DNA of 64,000 bases from Okamejei kenojei (lineage: Eukaryota). Positions 1 to 64,000 of this stretch are shown here, piece after piece. The translations under genes and the position numbers were made by a program. How positions within the stretch are numbered: the first letter of the stretch is position 1; each line of letters starts with the position of its first letter. The notes beneath the pieces are model-generated. The model was not told the DNA's origin. It was given only the letters and a program-made list of their open reading frames with translations, and searched no databases. Location: contig CM069154.1 of the NCBI GenBank assembly GCA_035221665.1, positions 5,580,001-5,644,000 on the forward strand, given 5' to 3'.

Positions 1-829
1 CATTAACTCTCGTTCTCTCTCCACAGATGCTGCCCAACCCGTTGAGTATTTCATCTTGTGCAGTTTGTGCGGCTCAGTGTAAAGTCCATATCAGTCATCG
101 CATTTTTGTAGTTTTTTTTTTAATTTTATTTTCTTTAAATTTTATTTTATTAAAAGTAAGTACAGGAATATGGCACCAAGGTGCCTAATATATATTGACG
201 TTACATTTTATGTACAATCTTCTTATTATTATTCTTTTTAATAATGAAAAAGAAAAAGAGAGAAATAGATAATAAAAAGATAGAAACATGTTGATATATA
301 GTGTGTGAGAAAGAAAAAAGTGTGAAAGAAGAAAGTTGAGAAAGAAAAAGAAAAAAGAAAGAGAAAGAGTAGAAGTAAGAGATTAAGGGAGATCGTTATC
401 TATATTCATGACCATCCCTCTCCCAATCCTAAAACAGTTCGCTTCTACCATTTTGTTGCACCATATGCTTTCCAAAAAATCGACAAATGGAGACCAACTC
501 GTTAAAAATTGGTCTGATTTATCTATTAGGAGGAATCGCATTTCCTCAAGATGTGCAGTGTCCAACATGTTTGAAATCCACATTTTAAGCATTAGTACAG
601 CTGTATTTTTCCAAAAGTTAAGTATAAACGTTTTTTTTGCCGTTATTAACCGATAATTAAAAAATAAAATCCGGTGGCGCTAATGAAGCCCTAGAGGATA
701 GCGCCGCCAGCTCCGTAAAAAAATTGGAAAAAAACGGGGTTTTAAAAGACTTACCGGCTGTCTGCTACACACTGCCTTCCGTTTCTATACCGACTGTGCC
801 GAGTGACGTCATCAGCCGCGCGACTAACT

Positions 830-1916
830 ATGTCGACGCCACGGAGCCCTACCGACAAGAGTAAAACCTCGTTCAACCCGACAGAAAGCGGCAGAAGGCC
901 GAGGTGAAGCCTCGGATTCGAGTAGGACTAGCTCCATGGAAGATGTTTCCAAGAAACCAGGCACAAAAGCGGAAGGTGAGGATTTGAAAACTTTTATATC
1001 TCAACAGATGGCTATTTTAAAAGCTAGAATTAAAGAAGAAAATGAAAGGTATAAAGGAAGAATTAAAGGAAGTAATATGTCAAAATAAACAATCAGATGG
1101 ATCAGATGAAAAATCAACTGAATGAATTTCAAAAAGAAACAATGTTAAAAATTGAAAAAAAGGTCAAGAAAGTATCGGAAGATTTGAAGAAAGAACTTAT
1201 TGAAATGCTTAAGGATAATGGAAAGTAAGATGGAGAAAAAACTTGAAAAGGTTAAAAAAGACTTTCAAAATAAGATTAATCCTATTGAGAATGTGCTGGA
1301 ACAACAGGCAGCTGGCATGAAGAACCTTGAACAGATAGCGGAGGCAAGTACTGAGTCTACAGCAAAGCTGATAACAGAACATGAACGTCTAATGACTTTG
1401 CTGACTAAAACAACAGAGAAATGTACTCAGCTAGAAGGCTATCAGAGAAGACAGAACTTGAGGATCGCAGGGATTCCTGAAGGTCGCGAGAAACACGAAG
1501 ATCTTCGAGAATTCACTGCTAAACTACTCCAAAATGTTTTATCTCTGGATGAAATGCCTTTATTAGCTTGTGCACATAGAGTCGGCAGACGTCAGACCAG
1601 TATAAATGCCCCCCCAAGACAAATGATCATAAAGCTACAATATGATTTTGTTCTGGAGGAGATTATGCGGAAAGCTGCGAGAAATAAGAATTTGACATTT
1701 GAAGGACAAAGGATCAGTATCTATCGAGATTACCCTCCAGAGGTTGCTAGAAAACGGAAGGCTTTTAATGAAGCCAAAAGCCTAATGAGGGGTGTAGAAA
1801 ATCTGAGATACGGTTTGAATTACCCAGCCATTCTAAGAGTTACTTTTAACACAGTGGAGCATTTCTTTAAAACCCCAGAAGCAGCCTTGGATTTCGCAAA
1901 GCAGTTCAAGCCTTGA
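830..1916 (+). pseudogene. L1 ORF1 (coiled-coil, RRM, CTD; Transposase_22-like); 5' part frameshifted, start approximate
   Basis: LEGYQRRQNLRIAGIPEG, AHRVG, PRQMIIKL, ISIYRDYPPEV, YPAILRVT are typical L1 ORF1p motifs. Confidence 0.88.
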
Positions 1917-2073
1917 AAAGTATTTACAAGCAAACATACTGACTTTTACTATTTTTAGAGACCCAACATGGAGTCTCAACACTACCAGCAGCCTTGGATT
2001 TCGCAAAGCAGCTCGAGTCTTGAAAAGTATCTACAAGCAAACATACTGACTTTTTCTACTTTTAGAGACCCAA
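1881..2073 (+). repeat. ~107-bp-period tandem duplication covering the ORF1 stop codon
   Basis: gcagccttggatttcgcaaagcag...ttagagacccaa starts at 1881 and again at 1988. Confidence 0.85.
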
Positions 2074-2891
2074 TACGGACACTCAACATTCGTGAGATTT
2101 CATATGATAATATGGGACTAGAAGTAATGGACAATGCCGTACGGAATGAAGAGGAAAAAACTGGATTGGAAGACGTTTTCTGGATACTGACAATTAGTCT
2201 TAACATATAACTAATATAAACAAATAACACACATATTAAAATCACAACGCGGTTTTATTATCAATATGATTATTATTAATCAAGATTGCTCACTTTTGCT
2301 AATTAATATCACTAATAATTAATAACTAATGTCTCGTTAATGAATGGAGTTAAATTTAGCTATGGATCTCATTTGGAGATCCTTTTTTTCTAATAATAAT
2401 TTTTATTTTGTACTTTAAATTATATTCTTTATGTTTAATACTGCTTAGATTTTCTAAGTTAATTTTAGATATAGATACCCTTATATGACGATTACCACCA
2501 CTTTTTTCATTCCTTTAATATTACACCCCAGTTAAAAATATATTGATGGAATAATAATTCCTCAAATCTAGGAGCTGGCCAAGTTAATAACAACAATGCC
2601 GGAAGTCCTTAGATGGATAGCCAAGTTAATATGGCTAACACAAACTACAAATACTTTATTTGTAGTTTTTTTCCTTCTTTACACAAACTATTAATTTCTT
2701 TAACTATTCTTTACTATCCTTTTATATCTATTGTATTTTTCAGTTTGAATGGAGTTACACATTGGACCAATGGAGATATATTCGTGAGGTATATAAAAGA
2801 GATTTAAAATTCATCTATTCGGTGTTCGGGTGTAAGGTTAGGTCTACTGCGCTGACCCTTAGACTCTATTGCAGATTCCCACAAACTTAAA

Positions 2892-5800
2892 ATGCAAGAC
2901 TTAAAAAGAAATACGGGGAATGAGGGATTAACATTTTGCAGTTGGAACGTTAAAGGTATTAATGAACCAATAAAGAGAGGAAAAATATTGACACATTTAA
3001 AGGCAATTAAAGCTGATGTAATTTATATTCAAGAAACCCACTTAAAAAAAGACGCTGAAAACAGGTTGAAAGCTAAATGGATAGACAAAATATATCATTC
3101 TTCTTTTACGCATAAATCAAGAGGTGTAGCAATATTATTTCGTAAAGGTACTTTATTTAAACATACATCAACTATATCTGATAAAGATGGTAGATACATT
3201 ATTGTGATAGGAGAAATAAACACAGAAAAAATGATTTTCGTTAATATATATGGACCAAATTTTGATAGCCCTTTGTTTTTTAAGAAAGTACTTAACAATA
3301 TTCCGGAATTAACACACATTATAATTTGATAATTGGAGGAGATTTTAATTGTACATTAGACCCTTACCTAGACAGATCTTCAAAACAAAGAAAAACTAAA
3401 TCACATTCTAGTGATTTATTAAATGCATATATTCAAACGACTAATATTAAAGATGTTTGGAGAATAGAAAACCCTACTGGTCGAGAATACTCTTTTTACT
3501 CACCAGTACATAAAACTTACTTAAGAATAGATTATTTTCTGGTAGATGCAAAGCTTATCTCACTTACTTACGAACCCAAATATCATAATATTATAATCTC
3601 AGATCATGCACCATTAACATTTAAAATTAAAATAAATGGTAAAACAGAAAATTGTGGACAATGGAAACTTAATCCACAAATTTTTAAAAAATAAAACCAC
3701 TCAGGAATATATTATAACTCAAATTAAGATTTTTTTGAAATAAATGATCAACCAGAAAATATCTCGCTCTTTATTATGGGAAACATTTAAAGCATATCTT
3801 CGGAGGAATTATGATTTCTTTCACAAGCATTCCATAATAAAAAGATTCGGAAGGAACAACAGGACTTGGAAAGGGAGATTAAACAATTAGATATACAGAA
3901 TGCAACAAAACCAGATATAATAATACATAATAAAATTGTAGCATTGAAATATAAATTAAATAAAATATATACTGATCAAGTTTTAAAATTTTATCAACAT
4001 ACTAAACAATTACAGTTTGAATTTGGAGACAAACCCCAAAAATTATTAGCTCGACAATTAAGGAAAATTGAAGCTGAAAAAAATTATACATAGGATTAAA
4101 TCACAAAATAGTGATTTATTAATACAACCTAAAGATATTAATGAAAGATTTATGCAATATTATAAAAAATCTATATACTGTTTAAAGCGACAGTAAATAA
4201 AACAGAAAATAGATGCCTTTTTAAAAATATGTAACTTAAAAGGTTTGGATTTACAAAATAAAGAACTATTAAAATGCTGATATATTTCAATAAAAGAAAT
4301 CCAAGAATCTATTAGATCATTAAAAAATGGTAAAACACCGGGACCGGATGGTATAGGCTCGGAATTTTATAAAATTTTTCATGATCATATGGTCCATATT
4401 TGAAATCATTATATGAACAGATATATACACAACAGAAATTACCAGATACGCTGAACGAGTCTATTATAACACTTATACCTAAAATAAATAAAGACTTGGA
4501 TGAACCAGGATCATATAGAGCAATAGCTCTATTAAATACGGATCAAAAGATTCTAACAAAAATATTAGCACAAAGATTAAGTACAGTTGTCAATGAATTA
4601 ATTCATCCCTATCAAACAGGATTTATATCTAAAAGATATTCCTCATATAATCTAAGACGGTTATTTAATATTATATATTCGAAAAGAAGTGATAAAAAAG
4701 ATTTAGTAGTTATCTCGCTGGATGCAGAAAAAGCTTTTGACCAAGTGGAATGGCCTTATCTATTTTCGGTGATGGAAGCTTTCAAGCTCGGTGAGAAGTT
4801 TACTACTTGGATTAAATTGTTATATGCAAACCCAACAGCTAGAATAACAACAAACCGTATGTTATCTACTAAATTTAGTTTATCTCGAGGTTGTAGACAA
4901 GGCTGTCCTCTAATCACCTTTATTGTTCGCGCTAGCAATAGAACCTCTCGCCCAAAGGGTGAGATTACATCCGGAAATACATGGATATGATACTAAAGAT
5001 ACTAAGAATAAAATCTCCTTATATGCGGGACGATGTATTACTTTATATCACTGAACCGGAAAATAAGTATCCGAAATTTGTTAAAACTAATAACGGAAAT
5101 TTGGATTAATCTCAGGATACAGTATCAATTGGAATAAAAGTGAACTTATGCCAATAACGATGAATAATTTACAGATATTACAACAATTTCCTTTCAAGAT
5201 AACAAATGAAAATATTTAAATATCTTGGCATTTTCGTTACAAAAAGATTTGATTCTTTATTTAAATCTAACTTCCCGTTATTACTGAACAAATTAAATAA
5301 GAATATTTTATACTGGAAAAGTTTACCTATTTCAATGTTAGGTAAAATCAACGCGATAAAAATGATTTTTCTCCCACAATTATTATATTTATTTCAATTA
5401 ATACCGATATATCTCCCTAAAAATTTTTTTTTAAAATTAGACTCCCTAGTTACTAACTTTATTTGGGATTATAAGAACCACAGAATAAATAAAAAACACT
5501 TATGTAAAGCTAAAATAAATGGGGGATTAGCATTACCAAATTTTATGTTTTATTACTGGGCAGTTAATATCAAAAACATGAATTTTTGGCTAGAAGAAAT
5601 AGATAACAAACCAAACTGGTTAAAAATGGAAAAAGAAGATTGTTCTCCATTTGAAATTAGTTCTATAATATTTGCTAATACTAACGTGACTAAGAAAATT
5701 TATAGTGAAAACCCGATAATAGAAAACGGAATCCGCATTTGGAAACAAATAAAGAAAACATTAAAATTAAAATCTATACCGTTAGGTCTTACCATTGCCA

Positions 5801-6700
5801 ATAATTTTACATTTAAACCTTCAACGATGGATATTACAATGGAAAAATAAAGGAATTTTAAACATAGGGGATCTTTATAAGGAAAGCTCTTTTCTTTCAT
5901 TTCAAGAGTTACAACAAACTTATGGACTACAAAATAATGAATATTTTAGATATTTACAAATCAGAAACTATATCTCTGCAAATACACAAGAACTTAGAAA
6001 TAGAAAGACTGACATTTTAGATGAATGCTTGAATAAACATCCAAATACAGAAAAAATGATATCATATATTTATAATATTTTATTGGAAAGTGATATCCCA
6101 TCAACGGAAACACATAGACATATTTGGGAAAATGAATTAGGTCAAATAATAAGCTCAGAAATATGGGACGAAAGCTTACAACACATACATCATTGTTCGT
6201 TTAAATGCTAAACATGTTCTTATACAGTTTAAAATTCTACATAGACTACATTATTCCAAATCTAAATTACATAATATATTTCCAAAATTATCGCCTATAT
6301 GTGATAAAATGTCAAATCTCAGAAGCAAATTTGTCACATTCATTCACTAATTGTATAAAGATTGTAGAATATTGGAACGAAATATTTAAGATAATTTCGA
6401 ATGTTAATAATATTACAATGATTTCTGATCCAAAGTTAATAATACTTGGAATACTTGAAACGGACCAACTAATTACAATGAACCAAAGAATTTTTATCGA
6501 CTATTGTCTAATAATTGGGAAAAAATTAATACTAAAATTTTGGAAAGGCCCTGCATCCCCAACAATTAAAATGTGGAATACAGAAATGTCTGAGACACTT
6601 CATTTGGAGAGATTGAGGGCTTGTCCTTATGGATAGGTTAGATCTCTTCAGAGAGATTTGGTCTCCATATATTAAATATTTACAGGGTCATAACGGTTCG
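2892..6700 (+). pseudogene. L1 ORF2 (APE endonuclease plus reverse transcriptase), many frameshifts
   Basis: SWNVKG, IQETH, IGGDFN, RIDYFL, SDHAP (EN). YRAIALLNTDQKIL, SLDAEKAFD, RGCRQGCP, YADD-like, KYLGI (RT). Confidence 0.92.
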
Positions 6701-8391
6701 GCGCGAAGACTTGACTGAGGCCTGAATATCTGAATGGATGAAGAAACATATATAATAAATCATGAATATATCTCCAAGGACGAATTAATGAATAATATTC
6801 CAATCTCCATCAAACTTTCAACCACTCTCTTTTCTATTTTCTATTCTTTATTTTTTCTATCCTTAATTATAAAAAAAGTATAGAAACACATTATATTAAA
6901 ATTTTTAATATTAATGCGAATATAGATATCATTACTTGTATGAAAATATTATTGATGTCCTGTATTTTTAATTACATAAAATTGTGTAGTTTCAACTATA
7001 TAATAATTTAGAAATATAAAAGTCAATAATAATACAAACACTCTTATTATTATGAAAATATAATGAATATTATAGAAGTTCGGTTAATATTGTGTATTAT
7101 ACAATTATAACATGGGGGACTTGTATTTTGAAATCAGAGGAAATATGGATATTATGAGTAGTATGAGTATATTGCTAATACTAGGAAGATACTATACACA
7201 CTCCCAATTATACAAAATAATTAACCTTGATATGTATTATTGATAATATTATAAATAATATAAACAGTATCAATTTATCATTAATATTATATAGTTTTTA
7301 TCGTTGTATAAGAGTGTATTTTGTAATTACTTTGTTTCTATAATAAAAAAATAAAAAAAATAAAATAAAATTAAAACAAAATAAAATAAAATTTGAGATG
7401 AGTTCAATTTATTCCCATCTGCCATTACTCCAAATACAATCATTTAAGTATTAGGTTCCATTTTTATCTTAAATAATTTTGTAAATATTTCAAAAATATC
7501 ACTCCAGAATTTATAACGTTTTATGCAGGAGACAAAAGAGTGTGTTATCGTTGCATTTTGGGATAGACATTTATCACAAATGGGGGAAGTATTTGGATAG
7601 AATTTATTCAATCTAGTTTTTGAGTAATATAATCTATGTAAAATTTTTATTCAATTTTATCTTACATTAATCGAACATTTATGTATATATATCAAATACG
7701 TTTCCCATGTTTCCTTCGTAATTTTTATCATTAATTCTCATTCCCACTCTTCTCTAAGTGCCTCTGTCGATGGTTTAAAATATTTTTAAAATACTATCAT
7801 ATAAATATGATATTAATTTCTGTGAGTCAGCCTTAATGTTCATTGCTTCTTCCAGTGGATCTAAAGTTATGTTTTTGATATCTTTGTATGTATTTTCTCA
7901 TGAAGTCGCAGATCTGAAGATATTTAAAATATTGGTTATTTTTCAGTTAAAATTTTAATTGGAATTGTTGGAATGATAACAGATTTCCCATTTCAGACAT
8001 ATCACCGATCCTTTTAATTCCCATTCTTTCCCATTGATTATATGTTTTATCAATAAGAGATGGTTTAAATGAAGGGTTATTCACTATTGGCATTAACAAA
8101 GATAGGTTTCTTAATTTTAAGGATAATTTTATTTGTTTCCAAATTCTTATTGTCTCATGTATAATTAGGTTATTCTTATATATTGTGTTGTTCAGTTTTA
8201 TCGGGGAGAAGAGGATCGCTCCTATATTACAAGGAGAACAGTCCTCTTTCTCCATTCTTATTCATTCTGTCTGTTGGGTAGAACTGTCCAAGCAGTAAAT
8301 TATTCTTAATATGCACTGCCCTATAATAATACAAAAAGTTCGGAAGATGACATATCAGTCATCTCATGAGGATTCTTCGTTCATAAGTTAT

Positions 8392-9023
8392 AGAAACATA
8401 GAAAATAGGTGCAGGAGGAGGCCTTTCGGCCCTTTGAGCCAGCATCGCCATTCATTGTGATCAGGGCTGAACGTCCCCAATCAATAACCTATGCCTGCCT
8501 TCTCCCCCATATCCCTTGATTCCACTAGCCCCGAGAGCTCCATCTAACTCTCTCTTAAATCCATCCAGTCATTTGGACTCCACTGCCCTCTGTGGCAGGG
8601 AATTCCACAAATTCACAACTCTCTGGGTGAAAAAGTTTTTTCTCACCTCAGTCTTAAATGGCCTCCCCTTTATTCTAAGACTGTGCCCCCTGGTTCTGGA
8701 CTCGCCCAACATTGGGAACATTTTTCCTTCATCGAGCTTGTCCAGTCCTTTTATAATTTTATATGTTTCTATAAGATCTCCACTCATCCTCCTAAACTCC
8801 AGTTTAGAGCCTAGTCTTTTCAATCTTTCCTCGTGTGACAGTCCCGCCATCCCATGGATCAATCTCGTGAACCTACGCTGCACTGCCTCAATCACAAGGA
8901 TGTTCTTCCGCAAATTAGGAGTCCAAAACTGGACACAACACTCCAGATGTGGTCTTACCAGACCCCAATACAACTGCAGAAGAACCTCTCCACTCCTGTA
9001 CTGAAATCCTCTTGCAATGAAGT
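8392..9023 (-). mobile_element. CR1 (HER1-like) LINE 3' fragment
   Basis: LVRPHLECCVQFW, ESRTRGHSLRIKGRPF, FFTQRVVNLWNSLPQ, followed by the family 3'UTR. Confidence 0.88.
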
Positions 9024-9786
9024 TCATGTGTTAGGGGAGGAATGAGGTCATTTTGTCTACTCCGCCATTCAATCATGGCTGATCTATCTCTCCCTCTCAA
9101 CCCCATTTTCTTCCCTTCTCCCCATATCGCTTGACACCCATACTAATCGAGAACCTGTGAATCCTAAAAATACCCAGTGACTTGGCCCTCATTGGAAACA
9201 CGGTAAAAGCTTTTCCCTGTACGTCGGTACAGAACGACAACAATAAACTGAGCTCATGAATCACCAAAGTTTGTGAGACACAAGAATTGCAGGTGCTGGA
9301 ATCTTGAGCAAAACACAAAGTGCTGGAGTAACTCAGCAGGTCCGGCAGCATCTGTGGAAGGAATGAACGGACGATGTATAGGGTTCGGACCCTTCCTTCA
9401 GATGATGTGTGTGTGTGGGTGTGACAGTAAACGGGCAGGGGGAGAGGGTGAGGGGGCGGTTCCACCCCTCCTGCCACAGTGAGGGGACGGCAGAGTTTCT
9501 GGTTCTGGAGCAATCGTCTTTGGGGAAATGAGCCGCCAGCAGCAGAACCGCCGGTCCCCGTTCACGAGGTCCCCCCCTCCCCGTCCCCGTCCCCCCCCCC
9601 CCCTCACACACACATACACACACACTGCTCCTTGGACAGTGGGCTCATGGACCCCTGTAAATGTGCTCCCCCCCCTTCACCCCGACCCCCGGCGATGTGG
9701 CACCGAGTCACCGTCAGGACCGAGGCCGGGAATTCCCAGGCTGGAATGTTCACATCTGGGAGAGTGAGGAGAGATCGTCAACGTAC

Positions 9787-10113
9787 CTTCAGAAACCTTC
9801 AATGAGATGGAGGTCCTTTCATTGCTTGAAAAGATTCCCTTTTTTACTATCACACACCAGTAGCGTCCTTCATCACTCTTCTCCAGGTTGTCGATGGTTA
9901 CTGAAAGTATCCGTTGTGTTTTGTTATCAGTCATCGATGTTCTCCCTTGTCGTGGGTCATCAGTAGAAACCACGGTCTTAGATAACCGGTAATAATAACC
10001 TTTACTCCATAGCTTACTGTTGTCACTGTATTCCTGACCATACCGACATTCCACAGTGACCGACTGCCCCAACTCTCTCGTCACCTCCTTGGGTCCAGTT
10101 ATTCCCCCTGACC
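9787..10113 (-). CDS. Ig V-set exon (copy A) of a CD300/pIgR/MDIR-like receptor
   Basis: 327-nt open exon, acceptor cccacag, donor gtacgt, phase 1/1. Encodes GPKEV...GQSVTVEC.Y...KLW.KG...GRTSMTDNKTQRILSVTIDNLEKSDEGRYWC...SLKVSE, typical of the CD300/pIgR family. Confidence 0.9.
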
Positions 10114-10370
10114 CTGTGGGCACATGAATGATGAAAGATCACACACACTGCAGCAACACAAGCTGAGGTTTAACAATAAAAAAACATGTCATTTTGTGCT
10201 GTTCAGACAGGTTCATGGTTTTGCATAGATCATGTGTAGCAAGGAACTGCAGGTGCTGGTTTACACCAAAGATTGACACAAAGTGCTGGAGTAACTCGGC
10301 AGGTAGCCAAAAATGCTGGAGAAACTCAGCTGGTGAGGGCGGAAGCATCTATGGAGTGAAGGAAATAGGC

Positions 10371-10398
10371 GACGTTTCGGGTCAAGACCCTTCTTCAG
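10371..10398 (-). ncRNA. Minimal type-I hammerhead ribozyme motif in a Penelope-derived repeat
   Basis: CTGAAGA-a-gggt(cttg)accc-GAAACGTC: CUGANGA box, stem II, GAAA, palindromic ACGT, GUC site. Confidence 0.65.
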
Positions 10399-10477
10399 AC
10401 TGATGGCAGATCAGGCAGCATCTCTGGAGTAAAAGGGTAGGTGGCCTTTTCGGGTCGGGACCATTCTTGATCTCCTG

Positions 10478-10700
10478 GTTGCCAACCCTGTCAACATCCC
10501 TTCCCATTCCCACACTGACCTTTCTGTCCTGGGCCTCCTCCATTGCCAGAGTGAGGCCACATGCAGGTTGGAGGAACCGCACCTCATATTACGCTCAGGT
10601 AGTTTACAACCCAACGGTTTGAACGTTGAATTCTCTAATTTTAACTATCTTCTACTAACCTGCGCCCTCCCCTTCCCCCTTGACCCCTTTCTCCACCCTG
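10478..10700 (+). mobile_element. Penelope-like element 3' fragment (GIY-YIG endonuclease C-terminus)
   Basis: Translates VANPVNIPSHSHTDLSVLGLLHCQSEATCRLEEPHLILRSGSLQPNGLNVEFSNF, matching the PLE endonuclease tail. Confidence 0.75.
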
Positions 10701-11021
10701 GTGGGTGAGGGGCTGGTTTTCCCCCACCTGGTTCTGGAGGTTCTGGTCCCGGAGCGATCGTCTTTCGGGAAATGAGCCTCAGCAGCAGAACCGCGGTAGC
10801 TGGGATCTTCCGTGGGGCTGGTGTCTGACATCCCCCCCCTATACTGCTCCTGGGACAGTGGGCCCAGTAAATGATGTATGCACCACCACCACCCCCCCCC
10901 CCCCCCCCCCGTCCACCTCGACCCCCGGGGATGTGGCACCAAGTCACCATCAGGACTGAGGCCGAAATTCCCTGGCTGGAATTTTCACATCTGGGAGCGT
11001 GAGGAGAGATCGTCAACGTAC

Positions 11022-11345
11022 CTTCAGAAACCTTCAATGAGATGGAGGTCGATTCATTGTGTGAATGTTTTCCCTTTGCTATCACACACCAGTAGCGTCC
11101 TTCATCACTCTTCTCCAGGTTGTTGATGGTTACTGAAATTATCTGTTGTGTTTTGTCATCAGTTATCGATGTTCTCCCTTGTCGTGGGTCATCAGTAGAA
11201 ACCACGGTAGAAGATGACTGGTAATCATCACCTTTACGCCACAGCTTGTTGTAATCACTATATTTCGAATCATACTGAAATTCCACAGTGACCGACTGCC
11301 CCAACTCTCCCCTCACCTCCTCGGGTTCAGTTACTCCCCTTGACC
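11022..11345 (-). CDS. Ig V-set exon (copy B), tandem paralogue lacking the first canonical Cys
   Basis: 324-nt open exon with the same splice sites as copy A. About 73% amino-acid identity to copy A by hand alignment. VTVEF in place of VTVEC. Confidence 0.85.
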
Positions 11346-11405
11346 CTGTGGGCACATTAATGATGAAAGATCACTCTCACTGCAGCAACACAAGCTGAGG
11401 TTTAA

Positions 11406-13211
11406 GTAAGTAAGTAAGTAAGTTTATTGGCCAAGTATTCACATACAAGGAATTTGCCTTGGTGCTCCGCCCACACGTAACAACATGACATACAGTGACA
11501 GTTACGAATCACTCAGAAAATACTAAACATTAATAATAATAAAACATTAATGACAAAACACCATTGATCAAGCATGTGAACCAACAAAATATCAGATCAA
11601 AGGGAGGCTACAGATTTTTGGCTGTTGAGTAGAGCAACTACTCGTGGATAAATACAGTTTTTATGTGGCAGTTTTGACAGCCTGGAGTCGCCTTCCAGAG
11701 GGAAGTGATTCAAAGAGTTTGTGGCCAGGGTGAGAGGGGTCAGAGATGATCTTGCCTGCTCGCTTCCTGGCCCTTGCAGTGTACAGTTCATCAATGGAGG
11801 GAAGGTTGCAGCCAATAACCTTCTCAGCTGATCGGACGATTCGTTGCAGCCTCCAGGTGTCGTGCTTGGTGGCTGAGCCAAACCAGACCATGATGGAGAA
11901 GGTGAGAACAGACTCTACGATGGCCGTGTAGAATTGGACCATCATTGCCTGTGGCAGATTGTGCTTCCTCAGCTGCCGCAGGAAGTACATCCTCTGTTGT
12001 GCCTTTTTGACTGTGGAGTTGATGGTCGCCCCACACTTAAGGTCCTTGGAGGTGATATTTCCCAGGAACTTAAACGACTCCACAGATGTGACTGTGGTGT
12101 TGTTGATGGTGAGTGGGGTGAGGGGAGGGGGAGCTCTCCTAAAGTCTACAATCAATTCCACTGTCTTAAGAGCATTGAGCTCTAGGTTGTTGCTACGGCA
12201 CCAGGATGCCAGCTGTGACACTTCCTGTCTGTAAGCAGATTCCTCCCCATCCTGGATCAGTCCAATCAGGGTTGTATCGTCCGCAAACTTGGGAAGTTTG
12301 GCAGAGGAGTCTGTAGAGGTGCAGTCATTGGTGCAGAGAGAGAGTAGAGGAGAGGGGAGAGTACGCAGCCTTGCGGTGCCTCTATGCTGAGCGTTTGCGG
12401 GTTCGAGGTGCTTTCCCAGCCTCACATGCTGCTTCCTGTCTGTCAGGAAGCTGGTGATCCACCGACAGAGGGGTTCAGGCACAGTCAACTTGGAAAGTTT
12501 GGAGTGTAGTAGCTCTGGCACAATGGTGTTGAATGCAGAGCTAAAATCAACAAACAGGATCCTCGCATAGGTCCCCTGGTGGTCTAGGATGAAGTGCAGG
12601 CCCAGGTTGACTGCATCATCCACAGATCTATTGGCCCGATATGCAAATTGCAGAGGGTCCAATAGATCTGTTTGTGATATTTTTCAACTTGGCCAGCACA
12701 TGCCTTTCGAGTGTCTTCATGACTACAGAGGTCAGTGTGACAGGCCTGTAGTCATTAAGACAAGTAATCCTTGCCTTTTTGGGTGCAGTGACAATAGTGG
12801 AGACTTTGAAGCAGGCAGGGACAGTACATGTTTGCAGGGACTGGTTTAAAATGTCTGTGTAGACCGGTGCCAGCTGTTTGGCACAGAGCTTATGAGTCGA
12901 GGGGGAAACATTGTCAAGTCCTGGAGATTTCCGGCTTTTTTGTCCTCTGAAATGCCTCTCCTCCTCCTCTATTTTTATTGTTGATATTTGATAAGTGATG
13001 TTTTGCAGCACAGAGGGTATGGGTGATTTGGTGTGAAGTGGTGATTGGAGGGGGGTGGGCGTAGAAGGGCCCAGTCTTTGTGAGTGGGTGTGAAGTGACA
13101 GTATTTTCATACTGGAGTCTTGCCTTAAGTAGGTGTGAAGTGGTGAATGGGAAGGAGAGGATGCCGGGTCCATTCTTTGTAGACTGGGGTCTGGCTGGGT
13201 TGGTTGGTTGG
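11406..13211 (-). mobile_element. Rex1/Babar-type LINE, 5'-truncated, in the intron upstream of V exon B
   Basis: DPLQFAYRANRSVDDAV, ILFVDFSSAFNTI, KFADDTT. (gtaa)n tail. ttaa duplicated at 11402-11405 and 13212-13215. Empty site visible in the paralogue at 10165-10178. Confidence 0.9.
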
Positions 13212-13624
13212 TTAACAATAAAAAACATGTAATTTGTGCTGTTCAGACAGCTTCATGGTTTCGCAAAGATCATGTGCAGCAAGGAACTGCAGGTGCTGGT
13301 TTACACCAAAGATAGACACAAAGAGCTGGAGTAACTCAGCGGGACAGGCAGCATCTCTGAAGAAACCGACGGGTTTCAATCTCACTACAATAGTGTTCAA
13401 TCTCACTACAACCCACATCCCCATTGAACTAGTAGAAACAAGGAACTGCAGATGCTGGTTAATACACAAAAGGACACAAAGTGCTGGAGTAACTCAATGG
13501 GTCAGGAACTATCTCTGGAGAAAGTGGATAGGTTACGATTCATAGAAATATATAACCATAGAAAATAGGCGCAGAAGTAGGCAATTCGGCCATTCGAGCC
13601 AGCAGTGCCATTCAATATGATTTT

Positions 13625-14215
13625 CAATCAAAGACTTTATTGTCATTCAAAAATACACCAACAACTTCAAGTTGGAATGAAATTTCGTTGCATCTGGCTC
13701 ACCGTGCAACATAAAATAACAAAAGGATAAAATATATAAAAAGATCAAATAGATAAAAAGATAAAATAGATAATAGTGGCGGCACATTATATGGAATTCA
13801 AGAGTCTGATGGCTCGGGGGAAGAAGCTGTTGCAGAACCTGGCCGTTCACTCCTTATACTGCGATACCTTTTGCCCGAGGGCAGCAGAGTGAACAGTCCA
13901 TGATGGAGATGTGTGGGGTCTTTTATAATGCTGTTGACCTTGGACAAGCAACGTTTGCGCGCAATGTCCCGGATTGAAGGAAGAGAAGTCCCGATGATTT
14001 TTTCAGCCATCCTCACCACTCTCTGCACGGACTTCCAGTCGGAGGCTTTGCAGTCCCCAAACCAGACAGATGCAGCTGGTCAAAATGCTCTCTATGGTGC
14101 CCCTGTAGAAAGTGGTGAGGACGGGATGGGGAGGTGAGCTCTTCTCATCCGGCGCAGAAAGTGCAAACGCTGCTGCGCTCTCTTTACTAGTGATGCGATG
14201 TTTTGTGACAAGGTC
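13625..14215 (-). mobile_element. Rex/Babar LINE 3' fragment
   Basis: LTTFYRGTIESILTSCI, QRVVRMAEKIIGTSLPSI, HGLFTLLPSGKRYRSI. Confidence 0.8.
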
Positions 14216-16133
14216 AGACTGTTCATGGCTGATCATCCAAAATCAGTACCCTCTTCTGCTTGCTCCCCCTATCCCATGATTCCATTAGCCCTAAGAACTA
14301 TATCTAACTCTCTCTTGAATACATCCAGTGAATTGGCCTCCACTGCCCTCTGTGGCAAAGAATTCTACAGATTCACAACTCTGGGTGAAAAGGTTTTTCC
14401 TCATCTGGCCTACCCCTTATTCAGGTCTCAACCCAAAACGTCACCTATCGATGTTCTCCAGAGATGCTGCCTGACCTGCTGCCTTACTCCAGCACTTTGT
14501 GCTTTACTAAAGCTGAATAGCCAGCTGCCTGTGGTGTCAGTGGTGACTCAGCAGGTCAGGCAGTATCTGTGGAGAACATGGACATGTGACGTTTCAAGTC
14601 ATGACCATGAGATACTCCCTGACCTACTGAGTTACGTCAGCACTTTGTGCCCCATTGAACTAAACTTCCCGGCGTGTGGAGGAAGCTGGATCTGCCACTG
14701 ATGTTTCAAACTCCACGTCCACCTGGAATAATTATGATGTGTCTTTTTCACACAATGGACCAAACTGATCTAAGCTACATTTTAATATAAAATTGCATAC
14801 ATGTAAGGCTACAAGTAACAAACAAAATGTGTAGATCACCTCTGAAAAGCACATAGTTACAATACCACATGTTTTTGTGACTGTGAAATGATTTAAAAAA
14901 AAGTAATTTAATTAAATAGATCCTGGAAAACCAATAACCATTGGTGAAAAACCAATCCAGGCATTACATTTTGGGCTTCAGCCCCATCCTACCCTTTGGG
15001 CTTCTACCCCATCCTAACTTAGTTGCGTGTGTTAGTTGTCTGTGCATGATGTGTGTGTGGGAGGGAAGGAGAGAAGGGAGGGAGAGGGCCCGTGGCGGGA
15101 GCTGAGGCCGGGATCCGGGCGGATGGGTGTGAGCTGAGGCCGATGTTTGTAAACGTCGCTCCAACCCCCGGCCCGGCCCTCCCTGTATTGTTCACCGCGT
15201 CTCCCCGGGGAGAGAGAGGGGTGGAGCTGGGGCTGTGTGGGAAGCACGGCGACTGGAGGGGCGGGAGCGCTGCCGTGAGCAAACGACGCACCTCCCCCTC
15301 TCCCCCTTCTCCCTCTTCTCCGTTTCCCCTCCCCGTCTACCCCTTTCTTCCCCCTCCACCTCTCTACTCTATCTCCGCCCCTCTCTCCCCCCCTCCACCC
15401 GGGGTAGATCTACCTGAGCCGAGAGTAGATAACTCTGGCGTGGGGCCCCCTTACTCGCGGGGCCCAATTGGGAGCAATCGGTCCAAACGGCTTAAGGCCG
15501 GCCCCGGGTACATGGATAGGACAGGTTTGTAGGGACATGGACCTAACATGGACAGGTGGGACTAGTGTTGCTGAGACATGTTGGCCGGTGTGGGCAAGTT
15601 GGGCTGAGGGCCTGTTTCTACACTGTATCACTATGACTCTAACACATGTGAAACTCTGCAGATTCAGGATCTGGGATGGAGACACATGATCAGATCAGTC
15701 CAGGTCCGCTCACAAGCCACAAGACAAATGCCTTGAAGGAGAACTCAGAGGCTGGGGAAAGCACAGTGTGGAGAACAGCTCGAGCAGCAGAGTCTGTAAA
15801 GCAGCTGTTTTTTCTCAGGAGAGATTACCTCAACTTCTCCAAATGCTAAATTGGACAGTCACTCTGGTGCTTCCTCATTTGAGATGCCCACCTGTTCCTC
15901 TGGCTGGCTCTCACAGGTTTTTTCTTTGAATGTGCTAAGATTTAGATTCAACATTTCCCATTGCAGTGCGTGGAGGGAGTGCCGTGTGTCTTTGATGGAC
16001 ACTAAATGCTGGAGTAACTCAGCGGGTCAGGCGGCATCTCTGGAGAGAAGCAATGGGTGACATTTTGGGTTGAGACCCTTCTTCAGACCAACAGTCAGCG
16101 AGGGAGGAAGTCAAGAGATATGCAAGTGGTAAA

Positions 16134-16330
16134 GCATTTAGCTGATCTGCTGTCAAGTCACTGAGAAAGTTCACCTGGAGATAGTTTGCACCAGAATAGT
16201 GGAGCAAACTCTCTGGTCCAGGGCAAGAGTTACCCCAACACCCAAGATCAACAAGGCCAGCTGTCGGGTCATTTTCTACAGGGAGCTAGCTGTGTGCAAT
16301 TTGGCTGCACACAACACGACAACAACCGCT
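16134..16330 (+). mobile_element. Degenerate Deu-domain SINE (SacSINE1-like) in intron 1
   Basis: gggagctagctgtgtgcaatttggctgc resembles the recalled DeuSINE core; paralogous to 44161-44400. Confidence 0.5.
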
Positions 16331-16476
16331 GATGGAAGTCTCTACAGGAACTAATGAGTGTTGAGCACTTCATCATCAGCTCCCCACACAGTACAGAGAG
16401 GTCTGTGTTTACAAATAATTCAAAGCACTGGTAAATAATTCTAAAGGACAGAGCATTTTGTAAAACAACGATTTAC

Positions 16477-16573
16477 CTGATGTGAGACCAACAGCGACAA
16501 GAACCAACAGAGCGACTGTTCCCCTGGATCTGGGCCGTTTCTGGTGGGTGAATTCTCCCTGTCCCACCGCCAT
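16477..16573 (-). CDS. Signal-peptide (leader) exon of the minus-strand CD300/MDIR-like gene
   Basis: gacATGG Kozak context. MAVGQGEFTHQKRPRSRGTVALLVLVAVGLTS(G): basic n-region then hydrophobic h-region. Phase-1 donor G|gtaaat is in frame with both V exons. Confidence 0.8.
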
Positions 16574-16599
16574 GTCTCGGCTGCGTTGGATCGGTTTGG

Positions 16600-16720
16600 T
16601 TCCTGCACTGCGTTTGAGTTGTCCTCTTCCTCATTCACAACAGAAGTCAAACAGTCAATGTCCGTTTACTCAGGAAATGACTTTGCAGTGGTTCGAGACT
16701 AAGTTGGTGACTCACTTGCC
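16600..16720 (-). promoter_or_regulatory. Putative TATA-less myeloid-type promoter
   Basis: PU.1/ETS-like aatgaggaagagg (16623-16635), caggaaat (~16671) and AP-1 TGACTCA (16708-16714), directly upstream of the leader ATG. Confidence 0.45.
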
Positions 16721-18440
16721 ACCTCCCCCAGCCTCCTCACCACGAACAATGCACCTATCAGGAGTGGGCTGCAATGCTCTCCTGTTGCCTGGATTGGAGC
16801 ATCTCCTCGAAGCTCTGCTTCATCCTGGTGACGTTTGCCCGCTTGTCAGGCACTCTGTCCACCACCGCAAACATTCCCTTGCCCACCACCTCAACCCCCT
16901 CCCTCAAATGCGGGAACACTGTGTCTGAACATGTATGGGATTAGGAGGCAGAGATCAGCCATGCTTGAATGGCGGAGGAGACTCGATGGGCCGAATGGCC
17001 ATATTCTACTCCTGGAACGTGGAACTTGTGAACTGTTTGCCCACCTCAAAATGCGTATCACTAATTTGTCCAGCCTTCCTCAGCTTCTCATGTTTTGAAA
17101 CGTTACCCGGGAGAAATAGGGCACCAACGGAACGGAAATGAGGAAACATTTTTTTCACACAGAGTGTTGTGAGTCTCTGGAATTCTCTGCTTCAGAGAGC
17201 GGTGGATGCCGGTTCTCTGGATACTTTCAAGAGAGAGCTAGATAGGGCTCTTAAAGATAGCGGGCTCTTCCAGATGACTCTCTCACGCACTTACTATCCT
17301 ATCTAACTCTCTCTATTCTTCTTATTCTTCTTCTTCTTAAAATATAAAATAAGGAGTGGTACAGGAAATGTATTATGTTATTTTTGTCTTATATCATTGT
17401 AATGTACATTACTTCTAATAAAGACATTAAAAAAAAAAGATAGCAGAGTCAGGGGATATGGGGAGAAGGCAGGAACGGGATACTGATTGTGGATGATCAG
17501 CCATGATCACATTGAATAGTGGTGCTGGCTCGAAGGGCTGAATGGCCTACTCCTGCACCTATTGTCTGTTGTCTATTGTAAAATGCGATCAGATAAGTCA
17601 ACTCATGTCACCAGATAAACTCCTTGAAAGACAATTCAAATATTTGAGCATCGGAGACCAGGTAAAGCTTAGTTTGAAGATGTGATTCATAAAATCATGG
17701 AGTGATACAGCACGGAAATAGCTTGCCTATGCCGATCAAGATGCCCCATGTACGCTAGTGCCTCTTTAGTTTAGTTTCGTTTAGAGATACAATACGGAAA
17801 CAGGCCCTCTGGCCCACCGTGTCCGCACCATCCAGTGATCCCCGCACAGCAGCACAAATGTTTACATTTACACCAACCCAATTAACCTACAAACCTGTAC
17901 ATCTTTGGAGTGTGGGAGGAAACTGAAGTTCTCGGAGAAAACTATGTACAGACAAGCACCTGAAGCCGGGATTGAACCCGGGTATCTGCCGCTGTTATGC
18001 AATGTAAGGCAGCAACTCTACAGCTGCGCCACCATAAAAACCAGGCCTGCATTTGACCCCTGTCCCTACAAACCTTGCCTATCCACATACCATGTCCTAA
18101 TGCTTTTAAATGTTGTTAATAGTACCCGTCCCCACTACCTCCTCTGGACATGCTCCTTCCATGTACCCATCAGCTTCTGTGAGATAACATTGTTGAGGTA
18201 GGATTAGGGTTGTGTGAGGGAGAAGACAAAGGAGATTGCATATACTAGAATCTGGAACAATAGGCAGAACACCTGAAAAACTCAACGGGTCAAGCAGCAT
18301 CTGTGGAGGCAAAAAGTGCATGTTTGTATTCCGGCCGAGACACTACTTCCTGACTGAGGTTGAAAACTGGATGTTTACCAATATATGGCAGAACAAAGAG
18401 GAGATGGGTCAAACGTGGGTAAGTGGAACTAGTGGACTAG

Positions 18441-18745
18441 GGTGGCACGGTGGCGCAGTGGTAGAGTTGCTGCCTTACTGCGTTTACAGTCGGGTTCGAT
18501 CCCGACTACGGGTGCTGTCTGTATGGAGTTTGTACGTTCTCCCCGTGACCGCCTGGGTTTTCTCCAAGATCTTCAGTTTCCTCCCACACTCCAAAGCCAT
18601 ATAGGTTAGTAGGTTAGTTGGCTTGGTATAAGTGTAAATAGTCCCTAGTGCGTGTAGGATGTTAATGCGGTGGGATCACTGTTCGGTGCGAACTCGGTGA
18701 ACTGAAGGGCCAGTTTCCACGCTGTATCTCTAAACTAAACTAAAC
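18441..18745 (+). mobile_element. tRNA-derived HE1/V-SINE-like SINE (representative; further copies near 17770, 20040, 23120, 25420, 31450, 34135, 37215, 38985, 40085, 40520, 50425, 53730)
   Basis: A box tggcgcagtgg, B box ggttcgatcc, conserved core gagtttgtacgttctccccgtg, (ctaaa)n tail. Confidence 0.8.
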
Positions 18746-18793
18746 TAGTTTAGGTTTAAGATAGAAATGCAGATGCTGGAAAAATCGATGGTA

Positions 18794-19237
18794 GACAAGA
18801 ATAAACTAATAAACAAAGATAACAGTGCTCCAGCCAGCCTCGCAATGGGCCGTCGAACTAGAGTCTCTAACCTGCCTAAATGGAAATAACCCTGAAACAA
18901 AACACTCAGGTCAGCCCTTATCCATCCCAATTCAATATTAATCGACAAATGTAGGTAATAATACACAAAGTTTTATGCCATGTGGCCAGGCCTCCTGCAG
19001 CTCACACCAGCAACCTGCTCACGAGTCAGGGTCGACGAAGAGAGAGAGATTTCTGGGAGCTTCTGGTATTTAAGGTTCCGATGAGTCACCCATCACCTGA
19101 CACAGCTTGGCCAATCGGGTACAGGAGCCCTTAACACCTTGATTCCGACTTCCAGCCACGGGGCCTGCACTCAGGAGAGAAACAAAAGAGTTAAGTACAT
19201 AGCATTCACCAGAGGGGGGGGGGGGAAGTACCTAACA
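18794..19237 (-). mobile_element. Truncated copy of the solo LTR (poly(A)/U5 end missing)
   Basis: Matches 32691-33148; ends ...cctaaca followed by acaag. Confidence 0.8.
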
Positions 19238-19242
19238 ACAAG

Positions 19243-19418
19243 TATAAGGAAGGTAGGTTTTGCAGAGATCATCAGAATCGATGACTGCTTCCAAATGATG
19301 TCCATTAATACTTTCAAACATGCTGATAAAATAAAACAAACGGAAAGTGTTTACATAAAGTATTTCACAAATTCAGGCCAAACCAATGCTCTACGAAGAT
19401 GATATCAATAGGTCTTGA
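19243..19418 (+). pseudogene. Orphan 3' end of a receptor paralogue: last 10 nt of the TM exon plus the cytoplasmic exon (19377-19418)
   Basis: tataaggaag|gtaggt ... ttcag|AKPMLYEDDINRS*, identical to 33154-33331. Confidence 0.55.
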
Positions 19419-19465
19419 CAAGATGTTTGTGTGCAGAATGAACTGAAGTGCTTGATGTAAATGTT

Positions 19466-19837
19466 GTAGAGCCCTGTCTAGCTCTCTCTTGAAAGCATCC
19501 AGAGCACCTGCCTCCACCGCCCTCTGAGGCAGAAAATTCCACAGACTCACCACTCTCTGTGAGAAAAAGTGTTTCCTCGTTTCCGTTCTAAATGGCTTAC
19601 TCCTTATTCTTAAACTGTGGCTCCTGGTTCTGGACTCCCCCAACATCGGGAACATGTTTCCTGCCTCTAGCGTATCCAAGCCCTTAACAATCTTATATGT
19701 TTCAATGAGATATCTTCTCATCCTTCTCAACTCCAGAGTGTACAAGTCCAGCTGCTCCATTCTCTCAGCATATGACAATCCCGCCATCCCGGGAATTAAC
19801 CTTGTAAACCTACGCTGCATTCCCTCAATAGCAAGAA
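19466..19837 (-). mobile_element. CR1 fragment (paralogue at ~33380-33752)
   Basis: QRRFTRLIPGMAGLSYAERMEQL...ESRTRSHSLRIR. Confidence 0.85.
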
Positions 19838-21679
19838 TCTATTCACTCAGTAAAGGTGCCATTTAAACAATGTTGCTAGCCTTCATATTTTGCTGAGCAG
19901 TTTTCAAGTCAAGTCTGGCTTATTCTTATATGCACGTATGGTGAGGTGCAGGTACAATGAAAATCACGCTTGTGGCAACATCACAGGCACATACACGTGG
20001 ACACACAAAAATATAAATGATACATAGGGTGTACGTGTGTACAGCAGTGGAGTTGCTGCCTTCATTTCAGCGCCAGAGACGCGATTTTGATCCTGACTAC
20101 GGATGCTGTCTGTACGGAGTTTGCATGTTCTCCCCATGACCAATTTTCTCTGAGATCTTTGGTTTCTTCCCACACACCAAAGACGTGCAGGTTTGTAGGT
20201 TAATTGCCTTCGGTAAAACTGTAAATTGACCCTAGTGTGTGCAGGATAGTGCTGGTGTGCGGGTGGGATCGCTGGTTGGCGTGAACTATGTGGGCCAAAG
20301 GTCCTGTTTCTATGCTGTATCTCTAAACTAAACTAAACTCAACTAAGACGTCCAATTCCACTGAAGAAAAGGTCACCATATCTCTCAAGCTAATTGGCAC
20401 TTTACTCAAAGCAATGGGTTCCACCTGACAATCTTGTTCTCTTTATTCACTGCATGTGAAAACAGCTGAGACTTAATTTTATTTCCTTGCCTCAATATAA
20501 CTTGAATAATCTTATGAATGAATGATGAATGAATGAATAGGTTTATATGAATGAATAGGTTTATTGGCCAAGTATTCACATACAAGGAATTTGCCTTGGT
20601 GCTCCGTTCGCAAGTACAATATGACATACAGTGACATTAGGAATGACACCTAAAACATTAAACATTAACAATAAAATATACTTTTATAACAGAACCAATG
20701 ACAATTACACTATCTCCAATTACAAGATTGATATCAACAGTACTCAAAACAAATATAGTGCAAGGTATATTCTTCTCATAACTTTTTTTATGCGCTGGAA
20801 CTGAATCCATGTCGAGGACATTTGGTCGATTTTGTTTTGTTAAATGCACGCGTCAAGAGTGCTTGATTGTCATATTTACCGACAAGGGAGCAATATAACG
20901 CTTTGTTTCAGGAGCACAACGAGTCTGCAGCTTTAGAGAGTTATACAGCACGAAACGCACCCTTCAGCCCAACTTGTCCATGTCGACCAAGATGCCCCAT
21001 CTACTCTAGTTCCTCCTGCCAGCGTTTGGTCCATTTCCTTCTAAACCAGTCCTATTCATGTAACTGTCCAAAAGCCTTTAAAATGTTTTTGTAGCACCTG
21101 CCTCAACTACCTCATCAGTTAGCTCATTCCATACACCCACAACTCACTGTGTAAAAACATGATGCCCCTCAGGATCCTATTAAATCTTTTCGCTTTCACC
21201 TGAAGCCTTGTCCCCGAGTCTTGATTCCCCTTTGCTAGGTAAGAGACTTGTTTCCCTTGTTACCCTTGTTTCCCTTTCCCGAACTCTGTTTGAAGAAAGG
21301 TCTCGACTCAAAACATCACCTATTCCTTTACTCTAGAGATGCTGCCTGACCCGATGAGTAACTCTAGGTTTTTGTGTCTATCTTCGGTTTAAACGAGCAA
21401 CACATATCCTATCTATTCCCCTCATTGTGCTTGTAAACACAATGCACACAGTTAATATATAATGTACAAAAATTAATTAGTTAATAAGTCCAATAAGGGC
21501 AAAAAATAACTGATGTCTTTAGTGCAACCAAAGACTGTCCATACTTGATAGTTGAGGTTAGTGTGCAGTGTTCAAAAGCCTAATTTTTGCTGCTGAGAAG
21601 CTGTTCTTGAACCTGGAGGTCACCGTTTTCAGGCTCCTCAACCTTCTTCCCAATGGCAGGAGTGAAACGAGAGCGTGGT

Positions 21680-22553
21680 CAGAGTGTCATAGAGCCATAG
21701 AGTGATACAGTGTGGAAACAGGCCCTTCGGCCCAACTTGCCCACACCCGCCAACAATGTCCCAGGTACACTAGTCCCACTTGCCTGTGCTTGGTCCATAT
21801 CTCTCCAAATGTGTCCTATCCATGTATCTGTCCAACTGTTTCCTAAATGATGGGATAGTCCCAGCCTCAATTACCTCCTCTGGCATCTTGTTCCATACAC
21901 CCACCACCCTTTGTGTGGAAAAAGATACCCCTCAGATTCCTATTAAATCTTTTCCCCTTCACCTTGAACCTATGTCCTCTGGTCCTCGATTCCCCTACTC
22001 TGGGCAAAAGACTTTGTACATCCACCCAACCTATTCCTTTCATGATCTTATACACCTCTTTCAGATCACCCCTTATCCTCCTGGGCTCGATGGAATAGAG
22101 ATCCTGCCTAATCAACCTCACCCTATAGCTCACACACTCTAGTCCTGGCAACATCCTCGTAAATCTTTTCGGAACCCTTTCAAGCTTGACAGTATCTTTC
22201 CTATATCATGGTGCCCAGAACTGAACACAATATTCTAAATGCGGTCTCACCATCATCTTAGACAACAGCAACATGACCTCCGAACTTCTATTCTCAATAT
22301 TCTGACTGATGAAGGCCAAAGTGCCAAAAGTCTTTTTGACCGTTTTATCTACCTGTGACTCAACCTTCAAGGAATCGTGCACCTGTACTCCTAGATCCCT
22401 CTGCTCTACAACACTACCCAGAGGCCTGCCATTTACTGTGTAGGTCCTGGCCTTGTTTGACGTCCCAAAATGCAACACCTCACACTTCTCTGTATTAAAT
22501 TCCATCAACCAATGCTCCGCCCACCAGGCCAATCGATCCAGATCCGGCTGCAA
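21680..22553 (-). mobile_element. CR1 3' fragment (paralogue at ~35779-36652)
   Basis: DLDRLAWWAEHWLMEFNTEKCEVLHFG, VRPHLEYCVQFW, ESRTRGHRFKVKG. Confidence 0.88.
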
Positions 22554-22800
22554 TCAAAGGGGTTATGGGGAGAAGGCAGGAGAATGGGGTTAGGAGGGAG
22601 AGATAGATGAGCCATGAATGAATGGCAGGGTAGACTTGATGGGTCGTATCACTTATGACCTGATGAGCGTATTACCAAATATTCCTCATTCGTGCCAGGT
22701 TTGTGACTCTTTTCACCATTTTCATTACTCTATAAACATTAATTTATGTTTGAAATGTGCTGAGAAGATTTGAAATTCGAGAGTTAACCTGCAAGATCAT

Positions 22801-22915
22801 TGTGGTTTCATACACAAGGTCTTGCTGACCTCTTCCTCATTTATGTTCCTCGTAATGTTTCTACTTAAACGTTATTTTGCAATGAAGAGGAAGAGCTGAG
22901 TGACTTATGAGTGAC
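22801..22915. promoter_or_regulatory. Putative myeloid enhancer motif cluster (duplicated at ~36898-37012)
   Basis: RUNX TGTGGTTT, two PU.1-like GAGGAAG, C/EBP half-site TTGCAAT and two tgagtgac AP-1-like sites within 115 bp. Confidence 0.4.
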
Positions 22916-24243
22916 AATAAACTTAACTAGCTCACTAACTAACAAAAACCTTCAAAATGTAAACTAACAACTAGTGCTAAAAATATTTTTGATATAGTGT
23001 AGTCCTTGTGCAAAGTGCAAATATAAGCTTGAATGTTATCATGGACAAAAGAGGGATTGGAGGGGATGACTGCGGTGAAAAAGCTCCTTTATTATGTTGG
23101 CTGCTTTCTTGAGGCAGGGTGGCACAGTGACACAGCGGTGGAGTTGCTGCCAGACGCCTGGGACAATCCTGACTACGGAGATTGTACGTTCTCCCTGTGA
23201 CCGCGTGGTTTTTCTCTGGGTGCTCTGGTTTCCTCCCACATTCCAAAGATGTGCAGGTTTGTAGGTTAATTGGCTTCTGTAATTTGTACCCAGTGTGCAC
23301 GATAGAACTAGTGTATGAGTGATTGCTGGTCAGAGCGAACTTAGTGGGGCAAAGGGCATGTTTCCATGCTGTGTCTCTAAACTACACTAAACACGACAGG
23401 AACAAGCCCTCAGGCCCACAATGTCCGTGCCGAACATAATGCCAGGAACCAGGCCATCTGATAGATGAACTGAGGCCCAGGCCAGTTTCAATTTTAGAAT
23501 TTCAAGCAGAAGCCCCTCAATTTTAGAGGCCCCCAAATCAAGATCCCTTTGAAGCTACAGGCATGAGGCCCATGCCAAATGGCACTTGTTGCCCCCCCTC
23601 TGATAGTGCTTGCCCTGAACAAACCCTTATCTGCCTGCACATAATCCATATCACTCCAGCCCTGCATATCCCTGCACTTATCTAAAAGTCTCTTACATCG
23701 CACTCTCGTGTTCATTTCCAATAGGTTTGAAGAAGCTGTTTGTGAAACAGGTGGAGTATAATTTCAAGCTTTTATATCTTCTGCCTTGATGGGAGAGGGG
23801 AGAAGAGGGGACGGCTGGGGTGTAAATGGTCCTTAATTATGTTGTCTGCTTTCTTGAGGCATCGTGAGGTATAGATGGCTCAATGGTGGGATACGATGCA
23901 TCTATAGAATCTATAACATAGATAGGTGATGTTTCGGGTCGGGGTCCTTCTTCAGACCCGTCAAAATGTAGAAACAAGAAACCAAAGATACTGGTTTACA
24001 CAAAAGACACAAAGTGCTGGAGTAACTCAGTGGGTTAGACAGCATGCCTGGAGATCAAATAGAAAAAAATTAACTGCAAAAGCTTGTTTACAAAAAGAGC
24101 AAGCAGTTGTGTTTGCCTCACCACATCCACACTTTATAACATTAACAAACAATTGTTCCTTCCTATTTTTTCTAAGTTGCTTCATACGTTTATTGTTTGG
24201 CCAATAAAATTTAATAATAAAAAATGTAACACATTACATTATG

Positions 24244-24518
24244 TTTAAGAAAGAACTGCAGATGCTGGCAAAAGCATAGGTAGACAAAAATGCTGGAGAA
24301 ACTCAGCGGGTGAGGCAGCATCTATGGAGCGAAGGAATAGGTGATGTTTCGGGTCGAGACCCTTCTTCAGACTGATGTGGAGGTGGGTGGGCGGGGCGGG
24401 AAGAAGAAAGGAAGAGGCGGAGACAGTAGGCTGTGGGAGAGCTGGGAAGGGGAGGGGAAGAAGGGAGAAATCAAGGACTACCTGAAATTGGAGAAGTCAA
24501 TGTTCATACCGCTGGGGT
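24244..24518 (-). mobile_element. Penelope 3' end/pLTR with hammerhead motif
   Basis: Minus strand PSGMNIDFSNFR*, then a pyrimidine-rich UTR and CTGAAGAagggtctcgacccGAAACATC. Confidence 0.75.
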
Positions 24519-24859
24519 ACACTACATATAGTAACTACACTACTACTCGTGTAGGTGGGTAGTTGGGTCAGCATGGTCAAGTTGGGAAGAAGGGCCTGTT
24601 TCTGTGCTGTATGACTATGAGTTTAACTCTGGTGCCAGTGCCCCGCCCTGCTCTGCCCCACTCACCCTTCACCCTGGCACTGTGACATGTGGGTGGATTT
24701 GGACTTGACCATAGTTCTCCACACCTCACAGATCTGATAACCCACCCTGCATAGTCATAACAACCCTAACCTGTAGAATCAATGATTTGGTTTCAAAATA
24801 TTTACACTGGTGTTCAAATCTTCTTATCAACCTCACAACTTCCTATTTCTCAAAAACAG

Positions 24860-25262
24860 ACATATAATGCTGGAGTAACTCAATGGGCCAGGCAGCATCT
24901 CCAGAGAACATGGATAGGTGACGTTTTGGGTTGTGACCCTTCTTCAGGCTGATTGTAGTAGGGGGGAGAAAGCTGGGAGAGAGGTGGGGGAAGGATGAAG
25001 CCTGGCAAGTGATAGGTGGATACAGGTGAGGGAGAGAGGGTTATTGGCTGATGGGTGGACGATGGCCAGAGATGGAAAGAAGATAAAAGACTGTGAGATA
25101 TGGAGAGAAGCATGAAATGTGAAGCTGGAAGAAAGGATATATATATGTGGAAAGGGACGGAGGTTAGGGGAAAGGATTGTTGTGGGTTAGTTACTTAAAA
25201 CTAGAAAATTCAATGTTCCCACCATTGGGTTGCAATCTACCCGAGCGGACTATCAGATATTA
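24860..25262 (-). mobile_element. Penelope 3' end/pLTR (older copy)
   Basis: Minus strand LIVRSGRLQPNGGNIEFSSFK*, followed by a degenerate hammerhead motif at ~24920-24947. Confidence 0.7.
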
Positions 25263-25351
25263 CTGCATCTGTACTTCCTTGTGTCTTCCTGTTTCTCAAC
25301 CTATTTTGACGTGAGTTGCTAGCATTGTGTTGTCACACTGCTACACTGGTG

Positions 25352-25400
25352 ATGGAGAGGCTTGTTCTGGGTGATATTTGTGGGGTTGGGTTTGCTGTAG
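25352..25400 (+). pseudogene. Possible degenerate leader exon of the plus-strand receptor
   Basis: 49-nt ATG to phase-1 G|gtggaa, MERLVLGDICGVGFAV(G). Preceded by ETS-like acttcctt and cttcctgt at ~25273-25293. Weak donor and an Asp in the h-region. Confidence 0.25.
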
Positions 25401-26469
25401 GTGGAACTGCAACCACCCCCAGAGACCCAGGTTCGATTCTGACCTCCGGCGCTATCAGTGTGGAGTTTGCACGTTCTCCCTGTGACCGTGTGGGTCTCCT
25501 CTGGGTGCTCCGGCTTCCTTCCACATCCCAAAGACGTGTGGCTCTGTAGGTTAATTGCACTTGTCGAATTGTGGCTCATGTCGAATTGCACTCAATGTGT
25601 AGGGAGTGCATGCAAACATGGTGTAAGGTGGGACTAGTGTGAACGGGTGATCGATGGTCAGCGTGGACTCGGTGGGCCGAACGGTCTGTTTCCATGCTGT
25701 ATCTCTAACCAGCATGTGATTCCATGCCAAATTCTAACTGACAATGGTGCTGTGGAGAACCTTGAGACTTTTCCATCACCTTTAAGGCACTGTTGAAATG
25801 CAAGTTGCTGTTGAATTATTGCAAAGACGTGCTCAATAAATCTTTAGTCAGAGGGCGATGAATCTGTGGAATTCAATAAAGAAGGAGGAGGATTATGAGA
25901 ATGATCCTCGGAATGAGTGGGTTAACATATGTGTGGAGAAGATGCTTCCACTAGTGGGATAATATAGGGCCAGAGTTCATAGCTTCAGAATTAAAGAGCG
26001 TTGCTTTAGGAAGAAAATTAGGAGGAATTGCTAAAGCAAGAGGGTAGTAAATTTGAGGAATTAATTGCACAAAAGGTTGTGGAGACCAAGTCAATGGATA
26101 TTTTAAGGCAGAGATAGCACGGGTGTCAGGGGTTATGGGGTGAAGGCAGGAGAATAGGGTTAGGAGGGAGAGATAGATCAGCCATGATTGAATGGCAGAG
26201 TAGACTTGATGGGCCGAATGGCCCAATTCTGCTTCTATCCCTTATGAGCATGAACATGAAGTCGATGTGCCAAATGGTCTAATTCTGCTCCTATGACTTA
26301 TGAACTAATGATTGCAAGTGAAAAGCAGGTGATGCTGAATTTTACTTCGGAGTCACGTGAGTGACTACGTGAATAGAAGCCCGTACAGCCGTTGGTGCGT
26401 CATGACGTCAGACGCTGGTGCAGTCGGCCGGTTGGAGCAGCAGCGCTCCTCCGAGCGGTAAGTTTAAAC

Positions 26470-26602
26470 AGGTTACACGAAAAGCTGGAGAATTCAGCGG
26501 GTGCAGCAGCATCTAAGGAGCGAAGGAGATGGGCGACGTTTCGGGTCGAGACCCTTCTTCAGACTTCACCCTCCATTCTCCAGCATCTGCAGTTTCGTTA
26601 AC
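26470..26602 (-). mobile_element. 133-bp Penelope-derived mini-insertion with an intact hammerhead motif (26535-26562) inside the DIRS
   Basis: 10-bp TSD aagtttaaac at 26460-26469 and 26603-26612. CTGAAGAagggtctcgacccGAAACGTC on the minus strand. Confidence 0.75.
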
Positions 26603-26992
26603 AAGTTTAAACGGAGGTAAGGTTTGTTGAAATACTTTACCACAGGTCATTTTCTGCGACGGTTGGGAGTAGATATGTTGCAGAAAGGGAAGAAGGTGTC
26701 GGCGAGGCGCTCCGGGGGTAGAAAGAAGAGTGACCAGGAGAGTGTTGAGGATGGAGGCCCGTCTGGTACACCTGGTCCGGTGCTGGCTACACAGCCAGTG
26801 GTTGCGGACCCACTGCCGGGGGGCAGTGGAGGCTTGCACAGTAGGGTGGAAGGCCACTGGCAAGTCTCTGTGGCCCGTAGATGAGTCGGGCCTGGAGGTT
26901 ATACCCTCCATAGGAGAGTCCGTTTGCTCACGGCTCTCCCACGTCGAGATTCTATTACAAAAGAATGCTCGACAGGGACAACTCCATGAGGT

Positions 26993-27190
26993 GGAGTGGT
27001 GCCCAAGCCAGGCTGATGGAGAGCTTGTGCTAGCAGCACCTGTTTCAGGGCTGCAGAACTATCCTGCCTGTGAGGAGGATGTTCCAGCTCCTTGAGGAGG
27101 AGTGGTGCCCAAGCCAGGCTGATGGAGAGCTTGTGCTAGCAGCACCTGTTTCAGGGCTGCAGAACTATCCTGCCTGTGAGGAGGATGTTC
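26993..27190 (+). repeat. 106-bp-period tandem duplication in the DIRS gag-like region
   Basis: ggagtggtgcccaagcc...gaggaggatgttc repeated exactly at 26993 and 27099. Confidence 0.9.
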
Positions 27191-30100
27191 TATCAGGGCC
27201 GTTTGCTGACACTGTTTCTATGCTGGGGGAGAGCAAGGTGTTCGGTTGGAGGTAATTCCGAACATTGCTGGGAAGTTTGCTGAGTGTAGAGAGGCAGGAA
27301 AGGCGATTGATGTAGAATTGGCCGAAGCCATTCAGTATATGCTAAAAAATCCCACCAGTTACAGGAGCTAGCTATGGATGAAGTAGCAAAAAACTATAAA
27401 GCTCCTGTTAATTGTGATCTCCTGAAGGTACCGGTGGTTAATCACCAAATTTGCATAGATGGGTTTGCCTGCTAGGGCCCAGGAGATGAAGTTTTAAAAA
27501 AGTGCTTAAACTGTTGTAAGCAGGTATTACAGCTGTGGTGAAAGATATTAATACAAATGATATGGTTGAAGCACACCAGGATGAACTGGGACTCCTTTGT
27601 AATGCATTTTGAAATTAATAATGTCGGGAGGGCCGCTATTAGGCCAGTGCTAACCCGAATTTGGCGAATTGTGCAAACCGACCAGTGTACCACCACGAAA
27701 TCTGTTGTTTGGTGGTAACCTTGCAAAAAGGGTCAAAGACTGTTATGAGGTTGTTAACCATGGCCCTCATTAAGCCAGCTGGAAGCAAGGCAAAAAAGGT
27801 TCTCTACAAGAAGTCGAGGACAACAAGGCCGCAAGGAAAGATGCTGGTAAGGAATATAACATTTGACAGACGATGAATTAACTGATGTTCCTGTTCAAAT
27901 TGGGGAAGGTTAAAATTGTTCTCAAATAATGGCAGCAGTTGACATCAGATTTGTTCATACTTAGTGTAATTGAAGGGGTGAAAAATTGGATTTTACTATG
28001 ACAGTCCACCTAATCAACATTTTCCTAGTCGTAAACTTATTTTTCAGATGAGGAAAATGTGCTTATTCAAGCAGAGATTCAGTCGTTACATAAGAAGGGG
28101 TAATTGAGCCTTCTGTCTATCAAAGTCAACAATTTCTGTCAAGTATATTTCCCAGATCTAAAAAGACTGGGGGATGTAGAATTATTCTGGATTTATCGAA
28201 TTTGAACAAATTTGTTTGTTATAGGCATTTCAAAATGGAGAACTTTACCACGGGCAAACATCTAGTGTCCAAAGGGTATTATATGGCAACCATTGATTTA
28301 AAGAATGCGTATTACGCAGTGTCTATTCATGGTGATGATAGAAGATATTTGAAATTTATTTGGATGACTGAGCTGTGGCAATTCAGGACATTGCCGAATG
28401 GATTAACTTCAGCTCCTAGATTATTTACTAAATTGGTAAAACCTGTGTTAGCATTGCTTAGAGCTCAGGGGCATGTGGTAATGGCCTATTTAGATGATAT
28501 TCTGATTGTTGGAAAGACTCATGCTGAAACTCAATCATCAGTTTCAGTTGTTAAAATCATTTTTGAACAAATGGGATTTGTTATTCACCCAGATAAATCT
28601 AAATTATCACCAGTCGAAATTATTGATTATCTGGGATTTACCATTAATTCCAATCACATGTTGGTAACTTTGCCCAGGGATAAATTGAATCAGTTAATTG
28701 AGGACTGTGTTAATCTCGTTGGAGAACAACGGCCTTTGATTAGACAAGTAGCCAGTTTTATTGGGAAGTTGTTGCAAGCCTTTCCAGCTGTGCAGTATTG
28801 TCCTCTGCATTATCAACAATTACAACCATCAAAGGAACAGGCCACTGAGAATACAAAGGGGCTATTTTTGATAGGCCTATGCAGTTGTCAGTTGGGGCGA
28901 TTGCTGACATACAATGGTGGATAGTACATGTTTCAAAAAATTTAAGGAAGGTTTTTGTGGAATCACCGTCACTGATATTACAGACTGATGTGAGTGCACT
29001 GGGTTGGGGTGCAACAGATATGTCTTCTAGTTGTGGAGGCAGATGGAATGTGGATGAGACATCGCTTCCTCAATTAAGAGGGATTGATTATTTAGAGTTG
29101 TTGGGCACCTGGTATGGGCTCAAAGCTTATTGTTCTACAAGGAGGGATCTGCATGTGCAGCTCAGATTCACAACACCACAGCAGTGGCATATGTAAACCA
29201 CATGGGTGGAGTTAAGTCACAGTCTTGTGATAGACTGGCTAACCAGATTTTGAGCTGGTGTATTGACCAAAAATATCTGGCTTTCAGCACTTTATTTGCC
29301 AGGAAGAGGTCACGTCCGTTTAATGACAACATTGAATGGATGTTAAATCAGGATGTGTTTAACCAAATGATTGATCAGTATGCATTGCCAGATATTGACT
29401 TGTTTGCATCTCGATTAAATCATCAGTTACCTAGATATGTTTCATGGTAACCAGATACTGGGCAGTAGCAGTGGATGCATTTTCGCTGCATTGGGGGAGG
29501 AATGTCTGTGTATGTATTTCCTTCATTCTGTCTCATCAGCAGATGTTTGCAAAAGATCAAGGAGGACTCCGCTTCAGGGGTATTGGTAGTGCCAGATTGG
29601 CCTACACGAGCATGGTTTCCCGTTGTATTACAAATGGCTAGGGAGCCTTACATGCTTATGCCCAAGAATAAAATTCTACTGGTAAATCCAGTCACTGGGG
29701 ATCAACATCCTTTATAGGATCGTATTGATCTGTTAATTTGCAGATTTTAAGGAGGCCATACCTGGGGAGAGGACTGTCTCATCGGACGGTGATGTTCTCA
29801 CGTCGGCCTGCAGGGATAGTACACAGCAGCAATATATCACCTATATAAGGAAGTGGGAGCAATTCTGCCTACAGCAGGATATTGTATATCACACGGCAGG
29901 GATCACGGATGTATTGGAGTTTGTCAACTCTTTATTTTGACCAAAAAATTAAGTTACAGTGTAATTAATTCAGCCAGAAGTGCTCTGTCTTCTTATTTAC
30001 CTATGAATGCAGAATTGCATACAGTAGGGACACATCCGTTAGTTCACGATTCATGAAGGGAGTTTTCAATTCTAATCCTCCTAAACTCAGGTATGCCGGT

Positions 30101-31122
30101 ATTTGGAATGTGAGTGAGGTTTTTATGCTTCTTCGCCAGTGGGCTCCGGTTACAAGCCTATCTATAGCCAAATTAACTACGAAGGTGGTCATGCTTCTGG
30201 TGTTGGTTTCAGCCCAACGTGTACAAACATTGCAAAAGCTACGGCTAGATTGAATGCATGTGTCGGCTGATGCCATTATATTTTATGTCTATGATTTGCT
30301 TAAACATAATAAAAGAGGCATGACAGGATGTAAGATTGTGTTTTCAGCATACCCCGCAGATGATCGCTTCTGTATAGTCTCACATTTATCTCGTTACATT
30401 GAGATTACTAAACCTCTGAGAGGAACAGAGTTGGCTTTGTTTATTAGTCACAAAAAACCACACAGTAAGGTGTCGGTGCAAACGATTTCAAGGTCCTCGC
30501 GGCCGCAGGATGGTCCAGTGAGCTAACTTTTCAGAGGTTTTGTCACAAGCCCGATTTCAAGGCTCGGGGTGTTTGCTGATTCTGGTGTCAGTACTGTTAC
30601 ATTTTTCCCCTGAGTTAGAGGGGTTTTGGTATGATTTGTTTGTAAATAAACTGTTATTTCATTTAACAAATGTATTACTGATGCATGATTGATTGTTAAC
30701 GACTTTTGAGTCAATCCAGGCAGTGTGAACGTCGGATTTGAGTCTGCGGCGTGAATTCACAGTGCTTTGAAGTCTTCACGTAGTCACTCATGTGACTCCG
30801 AAGTAAAATAGTAAGATTAAACGAGAACTACCAGTTTGAAGTCTGATCTTTATTTTATGAGGAGTCGAGTTGAGGGACTACGTGCCCTCCGTTCCCACCC
30901 TCATAGATCTCATCAGGTAGTTCTAGTTTTATCATCTTACCGTTATACTTCGGTCATTGTTAGCTGTGAATTCATTCCGCTGCTTTGAAGATTGACGCAC
31001 CAACGGCTGTACGGGCTTCTATTCACGTAGTCCCTCAACTCGACTCCTCATAAAATAAAGATCAAACTTCAAACTGGTAAGTTCTCGTTTAATCTTACTA
31101 TTCTATTTCCTTGACCCAACAG

Positions 31123-31243
31123 AACCTAAAAAGACTGGTAGCACTTCTAAGAATGAACGAATGATGACTACACCATTTGCAAGTACAGAAAAAAGATCCA
31201 ATGATAGTCAAAATGACACAACCCGATTCACTTGCACTGAATG
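31123..31243 (+). CDS. Ser/Thr-rich stalk exon of a CD300/MDIR-like receptor
   Basis: Acceptor ttctatttccttgacccaacag. 121 nt, phase 1 in and 2 out. (E)PKKTGSTSKNERMMTTPFASTEKRSNDSQNDTTRFTCTE with two N-glycosylation sequons. Donor gtacaa is weak. Confidence 0.65.
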
Positions 31244-32485
31244 GTACAATTATGTTATTACTGCTGTTGTGATTGGCTCTACCTCCTTATGAGAATTAAT
31301 TGGAAGAGAATTTCCTCTTTCATTTGCTAGTGTTAAGTGCATCAGAGTATTCAATGTTGAGATCAGAGTGTGCAATAGAATTGAAAGGAACGATCTAAGA
31401 TCCAGCATACACTCAATGGGCCAAATGGACTCTAGCTATTTTTTTGGTTTTTTAGCTTTAGAGAAACAGCACGGAAACAGGCCCTTCCACCCTACAAGTC
31501 CATGACAGCCATAGATCAGTCTGAAGAAGTGTCTCAACACGACAAATGTCATCTAGTCCTTCTCTCCAGAGGTGCTGTCTGACCCGCTGAGTTACTCCAG
31601 CTTTTTGTGTCTATCTTTGATCCCCCCGTTAACACTAGCTCTTTGTTGTACCACTTTATTGTTCACTCCCTACACATGAAGGGCAATTTTACAGATGCCA
31701 ATTAACCTCCAAACCTGCATGCCTTTAGGATGTGAGAGCAAACCAGAGCACCTGCAGGAGACCCACACGGTCATAGGGAGAATGTACAAATCCATGCAGA
31801 TAACACCCTGAGTTCAGGATCGAACCCAGGTCTCTGGCGCCTTAAGAGAGCAGCTCTATCAAATGTGCCAATGTCACAAAAAAAAAGATGAGTAAGTATT
31901 TGTTGATTCATCTCTTGATTTTGTACACCTCCATAAGATCACCCCTCGTCCTCTCCAAGGAATAATGATCTAGCTTGCTCAACCTTTCCCAATAGCTCAG
32001 GCCCCCGAGTCCCAGAAACATCCTCGTAAATCTTCTCTGCACCCTTTCCAGCTTGACAAAATCTTTCCTGTAACATGGTGACCAGAAATGCACACAATAC
32101 CCTAAATGTGATGAGATTCCTGGATTATGCAGAATTACATCTGGTCACATAGGATTTAAGACACAGAAAAGATCAACTAAGCTGGTCCATGCTGGTGTTT
32201 ACATACCACTCTTCACTTCTCCCATCTTTTCGCATCTAACTTTATCAACGCTAGACGCAAAATGCTGGAGTAACTCAGCGAGTCAGGCAGCATCTCTGAA
32301 GAACATGGATAGGTGAGGTTTTGGGTTGAGATCCTGGACGGTGGAATTTCCCAGCTGAACTCCCTGGGCTCTGTTGCTGTACCCTGCTCCACGCAGAGAT
32401 TTCACAGCAATCAGGATATGAATGTTTCCAACACGAACTAGTCTGTTTCCTCCCACTGATTCTGTATCTTTTTCCCTTTGGTCAG

Positions 32486-33163
32486 TTTCATGACATGGAA
32501 GGTGGGATGCTGGCTATACTTCGCTCTGCTTGGGATCTGCAGTATCTCAGTCTCATTGTTCACAAGTGTTACGACTCCCGAATGCAGGTACTTCAGAGCC
32601 GCGTAACATAGTCAAAAACCAGGCTCAAGTTCAAGAAAATAGTATTTTATTTTGTTAAAACCCAAACCTGATTCAAACAACCCAGTCAAGGACAAGATTA
32701 AACTAATAAACAAAGATAACAGTGCTCCAGCCAGCCTCGCAATGGGCCGTCGAACTCGAGTCTCTAACCTGCCTAAATGGAAATAACCCTGAAACAAAAT
32801 ACACGAAAACACTCAGGTCAGCCCTTATCTGTCCCAATTCAATATTAATTGACAAATGTAGGTAATAATACACAAAGTTTTATGCCATGTGGCCAGGCCT
32901 CCTGCAGCTCACACCAGCAACCTGCTCACGAGTCAGGGTCGACGAAGAGAGAGAGATTTATGGGAGCTTCTGGTATTTAGGCTTCCGATGAGACACCCAT
33001 CACCTGACGCAGCTTGGCCAATCGGGTACAGGAACCCTTAACACCTTGATTCCGACTCCCAGCCACGGGGCCTGCACTCAGGAGAGAAACAAAAAGAGTT
33101 AAGTACATAGCATTCACCAGAGGGGGGGGGGGGGGGAAGTACCTAACAACAAGTATAAGGAAG
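32486..33163 (+). CDS. Transmembrane exon (32486-32566 plus 33154-33163) interrupted by a solo LTR
   Basis: Branch-like ctgat, polypyrimidine tract and cag acceptor. Removing the LTR and one TSD gives 91 nt, phase 2 in and 0 out: FMTWKVGCWLYFALLGICSISVSLFTSIRK, donor gtaggt. Confidence 0.75.
32567..33148 (-). mobile_element. Solo LTR, 582 bp
   Basis: TGTTA...TAACA termini and 5-bp TSD acaag (32562-32566, 33149-33153). CCAAT box, TATA-like box (~32975) and minus-strand AATAAA (~32650) give the orientation. Confidence 0.88.
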
Positions 33164-33289
33164 GTAGGTTTTTGCAGAGATCATCAGAATCGCTGACTGC
33201 TTCCAAATGATGTCCATTAATATTTTTCAAACATGCTGATAAAATAAAACAAACGGAAAGTGTTTACATAATGTATTTCACAAATTCAG

Positions 33290-33331
33290 GCCAAACCAAT
33301 GCTCTACGAAGATGATATCAATAGGTCTTGA
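33290..33331 (+). CDS. Short terminal cytoplasmic exon with a Tyr in acidic context
   Basis: ttcag| phase 0, AKPMLYEDDINRS*. Candidate AATAAA at 33841-33846. Confidence 0.5.
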   Translation, partial: AKPMLYEDDINRS

Positions 33332-36300
33332 CAAGATGTTTGTGTGCAGAATGAACTGAAGTGCTTGATGTAAATGTTGTAGAGCCCTGTCTAGCTCTCT
33401 CTTGAAAGCATCCAGAGCACCTGCCTCCACCACCGCCCTCTGAGGCAGAGAATTCCACAGACTCACCACTCTCTGTGAGAAAAAGTGTTTCCTCGGCTCC
33501 GTTATAAATGACTTACTCCTTATTCTTAAACTGTGGCCCCTGGTTCTGGACTCCCCCAACATCGGTAACATGTTTCCTGCCTCTAGCGTTTCCAAGCCCT
33601 TAACAATCTTATATGTTTCAATGAGATATCTTCTCATCCTTCTGACCTCCAGAGTGTACAAGCCCAGCTGCTCCATTCTCTCAGCATATGACAATCCCGC
33701 CATCCCGGGAATTAACCTTGTAAACCTACGCTGCATTCCCTCAATTGCAAGAATCTATTCACTCAGTAAAGGTGCCATTTAAACAATGTTGCTAGCCTTC
33801 ATAGCAATGATTTATATTATTTTGTATTGCAGTCATGAGGAATAAATTGTATTCAATCCTGGAAATGCCTCATTGTTTTAACTGTGAAGAATATTTAGAA
33901 GAGGGAAACTATAACCTATGACATCCCATCAGATCAATTGTTCTGGAAATACTTTTTCTCATGAGAACATCATTGAAATATACTTTGCTGAGCAGTTTTC
34001 AAGTCAAGTCTGGCTTATTCTTATATGCACGTATGGTGAGGTGCAGGTACAATGAAAATCACGCTTGTGGCAACATCACAGGCACATACACGTAGACACA
34101 CAAAAATATAAATGATACATAGGGTGTACGTGTGTACAGCAGTGGAGTTGCTGCCTTCATTTCAGCGCCAGAGACGCGATTTCGATCCTGACTACGGATG
34201 CTGTCTGTACGGAGTTTGCATGTTCTCCCCATGACCAAGTGGCTTTTCTCTGAGATCTTTGGTTTCTTCCCACACTCCAAGGACGTGCAGGTTTGTTGGT
34301 TAATTGCCTTCGGTAAAACTGTAAATTGACCCTAGTGTGTGCAGGATAGTGCTGGTGTGCGGGTGGGATCGCTGGTTGGCGTGAACTATGTGGGCCAAAG
34401 GTCCTGTTTCTATGCTGTATCTCTAAACTAAACTAAACTCAACTAAGACGTCCAATTCCACTGAAGAAAAGGTCACCATATCTCTCAAGCTAATTGGCAC
34501 TTTACTCAAAGCAATGGGTTCCACCTGACAATCTTGTTCTCTTTATTCACTGCATGTGAAAACAGCTGAGACTTAATTTTATTTCCTTGCCTCAATATAA
34601 CTTGAATAATCTTATGAATGAATGATGAATGAATGAATAGGTTTATGAATGAATAGGTTTATTGGCCAAGTATTCACATACAAGGAATTTGCCTTGGTGC
34701 TCCGCTCGCAAGTACAATATGACATACAGTGACATTAGGAATGACACCTAAAACATTAAACATTAACAATAAAATATACTTTTATAACAGAACCAATGAC
34801 AATCACACTATCTCCAATTACAAGATTGATATCAACAGTACTCAAAACGAATATAGTGCAAGGTATATTCTTCTCATAACTTTTTTTATGCACTGGAACT
34901 GAATCCATGTCGAGGACATTTGGTTGATTTTGTTTTGTTAAACGCACGCGTCAAGAGTGCATGATTGTCATATTTACCGACAAGGGAGCAATATAACGCT
35001 TTGTTTCAGTAGCACAACGAGTCTGCAGATTTAGAGAGTTATGCAGCATGGAAACAGACCCTTCAGCCCAACTTGTCCATGTCGACCAAGATGCCTCATC
35101 TACTCTAGTTCCTCCTGCCAGCGTTTGGTCCATTTCCTTCTAAACCAGTCCTATTCATGTAACTGTCCAAAAGCCTTTAAAATGTTTTTGTAGCACCTGC
35201 CTCAACTACCTCATCAGTTAGCTCATTCCATACACCCACAACTCACTGTGTAAAAAAATGATGCTCCTCAGGATCCTATTAAATCTTTTCGCTTTCACCT
35301 GAAGCCTTGTCCCCGAGTCTTGATTCCCCTACGCTAGGTAAGAGACTTGTTTCCCTTGTTACCCTTGTTTCCCTTTCCCGAACTCTGTTTGAAGAAAGGT
35401 CTCGACTGAAAACATCACCTATTCCTTTACTCTAGAGATGCTGCCTGACCCGATGAGTAACTCTAGGTTTTTGTGTCTATCTTTGGTTTGAGCGAGCAAC
35501 ACATATCCTATCTATTCCCCTCATTGTGCTTGTAAACACAATGCACACAGTTAATATATAACGTACAAAAATGAATTAGTTAATAAGTCCAATAAGGACA
35601 AAAAATAACTGATGTCTTTAGTGCAACCAAAGACTGTCCATACTTGATAGTTGAGGTTAGTGTGCAGTGTTCCAAAGCCTAATTGTTGCTGCTGAGAAGC
35701 TGTTCTTGAACCTGGAGGTCACCGTTTTCAGGCTCCTCAACCTTCTTCCCAATGGCAGGAGTGAAACGAGAGCGTGGTCAGAGTGTCATAGAGTCATAGA
35801 GTGATACAGTGTGGAAACAGGCCCTTCGGCCCAACTCGCCCACACCCGCCAACAATGTCCCAGGTACACTAGTCTCACTTGCCTGTGCTTGGCCCATATC
35901 TCTCCAAATGTGTCCTATCCATGTATCTGTCCAACTGTTTCCTAAACGATGAGATAGTCCCAGCCTCAACTACCTCCTCTGGCATCTTGTTCCATACACC
36001 CACCACCCTTTGTGTGGAAAAAGTTACCCCTCAGATTCCTATTAAATCTTTTCCCCTTCATCTTGAACCTATGTCCTCTGGTCCTTGATTCCCCTACTCT
36101 GGGCAAAAGACTTTGTACATCCACCCAACCTATTCCTTTCATGATCTTATACACCTCTTTCAGATCACCCCTTATCCTCCTGGGCTCGATGAAATAGAGA
36201 TCCTGCCTAATCAACCTCACCCTTTAGCTCACACACTCTAGTCCTGGCAACATCCTCGTAAATCTTTTCGGAACCCTTTCAAGCTTGACAGTATCTTTCC

Positions 36301-38439
36301 TATATCATGGTGCCCAGAACTGAACACAATATTCTAAATGCGGTCTCACCATCATCTTAGACAACAGCAACATGACCTCCAAACTTCTACTCTCAATACT
36401 CTGACTGATGAAGGCCAAAGTGGCAAAAGCCTTTTTGACCGTTTTATCTACCTGTGACTCAGCCTTCAAGGAATCATGCACCTGTACTCCTAGATCCCTC
36501 TGCTCTACAACTACCCAGAGGCCTGCCATTTACTGTGTAGGTCCTGCCCTTGTTTGACATCCCAAAATGCAACACCTCACACTTCTCTGTATTACATTCC
36601 ATCAACCAATGCTCTGCCCACCAGGGCAATCGATCCAGATCCGGCTGCAATCAAAGGGGTTATGGGGAGAAGGCAGGAGAATGGGGTTAGGAGGGAGAGA
36701 TAGATGAGCCATGAATGAATGGCAGGGTAGACTTGATGGGCCGTATCACTTATGACCTGATGAGCGTATTACCAAATATTCCTCATTCGTGCCAGGTTTT
36801 TGACTCTTTTCACCATTTTCATTACTCTATGAACATTATTTTATGTTTGAAATGTGCTGAGAAAATTTGAAACTCGTGAGTTAATCTGCAAGATCATTGT
36901 GGTTTCATACACAATGTCTTGCTGACTTCTTCCTCATTTATGTTCCTCGTAACATTTCTACTTAAACGTTATTTTGCAATGAAGAGGAAGAGCTGAGTGA
37001 CTTATGAGTGACAATAAACTTAACTAGCTAACTAACTAACAAAAACCTTCAAAATGTAAACTAACAATTAGTGCTAAAAATATTTTTGATATAGTCTAGT
37101 CCTTGTGCAAAGTGCAAATATAAGCTTGATTGTTATCATGGACAAAAGAGGGATTGGAGGGGATGGCTGTGGTGAAAAAGCTCCTTTATTATGTTGGCTG
37201 GTTTCTTGAGGCAGGGTGGCACAGTGACACAGCGGTGGAGTTGCTGCCAGACGCCTGGGACAATCCTGACTACGGAGATTGTACGTTCTCCCTGTGACCG
37301 CGTGGGTTTTCTCTGGGTGCTCTGGTTTCCTCCCACATTCCAAAGACGTGCAGGTTTGTAGGTTAATTGGCTTCTGTAAATTGTACCCAGTGTGCACGAT
37401 AGAACTAGTGTATGGGTGATTGCTGGTCAGAGCGAACTTAGTAGGGCAAAGGGCATGTTTCCAAGCTGTATCTCTAAACTAAACTAAACATGACAGGAAC
37501 AAGCCCTCGGGCCCACAATGTCCGTGCCGAACATAATGCCAGGAACCAGGCCATCTCATAGATCAACTGAGGCCCAGGCCAATTTCAATTTCAGAATTTC
37601 AAGCAGAAGCCCCTCAATTTTAGAGGCCCCCAAATCAAGATCCCTTTGAAGCTACAGACATGAGGCCCATGCCAAATGGCACTCGTTGCCCCCCCCTCTG
37701 ATAGTGCTTGCCCTGAACAAACCCTTATCTGCCTGCACATAATCCATATCTCTCCAGCCCTGCATATCCATGTGCTTATCTAAAAGTCTCTTACATCACA
37801 CTCTCGTGTTCATTTCCAATAGGTTTGAAGAAGCAGTTTGTGAAACAGGTGGAGTATAATTTCAAGCTTTTATATCTTCTGCCTTGATGGGAGAGGGGAG
37901 AAGAGGGGACGGCTGGGGTGTAAAAGGTCCTTAATTATGTTGTCTGCTTTCATGAGGCATCGTGAGGTATAGATGGCTCAATGGTGGGATACGGTGCATC
38001 TATAGAATCTATAACATAGATGGGTGATGTTTCGGGTCGGGGTCCTTCTTCAGACCCGTCAAAATGTAGAAACAAGAAACTAAAGTACTGGTTTACACAA
38101 AAGACACAAAGTGCTGGAGTAACTCAGTGGGTTAGACAGCATGCCTGGAGAACAAATAGAAAAAAAAAAACTGCAAAAGCATGTTTACAAAAAGAGCAAG
38201 CAGTTGTGTTTGCCTCACCACATCCACACTTTATAACATTAACAAACAATTGTTCCTTCCTATTTTTTCTAAGTTGCTTCATACGTTTATTGTTTGGCCA
38301 ATAAAATTTAATAATAAAAAATGTAACACATTACATTATGTTTAAGAAAGAACTGCAGATGCTGGCAAAAGCATAGGTAGACAAAAATGCTGGAGAAACT
38401 CAGCGGGTGAGGCAGCATCTATGGAGCGAAGGAATAGGT

Positions 38440-38467
38440 GACGTTTCGGGTCGAGACCCTTCTTCAG
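38440..38467 (-). ncRNA. Minimal hammerhead ribozyme motif (best-preserved copy)
   Basis: gt-CTGAAGA-a-gggt(ctcg)accc-GAAACGTC-ac. Confidence 0.65.
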
Positions 38468-39860
38468 ACTTATTTTATGGTCAGTATTGCAAGTGGCAAT
38501 ATAAACTGGAAGGTACAAAAACAAAGCTTCTGCAGAATGTTTAATAGCCAAGGTCCTTGAAAGTTCCTGAGCAGATTGGGAAATTGATTGAAAAAAATGT
38601 TTATGAAACATGTAAGAGCCAAAAAACTGCTCAAGGCACTCCATGGGTTAAGCAGAGTCTACAAGCAGAAATACATTGTCAACATTTTGGGTCTCGACTG
38701 CACCAGGATACCTTCTTGCTTCAGATTCCAGAATCTACAGTCTTGTGTACCTCCATTTATAAAATATGAGTTTGGTCACAATTGTGGGCACCACTTTAGG
38801 AAGGTTGTGAAATTGTTAGAGAGGTATAGAAGGGATTTAGAAAAAGTAACTTAGGAATGAAGAACTTTAGTCTGGTGGATTATTGATCAGCGAACAGCGA
38901 ACAATTGATCTCCTGAGAACAGAGAAGGTTGCAAAGTGATCTGATGGAGATGTTTAAAATCAAGGAAAAATACAAATTCCAAATGGTAGGCACAGTGGCA
39001 TAGCGGTAGAGTTGCTGCCTTACAGCTACAGAGACCCAGGTTTGATCCTGGCAATGGGTGCTGTCTGCACTGAGTTTGTATGTTGTCCCTCTGACCACGT
39101 TGGTTTCCTCCCATATTCCAAAGACGTGCAGGTTTGTAGGTTTTAATGTAACCCCAAAGACCATATCTTTATATTGTTAGTTGGTTACATGGTTAAATCG
39201 TTGGTTATATGGTTAACTATGTTACAGGTGACAATAAACTAAACTAACATACTAGGTTAGTTGGCTTCTGTAAATTGGCTCTAGTGTGTAAGATAGACCT
39301 AGTGTAGGGGTGGTTGTTGGTCGGCGCTGACTCGATGGGCCAAAGGGCCTGTTTCTGCGCTGTATCTCTAAACGTAAAAGTCCAAGTAGAACTGAAACTG
39401 ACACAAAAATTAGTTTCTAGCTTAGCATAGATTCTAATAAATATATAAGGTTTGTGTACAACACATGGCCTGGAGAGAATGAATGTGAAGAGGATGTTTC
39501 CACTTGAAGATTTAGGACCAGAGGCAACAGCCCCCGAATAAAAGGACATACATTTAGAAAGGAGATGAGGAGGAATTTCTTTAGTCAGAGGTTGGTGAAT
39601 CTGTGGAATTCATTGCCACAGATGGTTGTGAAGGCCAAACCAATGAATATTTTTAATGCGGAAATTGATAGATTCTTGATTAGTACGGATGCCAGAAGTT
39701 ATGGGAAGAAGGGAGGAGAAAAAGGTTGAGAGGGAAAGATAGGTCAGCCATGATTGAATGGTGGAGTAGGCTGGATGGGCCGAATGGACTAATTCTGCTC
39801 CTATCACTTATGAACTTATGAACATGAGTTTAAATATGTTCCTATGTGGTCCTTTTCTAG

Positions 39861-39907
39861 AATCGAAAGACAAGAGATCTCACAGAGAAGATAACAATGA
39901 AACCCAG
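39861..39907 (+). other. 47-nt exon-like segment with strong splice sites
   Basis: gtccttttctag|...CAG|gtaagg in non-repeat sequence. Confidence 0.45.
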
Positions 39908-41184
39908 GTAAGGATGTGAAGTGTGAATTGTCTGAATGTTTGAGAATATAGAAACTAATATTATGTAGCATAACACAGGCCATTCAGCCCCACTAGTCCA
40001 CTCCAGCGTTAATACTAAACGCCAATCTCTATGCATCCTTCTTCATTAAACCCCATCAACATCAATAAGGGTGGCACTCGGGGTGGGACAGCTTGTAGAG
40101 CTGCTGCCTCACAGCGCCAGAGACCCAGGTTCGATCCTGACCGCGTGGAGTTTGTACATTCTCCCTGCGACCACGTGAGTTTCCTCCAGGTGCTCCGGTT
40201 TCCATCCACATCTCAAAGACGTGTGGGTTTGTAGGTTAGTTGGCTTCTGCAAATTGTCCCTTGCTTTTCGAGAGTGGATAAGAAAATGGGATAACATAAC
40301 ATAATTCTTTATGGCTCTAAATCACTGAAGTCCGATTAAAGACATCTCAAAGTTTTCCAATGAGGTAGATGAGAGGTCAGGACAGCAGTGAAGCTGATGT
40401 GTGGGACATCTTTTACCCAGGGGATAAAATTCTCCTAAATTACATCAACAATGCTCAGAATTATCTGTCCCTTGTGACAACACATCCTCAGTAAATGCCC
40501 CTCTGATCCCTCGGGGTGACATGGTGGGACACAACGGTAGCATTACGGCCTTACAGCGCCAGAGACCCAGGTTCGATCCTGACTATGGGTTCTGTCCTGT
40601 ACTAAATTTGTACATTCTCCCCGTGACCACGTGGATTTTCTCCAAGATCTTCGGTTTGCTACGACACTCCAAAGACGTACAGGTTTGTAAGTTAATTGGC
40701 TTGGTAAATTGGATAATTGGCTTGGGAACACGTGGTATCCACGAGGACATGGGGGGCCTTCTGTGAACGCTGGTCGCCGCGGGAGATAGAGTGTTTTGTT
40801 GGCAAAGATGGCGATATACTAATTTGATGATCGTTTGTTTGTAAATTGTCAACATAGGCAGTCTTTGATTGTGTTAATACTCTGTATGTTTATTTTTATT
40901 TTTTGAATAAAAGTATTTACATAATAATTAAAGAAACACTTTGGACAGCACTCAGGGCTGAGCTGAGGCCACAAAGTAACTCAACGCGTTAGGCAAAAGA
41001 TTCTGTACTCTTAAAATTTCACCTTTAAATGTCCTCCATTTCTCTTCTCCATCCTTCCCATAAAACAAAATGTCCCAATTCACTCCTTTTAAATCCTTTC
41101 TTAAGCAGAGCTGTGCAAAGATACAAAATAGGAACAATATCACAAGATCCACTGGGATCATATTTGCTTTAAAAACAGAAAACT

Positions 41185-41224
41185 ATGGACCTTGAATTTC
41201 TTTATTTCATGATCTCCTTCTCGG
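41185..41224 (+). CDS. Leader-like exon of another receptor paralogue (no downstream V exon found)
   Basis: 40 nt, MDLEFLYFMISFS(G), phase-1 consensus donor G|gtaagt. Length and phase are typical of CD300-family leaders. Confidence 0.5.
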
Positions 41225-41352
41225 GTAAGTGCCTGCAATTGGTCTTGGCTGCATATTGGTACATGCTGATAGATAGATTAGGTTTTAGTGGAACTAAGGA
41301 CGATTGGGAGAGGTTGACTTGCCTAATGATAAGATTGTTCACATCAACAGTT

Positions 41353-41620
41353 GGGCGGCACGGTGGCGCAGCGGTAGAGTGGCTGCCTTACAGCGCCAGA
41401 GATCCGGGTTCAATCCTGACTATGGGTGCTGTCTGTATGGAGTTTGTACGTTCTCCTCGTGACTCCAGAGATGTACATATTTATGTTAATTGGCTTAGTA
41501 TAATGGTAAATTGTCCCTAGTGTGTGTAGGATAGTGCTCGTGTGCTTGAATCTCTGGTCGGCGTGGACTCCGTGCGCCGACGAGCCAGTTTCGGCGCTGT
41601 ACGTCTACACTAAACTAAAC
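41353..41620 (+). mobile_element. HE1/V-SINE-like SINE
   Basis: gggcggcacggtggcgcagcggtagag head, B box, (ctaaa) tail. Confidence 0.8.
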
Positions 41621-42454
41621 AACGTTCGCTTGTATGGATTGGAAATCATTCAGTCTCCATTATCCAACCTCTATATTCTGCAATGTATATTGTTCACAGA
41701 AGATCAAACATACCCAACTATGGGAACTGGTCGAATCTGAGGGGCCGACCCCTCTTTGTACTTGTGGGAGGTTGATGCTCACAAATCAGTCCTCTTGCCT
41801 CCTACATTACGACAGTGACTGCATTAAAAACCTCATGATTGTCTGCAAATTGTTTGGAAATTCTCTGATGATATTTCAAGTCATCCTTATTTCCTCTGCT
41901 TTGTGCAGCATCTGTTCTTGATAGATTGATTTGAATTTTCTTTCCAAATAATTAAAGCCATTTTAAGCATTTTAATTCCGAGCACACTTATCCGTTATCT
42001 ATACTTTTTAATTGGTTTCGGCTTCACTAACTGGGCTGGAAGCCAACCCAAAAATGTCGCTTATGCTTCTCCACAGATTCTGCCCAACCCGCTGAGTTAC
42101 TCCAGCACTTCATGTCCTGTTCTGAGCCTATCGTGTCAGTATAAGGATGGTTAGGTGATTGGGGAAAAATGTAATATGATATGAAGAATTGTGAAATTAT
42201 CTATCTTGACATGAAGCAAGGAAAAGCAGAATATTTTTTAAGAGCTGCCAGAATGGTTAAACTTTGGCATTCCTTGGAATCTCGCTGTCACGTTTGTGAA
42301 CCCGTTTCAATTATGTGAGGAGTTCAGGAAGTGAAAAAAACGTACTTAAAGCAATATACATATATCTCGGAATGAAGTAAAGACATAATATTTTAATGCA
42401 GCAAGAAATTATGATTTGCCAGTTTCACATTTAAACATTCAAATGAAACAGATG

Positions 42455-42765
42455 TCTCTTGCCGAGAGTAGGTGAATTGTGGACCAGAGGACATAAGGTT
42501 AAGGTGAAGGGGAAAAGATTTAATAGAAATTTGATGGGTAACTTTTTCACATGTAGGGTGGTGGACGTATGGAACAAGTTGCCAGAGGAGATAGTTGAGG
42601 CTGGAACTATCCCAACATTCCAGAAACAGTTAAACACGTACATGGATAAGACAAGTTTGGAGGGATATGGGCAAAACATGGGCAGTTGGGATTAGTGTAA
42701 CTGGGACATGTTGGCAAATTGGGCCGAAGGGCCTATTTTCATGCTGTATCACTCTATGACTCTAT
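42455..42765 (+). mobile_element. CR1 3' fragment
   Basis: TRGHKVKVKGKRFNRNLMGNFFTCRVVDVWNKLP and ctctatgactctatg tail. Confidence 0.8.
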
Positions 42766-44069
42766 GTAGGGTGAATTAGAATTTGATGAGAGAAACAATA
42801 GACAATAGGTGCAGGAGTAGGCCATTCGGCCCTTCGAGCCAGCACCGCCATTCAATGTGATCATGGCTGATCATCCACAATCAGTACCCCATTCCTGCCT
42901 TCTCCCTAGATCCCCTGACACCGCTATCCTTAAGAGCCCTATCTAGCTCTCTCTTGAAAGTATCCAGAGAACGTCTGTGGATATTTTTAAGGCAGAGATG
43001 GATGGATTCTTAATTAGTACAGGTGTCTTAGGTTATGGGGAGAAGGCAGGAAAGTGGGGTTAGGAGGGAGAGATGGATCAGCCATGATTGAATGGCGGAG
43101 TAGACTTGATGGGCCGAATGGCCTAATTCTACACTTATCACCTATGAACATTTTACACAGCAATTCAATTGGTAATAAAGTGAAAAGTTCACATTCTGGA
43201 GAGCCAGCTTTGAGTTCTAGTCTACGTACTGCTGTCTTTTGGGTGAATGTCAGGATGTACAGAAGTGTCTGCAAACATTGGTGCCTTTTTGAGGCAGTGA
43301 CTCCGATAAATAAAAAGTTTGGAGCTGAGTTCCAGAGGTCACCCCTCACCCTGCCACTATGTCCTACAGTGGTATAGGACAGGCAGCACACCTTCCCCAC
43401 TGACGATCAAGGAGCCTCTGTGTGGAGATAGATGAACAGATCAATCCAGGTCATGTTCATAAGTTATTAGAGCAGCATTAGGACATTCGGCCCATCAAGT
43501 CCACTCCGCCATTCAATCAATCATGGCTGATCTATCTTTTTCTCTCGACCCCATTCTCCTGCCTTCTCCCCATAATCCCTGACACCCGGACTAATCAAGC
43601 ATTTATCAATCTCCGCCTTAGAAATACCCATTGGCCTCCCCATCCTTCGATTGCAATGATTTCCACTTGATTCACCACCCTCTGACTAAAGAAATTCCTT
43701 CTCATCTCCTTTCTCAAACTTTTATTCTGAGCCTAGGGCACAGATTCATCACCCTCTCTCTCAAGGGTGTCTTGGGTGACTTACACAGGCTAACTGAGCC
43801 ACACCAAGGGCCAGCGTAGACATCCAGCAAAAGGTCAGTCTGTGGCAGGGTGTGGTGGAGATGCCCCTCAAAATAAGGGAAGGTATTCCACGCCAGTGGG
43901 CCACATGAGTGGCGAGGGTGTGGGGTAAATTTGTGTAATTTGTGTAAACAGTATTGAATGTATGTTTCGCCTCCGAGAATGTCGGATGGAGTTTTGTAAG
44001 GATCATGTATTGTATATATTTATTTCTCGAATAAAGTATTTTTTGAAATTTAAAAAAAAACGGAGTTGT

Positions 44070-44645
44070 TGGTTCAACTCCCACTCCTGAAGCCCGAGGA
44101 CTGATGGAGTGCGGTACTGAGGGAGTTCACCACTGCTGGAGGTGAAGTCACTTTGCCGAGGCATTTAGCTGATCTGCTGTCTGCTCTGTCCCAAGTCACT
44201 GAGAAAGGTCACCTGGAGATAGTTCGTGCCAGAATAGTGGAGAGTCTCCTTGTTCTGGGGGCAAGAGTTATCCGTACAAACCAAGATCAACAAGGCAAGC
44301 TGTAGGTAGTTATCTCCCTTCTCTACAGGGAGCTAGCTGTGTGCAATTTGGCTGCACATAGCACGACGACAATCGTTGATGGAAGTCTCCACTGAAACTC
44401 GAGTGTTGAGCAATTTATCATTAGCACCTCACCCAGAACAGTGAGGCGCGTGGCTAAACATAATTCAAGGTGCTTAGTAAATAATTCTAAAGAACAGAGC
44501 ATTTTATAATGGATCACACCAGAATAGTGGAGGATCTCCTTGTTCTGGGGCAAGAGGTATCCCATCAACCAAGGACACCAAAGTAATCTGTAGGATAGTT
44601 GTTGTTTTTTAAAGGGAGCTTGTTGTGTCCAAATTAGATGCACAC
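44070..44645 (+). mobile_element. Degenerate Deu-domain SINE copies (SacSINE1-like), partly tandemly repeated
   Basis: ggttcaactcccactcc...gtgcggtactgagggag...ctggaggtg matches the recalled DeuSINE head and core. Confidence 0.55.
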
Positions 44646-45108
44646 AGGACTGCAAGGGCGGAAATGTAGAAACAAGGAACTGCAGATACTGGTTTATACC
44701 AAAGATAGGCACAAAGTGCTGGAGTATCTCAGCGGGTCAAGCAGCTTCTCTGGAGAAAAAGGATGGGTAACATTTCGGGATGGGACCCTTCAGAGTGGTC
44801 CTGACCTCCCAACTACACCATTCGAGACCTTGGAACTATCTTTAATCGGATTTCACTAGACTGTATCTTGCACTGAACATTACGGAGGGAGAGCTGTACT
44901 GAGGGAGCTCCGCATTGGAAACATAGAAGCATAGAAATTAGGCGTTGGAGTAGGCCATTCGGCCCTTCGAACCAGCACCACCATTCAATATGATCATGGC
45001 TGATCAACCTAAATCAGTATCCAGTTCCTGCTTTCTCCCCATATCCCTTGATTCCGTTTGTCCTAAGCGCTGTGTCTAAAGTTGCTGGAGGTGCTGTCAC
45101 TCTGATGA

Positions 45109-48100
45109 TGAATATTTTTTATTAGTTGTAAATACATATTAATAAAAAATACTTCTTACATACATTCATAATATTATTAGTATTAATATTAACATTTAAG
45201 GCTTTATATTTCTATACATTTTTTTTAAATTTTTTTATAAAGTAAGAAAAGATAGAGAAAAATAATATAGAAAATAAGGAAGTGAATGGAGTATTAAAAA
45301 GTTATCCATCGTTGGAGATATATCCATGATTTATTATACGTAATTCTTCATCCATTCTATTATTCAGGCCTCAGTCAGGCTCTCGCACTGAGCCATTTTG
45401 ACCCTGTAGATATTCAATATATGGAGACCATATCCCTCTGAAAAGATCCAACCTGTCCATTAGGACAAGCCTCAATCTTTCCAGATGGAGTGTTTCCGAC
45501 ATTTCTGTATTCCACATTTTGATTGTGGGGGATGTAGGACCTTTCCAGAATTTTAATATTAATTTTTTTCCCAATTATTAAACTATAATCAATAAAAATT
45601 CTTTGATTTGTTGTTATTAATTGATCTGTTTCCAGTATTCCCAGTATTATTAACTTTGAGTCAAATATCAGGTTCATATTAACCACATTCGAAATTATCC
45701 TAAACATTTCTATCCAAAATTTTGTAATTTTTACACAATTTGTAAATGAGTGTGTCAGATTGGTTTTTAACCATATAACCATATAACCATATAACAATTA
45801 CTGCACGGAGACAGGCCCTCTCGGCCCTTCCAGTCCGTGCCGACCATTTGTTTTCCCCTAGTCCCATCTACCTGCACTCAGACCATACCCCTCCATTCCC
45901 TTCACGTCCATATACCTATCCACTTTACTTTTAAATGTTAAAATCGATCCTGCCTCCACCACCTCTGCTGGAAGCTCATTCCACACAGCCACCACCCTCT
46001 GAGTAAAGAAGTTTCCCCTCACGTTACCCCTAAACTTCTGTCCCTTAATTCTCATGTCATGCCCTCTTGTTTGAATCTTCCCTACCCTCAATGGGAAAAG
46101 CTTATCCACGTCAACTCTGTCTATCCCTTTCATCATTTTAAAGACCTCAATCAAGTCCCCCCTTAACCTTCTGCGCTCCAAAGAATAAAGACCTAACTTG
46201 TTCAACCTTTCTCTGTAACATAGTTGCTGGAACCCTGGCAACATTCTAGTAAATCTCCTCTGTACTCTCTCTATTTTGTTGACATCCTTCCTATAACTAG
46301 GCAACCAAAATTGTACACCATACTCCAGAATTGGTCTTACCAATGCCTTGTACAATTTTAACATTACTTCCCTACCCCTATATTCAATGCTCTGATTTAT
46401 AAAGGCCAGCACACCAAAGGCTTTCTTTACCACCCTATCTACATGCGATTCCACCTTCAGGGAACTATGCACAGTTATTCCTAGATCCCTCTGTTCCACA
46501 GCATTCCTCAATTCCCTACCATTTACCATGTACGTCCTATTTTGATTTGTCCTGCCAAGATGTAGCACTTCACACTTATCAGCATTAAACTCCATCTGCC
46601 ATCTTTCAGCCCACTTTTCCAAATGGCCCAAATCTCTCTGTAGACTTTGAGAATCTACTTCATTATCCACAATACCACCTATCTTAGTATCATCTGCATA
46701 CTTACTTATCCAATTTTCCACCCCATCATCCAGATCATTGATGTACATGACAAACAACAGTGGACCCAACAGTGTTCTAAGTGTTGACATTTGTCACATA
46801 TGGCAGATACATTTGGAAACATGTTATGTAGTTTGGATTTTGAGTAATGTAGTCTATGTAATATTTTAAACAGTATAAGAGAGTGTATATTAACGAACAG
46901 TGGTGTATGTGTTGTAAACTTTCATCCCATACTTCTGGTCTGATAATTTGACCTAATTCGTTTTCCCATGATTGTCTATATATTTCTGTTAATGGGACAT
47001 CATTTTCCAATAGGATATTATATGGTATGATATCATTTTTTCTGTGTTCGGGTGTTTATTTAGACATTCATCTAAAATTTTTGTCTTTCTATTTCTAAAT
47101 TCCTGTGTGTTTGCTATTACATAGTCTCTGATTTGTAAGTATCTAAAATAATCTTTGGAATGTAATCCATAAATTTGTTGTAAATCTTGAAATGAAAGGA
47201 TTTCATTTCCCTGTAGAGATCGCCCATCTTATTAATTCCCTTATTTTTCCATTGTAAAAAGCCTTTATCCATCATTGAAGATTTAAATGTAACATTATTT
47301 ACAATGGTAAGGGCTAGTGGTATAGATTTCAATTTTAATGTTTTCTTTATTTGTTTCCAAATACGTATTCCACTTTCTATTATAGGGTTTTCACTATAGG
47401 TTTTCTTACCTAAATTAATATTGGCAAATATTATTGAACTGATTTCGAAAGGAGAACAATCTTCTTTTTCCATTTTTAACTAAATTGGTTGGTTATCTGT
47501 CTCTACTAACCAAAAATTCATATTTTTAATATTAACTGCCCAGTAATAAAACATAAAGTTTGGTAGTGCCAAACCTCCATTTTTAATTTACATAAATGTT
47601 TTTTATTTATTCTATGGCTCTTATAATCCCAAATAAAGTTAGTAACTAGAGAGTCCACCTTCCTAAAAAAATTTTTAGGAAGATATATCGGAATTAATTG
47701 GAAAAGATATAGTAATTGCGGAAGAAAAATCATTTTTATTACATTAATTTTACCTAACATTGAAATGGGTAGGGTTTTCCAATATAAAATGTTCTCATTT
47801 AATTTATTCAATAATAGTGGGAAGTTGGATTTAAATAAAGAATCAAATCTTTTTGTTACATAAATTCCAAGATATTTAATTTTTTTGTTTGTTATCTTAA
47901 AAGGAAATTGTTGTAATATGTGTAGGTTATTTACCATTATTGGCATAAGTTCACTTTTATTCCAATTGATACTATATCCTGAAAAAGATCCGAATTCAGT
48001 TATTAATTTTAATACATTTTGGATACTAATTTCCGGTTTTGTGATATAAAGTAATACATCATCCGCATATAAGGAGATTTTATTTTTAGTATCTCTAGTA

Positions 48101-50351
48101 TCATACCCATATATTTCAGGATGAGATCTCATCCATCTGAGCTAATGGTTCTATTGCAAGTGCAAAGAGTAGTGGGGATAAAGGGCAACCTTGTCTACAG
48201 CCTCGAGATAAACTGAATTTAGTTGATAGCATTTGATTTGTTATTATTCTGACTGTTGGGTTAGTGTATAATAATTTGACCCAAGTAATGAACTTCTCTC
48301 CCAATTTAAAAGTTTCCATAACCGAAAACAAATAAGACCATTCCACCTGATCGAAGGCTTTCTCCGCATCTAACAAAATAACTACTAGATCTTTTTTAAT
48401 ACCTCTTTTCGAATATATAATATTGAATAAACGTCTCAGATTATATGAGGAATATCGTTTTGGTATAAATCCTGTTTGATCGGGATGAATTAATTCGTTA
48501 ATAACTGTGCTTAGCCTTTGTGCTAATATTTTAGTTAATATCTTTTGATCAGTATTTAAAAGAGCTATAGCTCTAAATGATCCTGGTTCATCCAGATCTT
48601 TGTTTATTTTAGGTATAAGTGTTATAATAGATTCATTTAACATTTCTGGTAGTTTCTGCTGTGTATATATATATTCATATAATGTTTTCAGGCGTGGTGA
48701 ATCTGATCATAAAATGTTTTATAAAATTCCGAGCCAATACCATCTGGTCCCGGTGTTTTACCATTTTTTAATGATCTAATAGATTCTTGGATTTCTTTTA
48801 CTGAAATTTCAGCATTTAATGATTCTCTATTTTGTGAATCCAACCCATTCAGATTACATTTTTTTTTAAATGCTTCTGTTCCTATCTTGTTTTCTGTTGT
48901 TTTAGCGGTGTATAAGTGTTTATAATATTGCAGAAATCTCTCATTAATATCTTTAGGTCGTATTAAAAGTTCGCCATTATGTGATTTAATGTACCGGTGA
49001 ATAAAAGGAGCATTCTCGTCCAGTTGGATTTTCTACTCTCCAAACATCTTTAATATTAGTAGTTTCCATATATGCATTTAATAAGTCACTGGAATGGGAT
49101 TTGATTTTCCTTTGTCTTGTAGATCTGTCTAAGTAAGGATCTAATGTACAATTTAAATCTCCTCCAATTATTAGGTTATATTGTGTTATTTCCGGGATAT
49201 TGTTAAATATTTTCTTGAAAAACAATGGACTATCAAAGTTTGGTCCATATACATTAACAAAAATCATTTTTTGTGCATTTAATTCTCCTATTACAATAAT
49301 GTATCTGCCATCGTTATCAGTTATAGTTGATGTATGTTTGAATAAAATGCCTTTACGAAATAATATTGCTACACCTCTTGATTTGTGTGTAAAAGAAGAA
49401 TGATACGTTTTATCTATCCATTTAGCTTTCAGCCTATGCTCAGCATCTTTTTTTAAATGAGTTTCTTGAATAAAAATTACATCAGCTTTAATTGCTTTGA
49501 AAATGTGCTAATACTTTACCTCTCTTAATTGGTTCATTAATACCTTTAAACGTTCCAGCTGCAAAACGTTATTCCTTTATTCCCCGTATTCATTTTTAAG
49601 TCTTGCATCTTTTGTCTATGGGGGTCTGTAATAGAGCCAATGGTTCAGCCCGACAGACCCGACCTTGCACCCGAACACCGAATAGATGAATTTTAAGTCC
49701 CTTGAATGCCTCTCACGTGTATATCTCCTTTGATCCAATATATAACTCCATTCAAACTGAAAAAAACAATAATAGTTTATAAAAGAAAAGAAGAGAGGAT
49801 AGATTAAGAGGTTAGTATAGTGCACAAAGGGGGAAAAAACTACATCTAGTATTATTGTAGTTAGTGCTAGCCATACTAGCATGGCTAACCATCTACCGAC
49901 TTCCGTAGTTGATGTTACTAACTTAACCAGCTCCCTGGTTTTTTTGAATTATTATTCCATAATGATGTTTTACCGGGGATATTAAATTAAAAAATATTTG
50001 GATTATAATAATCGAAAATGTGAGAATACATATATTTAAAACTTATTTGAAAATCTAATTATAAAAAAAAACACACGAAAAGAAAGGAAAACAAGAAATA
50101 AAAATGAAAATTACTGGTACAAAAGAAAAGTTTCCAAAGGGGACAAATGAAATCAGGCTCTATATTTGACTCTAATCATTCCAATATAAATGTACATTAG
50201 TAATATTCATTAGTAATAATGAATAATTCTAATTAATAAAAATGATACGGTATAATTTTAATATTTATTAGTTATTATATTAGTAGTAAAATTAGTGATT
50301 AATGAAAATACCACAGTATAATTTTAATATTTATTAGTTGTTTGTATTACT
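45109..50351 (-). mobile_element. 5'-truncated L1 (spacer plus ORF2, internal deletion near 48985), related to the L1 at 671-7382
   Basis: EN and RT peptides highly similar to the first L1. TSD ggtgctgtcactctg(a/t)tga at 45090-45108 and 50352-50370, within a DeuSINE-like fragment. Confidence 0.92.
45769..46775 (-). mobile_element. Young CR1 fragment nested in the L1, with an uninterrupted ~300-aa ORF
   Basis: LGPLLFVMYINDL, KYADDTK...; (ttatatgg)n tail; host L1 resumes on both sides. Confidence 0.92.
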
Positions 50352-51388
50352 GGTGCTGTCACTCTGTTGAGGCATTTAGCTGGCCTGCTGCTCTGCTCTC
50401 TCATGCCTGCTCTCTCTCTTCAGAGCGGCACGGTGGTGCAGCGGTTAGCTGCTGCCTCACAGCGCCAGAGACCCGGGTTCAATCCTTACTACGGGTGCTG
50501 TCTGTGTGCAGTTTGAACGTTCTCACTGTGACCTTGTGGGTTTCCTCCAGGTGCTCCGGCTTCCTCCCACATCCCTAACACATGCGAGTTTGTAGGTTAA
50601 ATACCTCTGCAAGATTGTCACAAATGTGTAGGGAATTGATGAGAAAGTGGGATAACAGAACTAGTGTGTACAGGTAGACAAAAATGCTGGAGAAACTCAG
50701 CGTTTTTTGTCTACCTTCGCTTTTCCAGCATCTGCAGTTCCTTCTTAAACACAGTGTGTACAGGTGATCAATGGTCGGCGTGGACTCGGTGGGTCAATGG
50801 GCCTGTTTCCATGCGGTATCTCTAAACCAAACTAATCTTTCTCATAGCCTACATGTTATCCTGGCCTGTTCCTACATCAAAATTAATTTAAAAACATCCA
50901 TTGACCTCCACATCCTCCGATCTGCAATAAGTAGCTATATGAACCATATTACCTGATACAGCACCCCAGGTATTGTATAAGCATTGTATAATCACTTGCA
51001 TTTTGGATAGAATTATGCCAAACAGCAGAACTGGTTTTGTTTAAAAGGCTCTTTATTAACAAACATATTTTATTGGTTAACCTAAGCTGCTCTTGTCATT
51101 AGAGGTGAGTAATTAGTGATCACTTGATATAATAACCAGATGGGTCTTTCAAAAGCATCGTGTTATAGGAAAGATGTTGTCTAGCTGGAAAGGGTAGAAG
51201 AAGATTTACGAGGATGTTGCCAGGATTACATGGTCTGAGCTATAGGGAGAGGTTGAGTAGGCTGGGTTTCTATTCATTGGAGCGCAGGAGGATGAGGGAT
51301 GATCTTATAGAGATGTATAAAATTACAAGAGGAATAGATCAGGTAGATGCACAGTGTCTCTTGCCCCGCGCAGGTGAATCGAGGACCT

Positions 51389-53032
51389 GATATAGTAGTG
51401 GCCAGAGGATCTGGGGTGACAGAGGAACTGAAGGAAATCCACATTAGGCAGGAAATGGTGTTGGATAGACTGATGGGACTGAAGGCTGATAAATCCCCAG
51501 GGCCTGATGGTCTGCATCCCAGGGTACTTAAGGAAGTGGCTCTAGAAATCGTGGATGCATTGGTGATAATTTTCCAATGTTCTATAGACTCGGGATCAGT
51601 TCCTGTGGATCGGAGGGTAGCTCATGTTATCCCACTTTTTAAGAAAGGCGGGAGAGAGAAAACGGGGAATTATAGACCAGTTAGCCTGACATCGGGGGTG
51701 GGGAAGCTGCTGGAGTCAATTATAAAAGATGAGATAGCCGCACATTTGGATAGCAGTAACAGGACCAGTCCGAGTCAGCATGGATTTACAAAGGGGAAAT
51801 CATGCTTGACTAATCTTTTGGAATTTTTTGAAGATGTAACTAGGAAAATGGACAAGGGGGAGCTAGTGGATGTAGTGTACCTGGACTTTCAGAAAGCAAT
51901 GATAAGGTCCCACATTGGAGATTAGTGGGCAAAATTAGGGCACATGGTATTGGGGGTAGAGTGCTGACATGGATAGAGAAGTGGTTGGCAGGCAGGAAAC
52001 AAAGAGTAGGGATTAACGGGTCCCTTTCAGAATGGCAGGCAGTGACTACCGCAAGGGGATGCAGGGATTCAAAGTAACATTAGCAAATTTGCAGATGACA
52101 CAAAGCTGGGTGGCAGTGTGAACTGTGAGGAGGATGCTATGAGAATGCAGGGTGTCATGGTGAGGTTGGGGGAGTGGGCAGATGCATGGCAGATGAAGTT
52201 TAATGCAGATAAACGTGAGGTTATCCACTTTGGTAGCAAAAACAGGAAGGCAGATTACTATCTAAATGGCGTCAAGTTGGGAAAAGAGGAAGTACAACGG
52301 GATCTGGGGGTCCTTGTACATCAGTCTATGAAAGTAAGCATGCAGGTACAGCAGGCAGTGAAGAAAGGAAATGGCATGTTGGCCTTTATAACAAGAGGAA
52401 TCGAATATAGGAGCAAAGAGGTCCTTCTGCAGTTGTACAGAGCCCTAGTGAGACCACACCTGGAGTATTGTGTGCAGTTTTGGTCCCCTAATTTGTGGAA
52501 GGATATTCTTGCTATTGAGGTAGTGCAGCGTAGGTTTACAAGGTTAATTCCTGGGATGGCGGGACTGTCATATGCTGAGAGAATGGTGCAGCTGGGCTTG
52601 TACACTCTGGAGTTTATAAGGATGAAAGGATATCTCATTGAAACATATAAGATTGTTAAGGGCTTGGACACGCTAGAGGCAGGAAACATGTTCCCGATGT
52701 TGGGGGAATCCAGAACCAGGGGTCACAGTTTAAGAATAAGGAGTAAGCCATTTAGAACTGAGACGAGGAACACTTTTTCTCACAGGGAGTGGTGAGTCTG
52801 TGGAAGTGTCTGCCTCAGAGGACGGTGGAAGCAGGTTCTCTGGATGCTTTCAAGAGAGAGCTAGATAGGGCTCTTAAAAATAGCGGAGTCAAGGGATCTG
52901 GGGAGAAGGCAGGAACGGGGTACTGATTGGGGATGATCAGATATGATCACATTGAATGGCGGTGCTGCCTCGAAGGGGAAAATGGCCCACTCCTGCACCT
53001 ATTGTCTATTGTCTGTTGTCTATTGTCTATTG
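51389..53032 (+). mobile_element. CR1 LINE (RT region) nested in an older CR1 fragment (51165-51388 plus 53033-53460)
   Basis: KSPGPDGLHPRVLKE, NYRPVSLTS, QHGFTKGKSCLTNL, VYLDFQKA; (ctattgt)n tail. Confidence 0.9.
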
Positions 53033-55497
53033 ACCATAGGTGTAATGTGAAGGGGAAAAGATTCAATAGGAATCTGAGGGGTAATGTTTTCACTCAAAGG
53101 GTGGTGGGTGTATGGAACAAACTGCCAGAGGAGGTAGTGAGGCAGGGACTATCCCAACGTTTAAGAAAGAGTTAGATAGGTTAAGTCAAGTCAAGTTTAT
53201 TTGTCAGATACACATACGGGATGTGCAGTGAAATGAAAAGTGGCAATGGTCGCGGACTTTGTGCAAAAGAACAAACAAACAAATAACGAACAAACTACAA
53301 ACAGGGGATTGGGGAAGGTTACTTGGATAGGACTGGTTTGGAGGGATATGGGGCAAACGTGGGCAGGTGGAACTAGTGTAGCTGGCCTGGGACATGTTGG
53401 CTGGTGTGGGCAAGTTGGGCTGAAGGGCCTGTTTCCACACTGTGTCACTCTATGACTCTATGTGTATGGCAATTATTTTGGAAAAGAGCTTCATGAAAGC
53501 ATTTGAAGGCATTTCTACTGTTAAACCAGGTAATGGGGGAGAATCGAGAAGTTAACCCTCACTCTTGTTTAGTGCAGTTACCCCTTCTACTCAAGTAGTG
53601 TCACAGTACACTAATGTGAGGCATTTATCTGTTTACAATACTGACATTAGGATGGCATAGTAATGCAGCGGTAGAGTTGCTGCCTCACAACACCAGGTCA
53701 AACGTGGGCAAGTGGGACTAGTGGACTACAGTGGCACGGTGGCGCAGTGGTAGAGTTGCAGTCTCACAGCGTTTACAGTCGGGTTCGAACCTGACTACGG
53801 GTGCTGTCTGTATGGAGTTTGTACGTTCTCCCCGTGACCGCCTTGGTTTTCTCCGAGATCTTCAGTTTCCTCCCACACTCCGAAAATGTATAGGTTAGTA
53901 GGTTAGTTGGCTTGGTATAAGTGTAAATAGTCCCCAGTGCATGTAGGATGTTAATGCGTGGGGATCGCTGTTCGGTGCGGACTCGGTGGGCCGAAGGGCC
54001 AGTTTCTACGCTGTATCTCTAAACTAAACCCTTTAAGAATTTTGTAAGTCTCTATAAGATCCCCCCTCAATCGTCTAAATACTAGCGAGTACAATCCGAG
54101 TCTATCCAGTCTTTCTTCATATGAAAGTCCTGTACAGGTGTGTACAGGTGATCAATGGTCGGCGTGGACTCGGTGGGCCAATGGGCCTGTTTCCATGCGG
54201 TATCTCTAAACCAAACTAATTCTACTCTTATCACTTATGGCCTTATGACAAAAAATTCAGCCATCTTATATTACATTGGATTATTTTAATCATTATTCAA
54301 TATGCAGGGTTTTACACAGCAATTCAATTGGTAGTAAAGTTAAAAGTTCACATTCTGGAGAGCCAGCTTTGAGTTACAGTCTATGTACTGCTGTCTTTTG
54401 GGCGAATATCAGGATGTACAGACGTGTCTGCAAACATAGGTGCAGAAGTCGGCCATTTGCACCGTCGAGTCCACTTCGCCATTCAATCATGGATGATCTA
54501 TCTTTCCCCCTCCATCCCATTCTCCTGCCTTCTCCCCACAACTTTTGTCACCCTGAGTAAACCTGTCAATCTCCAATTTAAAAATATCCATTGACTTTTT
54601 AAATTGGAGATTGACAATTTAAAAATATCCACAGCCGTCTGTGGCAATGAATTCCACAGATTCATCACCCTCTGGCTAAAGAAATTCCTCCTCAAGTGGT
54701 CAACGTATATTGGACATAGGTGGAGTGTGGTGATGCTGTATGGTCAAGGTGATGAGATTTGTACATCTCCATCTGGTGAACACCCTCTCTGGCCCTGAAA
54801 ATCTAAACGATGATTATTGGGCGTCATTCCATCAGAACAACAATATTAATATAACGATTACCCTTAATTTTTATCTTATTCTTCTAACGTGTGTCCACAG
54901 TTCAATACTTGTAATCATTTAACCGTTTTTATATCCCCATTGCTCAATGCTTCAATGGTACTTTATTGTCTCATGCACATGGGTACAGTGAAATTTCTTT
55001 TGCAAAGAATTCAGTAAAAATCTTACTTTATATAAGCACAGCTGAAGCTACAAATAAGAGTATTAATAGCAGATTATATGATGCAGTACACAAGAGTTGC
55101 CACATTTCTGGCAGTATTTTATATTCTTAAACATCAAATTGGTAAAAAAAGTAGATTCTTATTTTGGGCTTAAAGGCCCGTTGTCGTGGAGACGGCACTG
55201 GGTGGGAGTTGCAGGCGTCGGCCTGGTGTGGCGATGTTGTCGGTGCCTCCACCACCGCCGCTCCGTGCCGCTGCAGGACATGTCCGATCCGCACGCTCGT
55301 CCACGATTTCTGTGGGACCTCCAGCGGCACCCGATCCACCGGCTACTGCAGGGCCTCCAGCAGCCCACTCGCGTTCATCTCTTCCCTCCACCACTGCCGA
55401 CCCCATCTCCAAGGTCTCGGCTGTTTTTTTCCTTGAATAACAATTAAAACACAATTTATAATCTCTACCATCAAATTTTACCCGAGGAAATAACCCA

Positions 55498-55774
55498 GGG
55501 CGGCACAGTGGCGCAGCGATAGAGTTGCTGTCTTACAGCGCCAGAAACCCGGGTTTGATCATGACTACCGGTGCTGTCTGTACGGAGTTTGTATGTTCTG
55601 CCTGTGACAGCGTGGGTTTTCTCCGGGTGCTCCGGTTTGCTCCCACAAACCAAAGACGTGTAATTTTGTAGGTTAATTGGCCTCTGTATAATTGTAAATT
55701 GGCCCTCGTGTGTATGATAGCGCGAGTGTACGGGGTGATCATTGGTCAGCGCGGACTTGGTTGGCTGTAGGGCC
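55498..55774 (+). mobile_element. HE1/V-SINE-like SINE interrupted by the Tc1
   Basis: tRNA-like head; breaks at gggccTA|cagtg. Confidence 0.8.
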
Positions 55775-56653
55775 TACAGTGCCCTCCATAATGTTTGGGA
55801 TAAAGACCCATCATTTATTTTATTTGCCTCTGTACTCCACAATTTGAGAATTGTAATAGAAAAAATCACATGTGGTTAAAGTGCACATTGTCAAATTTTA
55901 ATAAAGGCCATTTTTACACATTTTGGTTTCACCATGTAGAAATTACAGCAGTGTTTATTCATAGTCCCCCCATTTCAGGGCACCATAATGTTTGGTACAC
56001 AGCAATGTCATGTAAATGAAAGTAGTCATGTTTAGTATTTTGTTGCAAATCCTTTGCATGCAATGACTGCTTGAAGTCTGCGATTCATAGACATCACCTG
56101 TTGCTGGGTGTCATCTCTGGTGATGCTCCAACAGGCCTGTATTGCAGCCATCTTTAGTTTATGCTCGTTTTGCGGGAAGTCCCGTTCAGTTTTCTGTTCA
56201 GCATATAAACGGCATGCCCAATTTGGTCCAGAATAACTTGGCCACTCAAGAATTGACCATTTTTTTCACTTTGAAAAATTCCTTTGTTGCTTTTGCAATA
56301 TGTTTTGGAATCATTGTCTTGCTGTAGAATGAACTGCCGGCCTATGGGTTTTGAGGCATTTGTTTGAACTTGAGCAGATAGGATGTGTCTATACACTTCA
56401 GAATTCATTATGCTACCACCATCAGCAGTTGTATCATTAATGAAGATAAGTGAGTCAGTACCTCCAGCAGCCATACATGCCCAGGCCATAACACCTCCAC
56501 CACCGTGTTTCACTAATGAGGTGGTATGTTTTGGATCTTGGGTAGTTCCTTCTCTCCTCCATACTTTGCTCTTGCCATTAACCTGATATAAGTTAATCTT
56601 CGTCTCATCTGTCCACAAGAACTTTTTCCAGAACTGTGGTAGCTCTGTTAAGT

Positions 56654-59600
56654 TTGAAATAAGTTTATTCATGGATAACCCCTTGAGATGAACAGTCATC
56701 TCGTTTTCGAGGGGGTCCAACATAGAACATACATCACAAGACATAACATACATGGATGCTCTCATTGACCCACCTACCCACACACCAATCCCAAAACCCC
56801 TCCATCCCCACTTGTTATAGTTTTATGACAATTGTTAATTGACTTTACATATCCAATAATAATAAGTTATGTGTTACAGCATAATGTTGATGCATAATAC
56901 CATATACCACCTCTCATACATCGTACGTTAGGTGGTACGTTTCCGAGGGGGTCCAACATTATTACATGATATATTATTTCATAGTATTGTGACATAATAC
57001 AATATGACCTTGTTACACTATGCAATACAATAATACATAAGTGTAATGGCAATGCGAGCGTGGGGGGATAACCAGTTTAGAGTTTCGTACATAGAACAGT
57101 GGCGAGTTAGATATGGACACCTTAAAATAAATCTGCAGAGACTATTATAAACTACATTCAGGGGTTCAAGATGTGTGTCAAATGTATTCTGATAGACAAT
57201 ATCAGCATAATCCAGTGTTGGTAATAGTAGTTGAGAGACAATTCTTTTTCTCATCTGAAAGGTGAAACAATTTATATGGCGGTAAAGAATAGCTAGATTA
57301 CAGCTAAGTTTTTTAGTAATCGTCTCACTATGCTGCGTAAATGAAAGCGTTGGGTCGAGCCAAACACCAAGATATTTGAAGTTCAATACTTGTTCTAATG
57401 GTGATCCTTTATTAAATGATATAGTCAGATCTACACAATTACCAAGGCCTTGTCTGGTACCAAATAACATACTGCATGATTTATTTTTATTTAAAATTAA
57501 TTTGTTAAATAATAGCCATTTCTGAACAGAAGTAAGATCTGATTGAAGGGATCTTTCAATTTCAGACTTGTTAGTACTAGATGTATATAGCACTGTATCA
57601 TCAGCATATAGTTGTGTTTGACAGTCAGAACAAATATTAGGGAGGTCGTTTATGAAAATAGAGAAAAGGAGTGGTTCCAAAGACGAACCTTCCATTAAAG
57701 GTAACACATTTGCGTCTGTTATGAAGGTATGAGTTAAACCACAGTAGATTGTTTTGAGAAAGACCAATTGTGTAACGTTTATCAAGCAGTAGGTAGTGGT
57801 CAACAAAATGAAAGGCCTTGGTTAAATCAAGAAAGATGGCACCGGTGAGTTTACCATCCTCAGAAGCAGTGAACACATCGCTGGTGAGTTTTAACAGAGC
57901 TGTAGTTGTGGAGTGATTAGGTCTGAACCCACACTGGCATGGAGATAGAATGTTGAAAGTTGAGACATAATGTGATAGCTGGTTGAACACTAGTTTCTCA
58001 AGGATTTTAGCCACCGAGTTGATAATTGAGATGGGGCGGTAATTGTTAATAGTAAGATTAAACGAGAACTTACCAGTTCGAAGTTTGATCGTTATGTTAT
58101 GAGGAGTAACGACGAGGGATTACGTGAAGAAGCCCCGCCTGGCGCTGGAACGGCATACTTCAAAGCAGCGGCATGAAAAACACAGAACATAATAGCCGGA
58201 GTAAGATAGTAAGGCTCAACATAGATTTAGAACTACCAGATGATCATTTATTTTATGAGGGTCGGGAGTGGAGGGCACGTAATCCCTCATCGTTACTCCT
58301 CATAAAATAACGATCAGACTTCGAACTGGTAAGTTCTCGTTTAATCTTACTATTTTACTTCGGAGTCACGTGAGTGACTACGTGAAGATTTTGAAGCTTC
58401 TGTGTTTTTTATGTCGTAGAGTCATTCCATACGACAGTCCGGCTAGGTCAACACATACATGAGTAAATAACCTTTTACCAGATCAGTTTTAGTTTATTTT
58501 CATAAATCTTTTAATGATAAAAGAACAAATAATAACCCCCTTTTTTACATCTGGGGAAAATCATTACAAAGTGATAAAATATATGTGATAACATAATTGA
58601 TAATATAAATCGATAGTGAAACAAAGCAGGTGATTATAGTGAACCCAACACCGCGTGTCCAAAGCCTGTCATTGTGAGAACAGGTTTATCGTAGAACTTT
58701 GAACCCTGCGGTTTCTAAAATGTGTTCGAGTGGCACGTCCTGTAACTTCGCCGCGGACGTAGCTGCTGCCCTGTGGAGTGAGATTTAAACACATCAGTGT
58801 CTACTCCTGCTAAAAGTAACACCCGTTTTAACCACCTTGAAATTGTTTGTACTGATGCTTTTGTGTGTGGTTTCTTATGCGTAATCATTAACGCTTTTTC
58901 ATCACCTCGAAGAGTCTTGGTAACTTTTATATATTGAGTCAAGTGTCTAACTACACACAACGTTGGATCAATAGGGTAAGCTTGAAACATTACCTTCGCT
59001 CCAGTTCTCCCTGGTCTGCTTTGTTTGATCAGATCGTAAACGTAAAACACAATGTTATCTGAAGCCACATGCATACAATCTAAACATAGCATTTGTAATG
59101 TTTGCACTCTTTGTGCTGATACCAACGCCATTAACATTACTAATTTAAATGTTAACTTTTCCAATGATATAACTTCGCTTGGAGTCCATTGCCTAAGCAA
59201 AGTAAGTACAATGCTGACATCCCAAATTTCTGTATATCTTGGTTTGATGGATTTTTGTTAAAGATTCCTTTCATAAATCTGGATATTAATGGATGAGATC
59301 CAATTGATTCATGGTCAGAAATTTGTCCTAAATAGGATGATAAAGCACTACGCGCACTATTAATGGCACTATAACTTAAGTGCTGCTCAAAATGCAACTC
59401 AGCAAGGAACTCCAATATGTTTGAAATGTTCACAGTATGATAAGATATATTTGATTGTCTACAAAAAACTTCCCATTTCTTTATATGTATCATATATTGT
59501 CTCTGAGTGCTATCTCGCCATGATGAGACTATGACATCCATAGTTCTATCCGACAATCCAAGCCCTTGTAGTGGTCTGGTCAAAACCTGCAGATTAACAA

Positions 59601-62600
59601 ATTCATATAAACATGTAATGGATGAATTTCTTTTGTTACTGGTTTTATTAACAAATCACTGCAGCTAGGAATTGACATATATGGCTCCTTAATCATATTT
59701 AACATCAACGGGAACCATAGTTGTGTCGGCCAATTTGGAATCACCAATAGTCCTGTGGCAGAATCTTCTATTTTCTTCAGACATTGCTGAACCAGAGCAA
59801 ATGGAGGGAAAGCATAAAAGAACATATTCCCCCAATGTAGTGAAAAAGCATCTACTGCTACTGCATCTGGATCGGGTTCCCAAGACACATATTTAGGCAA
59901 TTGATGATTTAATCTTGATGCAAACAGATTAATGTCTGGTAACCCATACCGAATAACAATTTTACTGAAAACTACTGGGTTCAACATCCATTCTGTGTTG
60001 TCTTTAAACACCCTTGATCTGTTGTCTGCCACCACATTGTCTTTACCTGGGATATAACTTGCTGAAATCCAAATTTGGTGCTTAATACACCATTACCATA
60101 TCTGATTGACCAGACAATCACATGATACCGATCTTACTCCACCCATGTGATTAATATATGCAACAGTTGTTTTATTGTCTAATTGTATCTGTACATGCAG
60201 ATTCTTTTTTGTAGAACAATAGGCTTTTAATCCATAAAATGCCCCCAATAACTCCAAATAATTAATACCATATGTTTGGAGAAACATTTCCTCTTGGACG
60301 GTCCACCTTCCCCCACAGCAGGTAAATGTATCTGTCGCCCCCCATCTGAGAGCATTTGCATCTGTTTGTAAAAATACTTCAGGCTGCTGTATTAAAATGT
60401 TTTTAGCAGCATGTGGAACATTTTCAATCCACCATTGCAATTCCAATAAAGCTTCTTTTGTTAATTGGATAGGCCTATCGAAATGGCCTGCTCGCTTTTT
60501 TAGAGCTCGTATTTTGTCCCTTTGAAGGTTTTTGGTAATGTAATGGACCAAATTCCTACTGCAGGAAATGCTGCTACTAGTTTACCAATAACCTTCGCTA
60601 CTTCTCGGGTGGAGGGATAAGGTTTGTGAATGAGGCCCCAACATACCGTTGAAATATCAACAATCTTGTCCGTTGGCAAAGTTACTAACATGGTAACTGA
60701 ATTAATCACAAAACCTAAATAGTTAATTGACTGTGCTGGCTGCAGCTGGGACTTAATTGGATGAATCAAGAATCCTAATTTTTCAAATAAAGTTTTAGTT
60801 GCTGAAACTGATTTTCCAGCTGATTCCTGATTATTACTGACAATTAAAATGTCATCCAGATAAGCCATAATGATGTGCTTTTGTGCTCTTAATTGCACTA
60901 AAGCCGGTTTCAACAGTTTTGTGAAGAGCCTGGGAGCTGAACTTAAGCCATTTGGTAACGCTTTAAATTGCCACAGCTGTCCCAGCCAATTAAATTTTAA
61001 ATACCTTCGAAAAAAATTGATGTATTGGTACTGAATAGTACGCAACCTTTAAATCAATTGTAGCCATAAACAACCTGCTGATATCAAATGTCTTGCAGTG
61101 TTGAACGTATCCATCTTGAAATGTTTATACTGGACAAATTTATTAAAGTTTGTAAGGTCCAGAATAATTCTGCAACCACCATTTTTTTTATTTCTCGGAA
61201 AGATATTTGACACAAATTGGTGTTCATACTCAATAGTTTTTTTCAATAACACCTTTTTTAAACAATTTGTCAATTTCCACATTAATTTCTGCTTCCTCAA
61301 TAGCAGAGAACATGAAACCATAAGCAGGTTTATTTTGTACCGGAGAATTAACACCTTCTTTAAATGTTATTGTAGCTCCTGAAACTGTTTGTAAAATAAA
61401 CCGATCAGATGTGATGGAAAGCCATTCATCATAAAACATTTGTAACCTCCCACCAACTGGAGATTCGTCCACAGTTTCTTTAAGAACAGAATAAAGTTTT
61501 TGTACCTCTCCATATGAACGTGGTGGTCTCCTTCTCCCGTATACGGGTGAACATTAGGCTGTGTTGGATGGTAATATTTTCTTACCATATTCCTGCCTCT
61601 GTTTCCAAAATCAAATCCCCTTCTTGACATAAAATACCTTTTTTGTCCAAAAACTAAAGGTCTCATGTAGCTAATAGATTTAGCCTCTTCATCCATTCCT
61701 CTTATTTGTTTAGGCAGGTTTTCTCCAAATAGATAACCAGGAGCTTGAACACCACTTGATCGACACAGACCTGCAAATCTCGGATGAAATATGGGCCGAA
61801 TCACAATTTTCCTCATGCAATTAATTTCATAAAAGGAATTGCACAATAAGCCCAATGTATCTCTTTGGATTTTGATCATTTCTGACCCTTCCATTTGCTT
61901 TCCAAAAGCAGTAATGGCAGCTGAAATCAGTTTGAGGATTCTTTAAAACCTTATTTCTTGTCCTCTCATGACTGATGTCATAGGTGTCCATATAGATGGA
62001 TTAACCGTAGGTACCTTCAATGAGGTGCAATTTTCCGGTGTTTTATATAATTCTGCTGTTTCAGCCATCACAGAATCTTGAAGTTGGTGAGATAGCATAT
62101 AATTAATACTGGCAGCTAGGTTTTCTTCCATAGCCTCACCACTTCCTTCAGGGAAAAGCAAAATCTCTTGCCATATCAGGCACATATGGCCTTTTCTTTT
62201 TTATTTGTGGTGTGCACTCATAATCCACATCACCACTTTCAGGGTCTGACTTTTGCAGCCCTGATACTCCTGGAACTTCATCAAATGAGACTTCCTCCAC
62301 CCTTAATCCTGGGTCTGGAGTTTCAAATTCCCAATTTGGCACATAGCCATATTCTGGATATTCAAACCCCTCAGGGTCAGTTTGGGAAAGTTCTGGGTAC
62401 TTGGACCCTTGTCTCATAATATTTTGGAGTACTCTCTCCATATGTTCCATTTTAAGCCATATAGCTTTATTATCCGGAGGACTTTCATTATCAGAGTCAT
62501 CATCAGAAACCACAGGCCTCACAGATTTCTTTTTACTTTTCCCAGGAACATTTTCCTCCGTGGTTTGTGTTTCTGGAGAAATTATAGTCTCACTAACAGG

Positions 62601-63263
62601 TGAATCAACGGCCACCGGTATTGGAACCGGCTCCGCACTAATCTCTTGTCCCGACTCTTTAGCTTCTCCCCGGGACGATCTTTTAACCCGCGAAATCTTC
62701 CTCTGAGACTTCTCCATTTTAAATTTTTTATTACCTAAGCTGGATGAGTACGCCAGCGTGACTCTGATTTTTTGAAATTTTTACTTTCATTTTTGCTGGT
62801 TCTACTTGCCAGCGTAATGTCTTTTTTAGAACGTCCCCTAAAAATTTCATTGCACTTACCTGCGGGTCCGTTCTGACCGCTGAGAGGAGCTGCACTCTGC
62901 AGCTCTTGCTTCTGCCGTCAGCGTTGACGTAATGCCGTTCCAGCGCCAGGCGGGGCTTCTTCACGTAGTCACTCACGTGACTCCGAAGTAAAATATCGTG
63001 TGGGTCGCCTCCCTTATGCAGTGGAGTAACATTGGTACACTTCCATGCGGAAGGGAGGGTACAAGTTGAGAAGGACAAATTAAACAGGTCGCATAGTGGG
63101 TACATTAGAATATTAACTCCTAACTTAATGAATTTAGTCTCAATACCAGCTGGTCCAGATCCACAATCATCCTTTAATTCATTAATAGCATGTTGAACGT
63201 CAACAGGTTTTATTTTTTGAAAAGAAAAAGAGCTTCTACACGTAGAGGTAGCTGGAAAGTCAC
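56654..63263 (-). mobile_element. L2-clade (Crack/Daphne-like) LINE inserted in the Tc1 transposase
   Basis: HKGGDPHDINNYRPIS, GFRPNHSTTTAL, FLDLTKAF, LYADDT, FKYLGVWLD. 3' hairpin gagatga-acag-tcatctc. aagt repeated at 56650-56653 and 63264-63267. Confidence 0.85.
58048..62994 (-). mobile_element. Second DIRS1-like retrotransposon (different family), complete termini
   Basis: ITRs and ICR (~58275-58388). gag-like ORF, RT (AYLDD), RNase H (QTDAN), methylase-like (YAFPPF) and YR (FKSHST) domains. ATT at both ends on the element strand. Confidence 0.93.
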
Positions 63264-64000
63264 AAGTACTTTGTTGCAAACTGTAACCTGGCCATCCTAT
63301 TTTTGTGGCTAACCAGTGGTTTGCATCTTGCAGTGTATCCTCTGTATTTCTGTTCATGAAGTCTTCTGCGGACAGTGGTTATTGTCAAATCCCCACCTGA
63401 CTCCTAGAGTGTTTCTTATCTGACAGGGTGTTTGGGTTTTTTTTCTTTATTATAGAGAGAAGTCTTCTGTTATCAGCTTTGGAGGTCTTCCTTGGCTTGC
63501 CAGTCCCTTTGCGATTAGTAAGCTCACCAGTGCTCTCTTTCTTCTCAATGATGTTCCAAACAGTTGATTTTGGAAAGCCTAATGTTTGGCTGATGTTTCC
63601 AACATTTTTATTCTTGTTTCTCAGTCTCATAATGGCTTCTTTGACTCATTGGCACAACTTTGGTCCTCATGTTGATAAACAGCAATGAAAGTTTCCAAAG
63701 GTGATGGAAAGACTGGAGGGAAGATTAGGTGCTGAGAGCTTTTTATATCTGCATTAAAGAGGCAATTAAACACACCTGAGCAATTACAAACACCTGTGAA
63801 GCCTTGTGTCCCAAAATGTATGGTGCCCTGAAATGGGGGGACTATGTAAAAACACAGATGTAATTTCTTCATGGTGTAACCAAAATGTATAAAAATACCC
63901 TTTAATAAAATCTGACAATGTGCACTTTAACCACATGTGATTTTTTCTATTACCAATCTCAAATTGTGGAATACAGAGGCAAATAAATAAATTATGGGTC

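Follow-up and report, generated by a model that had tools for sequence, protein, structure and literature searches.

The skate Okamejei kenojei carries, on a contig designated C24, two neighbouring V-set immunoglobulin (Ig) exons that differ at many amino acids and at very few silent positions. The question raised by this pair is whether the excess of amino-acid changes reflects diversifying selection on an innate receptor, or whether the history of the exons suffices to explain it. The stretch analysed, hereafter the window, is 64,000 nucleotides long; positions are those of the window unless preceded by the name of the contig.

One gene with two V domains

The two exons are read from the minus strand. 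The membrane-distal exon, D1 (11022-11345), is 324 nt long and matches the Pfam V-set profile with an E-value of 6.7e-13; the membrane-proximal exon, D2 (9787-10113), is 327 nt long (E 1.9e-12). Each has a CCCACAG acceptor, a donor with GAAG before and GT after the splice point, phases 1-1 and an open frame. A leader exon encoding the signal peptide (16477-16573, minus strand, 97 nt, phase 1) was located by tblastn with skate homologues (88-97% identity over 33 aa), and its ATG and GT donor can be read directly. A Thr/Ser stalk exon (C24:5579451-5579609) and an exon for an uncharged transmembrane (TM) segment (around C24:5578712 and 5578800) lie just left of the window. Leader, D1, D2, stalk and TM exons form one gene, and D1 and D2 are two domains of a single CD300/pIgR-like (MDIR-type) receptor and not a pair of genes, a correction to the preliminary description.

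The two exons stand in duplicated units. Unit A (9668-10303) comprises the D2 exon with its intron flanks, and unit B (10904-13343) the D1 exon with its flanks; in a self-BLAST, 9668-10173 is 88.5% identical to 10904-11405, and 10170-10303 is 91.8% identical to 13212-13343. Between about 11406 and 13211, unit B is split by an insertion that has junction repeats and a reverse-transcriptase-like open reading frame (11664-12683), and which we take, from its motifs, to be LINE-like. Other repeated sequences occur in the window. Two copies of an AT-rich element (1188-6953 and 45148-49986), about 83% identical and in opposite orientation, have ORF1- and reverse-transcriptase-like frames and, judging from these motifs, are presumably LINE-like as well; one of them is located in the intron that separates D2 from the stalk exon. 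The inverted copies of another element (28127-30494 and 58834-61222) are diverged (64%), with a reverse-transcriptase-like frame at 28094-28921, and we presume that this element is possibly DIRS-like. A direct duplication of about 5.6 kb, the copies of which are nearly identical (18794-24376 and 32691-38473, 96-97%), consists mostly of repeats. Upstream of the leader, a non-coding-looking segment (16761-16919, minus strand) matches at 74% the C-terminal tail of the RefSeq model P0002, which suggests that the tail of this model derives from repeat or intergenic sequence.

The whole gene is contained in an inverted duplication of 25.6 kb (C24:5574354-5599887, including window positions 1-19887, and C24:5334907-5360380), the arms of which are 96.5% identical overall, with 262 mismatches and 485 gap openings. 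The copy studied here runs into a gap of 500 N where the duplicate carries its last exon, with the motifs VIYTTV and VVYATI. On the strength of this 96.5% identity, our copy would also have an inhibitory (ITIM) tail, and the host gene is likely to be an inhibitory receptor of a paired activating/inhibitory family. As assembled, the TM exon of this copy contains two 1-base insertions and the first tail exon is disrupted too. In the comparison with the duplicate, the density of gaps, counted as gap bases in each 2 kb, rises from ~20 to ~160 on approaching the 500-N gap, an excess of indels that suggests unpolished long-read sequence. Since the damage to the TM and first tail exons is located where this density climbs steeply, it is likely to consist of assembly errors, from contig-end reads. 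Contigs of two DNA runs, with paralogues mixed in, lack single bases at positions 10178 and 10192. In contigs of another run, X6, the kind of which is unspecified, parts of both exons are covered with 1-9 differing letters each, while the unique intron bins beside the exons are without coverage and no D1-D2 joint occurs among the matches listed. The X6 coverage is paralogue-like and says nothing firm about the expression of this copy.

Differences between the two exons

A recount of the differences gave exactly the figures of the preliminary description, namely 29 amino-acid-changing codons, 3 purely synonymous ones and one codon indel, with no stop or frameshift. With the indel placed at D2 codon 90, the 40 nucleotide differences divide into an Sd of 5 and an Nd of 35, and the NG86 dN/dS is 2.31 (Fisher one-sided p 0.052, kappa 1), rising to 2.64 at kappa 2 (one-sided p 0.023). 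The pairwise ratio is indeed above 1, as had been supposed, with a p value that is borderline for the pair alone. Over 10 gap placements, the counts vary between 29-31 changing and 3-4 synonymous codons, and dN/dS between 1.45 and 2.45. Taken on its own, the pair is borderline evidence of dN exceeding dS, and it is sensitive to where the gap is placed.

The intron flanks duplicated together with D1 and D2 provide a yardstick, differing at 21 of 290 sites (7.2%). The pS of the exons is 6.0-6.6%, and their pN, at 14.3-14.8%, is about twice the intron divergence (p 0.007), so that the substitutions are not spread at the even rate of the introns. The distribution of the changes was examined over three loop regions on the minus strand. 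In D2, these are the BC-loop region (codons 23-32, 10016-10045, with limits from DSSP of the structural model; D1 equivalent 11248-11277), the C-C' loop region (codons 37-45, 9977-10003; D1 equivalent 11209-11235) and the FG-loop region (codons 89-99, 9815-9847), which is of the GIFSS type in D2 and of the GKHSH type in D1 (11050-11079). The changes had been described as concentrated in the N-terminus and in the loops. For the loops, this is true of the amino-acid changes, with a pN of 0.337 in the loops and 0.076 elsewhere (p 2e-6), but the silent changes are mostly in the loops as well (4 of 5, giving a pS of 0.184 against 0.016 in the rest). With a pN of 0.076, the framework of D1 and D2 has diverged at the same rate as the introns, meaning that there is no clear purifying selection on it.

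A cluster of paired receptors

A search of the genome with the V domain returned 51 matches, all of them within the interval 5.13-6.29 Mb of contig C24. The near clade comprises 24 units, 22 of which were aligned after one degenerate and one split unit had been dropped; 15 of the 22 are open and 7 contain stops or frameshifts. A second set, of about 25 more distant CD300/pIgR-like V exons (C24:5.77-6.29 Mb), is 31-39% identical to D2; the C-C' cysteines are retained in most of its translated exons, and here too the loops look variable.

In the stretches of C24 that were fetched, which cover part of the region, six TM exons are of the uncharged, ITIM type and seven of an Arg-TM type (VLRW or VSRW). 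The uncharged type is linked to tyrosine-motif tails and the Arg-TM type, in relatives, to a short tail; both are also present in shark relatives. D1-D2 ectodomains whose D2 is 86-94% identical to that of the window join Arg-TM exons at C24:5194965, 5468635 and 5495188, or ITIM-type TM exons at C24:5356064, at 5396484 and in the gene studied here. As far as sequence can tell, this combination of near-identical ectodomains and opposite tail types is a paired-receptor layout. An arginine in the TM segment recruits an ITAM adaptor, as in LILRA, FCAR and NKp46, and by analogy the Arg-TM members of the skate cluster would signal through such an adaptor.

Each gene of the cluster carries between one and three V units in tandem. 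In Rhinoraja (P0001, P0002), Narcine (P0003/P0024) and Leucoraja (P0020), the number of tandem V domains is three to five; these domains are most alike within species, and those of Rhinoraja constitute a single clade with 100/99 support. That tandem domains are most alike within species was interpreted as meaning that changes in exon number recur across rays and skates. Rearranging V segments of recombining antigen-receptor loci were also considered and were rejected on exon anatomy, since each V exon is complete: it codes for an entire domain, G strand included, and ends in a splice donor.

Mosaic V units

The V units of the cluster are mosaics, in which unrelated FG loops are found within flanks that are only about 1% apart. 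Between the D2 of the window and the unit at C24:5650682, 18 of 36 sites differ over codons 87-100, with 6 gap bases in addition, as opposed to 2/123 in the core, 0/25 at the exon end and 1/101 in the 3' intron. The pattern is reversed with the unit at C24:5131018, which differs from D2 at 1/42 sites in the FG segment and at 12/69 in the BC-CC' segment. A PHI-like test that included the intron flanks gave p 0.0007 at four of five window sizes and 0.011 at the fifth. Restricted to the exons, the same test did not reach significance, and in a two-tree breakpoint scan the AICc improved at none of 17 positions; as significance arose only when the intron flanks were added, the exon-only tests appear to be short of power. 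GENECONV-like run tests on 187 pairs gave uncorrected p values no lower than the permutation floor of 0.0025, which would not remain significant after correction. Gene conversion is the likely cause of the mosaic pattern, with recurrent mutation explaining some of the single sites.

Some of the exchanged segments are old. Indeed, the loop types VRWNF, GIFSS and GKHS also occur in proteins of Amblyraja or Leucoraja. The contrast between loops and framework is therefore due in part to segment exchange and to old loop types common to other skate genera.

Fold, cysteines and the putative contact face

An AlphaFold2 model of D2, built on 38 sequences, has a pLDDT of 95.4, and the predicted structure resembles most closely that of mouse CD300lf in a Foldseek search (TM 0.87-0.90, ~34% identity). 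By sequence, the closest solved structures in the PDB are pIgR and CD300lf, with pIgR on top. Among named proteins, the nearest are skate entries called 'pIgR-like' and 'CMRF35-like' (76-82% identity), followed by ray and shark relatives at ~50-65%.

The cysteines of the family are distributed unevenly. D2 has both B-F cysteines, as do 14 of the 15 open domains of the near clade; in the D1 of the window, codon 22 (11278-11280) encodes Phe instead of the B-strand Cys, a change common to the closest duplicate and to one other unit. The C-C' cysteines are absent from all 15 open domains of this clade. Since D1 has neither the B-strand Cys nor the C-C' cysteines, no disulfide is expected in it. 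Phe22 may reflect decay of this copy or simply tolerance; a Cys-to-Phe change at the same bond is described for one primate CD300A (PMC12447643). The C-C' cysteines are kept in stingray and manta domains, in three shark proteins and in the distant clade of the C24 cluster; Narcine and Heptranchias keep one of the two, and Pristis and Scyliorhinus canicula neither. Across these proteins, the C-C' disulfide looks to have been lost repeatedly. In CD300lf, the site bound by both phospholipid and norovirus lies between the CC' and CDR3 loops, with Cys36-Cys44 as its floor (PMC6166816). If the skate domains behave like CD300lf, the ligand would be contacted by the C-C'/FG front face.

Selection across the paralogues

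GY94 codon models were fitted to the 15 open exons over 100 codons, leaving out 6-8 FG-loop codons that could not be aligned. Under these conditions the M0 omega of the whole domain is 2.7-3.0, significantly different from 1 (LRT 15.7-19.1, p ~2e-5), and it exceeds 1 in all four model variants (plain, multi-hit, site-rate variation, and both). A tree-free count, which is biased towards synonymous paths, gave 81 nonsynonymous to 16 synonymous changes, a ratio of 1.8, for which p is 0.016 with kappa set to 2 and 0.052 with kappa set to 1. When singletons were removed, the count was 46:7 (p 0.018). The D1 clade alone (14:1, p 0.07) is suggestive, not significant. The diversifying selection that the preliminary description had deduced from D1 and D2 is thus borne out by the 15 intact paralogues, and not by the pair alone.

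Other exons of the same genes serve as controls. The ratio is 0.31 in the leader (7 copies), 0.37 in the ITIM-type TM exon (4 copies) and 0.38 in the tail (3 copies), the exceptions among non-V exons being the stalk (1.34, 4 copies) and the Arg-TM exon (1.36, 5 copies). Across the V exons, dN/dS is 1.8-3.0, as against values below 1 in the signalling ITIM-TM and tail exons.

Possible explanations

We consider it probable, at about 0.72, that pathogen-driven diversifying selection and gene conversion together shape the V domains of this CD300/pIgR-like paired family of skates. Microbes would bind the inhibitory members or mimic their ligands, and loop variants that escape or recognise microbes would be favoured. 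Short conversion tracts would shuttle loops among D1, D2 and the inhibitory and activating genes, with the core staying alike within species. The driver of the diversification would be a ligand of microbial or parasite origin. The cluster points to the loops that could be mutated in searches for ligands.

A more elaborate scheme, which is possible but which we hold only tentatively, regards the cluster as a combinatorial germline repertoire built from a CD300-type lipid sensor through C-C' loss, FG cassette exchange and swappable tails. The C-C' disulfide would have been dropped, freeing a Tyr-rich loop. A few old FG-loop 'cassettes' (GIFSS, GKHSH/GNDS, VRWNF, IPSYF), some of them common to skate genera, would be recombined, through short stretches of conversion, with BC and C-C' loops that vary independently and with either tail, and the outcome would be CDR-like diversity obtained without somatic rearrangement.

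Could the same pattern arise with no ongoing selection? Old loop types would have been retained while conversion erased framework differences, and relaxed constraint together with mosaic history would inflate dN/dS. We regard this as unlikely, although several observations agree with it. Mosaicism is present, the framework of the D1/D2 pair diverges at the intron rate, and silent differences cluster in the loops, their variant density over the 15 units being 0.44 in loops and 0.13 in the rest. The N:S ratio of these units is 1.74 in the loops and 1.80 in the rest, neither being significant alone; being the same in both, it shows that the excess is domain-wide and not loop-specific. Relative to the pooled intron flanks of the 15 units, the density of nonsynonymous changes is not higher over the whole domain (p 0.31), and only the loops stand above the introns (p 2e-8).

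The site models must be read with the mosaic structure in mind. Naive M1a/M2a and M7/M8 comparisons on the 15 exons have an LRT of ~68, with ~29% of sites at an omega near 9; the M1a/M2a LRT is 31.8 when site-rate variation and multi-hit changes are included and 32.1 with four block-specific trees. We simulated 52 neutral mosaics, with block-wise label swaps and rate variation, which represent one form of conversion. In 42 of them M1a/M2a was 'significant' (maximum LRT 56.9). The naive site LRTs are therefore not taken at face value and the list of 16 M8 sites is indicative only: site tests of the kind proposed in the preliminary description do give a signal, but its significance is of a kind that neutral mosaics can produce. 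Site-class dN/dS tests alone mislead on mosaic gene clusters. Mapped onto the predicted structure, 12 of the 16 sites fall in the BC, C-C' or FG region or on one of the C, C', F and G strands, and from the geometry of the Ig fold they would be exposed on one face. The whole-domain omega behaves differently from the site classes. Conversion carries silent and replacement changes together, so that an omega of about 1 is expected without selection, and the simulated mosaics had a mean of 1.08, a maximum of 2.28 and a maximum LRT of 8.0; under this one form of conversion, the observed signal (2.7-3.0) was reached in 0 of 52. The tree-free counts, moreover, are still above 1.

Another possibility, which we find quite improbable as a full explanation, is that the D1/D2 differences reflect a single old division of roles between the distal and the proximal domain, such as contact with the ligand as opposed to a spacer or dimer surface, predating the split of the skate genera. 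The differences G6E, K8E, Y39D, R67Q and R99S, as well as the FG-loop type, recur by class in Leucoraja and Amblyraja. In protein distances, to which no significance test was applied and on which all comparisons between genera rely, the N-terminus groups by D1/D2 class (0.08 from D1 to the D1 of other genera versus 0.22 to its own D2), and the core (codons 46-86) is 0.12 apart between the D1 and D2 of this genome and 0.17-0.20 from other genera. With a core alike within the genome and an N-terminus that follows class, part of the 29 differences represents old class divergence that persisted as the core became homogenised. Many others, however, are recent or private (e.g. codons 2, 11, 12, 26, 31 and 60), loop sequences differ among members of one class, and in single-V genes as well, and the Rhinoraja domains, forming their own clade, have no D1/D2 split. 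Old specialisation probably accounts for some of the differences counted in the pair, and is compatible with pathogen-driven selection and conversion acting on the family as a whole.

Finally, it is very unlikely that the pattern is partly noise from a decaying pseudogene or from a poorly polished or falsely duplicated assembly, because, for all the Cys22Phe change of D1, the frameshifted TM and first tail exons, the rise in gap density up to the 500-N gap at which the gene ends and the bases missing at 10178 and 10192 from DNA-run contigs with paralogues mixed in, decay and random errors give an omega of about 1 and not above, the excess persists without singletons, the V exons, splice sites, leader and stalk are all intact, the indels look like contig-end read errors and the family-level signal is independent of this copy.

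Comparison with known systems

In cartilaginous fish, innate paired receptors have hardly been characterised. Cannon et al., in 2006, are said to have described MDIRs with a variable number of domains and with charged-TM and ITIM forms. The C24 cluster fits the MDIRs of the clearnose skate as they are summarised in PMC3031540, a placement made by description. Like them, it is a skate multigene CD300/pIgR-like family in which activating and inhibitory forms, as predicted from their tails, stand side by side. No MDIR protein of Raja eglanteria was among the homologue matches, and no selection or conversion analysis of the skate MDIR family was found in the literature searched, which included few subscription papers.

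With CD300, the cluster has in common a CD300-like V fold, a Ser/Thr stalk and paired ITIM and charged-TM forms. It differs in that the Cys36-Cys44 floor of the CD300lf lipid pocket, as given in PMC6166816, is missing from 15 of 15 intact domains, that the short-tail form has an Arg in its TM segment where CD300C has a Glu, and that a gene of the cluster contains one to three tandem V units, and four in relatives. As the second disulfide is lacking, the cluster was not filed as CD300. The repeated loss of the C-C' disulfide would be a natural test of a shift of CD300-type receptors from lipid sensing to variable protein recognition. In primates, gene conversion between the ectodomains of CD300A and CD300C is described in PMC12447643.

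The likeness to pIgR and to the teleost pIgR-like proteins lies in the top sequence matches in the PDB, in the tandem V domains and in the 'pIgR-like' RefSeq names of relatives. Unlike pIgR, a single conserved Ig transporter, the skate genes form a large multigene cluster with variable loops and with ITIM-like tails, Arg-TM segments or short tails. The multicopy cluster, the variable loops and the ITIM-like or short tails do not match a true pIgR, a single-copy conserved gene with an Ig-binding D1 and a transcytosis tail.

An evolutionary parallel is offered by unrelated receptors, the CEACAM, KLR and PIR genes. PMC5112662 and PMC3210942 report that, in Xenopus and mammalian CEACAM and in KLR/PIR, genes of opposite signal exchange sequence by conversion ('merohomogenization') and that nonsynonymous changes build up on the CC'C''FG face. 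The general mechanism is already known for paired receptors; the lineage is little studied, and the arms-race pattern of CEACAM, CD300, PIR and KLR genes would extend to skates. The evolutionary pattern is the same, with one difference: in CEACAM, KLR and PIR, conversion makes the ligand-binding exons alike, whereas in the skate cluster it is the core that is alike within the species, and the distinct FG-loop types persist across genera.

Follow-up and report, generated by a model that had tools for sequence, protein, structure and literature searches.

Tandem V-set exons of an elasmobranch CD300-like receptor gene in the skate Okamejei kenojei and their likely rebuilt binding pocket

Three minus-strand exons on contig CM069154.1 of Okamejei kenojei raise the question of which receptor family they belong to, whether they are part of a working gene and what its product may bind. 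The whole stretch of DNA analysed, 64,000 nt long, is called the window here. The exons are real and their anatomy is far above chance level. The leader exon (16477..16573, minus strand, 97 nt) was recognized by homology and hydropathy and is signal-peptide-like: a start codon in the context GAC-ATG-G is followed by a basic N-region, the hydrophobic core reaches Kyte-Doolittle 9-mer values of up to 3.5, and the exon ends in a phase-1 GT donor. In a tblastn comparison the leader matched the Amblyraja radiata models P0009 and P0012 at 32 of 33 positions (E 1e-17). The 33rd of these positions is occupied by the Gly across the splice junction; within the leader proper, 31 of 32 residues are identical. 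Intron 1 (11346..16476, minus strand, 5131 nt) is rich in repeats and contains a decayed LINE reverse-transcriptase frame (11661-12683). It is followed by a V-set exon of the membrane-distal type, VB (11022..11345, minus strand, 324 nt), intron 2 (10114..11021, minus strand, 908 nt) and a V-set exon of the membrane-proximal type, VA (9787..10113, minus strand, 327 nt), and these are the only two V exons in the whole 64 kb. Both are phase 1/1 with an AG acceptor and a GT donor; the VA donor is canonical and the same as that of VB, and the two acceptors are 95% alike. The 748 coding nt of leader, VB and VA contain no stop, no frameshift and no splice-site loss. The earlier note had proposed the 97-nt leader with its phase-1 donor, which was confirmed by the splice sites, the frame and the leader identity, and had stated that L-VB-VA, L-VA and L-VB all join in frame, which agrees with stop-free products of 249, 141 and 140 aa, respectively. 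A search for near-length homologs returned none.

To place the two domains, they were compared with known families by sequence and by fold. The two V exons matched the Pfam V-set with E-values of 1.8e-12 and 6.5e-13, far above the I-set. The single-domain score of VA was 65 bits against CD300lf/CLM-1 and 34.5 bits against the best pIgR domain shown. The structure model of VA had a pLDDT of 94.5, and fold searches with Foldseek and VIA placed CD300lf/IREM-1 in the top rows (Z 19.0-19.2, rmsd 1.4 Å, 105 aligned), followed by trout pIgR (Z 18.0), CD300a (17.1), mammalian pIgR (up to 16.3) and TREM2 (15.7). On their much lower scores, TCR, Ig V, NAR, TIM and TREM could be set aside as nearest relatives. 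The assignment to a CD300/pIgR-related family made in the earlier note was borne out by the V-set matches, the per-domain scores, the fold matches and the named relatives. It is extremely improbable that the gene encodes a true polymeric Ig receptor carrying IgM across epithelia. In the whole-protein phmmer search pIgR ranked first and many relatives are labelled 'pIgR-like', but this rank arises because five weak domain scores are summed; CD300lf was nearer per domain and by fold, with trout pIgR close. Mammalian and teleost pIgR share the tandem V domains and the superfamily branch, whereas their per-domain match is weaker and the skate gene comes from a multigene family in which paired receptors carry an ITIM-like or an Arg-bearing membrane segment. 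Bird pIgR domains lay on long branches distant from the elasmobranch clade described below. According to the available part of bioRxiv 2022.04.21.489081, pIgR domains mostly have a Cx7C pair. The 'pIgR-like' labels in cartilaginous fish likely denote paired innate receptors and not Ig transporters.

The gene family is already present in RefSeq as automatic models, and the gene described here is one more copy of it. The relatives, named 'CMRF35-like / polymeric immunoglobulin receptor-like', include Amblyraja XP_032898103-105, Leucoraja XP_055510911/916/917 and Rhinoraja XP_078276598; being automatic gene models, several are clearly fused or mis-ended (e.g., P0002, P0014 and P0033). Identity to the 13 closest domains was 75-83% for VA and 69-75% for VB. 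The relatives are built from a leader, one to five V domains, an S/T-rich mucin stalk and a membrane segment. Skate relatives end in an ITIM-like tail or in an Arg-bearing WxxLRW membrane motif, and sharks have both types too. All 22 V junctions counted in seven relatives carry Gly, and phase 1/1 is the norm. The skate gene resembles these models, which are predicted and for which no functional study was found, in its leader, in the loss of the C' Cys and in the distal-then-proximal order, as in XP_032898105, and it differs from them in that VB lacks the core B-strand Cys. MDIR domains are described as I- or C2-set and number one to six per protein, whereas the domains here are V-set; the comparison was made by name and description, and the MDIR membership put forward in the earlier note stays putative. 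No protein named MDIR was present among the 13 and 26 named matches or the 20 named of 150 listed representatives, most proteins being unnamed. Like the gene family described here, MDIR of the clearnose skate (Cannon et al. 2006) is a multigene activating/inhibitory skate family with CD300/TREM/pIgR-like features, as cited in the accessible part of PMC3031540, which gives GenBank accessions ABC86796, ABC86797 and ABC86799 for MDIR2-4.

In a tree of 67 domains, VA and VB fell inside a 37-row elasmobranch clade (support 100/98) and inside a skate clade (100/98). VB clustered with membrane-distal domains (97/98) and VA with proximal ones, which suggests a fixed distal-proximal order. VA contains only the core Cys22-Cys86 pair. 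VB has a single Cys, with Phe at position 22 in place of the B-strand Cys that is kept in 55 of 56 domains, and its end branch is somewhat long (0.22 vs a median of 0.10). In the AlphaFold model of VB (pLDDT 92.1) the V fold was retained; as one substitution hardly affects models of this kind, the result is uninformative on stability. VB also carries one N-glycan sequon, and the FG loop of VA is one residue longer than that of VB. At the C and C' cysteine sites VA has Ser36 and Ser44 and VB has Arg36 and Ser44, and both domains lack the second disulfide. The site of CD300lf Asp98 is Asn97 in VA and also Asn in VB, the mapping being an alignment register via rodent P0082 and not a residue-level superposition. 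The strand C motif reads LWSK in VA and LWRK in VB, and not the YWCR type.

These losses follow a pattern across the elasmobranchs. Both C/C' cysteines were found in none of the skate (0/20), Narcine (0/4) and Pristis (0/1) domains and in all of the stingray/manta (18/18) and bony-vertebrate (13/13) domains; both are present in stingrays and most sharks, one in Narcine and none in skates and sawfish. The tree count of changes in the state 'both Cys' was 6, which is not a loss count, as two to three rows look mis-scored (Mustelus P0029 D3, Megalops D3 and Hemiscyllium D2). Asp occupies site 98 in 4 of the 37 rows inside the elasmobranch clade vs 26 of the 30 outside it. In CD300lf, Cys36-Cys44 forms the floor of a phosphocholine cleft and Asp98 in the FG (CDR3) loop binds the metal, for which backbone carbonyls supply two of the three protein ligands (accessible part of PMC6166816). 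The available texts name the second C-C' disulfide (PMC3031540, PMC5648872), and a YWCR-type strand C motif and a single V domain in mammals (PMC3031540), as marks of CD300. The skate gene shares with mammalian CD300 (CD300lf/CLM-1/IREM-1) the V-set fold (Z 19, rmsd 1.4) at ∼35% identity and, as seen in its relatives, the paired inhibitory/activating design and the mucin stalk. Unlike mammalian CD300, its domains lack the second disulfide and the WC(R) motif and have Asn for Asp98, their FG loop is two to three residues longer, and there are two V domains instead of one; orthology to CD300 is not implied. Some bony-vertebrate CMRF35-like models also carry two V domains. With neither the extra disulfide nor the calcium-binding Asp in either skate domain, the binding pocket has likely been rebuilt relative to mammalian CD300, judging from the sequence. 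Nonetheless, Asn at the Asp98 site could still bind metal, and since CD300b without its second disulfide still formed complexes (part of PMC5648872 available), the loss need not alter every function.

VA and VB arose by a tandem exon duplication (9668-10173 vs 10904-11405), in which the flanks are 92-95% identical and the exon 87.7%. The two exons differ at 35 nonsynonymous and 5 synonymous positions (dN/dS 2.3). Nonsynonymous change was faster than that at pooled neutral sites (p = 0.012) in a test that was picked after the data were seen, and gene conversion could inflate the flank identity; against synonymous sites alone the difference was not significant (p = 0.11 by Fisher, 0.06 by binomial test). 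Among skate domains, the CC' and FG loops change fast, with an entropy of 1.40 vs 0.49 for the other loops (p = 0.0008).

The exons probably make up the 5' portion of a skate gene in the elasmobranch CD300-like subfamily, encoding what is likely a type I membrane immune receptor with a changed pocket. In the proposed layout, leader-VB-VA precedes a mucin stalk, a membrane segment and a tail, whose predicted exons would lie left of the window. By analogy with its relatives, the product would be one of a tandem paired-receptor set; its signalling would be inhibitory, by way of ITIM-like tyrosines, or activating, by way of a membrane-segment Arg pairing with an ITAM adaptor. By reference to the CD300lf structure, the CC' and FG loops would form a ligand cleft without a disulfide floor and without a carboxylate calcium ligand; such a cleft would probably accept variable putative ligands, likely microbial or protein, in place of phospholipid head groups bridged by calcium. 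VB is perhaps destabilized by the loss of its core disulfide, and its skipping would still leave an in-frame one-domain receptor; the Cys loss also fits early pseudogenization or a sequence error. Overall, this is judged an ordinary paired-receptor gene with a likely remodelled pocket, and VB is possibly damaged. A broader reading is conceivable but unlikely. Sharks and rays would have a second, lineage-specific subfamily of CD300-like paired receptors in which the calcium-binding Asp was replaced, and the C-C' disulfide would then have been dismantled in skates, sawfish and electric rays, freeing the CC' and FG loops for antibody-loop-like diversification. Such receptors would act as rapidly evolving, germline-encoded sensors of pathogens whose ligands shifted from lipid to protein, in tandem domain arrays tuned by exon skipping and with VB a working V domain that has no disulfide. 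The natural series of both, one and no pocket cysteines offers a direct test of what the second disulfide and the metal site of CD300 contribute to ligand choice. A literature search found no paper describing the series or the subfamily, parts of which the 2006 MDIR and 2014 zebrafish PIGRL papers may cover.

Gene completeness counts against the probable membrane receptor, since the ∼9.8 kb downstream of VA are mostly LINE and hold no stalk, membrane or other family exon. A tblastn search with the relatives' tails found no stalk, transmembrane or tail exon in positions 1-9786, and two tail profiles run in six frames gave noise-level scores there; the earlier observation that the window contains no membrane exon for this gene held in both searches. 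It is doubtful, if possible, that a birth-and-death cluster has left here a recent pseudogene or a truncated duplicate, in which a LINE insertion severed the 3' exons and the Cys loss in VB, unique among the 56 domains and accompanied by a somewhat long end branch, marks decay. Against decay stand the undamaged coding sequence, a leader almost identical to that of complete models and an excess of amino-acid change unlike a neutral pattern, and in a locus with large introns (5.1 kb; ∼39 kb to a possible upstream tail) a gap of 9.8 kb is unremarkable. This upstream element (55371..55451, minus strand) is uncertain and may be the last exon of a paralog with an activating-type tail, or a repeat: it matched the P0012 tail at 64% (E 1.7e-6) and the P0004 tail at 59%, has an AG just before it and scored weakly in the tail-profile search. 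A secreted decoy made by read-through of the VA donor is very improbable. Such a product would reach a stop after 36 residues, Narcine model P0003 likewise stops shortly past its last V, and carp SITR is a soluble two-domain CD300-like protein (accessible part of PMC3031540). However, the intact VA donor speaks against read-through, positions 8300-9786 contain a single poly(A) hexamer, at 8674 within a repeat, and most complete relatives have a membrane segment.

The earlier note had further called the two domains swappable, and VB and VA could be interchangeable ligand-binding cassettes if alternative splicing made all three products. The in-frame joins and the similar acceptors would permit this, and RefSeq isoforms vary in their number of V domains, four against three in Leucoraja and five against four in Narcine. 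The reading is nevertheless improbable: phase 1/1 is general among these exons, none of the four VB-clade skate domains in the models seen (P0004 D1, P0006 D1 and D2, P0009 D1) adjoins the stalk, the last V was always kept in the isoform sets seen, and near-identical arrays can yield models from mis-mapped reads. No relative's model among those seen ended in a VB-type domain, which leaves L-VB without support. Skipping of VB is plausible on the basis of Leucoraja models X1 and X2, which differ by the first V domain, but with usual phases and fixed distal and proximal types, swappability was overstated.

Among the sequencing runs listed by a run search there was no RNA run, and the best DNA run shared 0.56 of words. 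When 4 of 24 runs were compared with positions 9000-17000 at 85% likeness, the exon junctions were absent from the 15 joints listed, a further 7767 lying beyond the listing, and the matches were swamped by intronic repeats. The site of the missing VB Cys did not occur among the 40 differences listed, another 574 being outside that listing. Contigs of run X6, whose kind was unspecified, lay over the three exon bins and not over two unique intron bins reached by DNA run X1, a weak and paralog-level observation. One contig of run X18 (93% alike; the run is probably DNA) ended one base from the VA acceptor and continued into 130 unaligned letters, a similarly weak, paralog-level hint.

The gene lies on the minus strand with a leader exon of 97 nt (16573-16477) and two V-set exons, VB (11345-11022, 324 nt) and VA (10113-9787, 327 nt). 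These coordinates, proposed in the earlier note, were borne out: both V exons have AG and GT sites in phase 1/1, and the predicted joined forms L-VB-VA, L-VA and L-VB were all open. Pfam V-set matched VB and VA, each over the curated cut-off, and a V profile in six frames found only these two V exons in the 64-kb window. Judged from sequence, VA and VB originated by tandem duplication, since 9668-10173 and 10904-11405 match at 88.5%. Profiles and tblastn with relatives' stalks, membrane segments and tails confirmed that a membrane exon is absent from the window, as previously reported; left of VA within the window no stalk, membrane or tail exon was detected, and the sequence there is mostly LINE.

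The nearest named proteins were RefSeq models of the skates Amblyraja, Leucoraja and Rhinoraja, followed by electric ray, sawfish, stingrays, mantas and sharks. The nearest models are labeled 'CMRF35-like' or 'pIgR-like', which together with the V-set fold agrees with the CD300/pIgR kinship claimed before; no MDIR-named protein was present among the named relatives. Of the 32 leader residues, 31 are shared with Amblyraja models, which makes a skate host likely. The relatives start with a leader, carry between one and five V domains and a Ser/Thr-rich stalk, and end in one of two ways: the membrane segment is either plain and accompanied by two ITIM-like tyrosine motifs, or it bears a WxxLRW motif and is followed by a short tail. 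Two such endings are the activating/inhibitory paired-receptor design of CD300 and similar families. The Rhinoraja model P0002 has an inhibitory-type and then an Arg-bearing membrane segment, and is either a fused model or one gene with alternative membrane exons.

For the predicted structure of VA (pLDDT 94.5), CD300lf/IREM-1 gave the closest superposition (Z 19.0-19.2, rmsd 1.4); lower Z values came from trout pIgR (18.0), CD300a (17.1), mammalian pIgR (≤16.3) and TREM2 (15.7). In a tree of 67 rows (88 found plus VA and VB, thinned at 88% identity within genus), VA and VB fell inside a 37-row elasmobranch clade (support 100/98), separate from other shark domains that resemble canonical CD300. 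Such canonical domains, with both disulfides and mostly with Asp, are also carried by sharks (models P0033, P0070, P0029 and P0157). The Heptranchias model P0033 joins them to a gene of the VA/VB subfamily, which suggests that the two types are neighbors.

According to PMC3031540 and PMC5648872, CD300 domains are defined by a second disulfide, placed within the C-C' hairpin; in CD300lf the phosphocholine cleft has this bond as its floor, and calcium is held by Asp98 (PMC6166816). At the two Cys positions VA has Ser/Ser and VB Arg/Ser. Across 56 distinct domains, both Cys were present in 0/20 skate domains (the first kept in one), 0/4 of Narcine (the first kept in all four) and 0/1 of Pristis, and in 18/18 stingray/manta and 13/13 bony-vertebrate domains. 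The loss recurs outside skates and is not skate-specific, because both Cys are also missing from one catshark domain and from the second domains of sturgeon and paddlefish (P0047, P0059, P0089). The Asp98 site was Asp in 4 and Asn in 26 of the 37 clade rows; of the 30 rows beyond the clade, 26 had Asp. The core B-strand Cys appears replaced by Phe in VB only (1/56). The earlier note had overlooked all three changes. The product would work like a CD300-type paired receptor, but four CD300 features are absent (second disulfide, WC motif, single domain and Asp98), and the gene is therefore placed within an elasmobranch subfamily as a CD300-like variant rather than a CD300. The family was already present in public annotation; a prior description of the pocket remodeling was not found in the literature searched, of limited coverage.

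Variability among the 20 skate domains peaked in the CC' and FG loops (mean entropy 1.40, against 0.49 for other loops; p=0.0008), and positions 42 and 99, aligned with the CD300lf cleft residues Arg42 and Met100, were among the four most variable. VA and VB differ by 35 nonsynonymous and 5 synonymous changes (dN 0.159, dS 0.069), and their intron flanks (57/60 and 100/109 identical) are more alike than the exons (284/324). The nonsynonymous excess was not significant against synonymous sites alone (p=0.11 and 0.06) and reached p=0.012 against synonymous plus flank sites in a test picked post hoc; gene conversion and non-independence of paralogs qualify this signal.

The analysis shows the exons, the fold, the subfamily, the lost residues and the variable loops. 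We consider it probable that the gene encodes a membrane-bound paired receptor, for which the 3' half, expression, cell type, signaling and ligand are inferred: it would sit in the membrane, likely of myeloid cells, bind its ligand in the CC'/FG cleft and signal by way of ITIMs or of an ITAM adaptor, its cleft having been remodeled away from calcium-bridged lipid binding. The earlier note regarded the V domains as swappable. The in-frame joins stood, and Ig exons of phase 1/1 can in general be skipped without loss of frame; freedom to swap looks overstated, since VB is of the membrane-distal and VA of the proximal type. VB falls in a clade of five rows (97/98) whose other four members never adjoin the stalk in models, and VA clusters with proximal-type domains, so the default product is likely L-VB-VA-stalk, as in Amblyraja XP_032898105. 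An L-VA form, which would bypass a damaged VB, is plausible because the first V domain is what sets apart the isoform models X1 and X2 of Leucoraja; no parallel to L-VB was seen among the relatives' models. Freely swappable cassettes, although compatible with a paired receptor, thus seem improbable.

A recent pseudogene, weighed with the VB core Cys loss on one side and the open joined forms on the other, is unlikely, if the most serious of the alternatives. A secreted decoy, given the membrane segments of most complete relatives, is very improbable. That the gene is a true pIgR is hardly tenable: single domains scored 65 bits with CD300lf vs 34.5 with pIgR, and the 'pIgR' label arises from weak matches summed across five domains.

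Two further minus-strand stretches resemble family models. The segment 55451-55371, preceded by AG, matches the last exon of the activating-type skate models P0012 (Amblyraja, 64%) and P0004 (59%); it may be the tail of an upstream paralog situated to the right of the window, or else a repeat exonized by gene models. Just upstream of the leader, 16919-16761 resembles the C-terminus of P0002 (74%); because repeat contigs cover it deeply, the gene model has likely absorbed a repeat or a conserved upstream element here. A direct duplication of ∼5.6 kb (18794-24376 and 32691-38473, 96-97% identity) held no family exon. The window also contains two decayed L1-like LINE copies (1188-6953, plus strand, and 45148-49986, minus strand; 77-83% alike) and two related reverse-transcriptase elements (28127-30494, plus, and 58834-61222, minus; 64% alike), which we take to resemble DIRS.

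What the first reader, a model, noticed from the sequence alone, without database searches (positions are those of the whole stretch)
31123..33846. Cryptic plus-strand stalk-TM-tail exon chain of an activating-type receptor
Three short exons invisible to the ORF track have compatible phases (1>2>0): an S/T-rich glycosylatable stalk, TM FMTWKVGCWLYFALLGICSISVSLF, and tail AKPMLYEDDINRS*, followed by AATAAA. A short ITIM-less tail and a basic residue near the TM start (K; GCW could derive from GRW by CpG decay) suggest pairing with an ITAM adaptor (inference). The stalk accepts a phase-1 V exon, but none was found upstream on this strand.
Basis: partly seen in the sequence, partly recalled or inferred. 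Interest (0 to 1): 0.7.

Follow-up and report, generated by a model that had tools for sequence, protein, structure and literature searches.

The report
Broken skate immune-receptor gene fragment
Two of the three proposed exons are real pieces of a known skate immune-receptor gene family, but this copy has a jumping-gene remnant inserted in its membrane exon, has lost the family's conserved arginine and has no front half nearby, so it is likely a dead duplicate and ordinary.

Summary
The stalk exon (31123-31243) and TM exon (from 32486) are real. They match skate MDIR/CD300/pIgR-like activating receptors: 87% over 31 aa and 22 of 26 aa to Amblyraja XP_032898776.1. The finding did not mention that the TM exon is split by a 582-bp high-copy insert (32567-33148; TG...CA ends, 5-bp target-site duplication, likely a solo LTR) that puts a stop at 32604. 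The Lys is not conserved (13 of 32). The proposed tail matches no relative's tail, and the AATAAA is at chance level. No leader, V or C2 exon of this subfamily lies in the window; a DIRS-like element ends about 13 nt before the stalk acceptor; a further-truncated duplicate lies 14 kb upstream. Verdict: likely a dead, 5'-truncated duplicate in a known receptor cluster. Small open case: sister copies that keep Arg might use the LTR as a new tail and poly(A) site.

The parts
31123..31243 (+). Stalk exon (S/T-rich, phase 1 to 2) of an MDIR/CD300-like receptor; weak-looking donor TG|GTACAA
   Evidence: 87% over 31 aa to P0016; local scores 134 (P0016) and 116 (P0063), next 53, among 77 proteins; splice ends
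32486..32566 (+). 5' part of the TM exon; holds the whole hydrophobic helix; codon 32508-32510 is TGC (Cys) where relatives have Arg
   Evidence: 22 of 26 aa to P0015 and P0016, 20 to P0063, 15 to MDIR5; Arg in 32 of 32; 32508 C in runs X6 and X2
32567..33148 (.). 582-bp insert, likely a solo LTR, probably minus-oriented (TATA-like sites at 32962 and 32884, AATAAA at 32651 on minus). Gives a read-through stop at 32604-32606 and plus-strand AATAAA at 32697 and 32705
   Evidence: 5-bp duplication at 32562-32566 and 33149-33153, TGTTA/TAACA ends; summed contig depth about 49,000-277,000 over it against about 210-520 on flanking single-copy bins in X2; absent from X6 contig 28; signals
33154..33163 (+). 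Stranded 3' end of the TM exon with donor AAG|GTAGGT (phase 0)
   Evidence: With the insert out, the exon ends in the same four residues as P0015, P0016 and P0063
33290..33331 (+).
   Evidence: No likeness to the tails of relatives
26339..31109 (+). DIRS-like retroelement (name from recalled anatomy) ending about 13 nt before the stalk acceptor AG; may have displaced the branch point (inferred)
18794..24373 (+). Duplicate of 32691-38470 (96-97% identical); starts inside the insert, so it has no stalk and no TM helix, and it lacks 33804-33979 with the AATAAA

Best explanation
This is likely a dead, front-truncated duplicate of an activating-type skate MDIR (CD300/pIgR-like) receptor gene: its stalk and membrane exons match that family, a 582-bp insert splits the membrane exon and adds a stop, the family's membrane arginine is replaced by cysteine, and no leader or Ig exon of its subfamily lies in the window. 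The intact parent (leader, V, with or without C2, stalk, TM, short tail) would signal through an ITAM adaptor bound at the N-terminal TM arginine, as FcalphaRI does with FcR-gamma (inferred from mammalian work, untested in skates). Likely order of events (inferred): LTR insertion, then duplication of the LTR-bearing segment, then the CpG change in this copy; the time of the DIRS-like insertion and of the loss of the 5' exons is not known.
For: Shown: homology of stalk and TM; insert with target-site duplication and in-frame stop; empty site in organism B, where one 493-nt contig lies on 32287-32567 and 33171-33368; the insert-to-exon junction is also in a contig of a second sample of organism A (X2 contig 21, 33123-33381), so it is not an assembly slip; TGC against CGC and Arg in 32 of 32 TM-matching proteins among 77 examined. 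No plus-strand hit for leader, V or C2 profiles (27, 113 and 66 sequences); the V profile does find both minus-strand V exons at over 100 bits. Those two V exons fall in another clade (100/99) than the V domains of P0015/P0016/P0063 (96/94). An opposite-strand gene starts at 16573, so only 14.5 kb, much of it duplicate and retroelement, is free upstream. No match to the tail of P0015/P0016 on the plus strand (best 30 of 66). The duplicate carries the insert's end, so the insert predates the duplication.
Against: The insert lies just after the hydrophobic helix, so read-through keeps the TM and only swaps the short tail; relatives P0063 and P0069 have almost no tail, so the insert alone need not be lethal. 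The stalk frame is open and its splice sites are present. No genome is held, so 5' exons more than 31 kb upstream, or a mis-joined cluster, cannot be excluded. In catfish IpLITR 2.6b, neutralising the TM lysine did not stop adaptor binding (PMC4810170, passages), so Arg>Cys may not abolish pairing. The leader and C2 profiles had no positive control inside the window. The 32 relatives include paralogues and isoforms from few species.
Confidence: 0.8

Rival explanations
1. LTR-capped living variant: full-length copies of this gene (sister copies, or this one with distant 5' exons) read through into the insert, end after a 13-residue insert-derived tail and polyadenylate at 32697/32705, giving a working activating receptor.
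For: TM helix intact before the insert; stop at 32604 and two plus-strand AATAAA 91-99 nt later. In X2 the one contig counted at 32508 has the Arg codon (depth 161) and a contig joining the insert's end to the exon's end has depth 180, against minor variants at about 31-89: a weak hint of several copies with both Arg and insert. The tool warns that depth is no copy number, and the two contigs are not linked.
Against: No protein with the insert-derived tail: 2 hits among 6 candidates and 2 hits in 1.84 billion representatives (P0016 over query 1-29 only, and P0078, an unrelated-looking 1027-aa protein). Both searches are weak for this, as they use cluster representatives. Both copies in the window lack their 5' exons, and the main one lacks Arg.
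Confidence: 0.1
2. Most of the insert is spliced out through cryptic sites (donor 32587, acceptor 33120), restoring the frame to the old donor at 33163 and a downstream tail.
For: The 32587>33121 join is in frame, and the G-run has 15 and 12 bases in the two copies, both multiples of three.
Against: One in three such joins is in frame by chance; the acceptor has few pyrimidines and another AG 10 nt before it; it would add 18 residues; no matching tail exon and no 5' exons.
Confidence: 0.03
3. One reading: a working stalk-TM-tail chain ending in the 33290 exon and the 33841 poly(A) site.
For: Phases fit once the insert is removed; the stretch 33171-33368 is kept next to the TM exon in organism B.
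Against: The insert is in the DNA. The two closest proteins, 22 of 26 aa identical in the TM, continue with a different tail; the proposed tail ranks as random; AATAAA at chance level.
Confidence: 0.02
4. The missing front half is an assembly effect in a multi-copy cluster; the gene is longer in the animal.
For: Recent 96-97% duplicate in the window and uneven contig depths in X2 point to a cluster that is hard to assemble.
Against: No N in the window; the upstream DIRS-like element is whole, with matching end repeats. The insert and the Cys codon would remain anyway.
Confidence: 0.05

Closest known systems
Amblyraja radiata XP_032898776.1 (P0016; labelled 'CXADR-like membrane protein', a V-C2-stalk-TM-short tail protein)
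   Same: Stalk 87% over 31 aa, TM 22 of 26 aa, same Cys at the stalk/TM join and same last four TM-exon residues.
   Different: It has leader, V, C2, the TM Arg and an 11-aa tail not found in the window; its stalk starts 6 aa shorter; no insert.
Rhinoraja longicauda 'CMRF35-like molecule 5' (P0063)
   Same: V joined directly to the same stalk type; TM 20 of 26 aa; ends right after the TM exon.
   Different: Has V and Arg; it is an annotation model, and its transcript support was not seen.
Modular domain immune-type receptors (MDIR5 = P0019, MDIR2 = P0039) of the clearnose skate
   Same: MDIR5 has the same TM type (15 of 26 aa, W-K-V-G-R-W, short tail); the V domains of the closest relatives share a 95/96 clade with MDIR2 and MDIR5.
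   Different: MDIR2 has a long tyrosine-motif tail and no such TM. The fragment has no Ig domain. The original paper (Cannon 2006, PMID 16738934) is not held; the family description is from passages of PMC3031540.
Mammalian FcR-gamma-coupled receptors such as FcalphaRI
   Same: [quoted passage not shown]
   Different: Likeness of mechanism only. The skate adaptor was not identified; PMC4016189 (2014, passages) found no FcR-gamma in the shark genomes it screened.

Membership tests
MDIR / CD300-pIgR-like receptors of cartilaginous fish | CD300/pIgR-type V domain, with or without C2 | tested here: not met
   None on the plus strand in 64 kb. Met by the closest whole relatives, so the claim is 'fragment derived from', not 'working member'.
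MDIR / CD300-pIgR-like receptors of cartilaginous fish | Stalk and TM homologous to family members | tested here: met
MDIR / CD300-pIgR-like receptors of cartilaginous fish | Location in a multigene cluster | tested here: met
   Leader and two V exons of a paralogue on minus (16573 to 9787) and a paralogous tail exon near 55431-55371. Synteny beyond the window could not be tested.
Activating (adaptor-coupled) Ig-family receptor | Basic residue at the conserved TM position | tested here: not met
   Cys where 32 of 32 have Arg; Lys three residues earlier is in 13 of 32.
Activating (adaptor-coupled) Ig-family receptor | Short tail without ITIM | tested here: inconclusive
   True of the closest relatives; the fragment's own tail exon was not found.
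Activating (adaptor-coupled) Ig-family receptor | Binds an ITAM adaptor | not testable with these tools
   Needs co-expression and pull-down; no skate adaptor was in hand.
Solo LTR | TG...CA ends, 4-6 bp target-site duplication, empty site elsewhere, high copy number | tested here: met
Solo LTR | Same sequence flanks a full LTR retroelement; family assignment | not testable with these tools
   No genome and no repeat library.
Pseudogene fragment | Disabling lesions against an intact relative | tested here: met
   Insert with stop, Arg>Cys, missing 5' exons.
Pseudogene fragment | No productive transcript | tested here: inconclusive
   No RNA holder on record; not evidence either way.

The most novel reading that the evidence does not exclude
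In this skate lineage a solo LTR landed exactly at the end of the membrane helix of an activating MDIR, and the gene was then amplified; copies that keep the arginine use the LTR as their cytoplasmic tail and poly(A) site, making an LTR-capped subfamily of working immune receptors.
Probability: 0.08. Interest if true: 0.5.

Novelty: new member of a known kind. Interest (0 to 1): 0.17.

Why it matters
As a dead fragment it matters little: it is one more case of turnover in a paired-receptor cluster, with a clean record of the lesions (empty site and Arg codon seen in a relative). It does show that the W-x-x-x-R-W arginine is invariant in the 32 elasmobranch MDIR-type proteins examined, which names the residue to mutate when the unknown skate adaptor is sought. 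If the LTR-capped reading were true, it would be a case of a retroelement end taken over as tail and terminator of an immune receptor subfamily.

Tried and rejected
Whole-genome look-up: none held. Pfam on the stalk and TM frames: 0 families. Hydropathy as evidence: rejected, 73 equal stretches by chance. The minus-strand V exons as the lost front half: rejected, other clade and 31-37% identity to the V of P0015/P0016. Tail search: direct scoring of 9 tails, a profile of 21 tails (best window hit 4.0 bits, none near 33290) and a degenerate DNA scan of 33164-55300 (best 25 of 33 letters) found nothing. The profile's leave-one-out control recovered 12 of 17 distinct tails and missed the P0015/P0016 type, so the direct scoring carries that case. 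The frame starting at 33288 has a faint likeness to family tails (rank 3 for one of 9 tails, 359 for P0016; 19 of 33 letters), but has no AG before it; left as a possible remnant. Expression: no RNA holder listed; two runs guessed as RNA (X16, X18) had no cover on the three exon bins; neither counts as evidence. The junction table was flooded by repeats (15 rows shown, 2215 not), so exon junctions could not be read, and most single-letter differences (245) were not shown, those in the tail among them. Earlier findings: nothing by place or by words. Papers: six searches (listings only, plus passages of four papers) showed no description of this locus; the library lacks most subscription papers, so this is weak. 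No supplements were read.

Full report
Setting. The window is skate-like DNA rich in repeats. Its two open V exons (minus strand; Pfam V-set E 2e-12 and 6e-13) match pIgR-like/CMRF35-like proteins of skates at 76-83% and of other rays and sharks at 56-59%. No whole genome is held.

Observation. The stalk exon 31123-31243 has AG/GT ends, 121 nt, 36% S/T and two sequons; the TM peptide and the tail frame read as quoted; AATAAA is at 33841. The reason is a 582-bp insert, 32567-33148, with TGTTA/TAACA ends and a 5-bp duplication at 32562-32566 and 33149-33153 (one search had the right end off by one). Without it the exon is 91 nt, phase 2 to 0.

Homology. A 40-aa frame over the TM exon found 2 proteins among 6 candidates: P0015 (unnamed Logan record on a 1028-nt contig; leader-V-other stalk-TM-tail in one frame, so probably a transcript, inferred) and P0016 (Amblyraja XP_032898776.1). 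P0016 matches the stalk at 87% over 31 aa and the TM at 82% and has the Cys that the phase-2 join predicts. Both end the TM exon with the four residues that the window gives once the insert is out. A search with P0016 gave 63 proteins among 639 candidates, among them MDIR5 and MDIR2 of the clearnose skate. These are not independent rows: many are paralogues or isoforms. P0063 joins V straight to this stalk type. MDIRs are described as CD300/TREM/pIgR-like multigene families with activating and inhibitory forms (PMC3031540, passages); the original paper was not held.

DNA from other samples. Of 24 runs listed, none is on record as RNA; 4 were laid. In X6 (organism B) one contig lies on 32287-32567 and again on 33171-33368 with 15 letters between: the empty site. 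It has C at 32508, which makes CGC, Arg. In X2 (organism A, a second sample) a contig joins the insert's end to the exon's end (33123-33381), and the one contig counted at 32508 has the Arg codon. Summed depth over the insert is hundreds of times that of its flanks. Depths on the unique parts of X2 (about 225-275, minor variants 31-89) hint weakly at several copies. The two runs guessed as RNA did not cover the exons; that is not evidence.

What is missing. tblastn with all 77 proteins and profiles for leader, V and C2 found nothing convincing on the plus strand beyond stalk and TM (other plus-strand hits were repeat-derived parts of two gene models and one weak hit at E 0.027). The minus-strand V exons belong to another clade (100/99) than those of P0015/P0016/P0063 (96/94), which sit with MDIR2 and MDIR5 (95/96) (40 V domains from the window and 25 chosen proteins, midpoint root). 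Upstream lie a DIRS-like element (26339-31109), a 96-97% duplicate of 32691-38470 at 18794-24373 that starts inside the insert, and the leader of an opposite-strand paralogue at 16573. The proposed tail does not resemble any of 9 tails tested, and the tail of P0015/P0016 has no match on the plus strand. The AATAAA is at chance level, behind a 374-bp repeat.

Mechanism. Shown: family origin of stalk and TM, the insert and its stop, Arg>Cys by a CpG transition, absence of 5' exons in the window, and insertion before duplication. Inferred: the parent signals through an ITAM adaptor at the N-terminal TM Arg, by analogy with FcalphaRI and FcR-gamma (PMC1440944, passages); this copy makes no working receptor. 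Against: a fish receptor kept adaptor binding after its TM Lys was neutralised (PMC4810170, passages); a 2014 survey found no FcR-gamma in sharks (PMC4016189, passages); and the insert spares the helix and offers a stop and two AATAAA, so it is not by itself fatal. A search of 1.84 billion representatives with the read-through frame gave 2 hits and none that extended a true match into the insert-derived part.

Verdict. Observation partly confirmed, interpretation partly supported. Likely a dead, 5'-truncated duplicate of an activating MDIR-type gene (0.8). New member of a known kind, interest 0.17. The LTR-capped living subfamily is not excluded (0.08; interest 0.5 if true). The names solo LTR, DIRS-like and LINE rest on anatomy and recalled knowledge, not on a repeat library.

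Noticed in passing
window 16573-16477, 11345-11022, 10113-9787 (minus): Leader and two tandem V exons of a pIgR-like/CMRF35-like paralogue with GT-AG sites. The 11345 exon has Phe in place of the first canonical Cys. No stalk or TM of that type was found in 1-9700, so the gene probably runs off the window or is cut.
   Followed up: partly
window about 55431-55371 (minus): Tail exon like that of P0013/P0004 (64% over 28 aa) with an AG acceptor; the frame runs on past the place where those proteins stop, and no matching TM exon was found in 55.5-64 kb. Another orphan piece, or a gene entering from the right.
   Followed up: partly
window 58048-62995 (minus) and 26339-31109 (plus): Two DIRS-like retroelements, about 64% identical over 2.4 kb inside and 80% over the end repeats; both have broken frames.
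   Followed up: partly
window 19239-19402: In the duplicate, read-through of the old TM donor stays open for about 50 codons; the main copy has one more T and closes. X2's major contig has the duplicate's letters at 33169 and 33272. Probably chance.
   Followed up: no
window 16919-16761 (minus): A stretch just upstream of the leader matches the C-terminus of gene model P0002 at 74%, which suggests that model has taken up repeat or flanking DNA.
   Followed up: no
window 26979-27190: A 106-bp direct tandem duplication (97%) inside the DIRS-like element.
   Followed up: no
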